Below, in pieces: positions 1-51,031 of a DNA stretch of 51,031 bases. The translations under genes were made by a program, and so were the position numbers. How positions within the stretch are numbered: position 1 is the stretch's first letter; every line of letters starts with the position of its first letter. The DNA comes from a virus. Taxonomy: Duplodnaviria; Caudoviricetes. A model generated the notes under the pieces. That model saw only the letters and a list, made by a program, of their open reading frames with translations, searched no databases and was not told the origin of the DNA. The DNA lies in the IMG/VR virus record IMGVR_UViG_3300018070_000166, positions 1 through 51,031 of that record. One strand, 5' to 3'.

Positions 1-40
1 AAATCTATCAGAAGTTATTTTGCCTCAAAGGAGTCTTTCC

Positions 41-955
41 ATGGGATCGAATATGAAACTTGCCGCTGAGAGATTACTTAAGATTGCTAATGATCTTGAG
101 AAAGAAGCTGCGGACAATACATTCTTTGTTTGTGATGGGTGCAATCACACATCATCGTTATTGGATATTAATACAAAACGTAAAATTTCCGGTAAAAAAA
201 ATAATGTTGTACGTGTTGCTAATGTTACCGTTAATGATGCAGTAACATGCGTGGCTTGTGGTGGTAAGATGTCCTATGTACCTACAGACTCAAGTGAAAA
301 ATATTATGTAGAGGCTGAAGATACAGAAGATACCGGTGCTGATATATTTGAACCAGTGGATGATCAGGGAACTGATAAGGTTGATGAGACTTCTGATATA
401 ATCAAACCTGAAACAGATGAACCTCCCATTATTAATGGAACTCTCCCTATGACTGCTGTGAATCCTGAAGAAGATAAGGATGTTTCAGAAACTCCTGAAG
501 AGGGTAAGATTGACGATACCACAGAGATCTCAGATTATGATGGAACTCCTGATGAAGAACAAAAATCTGAAAGTGAAGAGACTCCTGAAAGTGATATAGC
601 CCCGATAGATGGTGAAACTCCTGAAGGTGATGAAACCCCCAGAGATAATGAAACTCCTGAAGGTAATGTAACACCTACTGATGAAGAAACTCCTGAAGAT
701 GATACTGCACCAATAGGTGAAGAGACTCCTGAAAGTGATGCAATACCAACAGACGGTGAAACTCCTGAAGATGGACCAGTTGTAGAAGAGACTGTTCCGG
801 AGGATGGATCTGTAGGAGATGGATATTCTGAAGAAGAAACACCTATAGAGGAAAAAGGCGTAGAAATACCCAAGAGAAATGTTCCTAAATTTGAAAAAAT
901 TCCTAAGGAAGCTCAAGATGCTTTCTGGAGATCAGTTGCAAAGTATTCCGTATAA
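41..955 (+). CDS. Acidic low-complexity protein with N-terminal Zn ribbon, function unknown
   Basis: Track ORF 20..955. ATG at 41 follows AAGGAG (28-33) by 7 nt, so it is the likelier start. Contains CDGC...CVAC cysteine pairs and a D/E/T/P-rich centre. Confidence 0.75.
   Translation: MGSNMKLAAERLLKIANDLEKEAADNTFFVCDGCNHTSSLLDINTKRKISGKKNNVVRVANVTVNDAVTCVACGGKMSYVPTDSSEKYYVEAEDTEDTGADIFEPVDDQGTDKVDETSDIIKPETDEPPIINGTLPMTAVNPEEDKDVSETPEEGKIDDTTEISDYDGTPDEEQKSESEETPESDIAPIDGETPEGDETPRDNETPEGNVTPTDEETPEDDTAPIGEETPESDAIPTDGETPEDGPVVEETVPEDGSVGDGYSEEETPIEEKGVEIPKRNVPKFEKIPKEAQDAFWRSVAKYSV
578..775 (+). repeat. Degenerate 18-bp coding tandem repeat (11 units) with a 36-bp higher-order period
   Basis: GARACTCCTGAA begins at 578, 614, 650, 686, 722 and 758, encoding ETPExx. 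The alternate 6-aa units keep Pro at position 3. Confidence 0.85.
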
Positions 956-984
956 TATCGAATACATTATTTACGTATAATATC
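949..984 (+). promoter_or_regulatory. Tandem CGTATAATATC direct repeat, candidate promoter for the 1002-2707 operon
   Basis: Exact 11-mer at 949-959 and 974-984, each containing TATAAT. No properly spaced -35 hexamer seen. Confidence 0.35.
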
Positions 985-1001
985 TAAATAAAATAAAAAA
1001 T

Positions 1002-1682
1002 ATGTTCTATGTCATTGGAAACTCACCAAAGAAGGTAGAACTTAAAGATCTTAATGATTGCGTATACTACAAGCAGCAGAAGGTTTACACAGATTCTCAG
1101 TATGAAAGTTCTGTTGATTTAAAACGTGCAATCGAACGTAAGATTCTTATAGTTCTAAAGAAGTCAGAAGATACTACAGGATCTTTTGATATCAATACTT
1201 CTATTATACCTTCTGAGACTAAAACTCCAGAACCTGGATCATCTCCGGAAGTAAAAGTATTATTAGAAAAAATACGGGACTTAGAAAGTGTAATAAAAAG
1301 TCAATCCAATCTTTCTTCTCCATCCTCACAGAATAATGATGCCCTGGCTGTTATATTAGATAGACTTGAGAAGTTGGAGAAAAATCCCGCTTCTATTGAT
1401 TTATCGGTTATCCAAGAAGCTTTAAAAAATATAGAATCGAGAATGCAAAGTAACAAGAGCGATGGCTTACTTGAAAAGCTTGAGGGTATCATTAATAGAT
1501 CTGGTGGGAAGTCTGTATCTATACAGGAAGATAATCGTCGGGTAGAAGATGTTTATATTCCTAATATTAGGGTAGAGGATGCTAATTCTCATATAAAATT
1601 AGAAGTACGTACAATTGATTCCGGAGATAGTGTGTCTGATTCTCTTAGAAAACTTAAAGAATTGAAATCTAAATCAACATAA
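1002..1682 (+). CDS. Coiled-coil protein, putative partner of the downstream actin-like protein
   Basis: Repeated short amphipathic helices (LLEKIRDLE, ILDRLEKLE, ALKNIESRM, LLEKLEGII) and basic C-terminal helix SDSLRKLKELKSK. Ends 14 nt before the next gene. Confidence 0.7.
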   Translation: MFYVIGNSPKKVELKDLNDCVYYKQQKVYTDSQYESSVDLKRAIERKILIVLKKSEDTTGSFDINTSIIPSETKTPEPGSSPEVKVLLEKIRDLESVIKSQSNLSSPSSQNNDALAVILDRLEKLEKNPASIDLSVIQEALKNIESRMQSNKSDGLLEKLEGIINRSGGKSVSIQEDNRRVEDVYIPNIRVEDANSHIKLEVRTIDSGDSVSDSLRKLKELKSKST

Positions 1683-1696
1683 TTTAGGAGGTTGAC

Positions 1697-2707
1697 ATGG
1701 CAGTAGGACTTGACATAGGAACATGTTTTTTAGTAAGTGCTACAAAGGATATTAAGAATGAAAATGCATCCGTGGAAATTAAATCTATCCGGGATGCTTT
1801 CTTGGATGTTGAAGCAGATCAATCTATTTTGAATATGCTTAAAATGTCAAATGTTTCTTATGTACAGGAAAAAGATTTTATTTATATAGTAGGGGAACCC
1901 GCACTCAGTATTGCAAATCTTCTTAAGAAAGAAGCCCGGAGACCTCTAAATCAGGGGGTAATATCCTCAGGAGAACATGACGCTGAGAAGATGCTGGTAA
2001 TTCTTTTAAAGAATATCCTCAGTTCTCCTAAAGTTGAGAATGAGTCTGTGTTCTTTTCTGTCCCCGCGAAATCCATTGACAAAGATATGGATATTATTTA
2101 TCATGAAGCAATTTTTAAAAAGATTATAGAATCCTTTGGGTATAAAGCTACAGCGATGAATGAAGCGGCAGCAATTGTGTACGCGAATGCGAGTTCTGAG
2201 GGTTTTACTGCACTGGCAAGTAGTTTTGGTGCAGGAATGGTGAATACTGCTTTGGTTTTTCAGACCATGGTGGGGATGTCTTTTTCCGTTTCACGTAGTG
2301 GTGATTGGGTTGACCAATCAGCAGCAAAAGCTGTAGGTAGCACTGCTACACGTTTAATGTCGATAAAGGAAAAAGGAGTAAATCTTCTTGATCCTAATGA
2401 AGGAGACCCAAAGCAGCTTCGAGAAAGAGAGGCTATTGTTGTATATTATAAGAATCTTATACATTACGTGATAGATAGTATAAAAAGAGAATTCAAGAAG
2501 GATAATGGTAAGATTGAGCTTCCAGACCAGATCCCATGGATCATTAGTGGTGGTACTGCAAAAGCCAAGAATTTCCTTGAATTTTTCAAGCAGGAGTTTG
2601 AGAAAGAACGGAATAGTTTCCCTATTAATATCTCCGAAATTCGTATGGCAGCTGATCCCTTAGCAGATGTAGCAAAAGGGTTATTAATAGCTGCTATGAA
2701 CGACTAA
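1697..2707 (+). CDS. Actin-fold (ASKHA) ATPase, volactin-like
   Basis: Strong RBS AGGAGG. Motifs: phosphate-1 GLDIGT, connect-1 MNEAAA, phosphate-2 SFGAGMVN, SGDWVD, adenosine ISGGT, connect-2 DPLADVAKG. RRPLxxGVIS, FFSVPAxxID and IYHE match my recollection of the haloarchaeal volactin family. Confidence 0.85.
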   Translation: MAVGLDIGTCFLVSATKDIKNENASVEIKSIRDAFLDVEADQSILNMLKMSNVSYVQEKDFIYIVGEPALSIANLLKKEARRPLNQGVISSGEHDAEKMLVILLKNILSSPKVENESVFFSVPAKSIDKDMDIIYHEAIFKKIIESFGYKATAMNEAAAIVYANASSEGFTALASSFGAGMVNTALVFQTMVGMSFSVSRSGDWVDQSAAKAVGSTATRLMSIKEKGVNLLDPNEGDPKQLREREAIVVYYKNLIHYVIDSIKREFKKDNGKIELPDQIPWIISGGTAKAKNFLEFFKQEFEKERNSFPINISEIRMAADPLADVAKGLLIAAMND

Positions 2708-2740
2708 TTTAAAGCTGTTTGCGAAAGAACAGTTTTATGC

Positions 2741-2776
2741 AAGGGGCTGGGAGGATAATTTCTCTCAGCCTTTTTT
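2741..2776 (+). terminator. Intrinsic terminator
   Basis: GGCTGGGAG/CTCTCAGCC stem followed by TTTTTT after the actin-like gene. A second hairpin (AAAGCTGTT/AACAGTTTT, 2711-2736) lies just upstream. Confidence 0.75.
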
Positions 2777-2830
2777 AATAATCGGTTAATAGATTTTTTC
2801 TGTTATCATCTATAACGTAAAAGAGTACTT

Positions 2831-4261
2831 ATGGAAAATAATTTATTAAGAGTCGTCAAATCCCGTATCATGGATGAGCTTACTGGTTCAATTCAGAGGA
2901 ATCAGGTATACAGGGAAAAAGTTCAGGTTTTTCATAAATTCCCATATAAAGAGCGTTTACAGATGGCAATAGTGCTTAAGAATGCTTCATCATCAAGGAT
3001 AAAGCTATCCGCTGATGATCACGCTGGGGTATTGAAAAGTCATGTTATGATGGCTCATGCTGAGAATTTTGAAGGAAAATTTTTAACTTGGGTATGGGAA
3101 GATTTTAATAACTTGACGAGATACCAAGAAAAGGAAGACCTGTCATCACAGATAACTGGGACGGCTTTGTATGGTACTAACCGCTTTTTTAATACATCCA
3201 GAAAGCCTATTCTATCAGGGTATAATAATACAATTGTAGCGGATAACTTTCGGCAGATTTCTGTTCTTTTAGATGGTCAACCTGTTCTTCCAGAATTCTT
3301 AGATGGTGCCAGCGGAGTATTTTCTTTACCTATGGCTCCGGTATTAGGGAGTCAGCTTTTGGTGTCCTATTATTATAGTAACCTAACTCCTCCGGGACGA
3401 TATTACATTGAAATAATTTCTCTTACACAATTTGTGATTGATCCTTTTTATGTTATTAAGGCTGAGAAAGTTATAGATAGGACCATGGGTACCGAGCTCA
3501 CAGCACAGTTATTAAATGGTAATCTATATGGTGATTTTGATATTCTATACACTAAGAAGATGGATGCCAGTACTAAGCTATACCTTGAAAAAAACACAGA
3601 TTATACAATAGATCAGAATGGGCTTATAACCTTTCTACAGCCTCTTGATATAAATACAACCCTGTACGCAAATTACCGCTGGGTGGGCAACACCATGGGT
3701 CCTTTTAGTATCCCGAGTGAATTTCATTATGTGAATGAGGCTCTTCCAGGAGTTATCCTTTCTTTCGGTAATGAGATAACTGTAGGGGATAAGGTAGTCG
3801 TTATAGTATATCCTCAGCGGGAAGCTGCTGCTAATATGAATAGCGGTCATTATAAGATGTCTTTTGAAATTGATGTAGTGGCACGTGATCCTAAGCAGTT
3901 GGCGGATCTTACGGATCATCTAATAGAAGATATATGGGGAAATCGTCGCTTGTTATTAATCGATGAGGGATTGACCATTGAAGAAATGGATGCTACAGGA
4001 GAATCGGAAGAACCTTATGATGAGAATACAGGAGATTTGTATTATCATCATGGTATAAATATTCAGATCATGACGGAATGGAAAAAGTTTATTCCTTTCT
4101 TGACTGAAATTGTTGATTTTGATACTAAGGTTTACAGATATGTTACTAAGAAAGAATATATTGTAACAAATCAGGGTAGGATTCTTGAGTTGATGCTAAA
4201 GCCGAGTAGGACTATTTTTGAGGTATCCTATCCAAAAATTGGGTATCCTAGATACTTTTAA
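2831..4261 (+). CDS. Putative tail completion/terminator protein with inserted beta-sandwich domains
   Basis: Located upstream of the sheath. C-terminal YKMSFEIDVVARDPKQLADLTDHL resembles tail terminator folds. One internal domain is shared with the sheath. Confidence 0.5.
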   Translation: MENNLLRVVKSRIMDELTGSIQRNQVYREKVQVFHKFPYKERLQMAIVLKNASSSRIKLSADDHAGVLKSHVMMAHAENFEGKFLTWVWEDFNNLTRYQEKEDLSSQITGTALYGTNRFFNTSRKPILSGYNNTIVADNFRQISVLLDGQPVLPEFLDGASGVFSLPMAPVLGSQLLVSYYYSNLTPPGRYYIEIISLTQFVIDPFYVIKAEKVIDRTMGTELTAQLLNGNLYGDFDILYTKKMDASTKLYLEKNTDYTIDQNGLITFLQPLDINTTLYANYRWVGNTMGPFSIPSEFHYVNEALPGVILSFGNEITVGDKVVVIVYPQREAAANMNSGHYKMSFEIDVVARDPKQLADLTDHLIEDIWGNRRLLLIDEGLTIEEMDATGESEEPYDENTGDLYYHHGINIQIMTEWKKFIPFLTEIVDFDTKVYRYVTKKEYIVTNQGRILELMLKPSRTIFEVSYPKIGYPRYF

Positions 4262-4298
4262 TATCCATGGTATGTATGATGCACCCCATTAAGTGGTG

Positions 4299-4312
4299 AT
4301 AATCTATTAATA
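4299..4312 (+). promoter_or_regulatory. ATAATCTATTAATA, best copy of a recurring intergenic motif (candidate late promoter)
   Basis: Related copies at 2778-2791, 37395-37408, 50490-50503 and partly at 1-13, each upstream of a gene start. Confidence 0.45.
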
Positions 4313-4357
4313 CGTATTCTACCTATAGATCATATATAACATAAGACAGGAGTATTT

Positions 4358-4837
4358 ATGCCTTTGTATGAATTTAAATGCGCTGGTTGCGGTCATGAGT
4401 TTGAAGAATTGGTGTCCTACAAGAATAGGGATGCTGAGCAATCTTGTAAGAGATGCGGCACTAATTCAGAACGAAAAGTGGCATCATTATTTGGTGTACA
4501 TAGTGACTTGAACCCTAAAACAGATACAATAGTTACTCGTAAAGAAATCGATAAAGTCGTTGGTAAAGTATCTGAAAAAAGATGGGAAGGTTATGATGAG
4601 CGGTGGAAAGGTCGATATGAAGCACGGCAGCAGAAGAGATGGAAGGGTAAGACTCCTGAGCAGGTTAATATCCCCAAAGATGTGGATGGTAAATATAGTC
4701 CAATAATGCACTTGGGAGATAATAAAGAAAGAACGTTGAGAAAAGAATATTCAGAAGCATTACAGGAACATAGGTCTGATAGAGTGAAGAAGGGTATACC
4801 GCAGTTTGAATCATCTGGCGCTATTACAGAGGGTTAA
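4358..4837 (+). CDS. FmdB-family zinc-ribbon protein with C-terminal extension
   Basis: MPLYEFKCAGCGHEFEEL...CKRCG is the FmdB-type CxxC-CxxC signature. RBS GGAG present. Confidence 0.8.
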   Translation: MPLYEFKCAGCGHEFEELVSYKNRDAEQSCKRCGTNSERKVASLFGVHSDLNPKTDTIVTRKEIDKVVGKVSEKRWEGYDERWKGRYEARQQKRWKGKTPEQVNIPKDVDGKYSPIMHLGDNKERTLRKEYSEALQEHRSDRVKKGIPQFESSGAITEG

Positions 4838-4977
4838 AGTGTCTTGGTCCCGGTATCGTAGATAATACTCTTCTAATATACACATTAAATAATATGAACA
4901 AATCTTATATAAAGAATTTTAAAAATACAAATAAGATCAATGAAAAAATATTTACGGTATAAAAAGGAGAACGACAC

Positions 4978-7902
4978 ATGGCAATGGGACCTTTAGAAAG
5001 TTTCGTATTTCCAGGTGTATACGCTAGAACTAACACCGAAGCTGCGGGAGTTACCTCAGCTGGTGATATACGTATACCAGCCTTTGTGGGCGTGTCCGCT
5101 GAAACTGTTCGTATTGGCAATTTTGAGATGGTAAGAGGATCATCAGCTATTTCTGATAATCTTATACTTGACGAAGATGTCAGTCCTCAATTCACGGGTA
5201 CGGAAAATACATTTACGGTTGAAAATTTTCCAATCGTTACGGGTGATGGAAGTGGTAAAGTAGCCACTACTCCTGGGAGTGTTATAGTATCAATCAACGG
5301 GTTTAACGTTGCAGTTAATGCTATAAACGGTCTTACTGGAGAAGTTACTCTTGTTCAGATCCCTATAGTGGGTGATGAAGTGAGAGCTAATTATTACTTC
5401 AAACGTCGTGATACATACATTGAAAATGAGGATATCTCTGTTCAAGTAGATGGTACGACTACCAGTTTCAAAGTAAAAAGTGATCGTATTGTAAAAGGTA
5501 ATAATGGTGGAAGATCTGCTGTTGATACAGATATCAATGGTGTAACCACTATTCTCTATAATCCTGATCCGTTAGTAGTCGGGGATGAGTACGAACGTCA
5601 GGTACGGGTGTTCCAGGTTAAGGTGGATGGCTCGGAAGTGGCTGTTACACATCTTAATGGCTCAGAAGCAATGTTCACTCTTCAGTCAGCTCCTGCTGCT
5701 CTGTCAATTCTGACAGTTACCTATTTCACAAATACTTGGCAGGATACTTATGATATTCTTCCAGCATCATCAGTTGAACAGTTGGTTAAAGTTGGTTTGA
5801 GCCAGGATACTAATGACTTTTCTATTGGTGAAGATTGTGTACTCGCCGGTGCTAATAGAATTCACTGGGGACACTCATTTCATTCTGCTCAGGGGTTATT
5901 TACTGCGGGTTCAGTGCCCCTTATAAATAATACCTCTGTATCACTCGCTGATACCACTGTCTTTGGAAGAGTAGCTTCTCCAGCAAGTCCATACACAGTT
6001 GGTGGTGTTATTCAAGTTAATGCTAATGGTGAGCAAATCAACCTTGCGGGTAATAAGTCCTTTGCACTTCCAACAATGCCAGTTGATGGGTCGGGATTAG
6101 GTGTTTGGACAGAAGATCCTGCTAATATCAAAGTTTATATTGGGACTGACTGGGCAGCTGCATATGCTGCAGGACAGAAGATTGTTACTAAGATTGTCGG
6201 TAATATTATTACTTTGTCGACATCTCCAGATCAGCCTACAGGAGAAATAGTTTTCGTAACATACTTTGAGAATCTTCTTCTCGATGATAAATGGACGATG
6301 ACTAATAAAGTTCCCGGTGGTGCAGGTATTGGAAAGTACATAATCTCGTCAAGAGTCAGTGGTACTGCACTTGAGGTTAAATATATCAGTGGGACGGTTA
6401 CTCCAATATATCCAGGTGCCGGGGCATCTAACTTCCAAGTTGATCCTCTTAAAGGATCAGTAGAACGTGTTATATGTACTTTTGATGGCGCAGGGTCATT
6501 TACAGTTACGTCACTTCTTGGTACAGGTTTTACTCTTCCTGGTAAAACAGGTTCAGTTATTACCTACAATCAGAATATCGGACATTGTGGTAAGACATAC
6601 ATTGATCCTACTACAGGATTCCGGATTACTTTCTCTGGTGTATTTAATCCAGGTGCAGGAACTTTAGTAAGATACGATATTGGTGACCCTACCGTATCAG
6701 ATGCTATTCAAAAAATTTACATTACTGCTGCAGCAAGTAATGTTAGGGTGATACCAGGAGTTAATTTGGCAGTCCCTACTACAAGTGGTGGGGCGGTTGA
6801 TAATACAGATGATACAGTCGTCGTTGACACTTATGTAAAGTCTGGTAATGAACCTGCAGTTGGTGATATGTATTATGTTTCTTTTGATAAGGTTAAGACC
6901 GACTATACAGCGCGGTTTTTGACCAACATGAGAGATGTGACCAGGTACTTTGGTCCTATGGATATTAATAATAAGCTGACTATGGCTGCTAATCTTGCAT
7001 TCTTAAATGGTGCTCAGGCAGTGGCTTTGAAGCAGATTAAACGTGTTGTTAATGGGGCCGATGCTTCTGTTGCGGATTACATCACAGGTATTGATGCTTT
7101 CAATGAACCTCTCCCTAATGGCTTGAGACCTTCATTGATGCAACCATTGACAACTAATGCTGAAGTTATTAGTTATCTCAAGACCTCAAATGCAATTCAA
7201 TCAAGCATTCGGTATAGAAATGAGAGAACAAGTATTTTTGGATTTTCGGTTGGGACAACATCGGATCAAGTTATCCAGATGGTCCAGAATCTTAAAACTG
7301 AAAAACTCACCCCAATTTATCCGGATGGTGCAGTCATAGGGATTGTAGATGCCTACGGGAATGAGGTAGAATACGTTGTTGACGGTTCAATGATCGCTGC
7401 TGCAGTAGCAGGACGTGATGTCTCCCAAGTTTCTGACATAGCAACTCCTTTGACCAATTCTACAATCGTAGGATTCAAGAGATTGTATCGGAGACTGGAC
7501 AGCGTTAATGCAGCTCTGGTTGCCAATGCTGGGTGTACAGTTCTTGAAGAACAAGCCCCTGTCATAAAGATTCTTTTCTATCTGACATCTGATACCTCAA
7601 CAGCTTTAACGAGGGATCCTAGAATCGTAGAAGTTAAGCACTTTGTTCAGCAGGGTATTAGAAGATCTCTTGATAGATTTATAGGTACGAAGAATCTCCC
7701 AAAAATACAATCTCAGGTCAGAGATTCTGTTGGGTCATATTTCAAATCTTTAAAACAGAAAGAGATCATTGTTGATTTTACAGGTATTACTGTGACTCAG
7801 AGTGATCAAGATCCTAGCACTCTTGATGTAGAGGCATATTACAGCCCAGTGTTCCCTTTGAACTGGATTGTGGTGACCTTGAATTTGAGGCAGAGTCTTT
7901 AA
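4978..7902 (+). CDS. Contractile tail sheath protein (974 aa, with large insertions)
   Basis: N-terminal PGVYART...PAFVG, RYFGPM, AAAVAG, and a C-terminal sheath domain ending LDVEAYYSPVFPLNWIVVTLNL. RBS AAGGAG. Confidence 0.9.
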   Translation: MAMGPLESFVFPGVYARTNTEAAGVTSAGDIRIPAFVGVSAETVRIGNFEMVRGSSAISDNLILDEDVSPQFTGTENTFTVENFPIVTGDGSGKVATTPGSVIVSINGFNVAVNAINGLTGEVTLVQIPIVGDEVRANYYFKRRDTYIENEDISVQVDGTTTSFKVKSDRIVKGNNGGRSAVDTDINGVTTILYNPDPLVVGDEYERQVRVFQVKVDGSEVAVTHLNGSEAMFTLQSAPAALSILTVTYFTNTWQDTYDILPASSVEQLVKVGLSQDTNDFSIGEDCVLAGANRIHWGHSFHSAQGLFTAGSVPLINNTSVSLADTTVFGRVASPASPYTVGGVIQVNANGEQINLAGNKSFALPTMPVDGSGLGVWTEDPANIKVYIGTDWAAAYAAGQKIVTKIVGNIITLSTSPDQPTGEIVFVTYFENLLLDDKWTMTNKVPGGAGIGKYIISSRVSGTALEVKYISGTVTPIYPGAGASNFQVDPLKGSVERVICTFDGAGSFTVTSLLGTGFTLPGKTGSVITYNQNIGHCGKTYIDPTTGFRITFSGVFNPGAGTLVRYDIGDPTVSDAIQKIYITAAASNVRVIPGVNLAVPTTSGGAVDNTDDTVVVDTYVKSGNEPAVGDMYYVSFDKVKTDYTARFLTNMRDVTRYFGPMDINNKLTMAANLAFLNGAQAVALKQIKRVVNGADASVADYITGIDAFNEPLPNGLRPSLMQPLTTNAEVISYLKTSNAIQSSIRYRNERTSIFGFSVGTTSDQVIQMVQNLKTEKLTPIYPDGAVIGIVDAYGNEVEYVVDGSMIAAAVAGRDVSQVSDIATPLTNSTIVGFKRLYRRLDSVNAALVANAGCTVLEEQAPVIKILFYLTSDTSTALTRDPRIVEVKHFVQQGIRRSLDRFIGTKNLPKIQSQVRDSVGSYFKSLKQKEIIVDFTGITVTQSDQDPSTLDVEAYYSPVFPLNWIVVTLNLRQSL

Positions 7903-7947
7903 TCAAGAACAACAGCAAATAACAACTATTATAAGGAGATTTATACT

Positions 7948-8901
7948 ATGGATCGTATAGCATTAGCAAAAAGACTGGAGAGCTTATCAAGCGTTTTTGC
8001 CAGTCACACACCATATAATCGTGATCTTAAGGCAATGTCTTATGTCTTGAATAAGATGGCAGATGATAAATTCACCGGTATTCTTTCCGGAGACTTCGGA
8101 TCTGAAGATACTGATGCATGTATGTGTGGTAAGGGTCCAGGGCCTTTACCTGGAATAATCCCAGTGGGAGGCCCGGTGGGTGAACCTATGGATCTTCCTG
8201 GTGCGGATGGTAAATCAAAGATCATTATAATTAAAAAAGAAGGGGAGATGCCCATGTCTGTGGAAGCTTCAGAAAAAACAGCGGGAATGTTCTGGTGCAA
8301 ACAGGCTTCTAAAGCTGTCGTTGATAATTTACTTCGTGATGTTGTAGGTATGAATAAAAGCGTATGCTGTGATACTGGGAGACATCTTGACAAAGAGCAG
8401 ATTCCTGATGGCACACATAAACCCACTTTAGCTCCTACTCTTAAGAAGGAACAAGCTCCTGACATAGAGAAGTCTATTAATTCCGGTATGGTTGAAAAGT
8501 CTCATGGTGCTGTCCAGAAGGAAGCCAGCATTGAAGATATCAAGAAGAGAAAAGAAGAAAAAGCAAAAGCTCAAACTACAAAAGATGTCGAGGATCTAAA
8601 AAAAGCTCAGAAAGCTAAGAAAAGCGAAAAGAAGGCTTCTGATGATGCTGATGAAAAGGTTGAGCAGATAGCTGAAAAGAAAGAAGAAGAAGCCGAGAAA
8701 TTGGTTGAGGAAGCTCAGAGCAATCTTGATAAAGCCAAAGAGAAGTTAGAAGAGGCTCGTAAAGAAGAAGATAAAGCTGAAAAAGAAGAAAAGGATGCTA
8801 CTTCTTCTTCAGTTATCGATGGTATCGAACTCATGGCGTCTATGGATGAAGTTGAGCTGGATGCAGGTGAAGCTGCGAAGCTTAGCAGACTTTTTTCGTA
8901 A
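7948..8901 (+). CDS. Unknown protein with K/E-rich coiled coil, lying between sheath and tube
   Basis: Strong RBS TAAGGAG. Pro/Gly-rich segment, CMC and CCD motifs, charged helical C-terminal half. Confidence 0.75.
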   Translation: MDRIALAKRLESLSSVFASHTPYNRDLKAMSYVLNKMADDKFTGILSGDFGSEDTDACMCGKGPGPLPGIIPVGGPVGEPMDLPGADGKSKIIIIKKEGEMPMSVEASEKTAGMFWCKQASKAVVDNLLRDVVGMNKSVCCDTGRHLDKEQIPDGTHKPTLAPTLKKEQAPDIEKSINSGMVEKSHGAVQKEASIEDIKKRKEEKAKAQTTKDVEDLKKAQKAKKSEKKASDDADEKVEQIAEKKEEEAEKLVEEAQSNLDKAKEKLEEARKEEDKAEKEEKDATSSSVIDGIELMASMDEVELDAGEAAKLSRLFS

Positions 8902-8923
8902 TTAACATAAGGAGAAATAAATT

Positions 8924-9631
8924 ATGGCAGCTAGAGATAGGGATACTTATGTCCATCGGATAGGGGTTACCCCCGAAACTGCTTCGGTCATAAGTTCTAA
9001 GAACAAGATTTATGCTATCCCAGCTGATGGTGACCAGACTACGGCTTTTCAGATCGGTGTTCTTGCTACATTTGACCCGGCTGAATCCCGTACTATCGAA
9101 CCTGTTCGTGGTATAGGTTTTGGTGACCATATTGCTGAGTTGGTTCCTGGTGCTACAGAGCCTATGACTCTTGGTATCACACGTACCGCCCAATATCTAT
9201 CAATGATCTTCCAGGTCTTCGGATATAAGGGTGGGGTAGATGGTATCGTGAGATCTCTTCGCCATCACAAATGGCCTTTTGATATCGTTCAGGAAGTGGT
9301 TATAAGCCGTCTTCCTGCGGTTATTACAGGAGGTAATGGTGCTCCGGGTATCACTGCCAAAGGCCTTAATGGTGAGTTAGATGCTATTCTAACATACTAT
9401 GAGGGTTGCTGGATTTCTGACTATGGCATCTCTTATGCAGCAGATGCCGCACTTGTACAAGAGAATGTTACAGTCAATGTGACTGACATTGTAGCAAGTA
9501 CAAGTAATGATTATATTGAACTTGGCGACTATTTCAATATGAATGCAGTATCGAGAATTGCGAATCCTGAGCATAACATATTTGTTGGGGCTCAGACTAC
9601 TGGTAAACCTAGTGGTGGAATAGCAGTTTAA
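8924..9631 (+). CDS. Tail tube protein
   Basis: Position after the sheath. SRTIEPVRGIG...ELVPG, WPFDI and TYYEGCWISDY...VQENVTV fit large-phage tube proteins. RBS TAAGGAG. Confidence 0.8.
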   Translation: MAARDRDTYVHRIGVTPETASVISSKNKIYAIPADGDQTTAFQIGVLATFDPAESRTIEPVRGIGFGDHIAELVPGATEPMTLGITRTAQYLSMIFQVFGYKGGVDGIVRSLRHHKWPFDIVQEVVISRLPAVITGGNGAPGITAKGLNGELDAILTYYEGCWISDYGISYAADAALVQENVTVNVTDIVASTSNDYIELGDYFNMNAVSRIANPEHNIFVGAQTTGKPSGGIAV

Positions 9632-9636
9632 GGGTC

Positions 9637-9665
9637 AGGTCTCCAAGAGGGAGACTTACTTTACA
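9637..9665 (+). terminator. Hairpin after the tube gene, possible terminator
   Basis: AGGTCTCC-AAGAG-GGAGACTT stem-loop (9637-9657) with a weak T-rich tail. Confidence 0.45.
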
Positions 9666-9801
9666 TTTAAATAAAATAATATATCTTACATTTTTTCATA
9701 TATAAAATAAGATCTTTATATCTATATCCCTCTTTTAGTACAGACCTTGTATTATTCTATCCATTTGTATATAAAAATATATCTCATATAAGGAGACATT
9801 T

Positions 9802-10389
9802 ATGTCATTACTCGACGTCATTAAAGCTATGGAAGAAAAACTTACTTTTAAGAAAAAGGCAGTTATTAGTGGTATATCATTTGAAATTGCTCTTCTTAAC
9901 TATGAACAAGATCAGATGATGAACGCATATCCTGATGAGGGGGATGACCCTCTTTCATATTATGAGAAGACAAGATCAAAAGTATTATCTTACGCCATTG
10001 TCGGAATAGATGGTGAGAGTATCCCAACTATCGTAGAGGTAACAGAAGAAGATAAAGTAATAACAAAAGAAAAAGCTATCTATGTTAGAGATATCTTAAA
10101 AAAGATTCCTCCAAAAATTGTAGAAAAACTTTTTGAGATATACATTGATTTCAAGGATGAAACTGATAACCGCCTTAATGAAGAGGTAGAGTTTCAATGG
10201 TATAAGACTCCCGATCAAAGAAAAGCAGAAAGAGATAAGATAGAGAAAGAAAAAGAAGTAAAGAAGATGGAGGCGAAAGAGATAGTATCTGAAGTGCCTG
10301 AATCTACTGCCGATATTGCTTTGGAAGATGCCCCAATAGTTTTTAAAAAGATAGAAGAAAAAGATGATGACATAAGTCAGGTAGATTAA
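9802..10389 (+). CDS. Putative tail assembly chaperone 1
   Basis: Small acidic protein between tube and tape measure, with LSYAIVGIDG...VEKLFEIY. RBS TAAGGAG. Confidence 0.6.
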   Translation: MSLLDVIKAMEEKLTFKKKAVISGISFEIALLNYEQDQMMNAYPDEGDDPLSYYEKTRSKVLSYAIVGIDGESIPTIVEVTEEDKVITKEKAIYVRDILKKIPPKIVEKLFEIYIDFKDETDNRLNEEVEFQWYKTPDQRKAERDKIEKEKEVKKMEAKEIVSEVPESTADIALEDAPIVFKKIEEKDDDISQVD

Positions 10390-10390
10390 T

Positions 10391-10620
10391 ATCAATAGCC
10401 TATTACCCTAAAGGGTAGGAGTACTCCAAGTCCTTATTGATTAGTCTAAGTCTCTTTAACAGGGGCTACGTTATTTAGGTCAAGATACCTACAGATATAT
10501 AACCAAGTCTGTAGCTCTATCGTTGGTGATTAAACAGTTCTGATGGATAGGGGCAGTGTTGCCAGTGGAAAAAGCCTTTATAACATTGACGATGGTTACT
10601 TACTCCGAAAGGAGATGCAC
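10391..10620 (+). ncRNA. Omega RNA (HEARO-like) scaffold; the guide would be the flank immediately 5' (about 10371-10390)
   Basis: ATCAATA (10391) pairs with TATTGAT (10435). Characteristic blocks appear in order: TAGTCTAAG, CTACGTT, CTACAGA/TCTGTAG stem, TTAAACAG, CAGTG, AACATTGACGA, and terminal CTCC-GAAA-GGAG. Confidence 0.85.
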
Positions 10621-10623
10621 TTT

Positions 10624-11883
10624 ATGTTAGTGCATATTTTAAACAAAAACGGAAAACCATTAATGCCAACAACGTCACGGAAAGCGAGGTTGTTATTAAA
10701 AGAAGGAAAAGCTAAATGTATTAAAAGAATGCCTTTTACAATTCAATTATTATTCGGTAGCTATGGGTATAAGCAAGATATAATCTTAGGGATTGATGCT
10801 GGAAGTAAGACTATTGGGCTATCTGCTATCTCTGGAAAGAGAGAATTATTTAGCGCTGAAGTTGAATTAAGGACGGACATTGTTGATTTATTGTCAACCA
10901 GAAGACAGAACAGAAGAACAAGGAGAAATAGACTAAGATATAGAAAAGAAAGATTTTCAAACAGGGTGCGTAGCAAAAACAAAGGATGGTTAGCACCATC
11001 GATAGAAAACAAAATTAACACCCATTTGAAAATTGTCGAAAAGCTGCACGAGATATTACCAATTACAAAAGTTATTGTTGAGGTAGCAAGTTTTGATATT
11101 CAAAGGATTAAGAATCCAGAAATACATGGTGAAGGATATCAACAGGGAAATCAATTAGATTTTTGGAACGTACGAGAATATGTGCTATTTAGAGATGGTT
11201 ATAAGTGCCACGGTAAGAAAAGTTGCAAGAACAAAGTGCTAAATGTGCATCATATTGAGTCAAGGAAGATAGGGGGTAATAGTCAAAGCAACCTGATTAC
11301 TTTGTGTGAGGATTGTCACAAGGATTATCATTCAGGTAAATTGAAGCTCGATTTGAAACGCGGTAAATCCTTTAGAGATGCAGCATTCATGGGGATAATG
11401 CGGTGGGCTTTTTATAATAAATTAAGAGAGTGCTATTCAAAGGTTATACTAACATATGGCTATATTACAAAGAATACAAGAATAATAAATAATTTATCAA
11501 AAGAGCATAGGATAGATGCCCTGTGCATTACAGGAAATCCTGGGGTAAAAAGATTAGATGATTACTACTTTATTAAACAAGTAAGAAAGCACAATAGACA
11601 GATTCATAAAGCAAAGATAATAAAAGGCGGGAAGAAAAAGATAAATCAAGCACCTTATTTAGTAGGTGGTTTTAGATTGTTTGATAAGGTTAAATTTCAG
11701 GAAAAAGAATGCTTTATATTTGGAAGAAGAAATAGTGGGTATTTTGACCTGAGAACTTTAGATGGTGTCAGAGTAGCTTCTGGTGCTCCTATAAGGTTTT
11801 TAAAATTATTGAATAAAAGAAAGAGTTTATTATGGGAAAGGAGATGGCAGGGTGAGCATTACCGCACTATCCTAAAGGGGTAG
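10624..11883 (+). CDS. iscB: IscB RNA-guided endonuclease (419 aa)
   Basis: GKPLMPT (PLMP), RuvC-I LGIDAG, Arg-rich bridge helix RRQNRRTRRNR, RuvC-II VEVASFD, HNH VHHIE...NLITLCEDCH, RuvC-III HRIDA. Start moved from 10543 to ATG 10624, which follows GGAG. Confidence 0.95.
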   Translation: MLVHILNKNGKPLMPTTSRKARLLLKEGKAKCIKRMPFTIQLLFGSYGYKQDIILGIDAGSKTIGLSAISGKRELFSAEVELRTDIVDLLSTRRQNRRTRRNRLRYRKERFSNRVRSKNKGWLAPSIENKINTHLKIVEKLHEILPITKVIVEVASFDIQRIKNPEIHGEGYQQGNQLDFWNVREYVLFRDGYKCHGKKSCKNKVLNVHHIESRKIGGNSQSNLITLCEDCHKDYHSGKLKLDLKRGKSFRDAAFMGIMRWAFYNKLRECYSKVILTYGYITKNTRIINNLSKEHRIDALCITGNPGVKRLDDYYFIKQVRKHNRQIHKAKIIKGGKKKINQAPYLVGGFRLFDKVKFQEKECFIFGRRNSGYFDLRTLDGVRVASGAPIRFLKLLNKRKSLLWERRWQGEHYRTILKG

Positions 11884-11903
11884 TGGCTTCTTGCTAAAAA
11901 TCT

Positions 11904-12974
11904 ATGGAAGTTAAAGACGCCTATGAAAATATAGAGCGGATAATAGTTTTTGGTTTTTTATCTGTTAGAATTTCATTTAATGGTCATGATCTATTAATAA
12001 AAAGTATATCAGATAGAGAATATCAACAGATGCAGATGTTCTGTTCTACTAAAGATAGGAAGAAATTTAATTTTTTAAGTTTGGCTTTTTGTACTATATC
12101 AATAGATGGTATGAATCTATTAGAGGAAAGAGATAGAAATATTTGGAAGGTAGTAGAATTATTTAAAAAATCTTCAGCTTTATTTATGCTTCGAGTAATC
12201 GAAGCGATTAATGAGTTGAATCAGACTTATGCTGATTCCTTAGAATTTCTTGAGGGATTTAGTTATTCTCCTCGATCGAGATATCTGTGGTCTGTGATAG
12301 ACCCCTATAATAGATCTTCATTTACAGGTATGAGGGGTTTAGATCTTATAGGGATTAATAGTGTAATTGAGAATTGGGTTAGTATCAACAAAAAATTGGA
12401 TGATGAACACGAGTATGGTACTAATCTAAATAACACGCTTCTTATTGTAGGTGCTTCGAATTATAAGAGTGCAAAAATGCTCTCAAAGAATTATGAAAAG
12501 CATATACAGGAGCTTAAAGAGCTTAGAGATGACATTCTTAAATACGGGTATGATAGAAAAAGAGAAGAGGAAAATGAAAAGAAGAGGGAGACTTGGACAG
12601 CACCATTGTCATCTCGCGAAGATTTGGTAAAAGAGCTCTACCGTCAGATGGATGGTAAAAAAGATAAACATGATTTATATATTGACCAATGGATAGAGAA
12701 TCAGAAGAGTAAAGCGGAGGCTGTTAAGCAGAATATTATAGATAGACAACAGGCTTTCCGTAAAAAGATAGAGGAATCGGATCTTGATTTACTGGAACCG
12801 TCAAGACCAATATCTTTTCAAGAGCTTAATAAGATAATAGAACAAAATAAGATTAGACCAGAAAACCGTGCATATATGGCTGGTAAGGAAGATGCAGAGA
12901 TTAAAGATCGGGTGTATAAAAAAATAAGCACCAGGATTATCAGACCTGAGATGAAGGAAAAAGTAAATGGCTGA
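11904..12974 (+). CDS. Putative tail assembly chaperone 2
   Basis: Overlaps the tape-measure start. LAFCTISIDG echoes LSYAIVGIDG of the 9802 ORF. Confidence 0.5.
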   Translation: MEVKDAYENIERIIVFGFLSVRISFNGHDLLIKSISDREYQQMQMFCSTKDRKKFNFLSLAFCTISIDGMNLLEERDRNIWKVVELFKKSSALFMLRVIEAINELNQTYADSLEFLEGFSYSPRSRYLWSVIDPYNRSSFTGMRGLDLIGINSVIENWVSINKKLDDEHEYGTNLNNTLLIVGASNYKSAKMLSKNYEKHIQELKELRDDILKYGYDRKREEENEKKRETWTAPLSSREDLVKELYRQMDGKKDKHDLYIDQWIENQKSKAEAVKQNIIDRQQAFRKKIEESDLDLLEPSRPISFQELNKIIEQNKIRPENRAYMAGKEDAEIKDRVYKKISTRIIRPEMKEKVNG

Positions 12975-15900
12975 TCTAAAGAGTATAGATGCCGAGCTAA
13001 AGAAGTTGACAGAATTAAAGAATTCTTATGGTAATCTATTAGATGTTGAAAAGAATATTAACAACTCCCTTCTATATAGTGTGGGTATTAGAAAAAAGTA
13101 TACTGATGCATTGACTGCGGCTGCTTCAGCTCAAAAGGATTTGATAGCTAAAGAAGAGAGATTATCGGGGGAACTTAACAAATCCAGTAAAGCGCTGGCA
13201 TATTCTATAAAACAACACAAAATATATAAAGAGCAACGAAAAAAGCTTATTCAGGATCAGAAAAAATTAATTACATCAGGTAAAAAAGATACTGATGCAT
13301 ATAAAAATAGTAGAAAAGAATTAACCAAGTTAAGACAGTCTATTAGAGGAAATATTACATCTATAGAAGATTTTGAAAAGTCAATAAACGCTGTAGTTAA
13401 TCAAACAAAAACTTTAGTAGGTACTGGTAAGAAAATTAAAGAGACGTTTGATAAACTCAGTGAGTTAGATAGTAAGAAAATTAGTTCTGCTAAAGAACTT
13501 ATGGATGTTACAGAAGCACGTCTTGATATAATGAAGAAGCAGATTGATATTCAGGAAAAAGCTGGGACATTAGATGCAGATGAAGCTAAAGATTTAAAAG
13601 CTAAATTAGGTCAATATGAAGAGATGCAAAAGTTGGTAGGTGAGGGACTAAAGAGTAAAGTTTCAGAAGAATTAGCCCCTATGGTGGATGATCTAACTAA
13701 AAGCGCTACAGAGTTGACTAATAAAAAAAGATTCGGGGAAGATAAGCGTAGAGAAATTGGTCGTAGTCAATATGCCGCTCAATCTCGAAAAGGTGTAGGT
13801 TTGGGAGCAGAACAAGCAAGTAGTCTTAAAACACTCTTTAGTACTAAGTCAAGTTTTGGAGAGAGAATGGGTGCTGTTAAATCTCATGGTGCTGCTTCAA
13901 AAGAATTGGGGAAGCTTAATGAAGTCATGGATGTTACAGGTAAGAGTGCTCTTGGTGCTGGCAACATGATGAAGATGCTTGGTTCAGCATTAGGGTCATT
14001 AGGTAAACTGGGGTGGATAGGACTTATCATCTCCGCAGTTGTAGAAGTTGCTAAAGTTGTAGACAGGTTGGATAAGTTTCTAAAGGGATTTAATAAGACA
14101 TTTATACAACTTCAGGGTCCAACAGTAATGATGAAGGATGTTGGCAAGTCCATGAGTGATTTTTCTGACTCTATTTTCGATTTGAAGAGAAATCTGAAAT
14201 ATGGTTTAAAGTCCGAAGATATTATTGGTATGTTTAAGGGAATTTCAGAAGCAGGTATGAGTCTCCAGGGAGTTATGAAGAATGTAGCTGGTGGTTATCG
14301 TACCCTTGAAGAGGATGCTGCAAAAGTAATGATTGACTTTGGAGTCTCCATGGATGAAGCTGGTTCTATGCTTGGGGAACAGATGACTGATCTTAAATCT
14401 ACTGTTGATGAGGCTTCAAAAAGTTTTAAAGTTTTATCTTATGATGCCTCTATTGCAGGGATACAATCTCAAAAATTTTATCAAGCTACTTATGCTGCTG
14501 CGGAGGCTTTGAGTTTTTATGGTAAATTTATGGAAGCAGCATCTAACAATCTCAAAAATTTTCAAAAACAAGGTGCTATGGGTTTTAAGGATGCTCAGAA
14601 GCAAGCTCAAGAGATGACTAATTTATTTGGTACCATGAGTTCTAATCAGAAAATTGCTTTTATGGAAATGTCCGGTGGAGTAGAATCCTATAGAAAAGAT
14701 TTTCAAAAAATGGCTGCTGATTCATCCGCAGCTATAAAGACATCTCTTGAATCTTTGAGCACTAAAAGGGAACAATTAGCTAAGAGTAAAGCTGAGGGGG
14801 ATAAAAAATCAGCAGCGATATTGGAAAATGAAATATCTGCTGAGGAGGATCAGCTTGCTACTTTACAAAAAACGTATGCCATGGCTGATCACGCTGCTAA
14901 ATCTAATGCTATGAATATGGCTCTATATTTAGAGATGCTTTCTGATAAAGTTGGTTCTAAAATGAGTACATATTTTAAGGAGATGAAAAGTCATGGGGGT
15001 CTGGATGTTTTTAAAGATGATCGTGCTGCGATGGATCATATGGTGACTGTCTTAGGTGTATCAGAGGAATATGCTAAAAAGATGTTAGCTACTTTTCAAA
15101 CATCAAGAGGAAGTATTCTCCAAATGGGTAAAGATGTTCAGAAAATGATGGTTGATCTCCCTACTGAAAGTAAGAAGGGATTTAAAGAGAGATTTGCAAA
15201 AGTTATTAAAGATGGCATGACGGCAGACGGTAAGATGAATATGGCTGCTATAAGATCAGGTTTAGTAGATTACGCTAAAGTAAACAGTAAAGATATAGAC
15301 CAAGTTATGAACTATCTGGATAAGTTCCCTAATGCAGTACAAGAGGCAGTTGATAAGGGTGATGAATATATTGAAAAGAATGTTAATACACTCACTCTTA
15401 CAGAATTGAGTAATGTTTCCAAGATAAATGATGAGGGTATGGATGCTCAAAATAAGAGAATTGATGATATTGTAAAAAATACCAAGACTATTGGAGATTT
15501 TATTGGCATATCTAAGGAAAATGTTGAGTATCTTGCGTCTAGTAATGATTTACAAAAAGGTGCTGCTATGGCAGCGGTGGAGACTGCTATAACAGCAGGA
15601 TCTATTCTTAGCTGGCTACAAGCGAGTGGTAAAGAAAAAGAATTACTAAAAGATCCTGAAAAGGATATATACTATAAGGGTTTAAAAGAAATTGGTGCAG
15701 ATATAAAGGTTTTGGAGGCAGGTAAGAAAGAAACTACAGATAAAGGTAAAAAAGAAGAATATCAAAAAGAAATTGATAGATTAACCAAAAATGCTGCTCA
15801 TTTAGAAGACGTACTAAAAAAAGAACATGGGTCGAATATTGGAGGTCAACTTATAAGCTCAGCATCTGAAGCTGCGTTAGGTAAAGCAAAAAATATACTT

Positions 15901-16470
15901 GAGGAAAAAAGGGCTGCTGAGGAAGCTATAACACAAAAAAGGGAAGAAGCTGCATCATCTAAGGGTAAAGGTGATAATAAAAAAGCTGAAAAGTTGGCAA
16001 AAGAAGCTGATAAAATGCAGAGAGATTTTGAGTATCAAAAAGGTTATCTGCAATATTCTGAGAAAAAAGTAGAATTATCTTTAGACAAGAAAGCTGATGA
16101 GTCCTCCAAAAATACTGACTCGAATAAAATAGCGGATACTCCACCTATTATACCTATTAAAACTTATAAAGATTATAAAGCATCCTCTGGTGGGTATGCC
16201 TTACTAAGTAAAGGAGATGTGGTAGTAAATGCTCGTAGCATGTCTTCCGGTATCGGAGGAGATCTTGGGTCATTTGCAGGTACTGCCGCATCAGATATGA
16301 TGCGATCCCTTAGCCCTACAAGATCTCAAGGTGCTAATGCTCCAAGCATCCCTGTTAATATTAATATAGGATCAGTAAGCGGTAATCCGGAAGAATTTCT
16401 AAAAAGTATAAGACCTGCTATTGAGCAGGCTTTTGATAGAATGTACTTCGAAAAACAGAAAAGAAGATAG
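12967..16470 (+). CDS. Tail tape measure protein
   Basis: 1167 aa, helical and A/K/S/M-rich, with hydrophobic Gly-rich stretch LGSALGSLGKLGWIGLIISAVV and C-terminal VNINIGSVSG. Canonical position. Confidence 0.8.
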   Translation: MADLKSIDAELKKLTELKNSYGNLLDVEKNINNSLLYSVGIRKKYTDALTAAASAQKDLIAKEERLSGELNKSSKALAYSIKQHKIYKEQRKKLIQDQKKLITSGKKDTDAYKNSRKELTKLRQSIRGNITSIEDFEKSINAVVNQTKTLVGTGKKIKETFDKLSELDSKKISSAKELMDVTEARLDIMKKQIDIQEKAGTLDADEAKDLKAKLGQYEEMQKLVGEGLKSKVSEELAPMVDDLTKSATELTNKKRFGEDKRREIGRSQYAAQSRKGVGLGAEQASSLKTLFSTKSSFGERMGAVKSHGAASKELGKLNEVMDVTGKSALGAGNMMKMLGSALGSLGKLGWIGLIISAVVEVAKVVDRLDKFLKGFNKTFIQLQGPTVMMKDVGKSMSDFSDSIFDLKRNLKYGLKSEDIIGMFKGISEAGMSLQGVMKNVAGGYRTLEEDAAKVMIDFGVSMDEAGSMLGEQMTDLKSTVDEASKSFKVLSYDASIAGIQSQKFYQATYAAAEALSFYGKFMEAASNNLKNFQKQGAMGFKDAQKQAQEMTNLFGTMSSNQKIAFMEMSGGVESYRKDFQKMAADSSAAIKTSLESLSTKREQLAKSKAEGDKKSAAILENEISAEEDQLATLQKTYAMADHAAKSNAMNMALYLEMLSDKVGSKMSTYFKEMKSHGGLDVFKDDRAAMDHMVTVLGVSEEYAKKMLATFQTSRGSILQMGKDVQKMMVDLPTESKKGFKERFAKVIKDGMTADGKMNMAAIRSGLVDYAKVNSKDIDQVMNYLDKFPNAVQEAVDKGDEYIEKNVNTLTLTELSNVSKINDEGMDAQNKRIDDIVKNTKTIGDFIGISKENVEYLASSNDLQKGAAMAAVETAITAGSILSWLQASGKEKELLKDPEKDIYYKGLKEIGADIKVLEAGKKETTDKGKKEEYQKEIDRLTKNAAHLEDVLKKEHGSNIGGQLISSASEAALGKAKNILEEKRAAEEAITQKREEAASSKGKGDNKKAEKLAKEADKMQRDFEYQKGYLQYSEKKVELSLDKKADESSKNTDSNKIADTPPIIPIKTYKDYKASSGGYALLSKGDVVVNARSMSSGIGGDLGSFAGTAASDMMRSLSPTRSQGANAPSIPVNINIGSVSGNPEEFLKSIRPAIEQAFDRMYFEKQKRR

Positions 16471-16478
16471 AGTGCAAT

Positions 16479-17333
16479 ATGGCTGAAGAAAGTACAACAA
16501 TAGCTAACATAACTCCAGCTTTTTTTGAAAAGTATATTATGGCTCAGACCTTATCTGAATTATCCACAGAGGGTGGTTTTGAGCAAGTTCTCGTACTTGG
16601 ACCTACTAAGAATTGGAAGATAGAAAATAATTCATCTAATATCGTTGAATTCCAGCCTCCTTATGTGAGAAGAGTGCCAAATGAAAATCCAATGATAATA
16701 GACTATGTGGATTCAGATCTTAAACCTGTTCATATTGAATTAAAAGATGGATCTACTATAGAATCTCTTAAACTTACTCCAAACCCCGAATCCTTAGTGA
16801 TAAGCTCATCAAAGATAGTTAATAGATATAACACGATGACAAGATGGGTTGAGGAACATTGGGGAGATGATTTAGATTCTATAAATTTTTCAGGATCTAC
16901 ATATTCCTTTAATGTTAAGTTAGATGCTACAGACCCTAAATACCCTAATCAATATAAAGGATTAACTGTTCTTGGTAGGAGTGCTTCTGAATCATATCAA
17001 TTTCTTAGAGCGCTCATTAATATCTATAGGACTAATGGATATCTGTATCAGGAAGATAATGGTTACACAATGTCCTCTTCTCCTTCATCTGAGCAGGAGA
17101 TCTTTGAATATACCATGATGAATAGATTCTTAATCCAGAATCCTTCTTTTAAGGGTAATCACCCTAGACAAGGCATGATTCGGGAAAGACTATATAATAG
17201 AATAAGTTTCGATTATGTGACTTTTTTAGGATATTTTGAATCATTTGATATAACTGAGGATTCCTCAAATCCCTATAGGTTAATTTATAGTACTGTTTTT
17301 AAATCTGAAAAAACTATCTGGACAGTAGGATAA
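16479..17333 (+). CDS. Tail tube initiator / baseplate-tube junction protein (gp48/gp54-like)
   Basis: LTPNPESL...WG...INFSG and GYFESFDITED..PY pattern. Paralogous to the next ORF. Confidence 0.6.
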   Translation: MAEESTTIANITPAFFEKYIMAQTLSELSTEGGFEQVLVLGPTKNWKIENNSSNIVEFQPPYVRRVPNENPMIIDYVDSDLKPVHIELKDGSTIESLKLTPNPESLVISSSKIVNRYNTMTRWVEEHWGDDLDSINFSGSTYSFNVKLDATDPKYPNQYKGLTVLGRSASESYQFLRALINIYRTNGYLYQEDNGYTMSSSPSSEQEIFEYTMMNRFLIQNPSFKGNHPRQGMIRERLYNRISFDYVTFLGYFESFDITEDSSNPYRLIYSTVFKSEKTIWTVG

Positions 17334-18760
17334 TGATAGAAAATCAAAAATATACAACAACAAAAGAAGTCCTGTCAGCATTAAAAGAGAGACAGGGGGG
17401 CAGTTTATTTTTTAATTCTGTTGTAAATAGTACTTTAGAAACAGATACTACTGATCTCAGGACCGCTGCTAAAATACCTACAGATCATAAAGAATTTACT
17501 ATATCAATATATAATTCCTATTTGTGCACTGATATAGTTAGTTTAACACTTTTTATTAATCCACGTGATATGACTATAGGTCAGCAGCAGGTAGTTGGCA
17601 ACACGTACACCAGGCGTGGGTGGGTGAATTCCGCTTGGGGAAACCAACAACCTACAATATCAGCTTCTGGGGTATCATCTGCTTTTTACTTTTATTCTAA
17701 TGGTAAAGGTGGGTTAACTAATAAGTATAGAAGAGGGTCTCCGAGCTTTGTAAATATTATAGATATAGCAGGATTATTTAAAAATAATGGATGGTATTTT
17801 TTAGATGGGGCATCTAATCCATCTTTATTTAAAGATGGTAGTAGCCGAGTTATAAATGTAATGGATAGCATTAAGATTGAGTATGATGGATCGACATACA
17901 TAGGATCATTTAGTACATTTACTCTTAATGATCTTGCAACCAGTCCCTATAAGATGGAGTATAGCTTTGAGTTTATAGTCGCAAGCTTTGGTATTATTTA
18001 CCCTGATGCTGAAGGGCATGTCTCAATGGAGGGGAATTATCTGGATAATCAAGTCCATTTAGCTCTACAAGGTGAAAACATAGGATTTACACCGATTCTT
18101 GGCTTAGATGAGAATGAGCTTAATACATATTTCCCAGAGGGTGGGGCTAGTAATCCAACTCTATATAACTATACAGATAGAGAGAATAAAAATGAGCTTG
18201 AATTTTTTAACAATACAAATGAAAAGGGTGTTGCATTTATAGGTCCTGGTATTTTTAGAATAACTCGTGGATGGAGAGATGGAGAACCTCATGGAGATCC
18301 TAATAATAAATGCGATTTTAGAACACATACTGGGACAGTCTATTCAGCTACTAATGGTACTGTGGTAGACAAATCGGTAAGTACTCTATTTGGGGGTATT
18401 AATTACTTAATTGTCTCTACTAATTTTCACGGGACACCTTTATATATAAGGTACTTTCACTTAGAACCTAGTAGTAATAGGCTTAGAAAAGGAGATACTG
18501 TAGAAATAGGTGATGTTATAGGTCATGAAGGTACAGATAATGATAAATATCCTCAGCACTGCGATTTTGGTGCGAGGATAATTAGTTCGGTTTTACCAAA
18601 TTATTTAGATTGTACAGAATTTCAGGTTAATCCAATATTAGATGAGATGTGGAAAACTTTACATGGCAGAGCACTTAATGCCCCTGTAACCGACCCACTT
18701 AGACTTGATTTTCTGACACTCATAGCTAAGCATCCATCTGAGCATGAAATAACTATATAA
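17333..18760 (+). CDS. Tube-initiator paralogue fused to an M23-family peptidase domain
   Basis: N-terminus: INPRDM...WG...ISASG and GSFSTFTL..PY. C-terminus: VYSATNGTV, YFHL, KGDTVEIGDVIGHEG, PQHCDF. Confidence 0.7.
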   Translation: MIENQKYTTTKEVLSALKERQGGSLFFNSVVNSTLETDTTDLRTAAKIPTDHKEFTISIYNSYLCTDIVSLTLFINPRDMTIGQQQVVGNTYTRRGWVNSAWGNQQPTISASGVSSAFYFYSNGKGGLTNKYRRGSPSFVNIIDIAGLFKNNGWYFLDGASNPSLFKDGSSRVINVMDSIKIEYDGSTYIGSFSTFTLNDLATSPYKMEYSFEFIVASFGIIYPDAEGHVSMEGNYLDNQVHLALQGENIGFTPILGLDENELNTYFPEGGASNPTLYNYTDRENKNELEFFNNTNEKGVAFIGPGIFRITRGWRDGEPHGDPNNKCDFRTHTGTVYSATNGTVVDKSVSTLFGGINYLIVSTNFHGTPLYIRYFHLEPSSNRLRKGDTVEIGDVIGHEGTDNDKYPQHCDFGARIISSVLPNYLDCTEFQVNPILDEMWKTLHGRALNAPVTDPLRLDFLTLIAKHPSEHEITI

Positions 18761-18784
18761 TGATAATTTTAAGGAAATAACATA

Positions 18785-21220
18785 ATGGCAAGTGTTCAAT
18801 CAGGGTTATTTACTCTTGATGAGTTTAACTATCGAAGAAATGTCCTGAAGTTAGCTCCAGATGCGTTTGTTGTAATAAATGGGGCTCTGACATCAAGAGT
18901 GTTATCTCCTATGGAAGCTAAATCAACGCAGAATATTGATATAAGGGGTGGCATATCTTCTATTAATGTTAGCGCTGCTGTATCTCCCCCTGGAGCGTCA
19001 AGAGCAACTATTGAAGTTATAGCTCCTATGTATAAGGGGATACATGAGGATTATTATATCACTATGCCAAACGGAACCAGAGTGCCATTTTTTATGCCCA
19101 TGATGGAAGTAAAAATATATATGAAAGGCAGGTTCCTTGAGCCAGAGTATAATTATGTCCCCAGGTATTATCCTGTATTTTGGGGGATGATAACTAATGT
19201 CCAGGAAAATTATTCTGATGGAAACTTCACCTTAAGTATTACATGTGAAGATTTTTTATGCTGGTGGAAATACCAGAAGATTACCACAAACCCAAGTGTT
19301 CAGGATGCATTTTTCGGTGGAGCCCCACAGATAAGATTTCCATCTGTATTTGAAAAGATGTCCGCATGGGAGATAATATACTCTTTATTTGTCGATTCAT
19401 TTTTTACTCAACATGGTGATAATGGTGCGGCTCTACACTATAACTTTGTATTCCCTAAATGGTCAAAAACTGGTATGTTACCTGATTCTCCTCTTATTCC
19501 TACGAGAGATACTTTTGGTCCACTTTCTAATCTCGCTATAAAATATTGGAATGATCGTTTTGGCTTGGGTGTGACTGATGAAGATAACCCTGATCTTATA
19601 AGAAAACAATTAGAAAAAATTCCTCTTAGAATGTACGGATTACGTGGACCAGTAGATTTTAAAACTATAAATGATACAATGCTGTCTTTTATTGATAAAA
19701 AAGATGCAGTATTGGGTCAACAGGCAGATAGAAGAGCAAAGCTTGATTTAGATTTTGGTCTTTTGTCGAGAGTTCAACCATATGGTATGTTTGATTTATT
19801 TGGCTCTGGTGCTGAGTCTACAGTATTTTCAAAGTTAGAGATAGCTACAGCTATTTGTGAAAAAGTCTTCATGGAATTCTTTGTAGATACTAATGGAGAG
19901 ATAGTATTTAAACCTCCTTTTTATAACCTCGATGTAGCATCAGGTAAAGTGCCATATTATAGGATAGGACCAGATGAGATTATTAACTATAACGCTTCTT
20001 TTGATTCTAATTCTATTATTAACTATCTTGTAGTGACCGGTCCCATGTATCAGGCATTGCCTTCTCTTGAGGTCACAGGATTTCACGCTGATTTTGATTC
20101 TATCAAGAGATATGGGATAAGATCCGAACAGCTTAATGTACCCTATGGTATGAATGCAAAGCAGCTTAAAATGATAGCTGTAGCTGAGATGGCTAGAAGA
20201 AATGGTCAAGCATACACTGGAAGTGTGTCAATACCCTTAAGACCAGAAATGAGACTAGGCTATCCTGTCTATCTTGAGCACATAGATTCTTTCTATTATG
20301 TGACGGGTATCAATCATAATTTCACATATGGCTCATCAGCAGTTACTGAGTTATCATTACAGTTCAAAAGAGAAAAAGTTTTTGATGATGGTAATAGTGG
20401 CGTACCAGGATCTCAATTAGGAGATGTGCTGTATTCCTGCGTGATGCGAGATAGAGAAGCTGAAGTAGCTAAGTTGATAAATGAAGGTAATGTAAATACA
20501 GAAATCTTGAAGGAGAAAATTAGTTCTATATCTGAAAAAGGCAAAGAGCCTAAAGATTTAGATAAGACAATAAATGAATGGAGAAAACAGTTAATATCCG
20601 CCCAGAATGGAGTTTATGAGGGTCCTGGTTTGTTAGGCTTATGGAAGATTGATCGTGCCAATATAAAGAAGAGGACTCAGGATCAGATTAAGGATGCAGG
20701 TGATGGGGCAACTTACACAGCTAATGAACTTGTCATGCTAACAGATGAAAGTGTCCCTTTTACAGATAAACTCGGGTATCGACATATGGGGGCTTTTCCG
20801 TATGGGGCTAATCTTGTACTTACAAAAAATGATAAGATGTTAGATACTACTAACTTTATTGATATAAAAGATCAAGAGGTAGGATCACTACTAAATAGCT
20901 CAGGAGTCCGGGAAACAACATCTTACGGTGTTAGTAGTGAAGCTAATAATGATATACAGAATAGTGTAGCTAATAACTCAACCATGACTAATGAACAAGA
21001 AGAAATTACTATTCAGAAGTCTAAGGAAAAGATGGATGAGATATATAGTACTCTGGATGATGTAAAGCAACAGCAAAATTCACAATCCAATCCGTATCTT
21101 TATGCAAATAGGGTTAATCCTACAGGGGTAGCTGCATTGAATAATGTGGATAATGCAACAAAAATTTTGATGGGTATTTCTCTCAGTACTGTAGATCAAA
21201 GTCAACAAAATATAAGTTAG
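18785..21220 (+). CDS. Baseplate hub protein (gp27/late control D-like)
   Basis: VFWGMITNV...SITCED, EFFVDTNGEIVFKPP, IKRYGIR, GSVSIPLRPEMRLG and YYVTGINH match the hub fold pattern. Confidence 0.75.
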   Translation: MASVQSGLFTLDEFNYRRNVLKLAPDAFVVINGALTSRVLSPMEAKSTQNIDIRGGISSINVSAAVSPPGASRATIEVIAPMYKGIHEDYYITMPNGTRVPFFMPMMEVKIYMKGRFLEPEYNYVPRYYPVFWGMITNVQENYSDGNFTLSITCEDFLCWWKYQKITTNPSVQDAFFGGAPQIRFPSVFEKMSAWEIIYSLFVDSFFTQHGDNGAALHYNFVFPKWSKTGMLPDSPLIPTRDTFGPLSNLAIKYWNDRFGLGVTDEDNPDLIRKQLEKIPLRMYGLRGPVDFKTINDTMLSFIDKKDAVLGQQADRRAKLDLDFGLLSRVQPYGMFDLFGSGAESTVFSKLEIATAICEKVFMEFFVDTNGEIVFKPPFYNLDVASGKVPYYRIGPDEIINYNASFDSNSIINYLVVTGPMYQALPSLEVTGFHADFDSIKRYGIRSEQLNVPYGMNAKQLKMIAVAEMARRNGQAYTGSVSIPLRPEMRLGYPVYLEHIDSFYYVTGINHNFTYGSSAVTELSLQFKREKVFDDGNSGVPGSQLGDVLYSCVMRDREAEVAKLINEGNVNTEILKEKISSISEKGKEPKDLDKTINEWRKQLISAQNGVYEGPGLLGLWKIDRANIKKRTQDQIKDAGDGATYTANELVMLTDESVPFTDKLGYRHMGAFPYGANLVLTKNDKMLDTTNFIDIKDQEVGSLLNSSGVRETTSYGVSSEANNDIQNSVANNSTMTNEQEEITIQKSKEKMDEIYSTLDDVKQQQNSQSNPYLYANRVNPTGVAALNNVDNATKILMGISLSTVDQSQQNIS

Positions 21221-21246
21221 AATTATTCAACACATAGTGGGTAGAT

Positions 21247-23265
21247 ATGACGACACCTAAAGGCTATTTTAATTTACCAGGTAGAAAAATAGCTCCTAAT
21301 GAGACTCCTTCTCCAAGTGCCAGAGCTCCAGGGAATCTTACTTTCTTAATCGGGGACGTAAAAAAAGTTGATGTTGATAGACAAAAAATGTACGTCGACT
21401 TTAGAAAGGGCTATGGATCAGGTATAGTTCTTGATATCTCACAACCATTCTCGGGAACTCGTAGTTTTGTGCAAGCTACTCCAGAAGAAGGTTCAATCAT
21501 ATTAGTGGGGCATCAGACAGGTGAGTATTTTCCAATAGCATACCTGCCAAACTATGCCTTTGGTTTAGAAAATAGAAATGTGGAAGTATGGCCTGATGAT
21601 GTAAAGACCCAAGAAAAGAATGAACATTTTTTTCGGATGAGAAAACTAAAAGAAGGTTGGATATCATTAGGTTCTACAGATGGCATAGAAGTTTTATTGG
21701 GAGACTATTTTAAGATTGATGACAGCTGTGGGAATAGTTTTATCTTAAGACCGGAAGATAATGCTATAATTAATACCTCTCTTAATAATTATGTGTTTAG
21801 TAGTGGCATATGGAGAAATGCAGGGATAGTACGACGTAATAGTATAAGTCCTATTGAGTTAGATGAAATACCTAATGCTTTCAAAGATGTGCGTGTCAAT
21901 GGAAAGGATACGTTTGTTATAAGACCTCAAAATTCTGATGGGGCATCTGATCCTTATTTGGTGGAATATCTTCTTGAAGTAGATGATAGGGACTTTGGGG
22001 TAAAACCAATAAACGATGTTAATTTTAGTTCTAATAAGACAATCCGAAAACCTGTTGCTATCTTTTCTCTTGGAAACTTTATAGGTAATAACTCTAATGA
22101 TGGTAATTATGGAAGAGTTTTGAGACCTGTTCTTTTTACAGATCCTGATGACAATTCTGGGAATTTCTCATTTGAGCCAGTATCCGGTGATGGTATTGAT
22201 AACTTTGCCTCCGCTGTTACGCTATTTAAGCCGAATCATACTAACCCCTCATTAGGAGCATACTTCGGGATAGATAAAGAAGGGCATTTCTTTCAGCACA
22301 TTCCTGCTGCTACCGGAGGAGGATTGGGTAAAGGTAGGTCGATGTCTATTCTTGCTCGTGGGAGCAAGAAAGAGGTATGGGGTCAAGATTCCCGTTATGC
22401 TAATTCTTGGGATCTTGATACTGTCGGAGGTATAAGATGGCAGATTGGGTCTCATAATGAACGTGATGGGAACCCCTATAGTAACCGAAGTATGGATATT
22501 AGAACAAACAGCTCCGTATTTTTTATGTATGGATCTGAATTGTCACCTGATCTGTATGATTTTGATAAAAAAGATAAAAAATTAGATAGTGTCAGGAAGT
22601 ATTATAAGATTGAGAAAATTGGGGGTAATGAACGTGTGGAAGTGGAATCCACTCGTGAGACAATAATAAACGGCTCAGATAAATTAGCCATAAAAGGTGC
22701 CAGGATAGAGAAGGTAAGTGGGGCATCCACTATCAGTATTGGATCCGGATATAATATTATAGTTGGTGATGCTTTTACTGAAAAAGTCACTAAAGAAAAA
22801 AATGAGAGTTTTGGTAATCGTAAAACTTTCATTAACAGCGGTAATTCTGAATTGATTATAAAATCTGTCAGAGGTGATATTCTTGAAGAGATCACTAAGG
22901 TGGGTAATAAGAAGTTAAAACTCATGACTGGTAATATCGAAGAAGAAATTACAGGAGTAGGAAACCGTAGGTTTACCACTAACTCAGGTAATTTTACAGC
23001 CAATACAAGAGCAGGTAATATCACTCTTAGTACTAACTCAGGTAATGTGGGACTTAGTACAAATACGGGTAGAGCTACTATAGGAGCTCAGTTAAATATT
23101 GGGATAGAAACTTCTAAGGCATCAACAGTCAATATATCTGGTGGATCAATAAACTTGAATGGTAGACTGGGTAATAGTGGTGGTGTTATAACCAACAAGA
23201 CCCATTATGATTATATCACGGGGGCACCCTTGAAGGGTTCTTCTACAGTAAAGGCTACAATGTAA
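21247..23265 (+). CDS. Baseplate central spike (gp5/gpV-like)
   Basis: N-terminal OB-fold-like GDVKKVD...PEEGSIILVG, C-terminal beta-helix-like periodic GN repeats, and terminal HYDYITGAP. Confidence 0.7.
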   Translation: MTTPKGYFNLPGRKIAPNETPSPSARAPGNLTFLIGDVKKVDVDRQKMYVDFRKGYGSGIVLDISQPFSGTRSFVQATPEEGSIILVGHQTGEYFPIAYLPNYAFGLENRNVEVWPDDVKTQEKNEHFFRMRKLKEGWISLGSTDGIEVLLGDYFKIDDSCGNSFILRPEDNAIINTSLNNYVFSSGIWRNAGIVRRNSISPIELDEIPNAFKDVRVNGKDTFVIRPQNSDGASDPYLVEYLLEVDDRDFGVKPINDVNFSSNKTIRKPVAIFSLGNFIGNNSNDGNYGRVLRPVLFTDPDDNSGNFSFEPVSGDGIDNFASAVTLFKPNHTNPSLGAYFGIDKEGHFFQHIPAATGGGLGKGRSMSILARGSKKEVWGQDSRYANSWDLDTVGGIRWQIGSHNERDGNPYSNRSMDIRTNSSVFFMYGSELSPDLYDFDKKDKKLDSVRKYYKIEKIGGNERVEVESTRETIINGSDKLAIKGARIEKVSGASTISIGSGYNIIVGDAFTEKVTKEKNESFGNRKTFINSGNSELIIKSVRGDILEEITKVGNKKLKLMTGNIEEEITGVGNRRFTTNSGNFTANTRAGNITLSTNSGNVGLSTNTGRATIGAQLNIGIETSKASTVNISGGSINLNGRLGNSGGVITNKTHYDYITGAPLKGSSTVKATM

Positions 23266-23882
23266 TGCCTGTAGTTTCTAAAGCAATATCATCATCAATA
23301 CAGGGGCTATTATCACTAAATAGCTTAACAGGTAGGGATGCTATTAAATTAGCTGATGTGGTTGGGACCTCTGTAGCAACGTATCTTGTAACACCTAATT
23401 TAGTCTCTTGTTCACTTAACGGTACCGCAGGTCCTATAGGTAATATAAGTAGCATGGCTGTGATAGGCATAGTTCCTACAGCTATGAGTGGTTTGATGCT
23501 TAGTAAGGCTGCTTCTAAAAAGTTAAATGGTAGGGATATAAAAAAATTGTTTGATTCGATCTCAAATGGTTTAGCACAAATACTTATGGGTATGGTATTA
23601 ACGGGTACTGCTGTAGGTATCGCTGTTGGTGGTGGTGTTGGAAGTTTTACAGCAGTTAACGCAACAACTTTATCCAACTTGATGTACTCGTTAATGCTGT
23701 CAAAGCAATTAACAGGTAGGGATGCAGCTAATCTATGCGAATCAATATCCTTTGGGATAATTAATCATCTTAAATCTTCTGTACGGTTTACTGTCATAGT
23801 GACAGGTGTTGTAGCCCCAGTTCCTCCAGTAGGTCCTGTGGCAGTAATAGGGATACCATCATTGTTTACTAAGATAAATTGA
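23265..23882 (+). CDS. Hydrophobic 205-aa spike-adjacent protein with three internal repeats
   Basis: Translationally coupled to the spike gene (TAATG). LxGRDxxxL occurs three times; G/A/V/S-rich. Confidence 0.7.
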   Translation: MPVVSKAISSSIQGLLSLNSLTGRDAIKLADVVGTSVATYLVTPNLVSCSLNGTAGPIGNISSMAVIGIVPTAMSGLMLSKAASKKLNGRDIKKLFDSISNGLAQILMGMVLTGTAVGIAVGGGVGSFTAVNATTLSNLMYSLMLSKQLTGRDAANLCESISFGIINHLKSSVRFTVIVTGVVAPVPPVGPVAVIGIPSLFTKIN

Positions 23883-23892
23883 AGGAATTATA

Positions 23893-26800
23893 ATGGGATC
23901 AGAAATTTTCAGTTTAAAGTCGCTTTATCTTGATGATACTGTAGTTCGTGGTGCGCGTGTCAGTACTAAAAATGCATCTTCTACAAGATCTATAGAAGTA
24001 AATCCTGGTGATGACCCTACTGTAAGGACAGGGGAAACTGGGATAAATAAAGAATATCTGATTCAATCCTCATTAGTAGGGAATGATCTTAATGGGTATG
24101 GAACATTTATCCAGAATAGTGATGTTATTAGAGGGTATACTGGTGCTCAGAATCTGTCCCATAGCGATAAAATAAAACTCGATAGTGAAAGAACATCCTA
24201 CACAGTAACAGGTATCAATGGTACTGATGTATACCTTATTGAGAAGTATACAAAAGAAAATAATTCTGATCCGGATGTTCTCTCAGGTATTTGCTCCATA
24301 GAGAAAGTATCTCTTGACAGTTTAAAGTATGAACGCTCGGATACTAATATTATTTATGATAAGGATAATAGTCAATGGGGTGTTACAGGTGTACTGATAC
24401 TTGATCCTACTATAGCTCCATCAGATAGTTTTGAATTTGATACAGGTATAACTCTTAAATTTCAAAGTGGTACATCAAGTAAGAAACCAGATATTGCTAC
24501 AGTGCTAAGTACCTCTAAGACTTTAGTATCAAATAATACCTCGCCAATTTTTGATGTATCCTTGAGTCCTATACCTTACCCACATAGCAGTCTACAGGTT
24601 TTCTTAGGTAAAAATGGAGAAGAACTTAAAAAAGCGGTAGAGGCTAAGGATTATTTTGTCAACTATACAAATAGCTCAGAAATTTTGTCTCCCATCCCAC
24701 CATATGAAGAGAGAAAAGTTGCCTATATAAAATTTCTGGATAGTATGGTTGATGGAGTTCAGGTTAAGAGTATCGATGCAACCTTTAATGGGAATATGAC
24801 TATAGATAAAGAAACTATAGAAGGGGATACTGTAGTAGTAAGACCTGTCCAGGATATCTTATCTACAGATGATTTTTCCATAAAGGTAGCTGGGTCTGAA
24901 AAGATAAAAAATACTGACTATGTATCTAATGATGGTGCTGGGATGCTTACCTTTGTTGAACATAGTAATCATGAGGCTTTGATAGATACCTTAACATACC
25001 CTAAAAAGCTCATATGGGATGGTATCAGTGTAATAATCGGAATCAAGGAAGAGGATGTAAATGACTTTAGTAATTTGGTTATTCCTGGAGTATCTGGGTT
25101 AAAAGGCATTGACTACACTGTTTATTATGAAGATACAGATTCCAATAATCTTCTTCGTGACATAGACTTTATTATCGATCCAGAGTCAGGAGCATTTGCT
25201 CTTAGTGCTCCTACTAATTCTGATGGTACTGTTTTAGTCTCTTACTTTGTAGAAGGGGATGATATAAAGGATGAAAAAGTTGAATTAAATACTCTGCGTC
25301 TTAATAGCTATCCATTGGTAGTTAGTTCTCTGGTATTGACAAAGAAGTACAATAAGATAGGTAATTCAGGTGGTCAAGTAACCTTGACAAGAGTACTTGT
25401 TGAAGGTATAGATTTTAACGTATCCTATATCACTGGGTATATTGAGTTGCTACCTTCAGATGAGATCACTGTTGAGTTAAGGACATCATATACTCCCATG
25501 GCACAGATAAACTGTATTGCTCGAAGTATAGATAAGAGCATGAATTATACATATACCATAATTGACGACGTGTTTACCTTCTCTCAGGATGACATTGGAA
25601 GCAAGAGATTAATATTTAAAGTTAATAACCCTGCGGTATCTATTCCTAAAAAAATATTGTTTGATAGCGATAAAACAACATCTAATTATAATTTTTTAGG
25701 AAGTATAACTCCTGAGAATATTCTGCGTATCGGGATAAAGGGGACAGACAAAACTTTTATTGTTAATGGCTCAAAATATGATGACATTAAGAAAATAATA
25801 ACTCTTGATTCTTCTGTTAATGCCCTCGCTCCATTGAATAGGGATATTGTTGTTGGATCGTATACATATGAATCTGACATCCTCCCATATGCCCCAGTTT
25901 TACTTATCTCAACAGTTATAAATGCAGGGGATGATTCATTCTTGATCGAGGGTTATGATAAAACAGATTCTCTTAAAGCTGGTACTATACTTCAGGTAGA
26001 AAATAGAGATCCACAATCGATCAATTATTATATGCTAAGAAATGTATCGTATAAGAATCAGGTTACCAAGGTGGACATCTATGGGACTTTTCCTGAAACA
26101 GCTATTGACCCAGTTTTTTCAATATTTGATGATCAAATTACCTGGCAGGCTATGTCTGAGGATGTCACAGTAGATACTACAGTACCAGTAGACTCAGGTT
26201 TTATAATCTTGGATGGTGGCCCTCTTTTCTTAAATACAAATATAAAAAAAGAAGGATTACTGTTAGTTAATAATCAAGAGATATACACAATAACTTTGAT
26301 AACCACTCAAGGTTCAAGAACTACCATAGGTATTTATCCTAATCTTAGATCCTCTCTGACTTCCGATATAAGATTTTCTATTCTTCCCGTATATATTGCA
26401 GGTATCACTACCATACCTGCAAGGAAGCTTATTCTCAATGATGTTGAACAGCCCGCATTTACTATATGGTATGATTCACCTAAAGGATATGAGGGAAGTG
26501 CTAAAGTACTTTTCGTAAGAGATACAATAGTGATTGATGAATATGTATCGGGTGTCAAAAATCCGGAATCCTATAGGTTTTTAATCAAGGATTACTCTGA
26601 CATTTACACTTTAGCCAAAGCTATCCAGGCTATTAAATCTACATTTAGGATAAATGTCCCGTATATGGCTGTTCCGGAGTATAATCCATTTACCATAGTT
26701 CATGCAGATAAAGAAGACTATTATCTTGGTAGGGGTATTTGGGGTCCCAGCACTTTGATTCCATTTGAAAATGAAGAGTATACAAATCTTCCCTATACAT

Positions 26801-29800
26801 TTAATATTACTCCGGATCTCTTTAAGTATACTCTCTTAGAGTTATTCAGTGGCAAAAATGAGTTTACAATAAAAGATGTTGATCTTTCTACTTACTTCAT
26901 CTCAGGTACGATAGTTTCATTTGTTAATAAGATAAGTGGTAGGATATTTTTCAGTAAAATATTGGGTGTTGAATACTTATCCAAAAAAGGTACGTTGGTA
27001 ACATTATCAAGTACCATACCTGAGAATATGGTAGCACCCTATAAATATGCATGTACTTCTCCAGAATGGATAAATATAAATAACACTATGATTGGGGTAG
27101 ACCACGGCACCTCACAAATAACATTCCAGGGTAAGCTTATAGATAACGTCAGAGAAGGGACTATTCTGAGTATAGGCAATAATCATATTTATCAGGTTCA
27201 GAAAGTGACTCAGAATGTAGATAATTTTGAAATATCCCTAAACTCATATATTGACCCAGAAGTAAAAGTTCAGACTTATTTTGATTATATAAAAATCAGT
27301 AGTGTGCCTATAGTTCTTACTACACCAGGACCTCAACCCATGGTTCAATATACTTATATTACACCATATAAACATACGGGGTATGCCGCAGTAAAAATTA
27401 GTATTGATAAAATAAACTTTAAAGAAGTAATAGACAATCTCAATATTAAAGAAACTTCCCTAAAATACTCAGACTATGATAATTTTGGGTTGCTTTTTGA
27501 GGGCATTAAGAATATTGAATCATATGTGCCGGGGAATAGACCTTTTAATGTTCTGTTAAACAATTCATATAATGATGTCCTTAGTGATGCTTTTGATAAG
27601 TATGCTCTAAAAAGCACTATGGATCAATACACTAACTTGCCAAGTTATATACCTATAGCAGTTGGTGCCTTTGACATTAGATACACTGTTCCTTCTGGGT
27701 ATGCTGGTACATTTAGTGTGAAAGTTACATCAGAATATCTATCAATAAAAGAGCATACATTTGATCTCTATGGGAATGAGTTAGAAAAAGAAACTTCTAT
27801 TCAGTATATAAACACAAAGGATATGAAAGATTTAGTCACCTCTATCATACCTAAGATAACCTCTGTTATATCAAGTACTCTTTTTCCTTTCACAACTATT
27901 CTTAAAAATCAGGATACGTTTGGTTTAGGTGGTTGGGGATACACACATCTCACAACATTGATTGGGGGATATCTATCAGGAAATCAAACTATATATGCTA
28001 CTGTTGATGTTAGATCCTTCATAGCTATAGGAAATCTTAATGAGAGAAAGTTAGAAGTAACTAAAGAGTATACTATCAATAATGGGGTAGTTGAGCTCGT
28101 TACTCCAGTAGCACCATTAGATCGATATACCCTTAGCTATATGGGTCTCGATAATCTGTATGAGAATGAGGGTGATTCAATAACTTGTTCGTGCCGATTT
28201 ATTACTGCACTTCCGATAGGATATCGTCTTGATGTTTATTTAGAGTATCAGAATATAGATCAGTTTTATATCCAGAAGCTTACTGAAAGAAAATTCTCTG
28301 AGATAGTTACAGTACCTCAGATAGAACAGATTGTAGAACAAAAAGCTTTTGTTGGTGGTCAAGGTAATGACAGTGGGACAACAAATAACTCTACTCCCAA
28401 TTATGAGGGTGGTGTAGCGGATATTAACTACCTCCTGCAAGATGAATATATCAAAAAGCAACTTTACTTGAGATTCTTCAAGTGGTACAAACAGAGACTT
28501 AGAGGTTTAAGTGCCGAGATGCAGCTTGGTCTTGGGTTTAAATTCGGGCATAGTAATGCAGTGGGTGAGGTAGATGGTTATTATAGCCTGGAGGATCAAT
28601 ATGTAGAAACTGAGGATTACACACTTACTAAAGACGGAGATATAGCTCAGATAAATAATGGTTTCTCAAAATATTTTCCGATAGGGTATAGTGATCAAGC
28701 CCCGGATTATTACCATAGATTCGGAAAAGAATATCTATCCTTCAATGAAGTTTATTGCTGTAATGTAACATACAAGGATGATAAGAATAAGGTAGTGACT
28801 GTTGGTATAATTAAATCAGATCGACCTTACTGGAATAGGACACCAGATCTTATCTTTATGGTATGGAAAGATGAATACATAGTTAAAAATAAAAATCTGG
28901 TGGATGGTTATATCGTAGATGTCCCCGTAGAGGATAGATCTTTTGATCCGAGTAATTACACCTTTTTACGAGTAATAGATGTAGGGGATAAAGTTAAGGT
29001 GGAAGGATTTAAGAATTCATATACTATTTCGAGTATAGAAACTCCTGTCGGTAAGACATATGAGTATATTCTTATTAGTAAACCTTTTACGGATAAAGGA
29101 ATAAAGACTTATAATATAATTGATAAAAATGTCCAAATATCCGAGAACCCTAATGAGTACAAGTTATTATCCCTTGATACGTTTGTAGAAGCTCTTTCTC
29201 CGGATGGGTACAGACTCTTGATTACCCGCCAGGATAAAGAAGATTTTCCAATGTCTGATGACTATGGAAGTTTAGGGGCTACAGCTTATGGGGATGCGGT
29301 AGAAAGACTCCCAAATAATACTCGTAGGATAAAGAAGCCTTTTGGGGCAGCATTATTAAAGCTGTTTTTTCCCTTTATTAAAGAATCTACAAAGAACTTT
29401 AAAGTGATGGTGAAGAGGGATTCTGAAGCAATCTCCTGGGAAACTCTTGGTACGGTAGATCTGTCAAAGTTAACATTTAAAGAAGAACGTAATATCGATG
29501 ACGTTTTGGATGCTCTAAGATATGATTTTACAGACAAGTACACAATACCTATGCCACCACCGGCACCCCCAATAATTATATATGATATAAAAGAAGATGC
29601 TAATAAGGGGTTCTTCAGATATTTTTATTTGTCTCTTGAGAATATCTACGATGCCGAGAGTAAAGACGGCTACTATCAAAGTATAGTAATTAGAGCTAAG
29701 GATAGAAATTGGAGCTTTAAATTTATAGATGGTGGAGAAGAGAATATCATAGGAGATTATGGGTACAATGAAGAAAAAGTATATGAAAATTTTTATGATC

Positions 29801-32800
29801 CTGAAAATATCTATAAAAGATTGCTTCTTGAAAAACAAGCTTGGCAGACCGAGGAGCTTATTGTAAGAGATTTATATGACTATAATGATAAGATTGCCCG
29901 GGCATTTGACAATGGTGATCTTAATCGTAAAAACAGTAAATACCAGTATTATTTGGCAATGCCTGATGGAGGTACAGTTCAGGGTGTATCAGATATTTTA
30001 AGGACACGGATACCTACATATGAGAAACAGTTAAGATTCTTAATAGATACTGCAGGACCAGTCTTTAGAACACTCTATCCGGATCTCGTCCATGCTGAGG
30101 ATAGTGCTTCTCCGGAGATAGCTACTACGTACAAGCAGACTCTTTTTGCTTGGAATTTGTATAATGCCTCTTATGGTAAAATGAATTTTTATAATAATCT
30201 CAATGAGAATAATAATTACACCTGGAAGAATAGCTATATAAGATGGGTCATGAGTATTGAGCGGGGAATACTATACCAGGGGTTATTAAAGCAAATGTCT
30301 GATAATAACTCAGGAGTTATAACGGTAGGATTAGTAGAAGTACCTACTATTGACATACTCTTGGTATCCCAATTGGTATATACCGTAGTAAATCCAATGC
30401 TTACGGTATCTTCTACATATGATGGGAAATATATTAGGATTAGTTTTGATATAAGTAGAAAAGATGCTCCGGGTCAAATTACCCCAGGAATAGTCTGGAT
30501 AATATACCTATATGATAAAATAGATATAGGAGGCATTCCCACCGTATCGTACAAGGATATATCAAAAGTATGCTCAGAGATATCAGAGTATAAATATGAA
30601 GGGGTCAAATTATTTGCAGCAAGTAACATCTTTACACATACTGAAAATGATGTAGTATCAAAGACTGTTCTTGTAGATAATATGGTGATTGATCCTATTA
30701 AAGGTTCCCAACTTGTATCTACTAATGTGGCAGATCATAGGGCATCTGATCCAAGAGTACTTTTTCTTAATAAGAACATAGAGGATAGGGTTTATACTCA
30801 TGAGATAAGAGAGCTCCCTGGGGTTAATGTCTCATATCTTGGTAATTATTATTTGCTGAAATATGGTATACCGGGGTTGTCTATTATTCTAAACTATCAA
30901 TATGATAGAAGTAACTTCAGATATGGTATATTTTATGATAACACTGGGGAAAAAGTACTAACCTTAGCATATGATACTAATGGAGAAACAGTATATAATA
31001 CATTTCAGTTATATGTTACAGGCAGTACATCAAATGTGTATAAGACTATCTCAGAATTATCCTATGAATTAAATAACTCATATTTCATTACCAGTACAGT
31101 TCCTACGGCTAATAGCTCCAGGACTTGTGATTCTTTTATAATCACAACAGACTATGTTTCTGCTATTGAACTCCTCGCCGTTCCATATATCTCGACTAAT
31201 AGCGTATATAGCTCTGTGGATAAAGAAACAGATCAGTTTTATTACCGGGTATATACCGATAGTGCAAAGATAAGAAAATTGGATATTGTCTTTTATAACA
31301 TTATACTTGATGGAAAAAAGATATACAAGGATACCACTATATCTGATACATTTACTTTTTCATTCCAGAAAATAGATGGCTCTTTTAAGACTTTGTCTGA
31401 GATATGTCAAGAACTTAATAACTTTACATATATAGGGGAAAAACTCTTATCAGCTTCCTCTGTGTATGAGGCTGATCCTAAGAGTGGACTGACATCTGCA
31501 TATGTTATAGCTGATAATATACTTACACCTGTAGGTTATGATTGGGTAACTACTTTGTATGTAGATACCTACGTTGAAGCGATAAGTGGGAAGGATTCTA
31601 ATAGCCGGACAGTATCAAGTATAAAGAATGCTGTATTTTCTTTTCCAATGTATACAGCTAATGGTAATCCGAACAAAGCAGCAATAGAAGATATACCTGT
31701 ATCAGGTAAATGGGAAGTAGTTAATAGCTCAGATATCTTAGAAGTAAGTTGCATAGATGGCTTTGAATGGTCACTATCCTTTTCAGATTTTAATTCAGGG
31801 GACTACAAAAGCTATATGACGCCACAAGATATTCTGGATTTAATTAACAGTAATAAATCCCTTACGGAAGATCAGTATAATCAAATAAAGACTGTAGAGG
31901 ATCGTCCTGCTGTGGGAGTACTCAAAGAATTAGTACTTACTAAGATTAATGGATCAGAAAAGAATATTGCGAGATTCAATCTTAGAAAATACGGTACTAT
32001 CAATGAACTTGTAGAGGCTATAGTACTTACAAGATTTAATGCTGCGGGAGAAATTGATATAAATGGTATTAGAGCTTTTTTTACTGCCACACTAATAGGA
32101 GATCCTGCTGTAGAGGGTAAGTATAGGAGTTCAGAACTTAAAACTGAATACACTCCTATTATTAAATCCTTCAATGTTACGATGAATGACGGGTCTATAG
32201 TATATAAATATAATCAACTTATTGGTTGGCAGCTCATGAGTACCACGCTTAAAGGCAATTTGAAACAGCGCCTAAAGATGATGGAAGAAAGATACAGTTA
32301 TGGGGAAACTCATAAGTTTGTTCTTGGGAATCCAGAGACAGCCTATAATGACACATTGAACAATAACCCCCAAGGATTTAGAAGGGATATTTTAGCATTT
32401 GATATCTATAGCTGGGATTACAATGCACAGTATGAGATTAAGGATAATTGGCTATATTTTAAGAGTGACTCTGTAGATTTTATTAGAGCATCAGATCTTG
32501 GTCAACCTGACAAAGCATTAGGTTATGGGATACCCCTATCTGGGTCTGGGCATACTATGGCTCCAGACAGAGAAAGTATAGCTGATCTTGTTAATAGAAT
32601 AAATAGCAATAATTTTATCAATAAGTGGTTTTACGCAAATCTCAAGTTTACTCGTGATGATAAGAATAATCCTGGATATTTTGAGTATAATTATCTTCCT
32701 AATCTTTATGCGCAGATACCCCGGTCAATTATCGATAATATTATGTTGAAGGATGATAATGTCCTTCAGATTAAACCAGCTTCTGGGTACAATTTCACAG

Positions 32801-34101
32801 CATCTAACATCACTATAGATGATGGTGCGGATACCTTGAATGTTTCTTGTGACTGGAATTTAAATTATAAGTACGAACGAACCTTCTTTTTTAATGATAT
32901 TAGTAACAGGACGATTGATGGGTTAACTAGTAGCATAAATGCTGCTTTGGCTCCAGAGATAGCGACTTCACTTATAGAGGCTGTATTAGATCCAGATGGT
33001 CATGGCTTGTCGGGATCTATGAGTAAGAATCTTTTACCATCATACTTTGATAGACTAATAAGTACAACAGGTACTAATCTTACGATGTACGTAAGTGTAC
33101 ATAGGTATACCGCTATAAAAATTAAGATACGAAATGTATCTGGTAGTAATTATACTATTAATAAGGCCACCTATGTTATTCCTCAAACTCATGATAGAAT
33201 CACAATTAAGTGCGATATAGCATATCATAGCACGTATACATTATCTTCGTATAATCTTGCAGGTGTTAATTTGGGATTTCTGTCTGACTTTTTGAGATCT
33301 ATAAAACCTTATCCTGATAATATATTTACCCCGTTATTTGATAGTAATGTGCTTTCTAATAGCTATAGGAATTACACATCAGATAGACTTTTGGATATCT
33401 CAAGTTCGATAGCTATAGGGGGAACTAATCTGTCCGCAAGATTACATGATATAGTGGCTTTTAAAGTTCTAAATATGACTCCCAAAGGAACAATTAATGT
33501 CTCGGATAGCGGTATAGAGGTGATCACCTTCAAAACTTATACAAAAGCTTTGTCTGATAGTACTGATCTTTTCGCATTTATTGATGCTATCAAAGGAAAT
33601 TATTCCACAGGATTTTTATCTTGTGATGTTCTTCCATTAAAGATAACATCAGTGGATACAGGGAAACTAAATCCATCAGAATATAATCTTACATCGGGGA
33701 ATACCCCCGCACATGTTTATTTTGGTATTTTGGGAGATATTAAGTTTATACAGATATCTGACCATAATCTTCATATCCAATATAATTATATTAAGGAACG
33801 TCTCGGGATGCCTTGGAAGGATTCTCAAGGTAATATAACCTATGATTATTATACTCCTGAGAATTTTAATGAGAATAATCCCACTGCAATAGATTTAAGC
33901 AATTTTCTGGGATATTTACGTACAGGGCGTTATAATCAGATTAAGAATTCAGTTATTAATGAAGCTACGGTATCTAATAAGTATCTCTGGCTTTATATGA
34001 AATTTCACAAGGAGTTCGGATGCGATCAACGAGCGAACATGCTGAAGAATGCAATAGAGAAGGGAAACTTGGACATCGAGACTCTGGGGCAGATGTTATA
34101 G
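23893..34101 (+). CDS. Giant (3402 aa) modular virion protein, probably peripheral baseplate or fibre
   Basis: Uninterrupted ORF within the baseplate cluster. Repeated D[YF]xxxxxxGxxx[LF] modules and repeated [TS]IxELxxxIN-like modules. Confidence 0.75.
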   Translation: MGSEIFSLKSLYLDDTVVRGARVSTKNASSTRSIEVNPGDDPTVRTGETGINKEYLIQSSLVGNDLNGYGTFIQNSDVIRGYTGAQNLSHSDKIKLDSERTSYTVTGINGTDVYLIEKYTKENNSDPDVLSGICSIEKVSLDSLKYERSDTNIIYDKDNSQWGVTGVLILDPTIAPSDSFEFDTGITLKFQSGTSSKKPDIATVLSTSKTLVSNNTSPIFDVSLSPIPYPHSSLQVFLGKNGEELKKAVEAKDYFVNYTNSSEILSPIPPYEERKVAYIKFLDSMVDGVQVKSIDATFNGNMTIDKETIEGDTVVVRPVQDILSTDDFSIKVAGSEKIKNTDYVSNDGAGMLTFVEHSNHEALIDTLTYPKKLIWDGISVIIGIKEEDVNDFSNLVIPGVSGLKGIDYTVYYEDTDSNNLLRDIDFIIDPESGAFALSAPTNSDGTVLVSYFVEGDDIKDEKVELNTLRLNSYPLVVSSLVLTKKYNKIGNSGGQVTLTRVLVEGIDFNVSYITGYIELLPSDEITVELRTSYTPMAQINCIARSIDKSMNYTYTIIDDVFTFSQDDIGSKRLIFKVNNPAVSIPKKILFDSDKTTSNYNFLGSITPENILRIGIKGTDKTFIVNGSKYDDIKKIITLDSSVNALAPLNRDIVVGSYTYESDILPYAPVLLISTVINAGDDSFLIEGYDKTDSLKAGTILQVENRDPQSINYYMLRNVSYKNQVTKVDIYGTFPETAIDPVFSIFDDQITWQAMSEDVTVDTTVPVDSGFIILDGGPLFLNTNIKKEGLLLVNNQEIYTITLITTQGSRTTIGIYPNLRSSLTSDIRFSILPVYIAGITTIPARKLILNDVEQPAFTIWYDSPKGYEGSAKVLFVRDTIVIDEYVSGVKNPESYRFLIKDYSDIYTLAKAIQAIKSTFRINVPYMAVPEYNPFTIVHADKEDYYLGRGIWGPSTLIPFENEEYTNLPYTFNITPDLFKYTLLELFSGKNEFTIKDVDLSTYFISGTIVSFVNKISGRIFFSKILGVEYLSKKGTLVTLSSTIPENMVAPYKYACTSPEWININNTMIGVDHGTSQITFQGKLIDNVREGTILSIGNNHIYQVQKVTQNVDNFEISLNSYIDPEVKVQTYFDYIKISSVPIVLTTPGPQPMVQYTYITPYKHTGYAAVKISIDKINFKEVIDNLNIKETSLKYSDYDNFGLLFEGIKNIESYVPGNRPFNVLLNNSYNDVLSDAFDKYALKSTMDQYTNLPSYIPIAVGAFDIRYTVPSGYAGTFSVKVTSEYLSIKEHTFDLYGNELEKETSIQYINTKDMKDLVTSIIPKITSVISSTLFPFTTILKNQDTFGLGGWGYTHLTTLIGGYLSGNQTIYATVDVRSFIAIGNLNERKLEVTKEYTINNGVVELVTPVAPLDRYTLSYMGLDNLYENEGDSITCSCRFITALPIGYRLDVYLEYQNIDQFYIQKLTERKFSEIVTVPQIEQIVEQKAFVGGQGNDSGTTNNSTPNYEGGVADINYLLQDEYIKKQLYLRFFKWYKQRLRGLSAEMQLGLGFKFGHSNAVGEVDGYYSLEDQYVETEDYTLTKDGDIAQINNGFSKYFPIGYSDQAPDYYHRFGKEYLSFNEVYCCNVTYKDDKNKVVTVGIIKSDRPYWNRTPDLIFMVWKDEYIVKNKNLVDGYIVDVPVEDRSFDPSNYTFLRVIDVGDKVKVEGFKNSYTISSIETPVGKTYEYILISKPFTDKGIKTYNIIDKNVQISENPNEYKLLSLDTFVEALSPDGYRLLITRQDKEDFPMSDDYGSLGATAYGDAVERLPNNTRRIKKPFGAALLKLFFPFIKESTKNFKVMVKRDSEAISWETLGTVDLSKLTFKEERNIDDVLDALRYDFTDKYTIPMPPPAPPIIIYDIKEDANKGFFRYFYLSLENIYDAESKDGYYQSIVIRAKDRNWSFKFIDGGEENIIGDYGYNEEKVYENFYDPENIYKRLLLEKQAWQTEELIVRDLYDYNDKIARAFDNGDLNRKNSKYQYYLAMPDGGTVQGVSDILRTRIPTYEKQLRFLIDTAGPVFRTLYPDLVHAEDSASPEIATTYKQTLFAWNLYNASYGKMNFYNNLNENNNYTWKNSYIRWVMSIERGILYQGLLKQMSDNNSGVITVGLVEVPTIDILLVSQLVYTVVNPMLTVSSTYDGKYIRISFDISRKDAPGQITPGIVWIIYLYDKIDIGGIPTVSYKDISKVCSEISEYKYEGVKLFAASNIFTHTENDVVSKTVLVDNMVIDPIKGSQLVSTNVADHRASDPRVLFLNKNIEDRVYTHEIRELPGVNVSYLGNYYLLKYGIPGLSIILNYQYDRSNFRYGIFYDNTGEKVLTLAYDTNGETVYNTFQLYVTGSTSNVYKTISELSYELNNSYFITSTVPTANSSRTCDSFIITTDYVSAIELLAVPYISTNSVYSSVDKETDQFYYRVYTDSAKIRKLDIVFYNIILDGKKIYKDTTISDTFTFSFQKIDGSFKTLSEICQELNNFTYIGEKLLSASSVYEADPKSGLTSAYVIADNILTPVGYDWVTTLYVDTYVEAISGKDSNSRTVSSIKNAVFSFPMYTANGNPNKAAIEDIPVSGKWEVVNSSDILEVSCIDGFEWSLSFSDFNSGDYKSYMTPQDILDLINSNKSLTEDQYNQIKTVEDRPAVGVLKELVLTKINGSEKNIARFNLRKYGTINELVEAIVLTRFNAAGEIDINGIRAFFTATLIGDPAVEGKYRSSELKTEYTPIIKSFNVTMNDGSIVYKYNQLIGWQLMSTTLKGNLKQRLKMMEERYSYGETHKFVLGNPETAYNDTLNNNPQGFRRDILAFDIYSWDYNAQYEIKDNWLYFKSDSVDFIRASDLGQPDKALGYGIPLSGSGHTMAPDRESIADLVNRINSNNFINKWFYANLKFTRDDKNNPGYFEYNYLPNLYAQIPRSIIDNIMLKDDNVLQIKPASGYNFTASNITIDDGADTLNVSCDWNLNYKYERTFFFNDISNRTIDGLTSSINAALAPEIATSLIEAVLDPDGHGLSGSMSKNLLPSYFDRLISTTGTNLTMYVSVHRYTAIKIKIRNVSGSNYTINKATYVIPQTHDRITIKCDIAYHSTYTLSSYNLAGVNLGFLSDFLRSIKPYPDNIFTPLFDSNVLSNSYRNYTSDRLLDISSSIAIGGTNLSARLHDIVAFKVLNMTPKGTINVSDSGIEVITFKTYTKALSDSTDLFAFIDAIKGNYSTGFLSCDVLPLKITSVDTGKLNPSEYNLTSGNTPAHVYFGILGDIKFIQISDHNLHIQYNYIKERLGMPWKDSQGNITYDYYTPENFNENNPTAIDLSNFLGYLRTGRYNQIKNSVINEATVSNKYLWLYMKFHKEFGCDQRANMLKNAIEKGNLDIETLGQML

Positions 34102-34118
34102 AAGAGCCAAGATGGGTA

Positions 34119-34226
34119 ATGGTAGAAGCCGGTGAGTCCGGCGGTATTTCTGGTATGTTTGCTCCTGCCTTAAATAGGCTCTGTAAAGCTATTGAAAGGG
34201 ATCTTAAAAATGTCGGTAAGAATTAA
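34119..34226 (+). CDS. Small ORF (35 aa) or -1 frameshift extension of the giant protein
   Basis: Fills the 34102-34209 gap and overlaps the next start. It is the 3' part of track ORF 34020..34226. RBS is weak. Confidence 0.35.
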   Translation: MVEAGESGGISGMFAPALNRLCKAIERDLKNVGKN

Positions 34227-35955
34227 ATATGATGTAGTTCCTGATTTTGTAAAGCCAAAGTTGGAGGATTTTGATGTTCCTACAATTACTTTACAGGAAT
34301 ATACTCTTAAACCATCTCAATTAGTAACTACTACGATAAATCCTACAGTTACTAAAAAGAAAGATATATCGGTGGATACCTCAGGGGATAATTGGTATAG
34401 TTGGACGATATCCCTTTCTTTAAACGGTGTAGATACTACAGTAAGGGATGCCGAGAAATTTTTTAAAACTTTAGATAAGATAACCGAAACAATTACCCTA
34501 TTACTGAAAATTATTAGGCTACTGAGTAGTAACGTTATTTCCACATCGGGTCTTATAAAATTTGCAATTAAGCAGCTGGCTAAAGCGCTAAAGGATTTCA
34601 TTAACTCCCTTGTTTCCACAGGGATATATTCAAGTCTTATTATTCCTGATTTTGATAAGACTTTCCCTAAATATAGTATACCGACATTTGGGGGGTATCA
34701 AGAATTTATTACTCGGGTAAATGCTACTTGTTTAAGTAGTACAGATTCTGATGCACCAAAATTTGAAGAAGCTGACAAAGTTGGTGGGGTTATAATTGCA
34801 ATGCTTGGTGGTGTAGATGACCCGGATTATTTGAGAAATCTCATGGACAACTTTAAGAAGTTATCTAATCTTTTTGGGTTTAAGATTCCATATCCCTCAC
34901 CTGCTCAAAAGTTTAAAGCTACTCCGGGTTTTTATAACAAAAAGGGGATAATGACTCTTGGAGTTAAATTGAAATGGGAATCCCCAGAAATACCCGTTGG
35001 TTCTTTTTATGTCTATCGTAAGAACAAGCTGGGATCGATACCTGTTACATTTAATATAGATGGAGTTGACGTGTCTGGCAACATATTTACTAGTGATGAC
35101 CCTATCATAAAACAAAAATATACCCCACTAAGACCCTCATATAGTTATATAGATTTTGATATTGAACAAAATACTACTTATCTGTATAAAATTTATTCTG
35201 TTTTTGGGGATGACTACCTTGAAGAACATCCATATTTAAAATCTATAAGTAGCCCAATAGCTACACCTCAGGTTGTTGCAAATGTCCCGATGGAATGTAT
35301 ACCAATATCAGAACTAAAAAAGTATATGAATCTATCAATAAGCGGTGAGCTTCTGTCACCTTTGGATCTTGAAGGGGATTGGCAATCACTGACTGTGAGG
35401 AGAATGCTCGGTAAACAGGTAGATGGGATGTTTAATAACCTTGATGCCCTTACAGATAAGCTCGTAGGTTTAGTTGGAACAGGGAGCGATGCTATAAATG
35501 ACTATCTTAAGTTTTACGGCGAAAAAGTCGAGGATTTATTGGAAGTTACTGAGAAAATAAAAAATCTTGTAGCTCGATTGTCTTCTTTTAGCATGCGGGG
35601 GACATTCATGGTTTTAAATCTTCCTCTTGAAAATGGTGGTATGAGAGGTTTTGTAGATCGATTTAATAAAGCTTGTAATTCGAGTACCTCTGCTAAAGAG
35701 ACCTCTATTAGTGATAAATCTTTAAAGGATTATTTAAAGGATGCAGCGAAGGTTGAAAAAAATGCTCCGATAGCTACCTTTAATGAAAAGGGGATAATGC
35801 TGGGATTAATTTTATTGTATGGCGTTCCAGATTTGAGTAATCCTGACAGAGTAAAAGATATCGTTCCAGAAAATCAGGTAGAAGGATTAAAGAAAAAGTA
35901 TGAGAGTACTAGTAAAGCTATTTCCATTTTCTTAAAAATGCTTGGCTTGGGGTAA
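34210..35955 (+). CDS. Baseplate-region protein with a central fibronectin-III-like domain
   Basis: ATG 34210 preferred over TTG 34192. VKLKWESP...YVYRK...SYIDFDIEQNTTYLYKIYSV is FN3-like, flanked by amphipathic helices. Confidence 0.65.
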   Translation: MSVRIKYDVVPDFVKPKLEDFDVPTITLQEYTLKPSQLVTTTINPTVTKKKDISVDTSGDNWYSWTISLSLNGVDTTVRDAEKFFKTLDKITETITLLLKIIRLLSSNVISTSGLIKFAIKQLAKALKDFINSLVSTGIYSSLIIPDFDKTFPKYSIPTFGGYQEFITRVNATCLSSTDSDAPKFEEADKVGGVIIAMLGGVDDPDYLRNLMDNFKKLSNLFGFKIPYPSPAQKFKATPGFYNKKGIMTLGVKLKWESPEIPVGSFYVYRKNKLGSIPVTFNIDGVDVSGNIFTSDDPIIKQKYTPLRPSYSYIDFDIEQNTTYLYKIYSVFGDDYLEEHPYLKSISSPIATPQVVANVPMECIPISELKKYMNLSISGELLSPLDLEGDWQSLTVRRMLGKQVDGMFNNLDALTDKLVGLVGTGSDAINDYLKFYGEKVEDLLEVTEKIKNLVARLSSFSMRGTFMVLNLPLENGGMRGFVDRFNKACNSSTSAKETSISDKSLKDYLKDAAKVEKNAPIATFNEKGIMLGLILLYGVPDLSNPDRVKDIVPENQVEGLKKKYESTSKAISIFLKMLGLG

Positions 35956-35958
35956 AAT

Positions 35959-37395
35959 ATGAGAAGAAGAAAAGATACGTATGTAAAAGCTAATAGTATT
36001 GCGGATATTCAAGAACTGATGACAATTGCTAAAAATCAGAAAGAATATCATGAGGATAGAATTAGAATATTAAAAAGAAGGATAGAGGATATTAATAGAC
36101 ATATATTAGTAGTAAGGGAAGATTTTCTATCTTTCTTATCAAGTAATGGTATTGATCCTAATTATCCTGTTATGAGTGATGTAACTGCGGATGATGTAGT
36201 CCCGTGTACTGTTTCAGAGCCAGTAATGAGTGCTATAGCTATTGAAGAAGCTATGCTTCCCAATATACCCAACATATCTTTTTTGAGAACTATTAACTTA
36301 CTTAAAAAGAAGTACGGATCATTACAGGATGAAATTGAAGAATACTGTGATACACTAAGTAAGATGAGACTTAAAAAGTCTCATCTGGAAGCTACCTTAG
36401 AATCCGTTCAGAAATCTATCGAGGAATATCAGGATAAGATAAAGGAGAATCAACAAGAGTACAATGATTCAGTCAAAAACCTTGATAAAATAAAATCTTT
36501 GTATCAGAATATTCTTGAGTTCAAATCTATCTTTACATCTATCCCAGATAACTTTACTACGGATTCTTATATAAAATTCCAGAATAATTATTTTGATAGA
36601 TATAGCACAATTTACTATGGTAAAAAGAATTCTGTTAAGAAATATGCGGATATATTGCAAGACACATATCAACTAACTCCTTTAGATCAGATGGAGGAAG
36701 GTTTTTATATGACAGTCTTTAGAGACATCTCTATATATTTTGGTCAATATGATGGGGATAATCTTCCAGATAAGTATGTAGACGCTATACCACATAAAAA
36801 AGAGATACTTTTAAAATTAGAAGATTTTTCCGTTAGTCTGGATAAGCTGATACTCAATGTTAAATTGACACTTGATCTTGTTAGAGGGGTAAAAGGAATA
36901 GGTAACTCAGTTGTGGATGGTCTTGTAAATTCTGTAAATGAGCTTTCAAAATCTTTTGTAGCTGAAAATAAAGTAGAACATACAACTCTTGAGAGTATCT
37001 CTAATAACAACTATACTACTAACTTAGCTGTCAATCAAAATATCAGTAGAATAAAAGATAAACTTCAGCTGGGTATCGAAAGTTTTGATGGAAAGTTTAT
37101 GAGAGTAAGTGGTAAATATCTAAGAAAAATTGCTCTCTCTGTAGGATTCCCAAAAACATTTTTATATGATAGGGACACAAATCTTGAAGATTGCGTTCGT
37201 GAGAGAGTCCGTCGAAAGTATGGTGGTGATATACCTTTTTGTGATGAGGTAGCTACAAAAAATATCAATGGAAATAGAGTTTTTGTAAAAAAATCTGAGA
37301 TGGATTCCAAGACTGGAAAATCTACTGTGGAAATGCAGACAGATATACTTGAAAGAAAAACTCGGACTAATCGAGATGTTATGGCTAGCCATTAA
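35959..37395 (+). CDS. Coiled-coil protein, unknown function
   Basis: 478-aa ORF starting 3 nt after the previous stop, with heptad-rich segments. Confidence 0.7.
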   Translation: MRRRKDTYVKANSIADIQELMTIAKNQKEYHEDRIRILKRRIEDINRHILVVREDFLSFLSSNGIDPNYPVMSDVTADDVVPCTVSEPVMSAIAIEEAMLPNIPNISFLRTINLLKKKYGSLQDEIEEYCDTLSKMRLKKSHLEATLESVQKSIEEYQDKIKENQQEYNDSVKNLDKIKSLYQNILEFKSIFTSIPDNFTTDSYIKFQNNYFDRYSTIYYGKKNSVKKYADILQDTYQLTPLDQMEEGFYMTVFRDISIYFGQYDGDNLPDKYVDAIPHKKEILLKLEDFSVSLDKLILNVKLTLDLVRGVKGIGNSVVDGLVNSVNELSKSFVAENKVEHTTLESISNNNYTTNLAVNQNISRIKDKLQLGIESFDGKFMRVSGKYLRKIALSVGFPKTFLYDRDTNLEDCVRERVRRKYGGDIPFCDEVATKNINGNRVFVKKSEMDSKTGKSTVEMQTDILERKTRTNRDVMASH

Positions 37396-37424
37396 TAATC
37401 TCTTATTATCTTTGACTAATTAAT

Positions 37425-38171
37425 ATGTCATACGATATTAAACTTCAAAATTATTGTGATCATAAAATTTTGTGGGCACGGGCGCAGCTTGAGATGGACA
37501 GAAAAACGGTATACTTACCGTATCCTATGGCATCAGCTGCTTCTTTAAAGGTTCGCATAAATGGAGTTATATACCCGTATACGACTTATTCAATTAAGAG
37601 CATTCGGCAGACGTTAAGCCTTGTAGTCATAACAAATATTGAGTTTTTTAATAAAATTAAAAATTATGACCCTATCATAGAATTTTATTATACGACTTTA
37701 TCAGATACCTGTCCAAAATGTCTTAACGTTAAAACTGTTGATGACTTGCTGATTAATGGGCGAGGTGATGTTGAAATGGTATCCAAAGAGATACTTCTTC
37801 TTCAACAGATAGAAAAGATCATAACTACAAAGCTCTCTTCTAATGCCTTTCATTCATGGTATGGTACTGAGCTTCATTCTCTGATTGGTACAAAAATATC
37901 TGATAGACAACTTTTATACACCCGAGTTCGTGAACAGGTAGGTTCCGCTATAGAGAAGTTCAGAACTATTCAGAAGCAAATGCAAGCTTCTGGAAGAAAA
38001 TTTGATCCTGGAGAACTTTTTGGTAATCTTATAAAAATTGATATAGTTGATACGGAAGATCCTTCTATGATATTAGTTACAGTAACTTTTACGTCACAGA
38101 GTAACAATCCAATAGAATACTCACAGTATCTGAGTATGAATGCCCTTACAAGACAACGATTGGTTTATTAA
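37425..38171 (+). CDS. Baseplate wedge / sheath initiator (gp25/gpW-like)
   Basis: LLQQIEKIITT...FHSWYGTELHSLIG is gp25-like. Directly precedes baseplate J. CDH and CPKC could bind Zn. Confidence 0.7.
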   Translation: MSYDIKLQNYCDHKILWARAQLEMDRKTVYLPYPMASAASLKVRINGVIYPYTTYSIKSIRQTLSLVVITNIEFFNKIKNYDPIIEFYYTTLSDTCPKCLNVKTVDDLLINGRGDVEMVSKEILLLQQIEKIITTKLSSNAFHSWYGTELHSLIGTKISDRQLLYTRVREQVGSAIEKFRTIQKQMQASGRKFDPGELFGNLIKIDIVDTEDPSMILVTVTFTSQSNNPIEYSQYLSMNALTRQRLVY

Positions 38172-38174
38172 AGT

Positions 38175-41100
38175 ATGATTCCAGCACCTATAATTTTATA
38201 TCCTATAACGAACTGGTCTGCCACAGGGGATCAGGTTTATTATTCTGATGCTCTTCTGCAGTCTATCTCAGGATATGTTCCAGTTGTTCCCGGGGAAATT
38301 GAACAGGGTACCATAATCATAGTCAAATATCGGTATAAGATTGATCGTGGGGGGATTCCAGGAACTTGGTCTGTAGAGTCCACAGATAATGTAGGAATAG
38401 GAACATCAAATACAATTGTTACATCGATCCCATGGTCATTTTATTCTGAGGGTATCTTTGAACTCTTAGTTAATGATGTGCTTACTATGGATTTCAAAGC
38501 ATACAAAGTAAATAATGTTTTATCTCATATTGGGGAAGTTTTAGACTCCAGTGAATATTCAAAAATTATCGCAAATATAACTGCTGAGAATAATATTACG
38601 GCATCTGCTAACCCAGTTACTGGGCTTAAGATGAGAAGATACAAGGATTATATAAAAGTGATGGTACCTGCTTCCAGTATTGTTCTTAATCTTGATAATG
38701 ATTTTTCCGGTTGTAACTTTTATATGAGTATGGTTCCAGGTACAGATTATGTACTTATGAATGATGTCCCAGTCACTAACATAGATGAATCAGAAACTGA
38801 GGATATATTATTGGATGTTTCCTCCTATAAGGATACTGTCAATGATATTACAGTAATCACTACAAGGAGTCAACAGGTTTCTACTGAGTATTATACTTAT
38901 AGTTTAAATAAGTCTGTATTGGCTAAGTTAGTTCAACAGGGTAAGATATCAAATATCTTTTTGGCTGATGGTCAAACTATCAGCAGTGATATTATCTATT
39001 ACATGATAACCACGGTAAGGACTTTTGATAAGGCATTGAATCAATTAGTGGAGAGCCCCTACTCTCAGGAATTAGAGGGGCAATTTCTTACCTATACTAC
39101 AGATTATCAGAATTTACCTAAGAGATCCAGAAGTGACATTCTTTTTTCTATCTCAAGGGAAATGATGGTCAATAATGATTTGATCAATGTTGTTCCTGGA
39201 TCGGTAATACGAGATCTTTCTGATCCTATTGCTCTTGAGTTTGAGAAAATGTACGTTATTCAGGATTTTATTTTCTCATGTCTGTCCTTGGATACTTTGT
39301 TAGTTTTTGATGATGCTGATGGGGATGGTATAAGTGATCCTATTTCTACTAATATCCGTAAAAGATCTTTAGCATCAGCTCTTGGTCTTACAGATACAAG
39401 TAACCTCCAAATGCTGATAGATGAGCAATTTAATAAGTATGCTTCCAACTATGACCTTGAAAGAAAAGGATCTACTAATTCCATTGGGTCAGCTCTTTTT
39501 TATACAGAGATTCGTCCTATAAATGATATTATGATCATGGATAATACTATTATATCAACATCACCAGATTATGATAATAGTATTGGTTCAATAACTTTCG
39601 CAGTAGTAGGTACTAAGATATTGAGCGCAGCTAATCCAGATGCTTACTATAATCCCGCAATGAAGCGCTATGAGATCCAAACAGATATAGTAGCTCAGTC
39701 ACCAGGGAATAAGGGTAATGTACCGGCAGAATCCATTACTGTTGCATTAAACGTCTCCCCAAGCTTACGGGTTGTAAATGAAATCCCAACAAGGTACGGT
39801 AATGATAGGGAAACAAACCAGCAACTGACAGATAGAATAAAAGTCGCAAAGTTAGAATATGATTCTGGGACAGAGGGGGGCTACAATTCAACAGCTATGG
39901 ACACCTCTGGAGTGATACAGGCACGAGTGGAAATAGCCGGTGATCCTTTGATGATGAGGGACTATGATACCACAGATAATCGTCATATCGGGGGTAAGGT
40001 CGATGTATACACCAGAGGAACTAAGCTGATGCAGATGGTTGACCAGGTTGCTTTTAGCTATGAATACCCAACTGATACCTATGGAAATAAAGTTGGGGAA
40101 GTATTCTATGTTTCAGATGCAACTGATTTTAGATTAAGATGTAAAAATCAGAAAGTTAGCGTAGATAATCCAATAGTGGCAGTAAATAAAATCAGAAACC
40201 TTACTCGTGGAAAAGATTATTCTTTGTCCAATATTCAAATAATTGGGGAAGGTGATACAATTTTAATAGATAAAAATCAGCAGAACTTAACTATTGGTCT
40301 GGCTACCTTTGATGTAGTTGAAGTAGCCTATCTGTATAGAAGCTCAAATATGCTGGTTCTTTCTCAGCAGCCTGTGGAATCAATAGTTTCAGTGACTACT
40401 TCTGCTGGGGCAACTATTGATACATCGAAATATCGCTTGGTAAAGTATGAGGATCCAATATTAAATGGTAATTCAAGCATTGCTAAAGATGCTGTGAAAT
40501 TCTTCTTTAATGAATCTGATAATATTCAGGAATTTGTATCAGTATCAAATGAAGAGCATGATATGCTTTATGATACCCCAGCCAGGTTGGTTTTAAAAGG
40601 GGTAGATGCTGCTTCAATAGTTGTTACTCCTACAGGCGGAGGTACCGCTTATATAAAGGATGTTGATTATTCGGTTAATATAGGTAGTGATGTTTCCTAT
40701 TCTTATCTTGAGCTTCTATACCATAGCAAGATAAGACATGGAGATAGAATAGCTGTTTCATATAGGGCGAGTGAAAACTTCAATGTGACATTTATTACAA
40801 ATGATTTAGTAAAACAAGTCCAGGAAAAAATTGATGTGATGAAGCATGCTTGCGGGGATGTTATTACTAAGCAGGCTATAAGAAATTTTGCTGATATAAG
40901 TTTTGTAGTTATACGAAAAACTGGTACTGACATTAATCTTCTTAAATCAAGAATTGTTACAGCTATATCAAACTATGTCTCTCGACTTAAAATGGGGGAC
41001 ACATTAACTCAGAGCTCGATATCGGGTGTTGTACGTGGTGTTGATGGGGTGAAGGATCTTAGGATACCATTTACTAGAATGATGAAAAGAAATGGCTCCT

Positions 41101-41534
41101 TTATACCGCTGGACCCTACAGGTTATTCTACCTTTGAGACATTTAATAAAGCCAGTGCTTCTGGAGTAACCTCTTATAGAAGTCTCGATCGAGTTTTGTC
41201 CTATAAGACATCTGATAATGGTGGTGATTCAAATTATTTCAGAGGAGTTTATGAGAATAACATTCCTCTTACTCTTGTATCCTCTTCGATAGATGTATCA
41301 AAAGGAACGGGAAGGGCTTATATTCAATCAGATGGTAAAATCATAGTAAGTACTACAGACGGTGCACCTCCTCAGACTAAATATTATAAAGTATCCTATT
41401 TTACGTATTATCCAGCAGATGAAAATCCCGTCGGGGATTTAGATACTTCTGAGATAGAATATCTTGATATAGATAATATTAGCTTGAGAGATATAGAAAT
41501 TATTGATGAAAAAGTAAACAAACGGGGATTTTAA
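38175..41534 (+). CDS. Baseplate J-like wedge protein (gp6/gp47-like), extended
   Basis: PGSVIRDL, AQSPGNKGNVPAESI, GNDRETNQQLTDRI, GGKVDVY and YVSRLKMGDTLTQS...VDGV are baseplate-J motifs. Confidence 0.85.
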   Translation: MIPAPIILYPITNWSATGDQVYYSDALLQSISGYVPVVPGEIEQGTIIIVKYRYKIDRGGIPGTWSVESTDNVGIGTSNTIVTSIPWSFYSEGIFELLVNDVLTMDFKAYKVNNVLSHIGEVLDSSEYSKIIANITAENNITASANPVTGLKMRRYKDYIKVMVPASSIVLNLDNDFSGCNFYMSMVPGTDYVLMNDVPVTNIDESETEDILLDVSSYKDTVNDITVITTRSQQVSTEYYTYSLNKSVLAKLVQQGKISNIFLADGQTISSDIIYYMITTVRTFDKALNQLVESPYSQELEGQFLTYTTDYQNLPKRSRSDILFSISREMMVNNDLINVVPGSVIRDLSDPIALEFEKMYVIQDFIFSCLSLDTLLVFDDADGDGISDPISTNIRKRSLASALGLTDTSNLQMLIDEQFNKYASNYDLERKGSTNSIGSALFYTEIRPINDIMIMDNTIISTSPDYDNSIGSITFAVVGTKILSAANPDAYYNPAMKRYEIQTDIVAQSPGNKGNVPAESITVALNVSPSLRVVNEIPTRYGNDRETNQQLTDRIKVAKLEYDSGTEGGYNSTAMDTSGVIQARVEIAGDPLMMRDYDTTDNRHIGGKVDVYTRGTKLMQMVDQVAFSYEYPTDTYGNKVGEVFYVSDATDFRLRCKNQKVSVDNPIVAVNKIRNLTRGKDYSLSNIQIIGEGDTILIDKNQQNLTIGLATFDVVEVAYLYRSSNMLVLSQQPVESIVSVTTSAGATIDTSKYRLVKYEDPILNGNSSIAKDAVKFFFNESDNIQEFVSVSNEEHDMLYDTPARLVLKGVDAASIVVTPTGGGTAYIKDVDYSVNIGSDVSYSYLELLYHSKIRHGDRIAVSYRASENFNVTFITNDLVKQVQEKIDVMKHACGDVITKQAIRNFADISFVVIRKTGTDINLLKSRIVTAISNYVSRLKMGDTLTQSSISGVVRGVDGVKDLRIPFTRMMKRNGSFIPLDPTGYSTFETFNKASASGVTSYRSLDRVLSYKTSDNGGDSNYFRGVYENNIPLTLVSSSIDVSKGTGRAYIQSDGKIIVSTTDGAPPQTKYYKVSYFTYYPADENPVGDLDTSEIEYLDIDNISLRDIEIIDEKVNKRGF

Positions 41535-41535
41535 T

Positions 41536-44500
41536 ATGGCGACCAACCATGGGGAAAACATCTCTACTTCTTACGAGGGTTTAGGGTATGCTTTTGATAA
41601 AGTCGTTTTTCAAGAGGGTAAACCTACATTAGATATTGAGCTCAATAACGCTCAGGAATTTCAGGAAATACTTACTAGGAAATCTACAGCTCATCTTCCA
41701 TCGGGTTGGTTAAGCTATCGACCAGTTTTTACTTCCAATGATCTTAATAATAGTTTTTATACTCAGGACCCTAACGGTGCCAAACCTGAAGTGGCTATGG
41801 TAAATGGATGGCCTATATATGTCACCAACACCAATACTCCTGTACGGCATGTCAATAGTGTTGTTTTTGATGATTCAATAAGATCTGGTGCCCGAGTAGA
41901 TGGTGTATTTCTTGAAGTTTGGAGAGCCATAGTTTCCCCTCAGGGAAATACTACAGAATCACTTGAGGGGGTCGCTAAGCCGCAACCTATATCAAAAGTA
42001 AGCACTCTTAATGGTATTTGGATGTACAATGAAAATATTGGTTGGTCCGTAGGAGAATCTGGGACTCTTCTTAAAACTATTGATAGTGGTGTAAACTGGG
42101 TATCTATTGAGACACCTGTTAATACTACTTTTAATAAGGTAAGTTTTTACGATCTCTATTTAGGGTATGCTGTTGGTAATGATGGAGTGATCCTTAAGAC
42201 ATTAGATGGTGGAGAAACTTGGTTTTCTCTTGAAACCCCTGTAGGGGATAATCTGGTGAATCTTTTTATTATAAATGATCAGAATATCTGTGTAGTGGGG
42301 GATAACGGGACTATTCTTCTTTCTATTGATGGTACAAATTTTGTACTCTCGGCACAGACCTCCAGTGTCACTGAAAATCTTAGCACAGTTTATTTCTATG
42401 ATGTTGCTGTGGGATGGGTTTCCGGAGATAAAGGTACTCTTCTAATGACAAAAGATGGTGGAAATATCTGGCAGAAATACAATATGATTAACGTGGCATT
42501 AGGGGCTACAATAACCTCAAATATCACTTCTATGTCATTTTTTAATTTGAATGATGGAGTAGCATCATCTGATGATGGGAGAATCTTCCGTACTTCAGAT
42601 AGTGGTTTTTCATGGTCTGAGATGTCAGATAGAATATGGTATAATGGAACATATAAGACTATCTCTGATATATTTCCAGATAGGGTTAATAGATTAAACA
42701 AAGTATACATTAAGCGGGAGTTTGCTATAAAGTTTACTATCGCAGTATACCCAAGTTCCAGAAATTACTTTAAGAATCTTATATATAAGATTTCTCCAAA
42801 TACATACCCTAATTCCCTTGTTCTGGAATATTCCGGAGTACAGGATAATATCAACTACATCAATGTTCTTGATCTTGATCTGTATGCTGATTCAGAAGAA
42901 CTTAAAAATGCAATCAATCAAATACTCAGCCCTTATAAATTATCTGATGCACCTCTTCCAGATAGTGGACGTGAAAAGGTGAGGGTTTTTGAATCGACAA
43001 TTGATTATGAACCTTTTGGTCATCCTTCTGATTTCAGACCTTCTTATGGAAGTTTTTCTAGCATTACCCCTGCTCAGATATCTTTTTCTGTTGAAGATAA
43101 AGTATGGATCGTAGGTGATTATGGTATCGTTTTGTATAGTAGTAATAGTGGGGCTAAATGGGAGTTGCTTGATTTAGGTATAGGATCTGATCTCAGAGAT
43201 GCTTTTTTACTTGATAATAATAATGGTTGGTTCTGTGGATCAGATGGTTTTATCTCAGCCTATTCAAATGGATCTATTGTAGTCCAGAATACTGATCTAT
43301 CAACAAAGTCTATAGGAAGAATATATCCAGAAGGTAATGTACTTTCTGGAGCTGAAGAATATCTTCCAGATAATATTATAGATCCACAAGTTGGTACTGA
43401 AACTACCAAACGAGTTCAAATCCAATATAGGATAAGAATAGTCGAGGGAGTCGATCCCTATATCTATACCGAAGCTGGTATTGGTCATGATTTTGTATAT
43501 AGTCTTGGTCCTAATCTTAATTCTAATGATGCAGGTAGCTATACTTTTGATAATATGGGTGAAGAGAATGGGGATTATGGATTATGGCGTTCAAGATGCC
43601 GTAGCACATATGACGGATATAGCTGGGCTATCCCTATGTTTTTTGTTACCAGAAGAAATTCAGCGGCATTTAACGTAGATAGCAATATAAATGGCTCTAC
43701 AGATTTTAATATCGGAGCAATAAGACCTGACGGATTGACATACAACCATATCATATCTGATGATGTTGTTGATATCCGCAGACAGATAAGTATTCAGTCA
43801 TATAGCTATTTCTTGGAAAAGAATCTTGAGAAGCTCTTATCTAATACACTCAATACTAATTTGAGTGATAAGGATCAGCAGGGTCTTCAATATGGTACTT
43901 CCATGATGATGGTAGACACATACACAGGTATCACTGATAATCAGAATTTGGTAAGAGGAGGAGTGTCCTCGGCATCCATTATTGTGGCAGATCAAAAAAT
44001 TATTGATCCAAATATCCAGATAACTACCGCAGAATTAACATTTGGTCCTATCGATATAGGTCTGTATCATAATGATCCCTCCTATTATTCAGCGTATATA
44101 AGCCGAGATAGTATTCTTACTAATGAACCAGTTGGTGGGATCTTCGAGGGATTTGGTACCAATAAGGTTATTTTTCATATTGAAGATAACTTTGCTCCTG
44201 CTGGTGGTGATCTTGAAGGAGTGACTTATGTCATCACAGCGAATTACATGGATTATTCTAAAATAGGCTTAAGTAGAGTCCCTCAAAATCCCATTGCAGT
44301 AAAATATAGATCGGTGTCAAGTAATCCAAATACCTCAATATACTTTAATGGTATAAACTCAAGAATACCTAAAAAAGTTCTGGAAGAGCTGCCAGAGAAT
44401 ATCCCAGGATACCATGACTATACTGAGCTTTATTCAGCAAAAGTTATTCAGAATAATTTTGATGACCAAACTCTTTATGAACTGGTAGGACATGATGCCC

Positions 44501-45942
44501 ACAATGATCAGGATTATTTGAGAGGCTTTAAGAAATTTAAAGGTCAGCAGTATAAAGGCTCTTTGGTGATTTATCATTATTATTTGAAAACTACTGTTGT
44601 GACAAGTATCCTACGTATCCCTAAGAATATAAATGGGTATGCAGTTTATGGCGTACAGTCCATTAAAAATGTAAATGGCTCGATATATAAGGTAGGTATT
44701 GATTATCAGAATAATCTGACCATGAGAGATCGGGAAGATTCAGATACAAGCAATATTCTCATATATCTTGATCCTGCTTTTACTATTCCCGGAGATTCTA
44801 TCATAGAGGTTACTCTGGAAGCGATTGTTACTGGTGACGCAGTTGGGGGAACAAATCCTAATGTAGGTATTACAGTAAAAGCTACAGGTGAAAATCAGGA
44901 CGCTCTTAGAACTTCTTTTTCAGCAAATTTCAATATTGCTTCCAGAGCAGTTTCTGGGATGCATGTAGGAGTCCTTTATCAAGTTGGGTCTGTTAATGGC
45001 TCAAATGTCACTATATCTATAGCTGATGGTCCCGGCGTACCCAATGGTTTAGTTAATGGTTCAATATTAGGTATAAGTTCTTGTGATGCCCGTGATAATC
45101 CTATGCAACAATATGCATGGTATAAACCTTCTACAGGTGTTGACTATTATTCAATGATACCCATCGCCAGTGTTACAGGGTTAGGTACCTCTACTATTGT
45201 GGTAACCTTTGACGATAGAAAGACAGCTACCTCTGGTACTATCTTGATACCCATTTTAGTTAAACTGGATACTCTACCGGGTATCACTAATACTCCGGTT
45301 TCATCTGTTTTCTATAAGTATGTTCCCTACCAGTCTATTGCCAATTTACCAAGCGAGATGACAGTAGAGATTATTAAGAATTCAGATTTTGTTTATATAA
45401 CAAATTTGGGGACAGGGTCAAGTGATCTTATATCAGGTGAACCTTACGCTGTGCCCGCTGAGCATATCCCTGTTAATTCAGATGAGGTATTTAATGATAA
45501 TTTCTTTTCGAATGTAGATGACCTTGATTTTTCTAATTTCAGGATCGACACAGGTTTTGTGAAATTATCAGCGATAGTTTCTCAATACGTAGGAGAAGAT
45601 CTTACTTTTTCTCAGCCCAATAATGTCGGGGATAAACTTGGTAGACCTTTTTATAAAGAGTGCTCTTCTAATATTATATCTCATTGTGAGGATCTTACAA
45701 TTTCGACACCAAGAAAAGTTTTTATACCTTTTTTGGCTCGGGTAAGATCTAAAATGACGTACCCTTTCTTAAGAGGAGAACTTGTACTTGTTATATTCAG
45801 TAAGACCTATAGAGCTAGGAGTGAAAATAAGACTGGATTTTATGAGGATACTGGTACAGAATATCTTCCAGGGTATGTAGAAAATGCTGATACATCCATA
45901 GCGATGTACAGATTAATTAATAAGCCTCTTGTTCGGAAATAA
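41536..45942 (+). CDS. Baseplate/tail-fibre protein with an inserted Ycf48/BNR-type beta-propeller
   Basis: VVFQEGKPTLDIELNNAQ, VFLEVWR and ETTKRVQIQYRIR frame repeated G[WY]xVGxxGxxLxTxDxGxxW blades. Confidence 0.75.
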   Translation: MATNHGENISTSYEGLGYAFDKVVFQEGKPTLDIELNNAQEFQEILTRKSTAHLPSGWLSYRPVFTSNDLNNSFYTQDPNGAKPEVAMVNGWPIYVTNTNTPVRHVNSVVFDDSIRSGARVDGVFLEVWRAIVSPQGNTTESLEGVAKPQPISKVSTLNGIWMYNENIGWSVGESGTLLKTIDSGVNWVSIETPVNTTFNKVSFYDLYLGYAVGNDGVILKTLDGGETWFSLETPVGDNLVNLFIINDQNICVVGDNGTILLSIDGTNFVLSAQTSSVTENLSTVYFYDVAVGWVSGDKGTLLMTKDGGNIWQKYNMINVALGATITSNITSMSFFNLNDGVASSDDGRIFRTSDSGFSWSEMSDRIWYNGTYKTISDIFPDRVNRLNKVYIKREFAIKFTIAVYPSSRNYFKNLIYKISPNTYPNSLVLEYSGVQDNINYINVLDLDLYADSEELKNAINQILSPYKLSDAPLPDSGREKVRVFESTIDYEPFGHPSDFRPSYGSFSSITPAQISFSVEDKVWIVGDYGIVLYSSNSGAKWELLDLGIGSDLRDAFLLDNNNGWFCGSDGFISAYSNGSIVVQNTDLSTKSIGRIYPEGNVLSGAEEYLPDNIIDPQVGTETTKRVQIQYRIRIVEGVDPYIYTEAGIGHDFVYSLGPNLNSNDAGSYTFDNMGEENGDYGLWRSRCRSTYDGYSWAIPMFFVTRRNSAAFNVDSNINGSTDFNIGAIRPDGLTYNHIISDDVVDIRRQISIQSYSYFLEKNLEKLLSNTLNTNLSDKDQQGLQYGTSMMMVDTYTGITDNQNLVRGGVSSASIIVADQKIIDPNIQITTAELTFGPIDIGLYHNDPSYYSAYISRDSILTNEPVGGIFEGFGTNKVIFHIEDNFAPAGGDLEGVTYVITANYMDYSKIGLSRVPQNPIAVKYRSVSSNPNTSIYFNGINSRIPKKVLEELPENIPGYHDYTELYSAKVIQNNFDDQTLYELVGHDAHNDQDYLRGFKKFKGQQYKGSLVIYHYYLKTTVVTSILRIPKNINGYAVYGVQSIKNVNGSIYKVGIDYQNNLTMRDREDSDTSNILIYLDPAFTIPGDSIIEVTLEAIVTGDAVGGTNPNVGITVKATGENQDALRTSFSANFNIASRAVSGMHVGVLYQVGSVNGSNVTISIADGPGVPNGLVNGSILGISSCDARDNPMQQYAWYKPSTGVDYYSMIPIASVTGLGTSTIVVTFDDRKTATSGTILIPILVKLDTLPGITNTPVSSVFYKYVPYQSIANLPSEMTVEIIKNSDFVYITNLGTGSSDLISGEPYAVPAEHIPVNSDEVFNDNFFSNVDDLDFSNFRIDTGFVKLSAIVSQYVGEDLTFSQPNNVGDKLGRPFYKECSSNIISHCEDLTISTPRKVFIPFLARVRSKMTYPFLRGELVLVIFSKTYRARSENKTGFYEDTGTEYLPGYVENADTSIAMYRLINKPLVRK

Positions 45943-45948
45943 AATTTT

Positions 45949-47058
45949 ATGGATAATGCAAATAACATATTTGAGCGGAAGAATCCTGATGGTTCTATAG
46001 ACTATATTGTTAATATAGGAAATGTCTTATATAACAATAAGATAGTATCCCTATCAAACATCATCTTACCCTTAAGACAACGATCTTTTTTTTCTCTTCC
46101 GAGTGAAAAAAGATATTATGCTGCTATAAATATCTATTACTCTGTAGATCTTGGTGAATTTATCTTTGATACTATTAAAAAATCTGTGTCATATATAGAT
46201 TCTTGTGATAGTAATACTTTAACTAATGCTCTACCTATTGGTCAACTTATAATTCAGCAATCCTTATCCAATTTTGAGGTAAGGAAAATAAATCTTTATT
46301 CAAAAATGTCTACTTTTGCAATAACCTCTGAATTTATACAGGGGGATCGTGGGGCTCAAGGTGAAGTAGGTGCCACAGGTATCCACGGTTATACAGGTTT
46401 TCAAGGGGATACAGGAGTAGAGGGCGTAATTGGGTATACAGGTATCCAAGGTGATACTTGTATAGGTATGGTGGGGCACACAGGATTACAGGGTGATACG
46501 GGAGTATATTGTGACTTAGACCTTCAGCTATATCTTAAATTCAAAACAGCTGATATCAATTTAATAGACTATTCTTCTTATGAAAGAGATTTTTTATGGG
46601 GGGCATCTGGGGCAGGTTTGACAGGAATAGTATTTGACTTCGAAACTGGGGCAGGCACTTCTATAGAAATAATTGATCAAGGTCAATCATCGCTTACCCT
46701 TGAAGATGGCATAGTAGATAATTGTCATAGTGCTATATATAATGGAGGGATGTCAGGTTATCGTAATAATAAATATATAGGATTTACTGGGACTGTACAA
46801 GCATGGGTAAATGTTAATCAAATCCCAATAGCAGATTTTATTTATGAATTGTATACTGGTATAGTTGGGTATCCTGTAAGATTCATAGATGCTTCGATGT
46901 ATTCTCCGAAGACACTCACATGGGATATTGAAGGATCATTATATAATTCTGGGATAATAACTCATTCTTTTGGGACTACAGGAATTCATGTGGTTAAATT
47001 GACAGCTAAAAATTGGGCTGGATCACATACAAAATCTGAACAAATAACGATAGCATAA
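45949..47058 (+). CDS. Fibre-associated protein: collagen-like stalk, N-terminal part of a LamG-like domain, PKD domain
   Basis: Gly-X-Y run, then LQLYLKF...GTVQAWVN, then PIADF...FIDAS...TWD...HSFGTTGIHVVKLTA. Confidence 0.7.
   Translation: MDNANNIFERKNPDGSIDYIVNIGNVLYNNKIVSLSNIILPLRQRSFFSLPSEKRYYAAINIYYSVDLGEFIFDTIKKSVSYIDSCDSNTLTNALPIGQLIIQQSLSNFEVRKINLYSKMSTFAITSEFIQGDRGAQGEVGATGIHGYTGFQGDTGVEGVIGYTGIQGDTCIGMVGHTGLQGDTGVYCDLDLQLYLKFKTADINLIDYSSYERDFLWGASGAGLTGIVFDFETGAGTSIEIIDQGQSSLTLEDGIVDNCHSAIYNGGMSGYRNNKYIGFTGTVQAWVNVNQIPIADFIYELYTGIVGYPVRFIDASMYSPKTLTWDIEGSLYNSGIITHSFGTTGIHVVKLTAKNWAGSHTKSEQITIA
46342..46503 (+). repeat. Collagen-like Gly-X-Y repeat with one interruption
   Basis: GDRGAQGEVGATGIHGYTGFQGDTGVEGVIGYTGIQGDT-CI-GMVGHTGLQGDTG. 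Confidence 0.85.
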
Positions 47059-47063
47059 ATATT

Positions 47064-47720
47064 ATGATACAACCGGATATAATTGCAACGTACAGGACAG
47101 GATCAGGGTATCTTACTACTACTTTTAGTGACCCTACTGATATGACTATTATTCATAGAAAATGGATATTTGGTGATGGAGTTATAATTGAAGGAGATGG
47201 TTTTCAAACTATAAATCATACATACTACTATCCAGGTGAGTATACCGTAATTTTAATTGCCCAAACAAGTACTGATGACTATTCTATAACTAAAAGTGGC
47301 TTTATTATCGTCGATGTATATATCCCTATTCCTGACTTCATCATAGCACAATCTTTTGACAGAGATTCAGGTTGTTATTGGCGACTGTACTTCGATCAGA
47401 ATTTTCATATGGTATTTGAAGATAATAGTATTATCTTTAGATCCAAAGATAATATAGTTGAACCTGGTAAATGGGCATTTGTTGGGTTTAATCGCAATAC
47501 GGGAAAAATGTACACAGGAAATTTTTCTTATTATTTAAAAGAAATTGAAGTTATAAGATTTGAAAATAGCAGCCCTATAACTTTTTCCAACACATGGACG
47601 GATATATTACCTAATAGTACCATGAAGATGGATGAACTAAGGATCTGGGATGTTAGTAAAGATATAGCCCCCTATTATGCTGAGGGTAGAGGTAGAGCTG
47701 GGTATCTTGATACCTTGTAA
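47064..47720 (+). CDS. PKD domain plus C-terminal part of a LamG-like domain
   Basis: KWIFGDG...HTYYYPGEYTVIL, then WRLYF, GKWAFVGF and MDELRIWD. Confidence 0.7.
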   Translation: MIQPDIIATYRTGSGYLTTTFSDPTDMTIIHRKWIFGDGVIIEGDGFQTINHTYYYPGEYTVILIAQTSTDDYSITKSGFIIVDVYIPIPDFIIAQSFDRDSGCYWRLYFDQNFHMVFEDNSIIFRSKDNIVEPGKWAFVGFNRNTGKMYTGNFSYYLKEIEVIRFENSSPITFSNTWTDILPNSTMKMDELRIWDVSKDIAPYYAEGRGRAGYLDTL

Positions 47721-47793
47721 AGAATATTAAACTGGAGACTCTTTATGAAGCTATGTTTAATTTTTCATAACTTTGAAAGAACGGTCATAAGAC

Positions 47794-48150
47794 ATGAGTA
47801 CTGTTGATTTCATAGGTTCTCCAAGAAAAGGTACAATATCATTAACTGTGCATTTTACTGATAAATCCCTGGGGCCTATTGAAAGTTGGCTATGGGACTT
47901 TGGGGATGGGCACTTTTCCTCAGAAAGAAATCCAACATATTATTATTCTCATCCAGGTATATATACAGTATCCTTAACTGTATCGAACATAGGTAACCAA
48001 GATACAAAGACTATGGATAGTTATATACAAGTCCTTAGTAGCGCTACATATGATATAGCTCCAGGGTTGCAGCAAAAAGCATATTTATGGGGTACAGGTA
48101 TTGTTAATAAAAGGAATGTAGGAATAGAGATAAAAAAAGTGACAAGATAA
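47794..48150 (+). CDS. Single PKD-domain protein
   Basis: VHFTDKS...SWLWDFGDG...NPTYYYSHPGIYTVSLTV. Confidence 0.85.
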   Translation: MSTVDFIGSPRKGTISLTVHFTDKSLGPIESWLWDFGDGHFSSERNPTYYYSHPGIYTVSLTVSNIGNQDTKTMDSYIQVLSSATYDIAPGLQQKAYLWGTGIVNKRNVGIEIKKVTR

Positions 48151-48177
48151 AAAATTTAAGATTGGTGTAATTTTTTA

Positions 48178-50097
48178 ATGGCATACTATATAAAAGACAC
48201 GGGGACGGAAACTTTCCCTTATGATACTGAAGAAAAAGCTGCATTATCCCTCAATAGGCTGGTAAAACAACTACAAGGCTATGAGCTAACATCTATTAAT
48301 ACAGTAGTTACAAATACTAATTATGATGTAACCTTTAATTCTGCAAGAATACCTCCTTTCCCTGTCTTAGATCAAGCTGTAGCAATAAGCTGCACAATCA
48401 CACAAAAGAATTTAACAACTTATGAATTTTCCCCTGGGTTCTATCTTGCTACACCAGGTACAGTGTTTGGTTATACAAGTTTTCATTTAGGTAGTTATTC
48501 GTTTGTAATTACATCATCAGCAGATTTATTACCCGGTAATCCTGTAATCCCATATACCTGTCAGATAATTAAAGGGGCTTCGGAAATTGCCACATTTCCA
48601 AAGTTTACATCTGGTGTAAGTCGATTATACACTTTTTTAGTCAAGGCAACAACAATTGAATTCTATGTAGATGATGTCTTATACGCTACAGATTCCCATA
48701 GTCTTACAAATTGGACAGGATTATTCGCATTAGGAGACCCGCCTAGGATTGCTATATATGAGACAAATCCAACTCCTGATGGTACTATAATTGTAAGTGA
48801 AGAGGTAGGCTCTTTAGGGAGAAAATATAATACTGATTTTATTACCACAGATGTGATAGGTATAGCTTCAACTATCGTAGAACCTATTGTAAGTGGTAGT
48901 GATAGGGTACCCAATGGTATTCTTTTTAACGGGGCTATTATAAATAGCTATGGTTCCCAGAAAACATGGAGTCTTCAATCTGAATCTTTTACAGGGTTAT
49001 CTCCTCAGAATTTAGATATAGAAGGACTTAATCAGACTGCATATCAATCCTTTATAAATCCTCTAAAAGATATTTATGATAATATACTCAGAAATTTTTC
49101 AGATCCAATTTATATAGATGCAGGTTGTACAGAAGCTATTGAAATAAGAAATAACTTATTTACAGGTAGTACAGATACATCAAGTATCACTGTATCTGGT
49201 GCAACTGTTCTAATCAATGTTTATAAAAATACATTTGATGGGGCGATGTATCTTTTAATAGACAACTGCCCCGGATTTGTTAAGTTATTTAATAATGTTT
49301 TTATGAATAATTCTCTGTCATATACTTGCATGGATATTGAATATTATTCTGAGATAATGAACGTAAATGTCATTAATAATACTTTTTATAATATCGGTGT
49401 TGATACGATTGCAGTTTATGTTTATGCTGATGATTCAAGCGGTTATATTGAGTCATTTTTAATTTTCAATAATATCATTGATTCAGGATTAGGATTCTAT
49501 CTTGATCTATATATTGAGAATCCAGGCAATATACATACATTTATTCATAGTAATAATAATTCATCGGGATATAACTACTCGAATAATGGGGATCCAATAG
49601 CACTTGATCCAACAGAAATAACAGCTGACCCACAGTTCGGAGGATTACCCCCTTACCCACTAAGACTCCTAAATACCTCCCCCTCTTATGCGACAGGGTT
49701 AGTTAATGCGAATACCCCTATTGATGATTTCATAGATGTTCTAAGAAAATCTCCCCCGGATATGGGAGCTTATGAGACAGAATCATTAACTCCAATAGTA
49801 GCAGATTTTTATGCTGATGCAGTGGAGGTATTAGTTAACACTCCAATTAAATTTTTTGATACATCTATAGGGTCTCCTATAGATTGGAGCTGGTTTTTTG
49901 GAGATAATTCATCTATTTTACATATACAAAATCCTGTACACAGTTATGCAAGTCCCGGGTATTATTCTGTTATATTGACGGCATATAATGTCTCTACACA
50001 AGGTACTAAGTTTAAAGAATATTATATTAAGGTAACTCTGGAGCAATCTGGTACTGGTTTTGTAAGAGAACAGGGACCAACATTAATTTTTGACTAA
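48178..50097 (+). CDS. Parallel beta-helix protein with choice-of-anchor-Q-like segment and C-terminal PKD
   Basis: Periodic IRNNLF, YKNTF, FNNVF, INNTF and FNNII; DPQF...LRLLNTSP...PDMGAYE; WSWFFGD...HSYASPGYYSVIL. Confidence 0.75.
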   Translation: MAYYIKDTGTETFPYDTEEKAALSLNRLVKQLQGYELTSINTVVTNTNYDVTFNSARIPPFPVLDQAVAISCTITQKNLTTYEFSPGFYLATPGTVFGYTSFHLGSYSFVITSSADLLPGNPVIPYTCQIIKGASEIATFPKFTSGVSRLYTFLVKATTIEFYVDDVLYATDSHSLTNWTGLFALGDPPRIAIYETNPTPDGTIIVSEEVGSLGRKYNTDFITTDVIGIASTIVEPIVSGSDRVPNGILFNGAIINSYGSQKTWSLQSESFTGLSPQNLDIEGLNQTAYQSFINPLKDIYDNILRNFSDPIYIDAGCTEAIEIRNNLFTGSTDTSSITVSGATVLINVYKNTFDGAMYLLIDNCPGFVKLFNNVFMNNSLSYTCMDIEYYSEIMNVNVINNTFYNIGVDTIAVYVYADDSSGYIESFLIFNNIIDSGLGFYLDLYIENPGNIHTFIHSNNNSSGYNYSNNGDPIALDPTEITADPQFGGLPPYPLRLLNTSPSYATGLVNANTPIDDFIDVLRKSPPDMGAYETESLTPIVADFYADAVEVLVNTPIKFFDTSIGSPIDWSWFFGDNSSILHIQNPVHSYASPGYYSVILTAYNVSTQGTKFKEYYIKVTLEQSGTGFVREQGPTLIFD

Positions 50098-50147
50098 AGA
50101 ATATTCATAGGGCACTTTTATGGGTAATAAGAACGGACGGGTAAAAG

Positions 50148-50474
50148 ATGGCTTTAGTTGCAGATTTTTCAGCTACACCTATTGAAGGGCTTACTCCTTT
50201 AATTGTAAATTTTATAGATCTTTCTTTAGTAGGGCCTATATCCTGGGATTGGGATTTTGGAGATGGGTCTCTTCATTCTATATTACAAAATCCATCCCAC
50301 ACATATACAGCTCCTGGTAGTTATCCGGTAACCCTAATAGTCTCTGATGGGATAGATACCGAAACATTACTGAGGAACGAGTATATTAAGGTATACAATA
50401 CCCATGAGACCTTAGTGCCATCAACCGGCGGGGGATTTACCAGGCACCAGGGTCCTTCTTTGATTTTTGATTAA
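50148..50474 (+). CDS. Single PKD-domain protein with conserved C-terminal tag
   Basis: ADFSATP...SWDWDFGDG...[16 protein letters not shown]; ends [15 protein letters not shown]. Confidence 0.85.
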
Positions 50475-50556
50475 TTATCATTTAATAAAATAATCTATAG
50501 ATATTAAACTATAGAGCTTATAATAAACAAAAATTTAGTGTTTTGGTACAATATCT

Positions 50557-51031
50557 ATGACATACCTACCCTCTACAACTCAAAAGATCACTTTTGATAC
50601 GGATAACAGGAGACCTGATAGTCATCCTAGCGTTGTAGTCGGACCTACTGGGCAGCAAATGATTTTTTACACAAAATATCTAACTACAGGAAAAGATTCA
50701 TTTTCTCGTATAACATTTACTGCCCCCTCTTTCACGGTAAATATTGAAGCAGGTTCAGGGATTATTAACGGGTCTTCTGTGACGTGGGGAGCTGGTACAT
50801 TAACCGCCACGCCTAATACATATCAGATAGTCTATTCAAATAATACGGGTTCATTACATATTACTAATATTTTGACTATGGCTGAGGCTGCTGCTGTTAT
50901 TATACTAGCTTATGTACAAACGGGTAACTCCTCTATCACAAGAATTGAAGAAGTTGAACATACAGGATATTATATCTATTTAAGAAAACAGATATTATCA
51001 GGACCTAACTGGATATGGGATGATTATGAAT
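50557..51031 (+). CDS. Partial ORF running off the window end, probably a structural protein (absent from the ORF track)
   Basis: From ATG 50557 the frame stays open to the end: MTYLPSTTQKITFDTDNRRPDSHPSVVVGPTGQQMIFY...NWIWDDYE. Confidence 0.75.
   Translation, partial: MTYLPSTTQKITFDTDNRRPDSHPSVVVGPTGQQMIFYTKYLTTGKDSFSRITFTAPSFTVNIEAGSGIINGSSVTWGAGTLTATPNTYQIVYSNNTGSLHITNILTMAEAAAVIILAYVQTGNSSITRIEEVEHTGYYIYLRKQILSGPNWIWDDYE

Follow-up and report, generated by a model that had tools for sequence, protein, structure and literature searches.

Why an intact gene for an RNA-guided nuclease lies at the start codon of a phage tail gene, and how it persists there, is the question raised by this locus. 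We hold, with modest confidence, that a nonautonomous element likely persists at the start codon of a tail chaperone gene as an RNA-guided homing parasite. The window, meaning the whole stretch of DNA analyzed (51,031 nucleotides), is a complete virus record (G000), itself a 51-kb fragment rated 11% complete. Homologs of the genes flanking the element were found on contigs of up to 373 kb, and Pfam and PHROG searches of the window matched sheath, baseplate, and fiber proteins. Thus, the window is the tail region of a jumbo myophage. The source was sediment samples.

The genes on either side of the element resemble tail assembly chaperones. Residues 1 to 140 of the upstream product (ORF 9802) lie near the Phage_TAC_5 cluster in the ESM Atlas (score 0.92, 171 shared features), and the ORF has 31 homologs. 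Pfam and PHROG searches of ORF 9802 gave no match, and its alignment against PDB sequences gave nothing below an E value of 0.7. The predicted model of the downstream product (ORF 11904; pLDDT 78.9) matched gp182 of Bacillus phage G best (E = 2.9e-6), with tail assembly chaperones next and the HK97 chaperone a weak match (E = 0.12). Homologs of ORF 11904 in viral contigs were missed by a single-protein scan and found by an alignment-based search. A search of GenBank phages gave only three partial matches (68%). The chaperone label of the original prediction therefore stands for both genes, by resemblance of a cluster neighborhood in one case and of a modeled fold in the other. We also considered that the two genes were a G-GT frameshift pair broken by the element. 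That idea was rejected: in all 9 relatives that were inspected, and in the window once the element is taken out, the downstream frame closes 0 to 5 codons ahead of its start. Farther upstream, the product of the probable tail tube gene is 84 to 98% identical in relatives and has no family match of its own.

The nuclease gene encodes an IscB, an RNA-guided protein ancestral to Cas9, and carries every motif expected of it. The start codon (ATG 10624) is preceded by AAGGAG, and the product scores 352.9 bits against the NCBIfam model guided_IscB (NF040563; curated cutoff, 175), matches PF14239 and PF01844 in Pfam, and aligns to the sequences of solved IscB structures with an E value of 3e-45. The PLMP motif is found at residues 12 to 15, the RuvC residues D58, E153, H295, and D298 and the HNH residues H209/H210, N223, and H232 are all present, and the catalytic positions are invariant in seven aligned IscBs, which bears out an earlier call of intact RuvC and HNH motifs. 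Those close relatives of the IscB that bear names are mostly clostridial. Directly upstream of iscB, positions 1 to 211 of the Rfam model RF02033 match with 131.2 bits (cutoff, 83), the sole Rfam match in the window, and the start of the RNA coincides with the insertion boundary. Beside that match, the folding z score of the RNA (-0.77) is uninformative, as is a promoter scan that returned 10 sites when 10.2 were expected. In profile, domain layout, and omega RNA placement, the element agrees with IscB-omega RNA systems (OMEGA, ISC2), and it encodes no Y1 TnpA of the kind that marks autonomous IS605 elements (ISC2Y). We conclude from these features that the locus is a real, intact, nonautonomous ISC2 element of ordinary type with a predicted RNA-guided nuclease (Table 1).

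Table 1. Features of the element and of the tail genes around it, in window coordinates
Feature	Coordinates	Strand	Basis or remark
Probable tail tube gene	8924..9631	+	Inferred: follows sheath gene (PF17482, phrog_2839)
Tail assembly chaperone-like gene, 195 aa; final codons are the predicted guide source	9802..10389	+	ESM Atlas
Predicted omega RNA guide, flank derived; effective part probably the last 13 to 16 nt	10371..10390	+	Layout from Meers et al.
Nonautonomous IS200/IS605-type (ISC2) element, 1,513 bp, scarless, 3-nt boundary ambiguity	10391..11903	+	Empty-allele joint
Omega RNA scaffold (HEARO), also the right end of the element; starts ATCAA	10391-10603	+	RF02033
iscB, 419 aa: PLMP, split RuvC, bridge helix, HNH, TAM-interacting domain	10624-11883	+	NF040563
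Left-end hairpin (11865-11885) and DNA guide (CTTC, given strand)	11865..11903	+	Comparison with relatives
Start codon of the downstream gene, at the TAM position	11904..11908	+	Window, ATGGA; three of the four empty alleles, ATGAA
Second tail assembly chaperone-like gene, 356 aa	11904..12974	+	Structure model, fold matches
Probable tape measure gene	12967-16470		Downstream of 11904..12974

The limits of the element can be read from phages that lack it. The upstream gene ends in TAA at 10387 to 10389, a single T follows at 10390, the scaffold runs from 10391, and the next ATG stands at 11904. Contigs from two sequencing runs (X3 and X4) join 10389 to 11903, with 1,513 bases skipped and no letters between. 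Four placements of the boundaries, from 10390-11902 to 10393-11905, yield the same empty site; we prefer 10391-11903 because related elements begin with [GA]T[CT]AA and end before ATG. The flanks are joined directly in the empty alleles, and there is neither a target duplication nor a terminal inverted repeat, as is the habit of the IS200/IS605 family. The boundaries and the scarless insertion had been proposed from the letters alone, and near-identical phages whose contigs omit exactly 1,513 bases now confirm them. A look-alike of the empty junction, TAATATG at 41532 to 41538, had been offered in support and is indeed there; it is weak support, as the 7-mer occurs six times on the plus strand, and we drop it in favor of the real empty alleles. 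A search for sibling copies, which the original prediction had proposed, found no second element in the record, and a scan with the left-end pattern returned three loci, none with iscB.

Whether the insertion is harmless to its neighbors had been answered in part. Both reading frames are whole, as was claimed, but the downstream gene loses a weak Shine-Dalgarno-like site and gains a hairpin upstream. With an anti-Shine-Dalgarno motif that we take as given, the pairing is worth +1.8 kcal/mol in the occupied allele versus -4.5 at the empty junction. Moreover, the left-end hairpin scores as terminator-like, with a weak T tract. The insertion is probably not cost-free, to judge from these sequence features.

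Why the element sits precisely at a start codon seems to need no special explanation. We surveyed the flanks of 96 loci with an iscB match, of which 91 reach the C terminus and 43 are nonredundant and carry the left-end pattern; the loci set aside were redundant or lacked the pattern, including one (L002) that by eye may end at ATGG. ATGA stands right after the element end in 41 of the 43. The remaining two rows read ATGG, one (L054) apparently a mis-hit of the pattern and the other (L065) true; the third letter of the left-end DNA guide is C in L065 and T in ATGA elements and in the present element. The count is not circular, because near-identical elements at different sites (L033 to L035; L023 and L029 to L031) are shared through ATGA and diverge only thereafter. 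The flanking ATG opens a frame of at least 50 codons in 26 of the 43 relatives, compared with 115 of 507 ATGA sites in flanking DNA (23%; P = 1e-7). Thus, landing on start codons is a habit of the clade that follows from an ATG-containing TAM, and the precision at first thought special to this locus is widely shared. Of the 34 rows that have a 5' match, 2 (L047 and L070) combine such a start with a stop at most 4 bases upstream, a rough count given a few spurious matches among the 34. IscB elements also tend to lie downstream of co-oriented genes, since transcription of the guide has to come from beyond the element (Meers et al., bioRxiv 2023.03.14.532601). We suggest that the element most likely entered a single time, through a host TnpA, and landed on an ATGA start codon; its intergenic position would reflect the ATG-containing TAM together with selection against gene-breaking insertions.

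The present flank departs from that habit by one letter. Base 11907 is G in the window and A in three of the four empty alleles and in the outgroups L009, L010, and L017; the empty allele of X3 reads ATGG, as does the window (empty alleles overall, ATGA 3, ATGG 1). The G therefore looks derived. A TAM of about ATGG had been predicted, and these counts make ATGA the more likely cognate motif, although ATGG may still serve. At TAM positions 3 and 4, OgeuIscB reads purines (PMC9640706), whereas single TAM changes ablated cleavage by GstIscB and TnpB (Meers et al.). If the TAM is strictly ATGA, the precisely excised joint of the occupied allele, which would read ATGG, would escape cutting. A shift in TAM preference through the protein was considered and left no sign, since the GRRNSGYFD hairpin is also found in ATGA-flanked relatives (L098 and L105). 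The IscBs of close relatives differ downstream of that hairpin. We note that supplementary TAM tables in the literature may cover this clade.

How well the guide fits the empty alleles is less simple than was first supposed. Read-through of the tail operon would produce an omega RNA with the end of the upstream chaperone gene as its guide, and a guide drawn from that 3' end agrees with the original prediction and with the known IscB layout; its effective length is taken from published work (PMC13180657, PMC9640706). The element-free allele had been named as the target, and the empty alleles actually seen are imperfect targets. Each of the four departs from the window at three sites, 10368, 10371, and 10382 (positions 23, 20, and 9 counted from the TAM). 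Position 10382 is T in the window and in the outgroups L009 and L010 and C in the empty alleles, and thus the C is derived (T>C). Mismatches at guide positions 1 to 14 abolished cleavage by OgeuIscB (PMC9640706). By analogy, the change at position 9 may blunt cutting of the empty haplotype, and the empty haplotype now found beside the element is likely poorly cut, which would go some way toward accounting for the persistence of both alleles. The derived change at position 9 has the look of a resistant survivor, but the case is thin: two changes in the 20-nt target were seen versus 0.41 expected (P = 0.065, not significant), the position 9 mismatch is an rU:dG wobble that the predicted nuclease may tolerate, and the Ala encoded at the 10382 codon also occurs in distant relatives. 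No other guide target was found in the window with at most 4 mismatches over the 14 nt before ATG[AG].

Whether the element can still transpose bears on how it could spread. Subterminal hairpins are present at both ends (11865 to 11885 and near 10400 to 10419), as is typical of IS200/IS605 elements, with bottom-strand z scores of -2.3 at the right end and -1.2 at the left. The left-end DNA guide is TTTC, TATC, or TCTC in most relatives, and its CTTC form here is unique among 44. The right end has TACT in place of CTTG, a motif found in 29 of 36 relatives that start with G and absent also from 9 of 10 that start with A. The CTTG motif presumably guides excision by the IS608 pairing rules, and we take the same rules to set the pairing register. 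With CTTG missing, then, the element may be trapped in place with a nuclease that is still intact, and its ends would have decayed after insertion. The search for tnpA that had been called for found no Y1 TnpA (PF01797) in the 51-kb fragment, with a positive control in 6 of 14 genomes, and none in five related records; the records searched are 8 to 45% complete. A nearby TnpA is found for about 1.5% of iscB genes (Meers et al.).

The element might instead be an active transposon that homes only restoratively: a host TnpA would cut it out, IscB would put it back from sister copies in the same replicating phage, and the empty alleles would be excision products. Such is the published life cycle of IscB (Meers et al.), the left-end hairpin is in place, and the empty allele of X3 shares ATGG with the window. 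On each flank, however, the empty alleles are about 2% divergent from the window (in X4, 43 differences over 2,088 bases) and so are not fresh excisions from it, and the loss of CTTG at the right end and of the clade's ATGA at the left flank also argues against continued excision. We consider this explanation improbable.

Occupied and empty alleles coexist in nature. Six of the 17 listed runs were compared (X2 to X7), and the evidence consists of contigs, such that depths are not allele shares and absence from a run is not shown. In alignments to the window, X3 and X4 gave the empty joint and X2 and X5 gave only the occupied form; in alignments to the relative L010, X3, X4, X6, and X7 gave empty contigs, and X3 and X6 also yielded contigs that enter the omega RNA. 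Depths were 10.8 for the empty and 8.9 for the occupied form in X3 and 10.4 and 4.9, respectively, in X6. Thus, the element-free alleles that had been postulated exist in near-identical phages, and both alleles occur together in two runs from different studies. The four empty alleles form one haplotype upstream of the site, however, and count only once.

The main rival to homing is that the element is a passive passenger, inserted once in one haplotype and inherited clonally, with an IscB that is intact only because the insertion is young and lineages that coexist without drive. Where they can be read, occupied and empty alleles each have their own flanking letters (10339 to 10382 in X3 and X6; 10239 to 10314 in X3), the element of X2 is identical to that of the window while that of X3 differs at few sites, and the target changes are without significant excess, all as expected of a passenger. 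A footprint of co-conversion by homing is not convincing: one phased discordant site (9864) is at odds with a history of two lineages, and the other signals are unphased contig depths. A depth of 18.7 in X3 was set aside as a footprint of recombination, as it could reflect both alleles or a collapsed bubble. Against mere passage, an intact reading frame and RNA beside ends that appear decayed fit selection on the nuclease, and IscB and TnpB elements already described skew inheritance in their own favor. We regard passive carriage as possible yet on the unlikely side.

In the reading that we prefer, IscB would cleave empty sites that match its guide, whether in sister genomes or in co-infecting ones, and repair or recombination would copy the element into the cut site. 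A bolder form is that we see a transposase-independent, RNA-guided drive in midsweep in wild jumbo phages. Without working ends, the element would spread only by the cutting of element-free co-infecting phages, and the surviving empty haplotype would be drive resistant, through the seed change at position 9 and, in one sample, a change of the TAM from ATGA to ATGG. We think this form doubtful.

Perhaps the phage benefits beyond the spread of the element itself, and IscB is kept as a domesticated weapon because cutting element-free co-infecting relatives aids the genome as a whole (marker exclusion). In favor of this, the targeted site is part of a conserved tail operon, both alleles share samples, and TnpB gives plasmids such a defense (bioRxiv 2025.02.20.638934). 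Against it, a single population holds phages with and without the element, and iscB was found in none of 14 orthologous loci and in none of five related records. A HEARO search of those five records gave no match in them or in its controls and is therefore uninformative. At the orthologous loci with a visible junction, stop and start are 0 to 11 bases apart (1 base in the two closest). Moreover, outgroups differ in the target (a TGA stop and another spacer base), and nothing is present beyond an ordinary element. We find domestication very improbable.

Much of this is familiar from other systems. GstIscB of Geobacillus stearothermophilus cleaves its native donor joint, and changes at D58/H209/H210 abolish its activity (Meers et al.). 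Its element, ISGst5, is likewise a nonautonomous IS605-type element with an omega RNA scaffold at the right end and a 5' guide derived from the flank, and its TAM, TTCAT, is ATGAA on the iscB strand, in line with the ATGA flank of the present clade. GstIscB also shares the catalytic numbering D58/H209/H210 and a co-oriented upstream gene, a comparison made from published positions. Unlike ISGst5, the present element is in a jumbo phage, is single copy in the fragment, is flanked by ATGGA, has lost the right-end DNA guide, and co-occurs with empty alleles. HEARO RNAs with HNH/RuvC ORFs are known from viral contigs, with more than 16% of such fragments called viral and TnpA rarely nearby, but the available part of that study does not treat insertion-site alleles or phage homing (PMC9755519). 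The closest parallel in mechanism is TnpB of IS605 elements, whose guide, reprogrammed by the insertion site, cuts element-free copies of a replicon; that drive was shown on plasmids, and the main text of the preprint mentions neither phages nor IscB (bioRxiv 2025.02.20.638934). The free-standing homing endonucleases SegF, SegB, and Mob of T-even phages also lie between conserved genes and spread in co-infection, but they recognize DNA by protein, often at a distance from the insertion, whereas the present IscB would use an RNA guide at its own site (PMC13565253). The same 2026 review describes "transposon non-restorative homing," for which TnpA is dispensable, and treats homing of OMEGA nucleases into co-infecting phages as theoretical (PMC13565253). 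We found no published case of IscB homing between phages among titles and the openings of abstracts, a survey that took in few subscription papers and no supplements.

Donor-joint cleavage by IscB, viral IscBs, and the TnpB drive on plasmids are thus already known. The anatomy of the locus alone is ordinary, since IscB elements and self-preserving cleavage have been described and start-codon landing is routine for the clade. What the locus adds is a natural test bed, in which a single phage species supplies both occupied and empty alleles from the same sediment samples and the letters of target and TAM are known. Its natural polymorphism makes IscB homing from phage to phage, and resistance to it, testable, including whether resistance alleles arise as they do in engineered drives.

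The empty allele of the insertion site in sequencing run X3 carries G at position 11907, the fourth base of the TAM, as does the window, and its remaining background resembles that of X4, another run with an element-free allele. The G in X3 may be a recurrent change, the product of patch conversion, or an old polymorphism. A group of viral IscBs, to which many of the loci L060 to L100 belong, is approximately 62% identical to the IscB of the window. Elements of this group lack the left-end hairpin and end directly at ATGA just after the iscB stop codon, and they occupy several different downstream flanks. Moreover, two different IscB elements (L001 and L038) reside on the same 149-kb viral contig, each with an ATGAA flank at a long ORF.

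In the related locus L014, the reading frame of the match to the sheath gene shifts around 496-498; either an assembly error or a frameshift could account for this. An ORF of the window that lies upstream of the sheath gene matches the actin homolog Volactin, and a Volactin ORF was also found in three of five related phage records. In one related record, G002, that ORF is interrupted by a long in-frame insertion, possibly an intein, to give a 710-aa frame.

Other ORFs of the window and the basis of their assignment
Feature	Position	Strand	Basis
Volactin-matching ORF, 336 aa	1697-2707	+	Pfam PF25216, 212 bits
3,402-aa ORF, tail region	23893-34101	+	No Pfam or PHROG match
Five consecutive ORFs with PKD domains	45949-50474	+	Domain matches

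Pfam and PHROG searches returned no match for the 3,402-aa ORF. The PKD-domain ORFs, one of which additionally contains collagen repeats, possibly encode parts of a fibre or adhesin.
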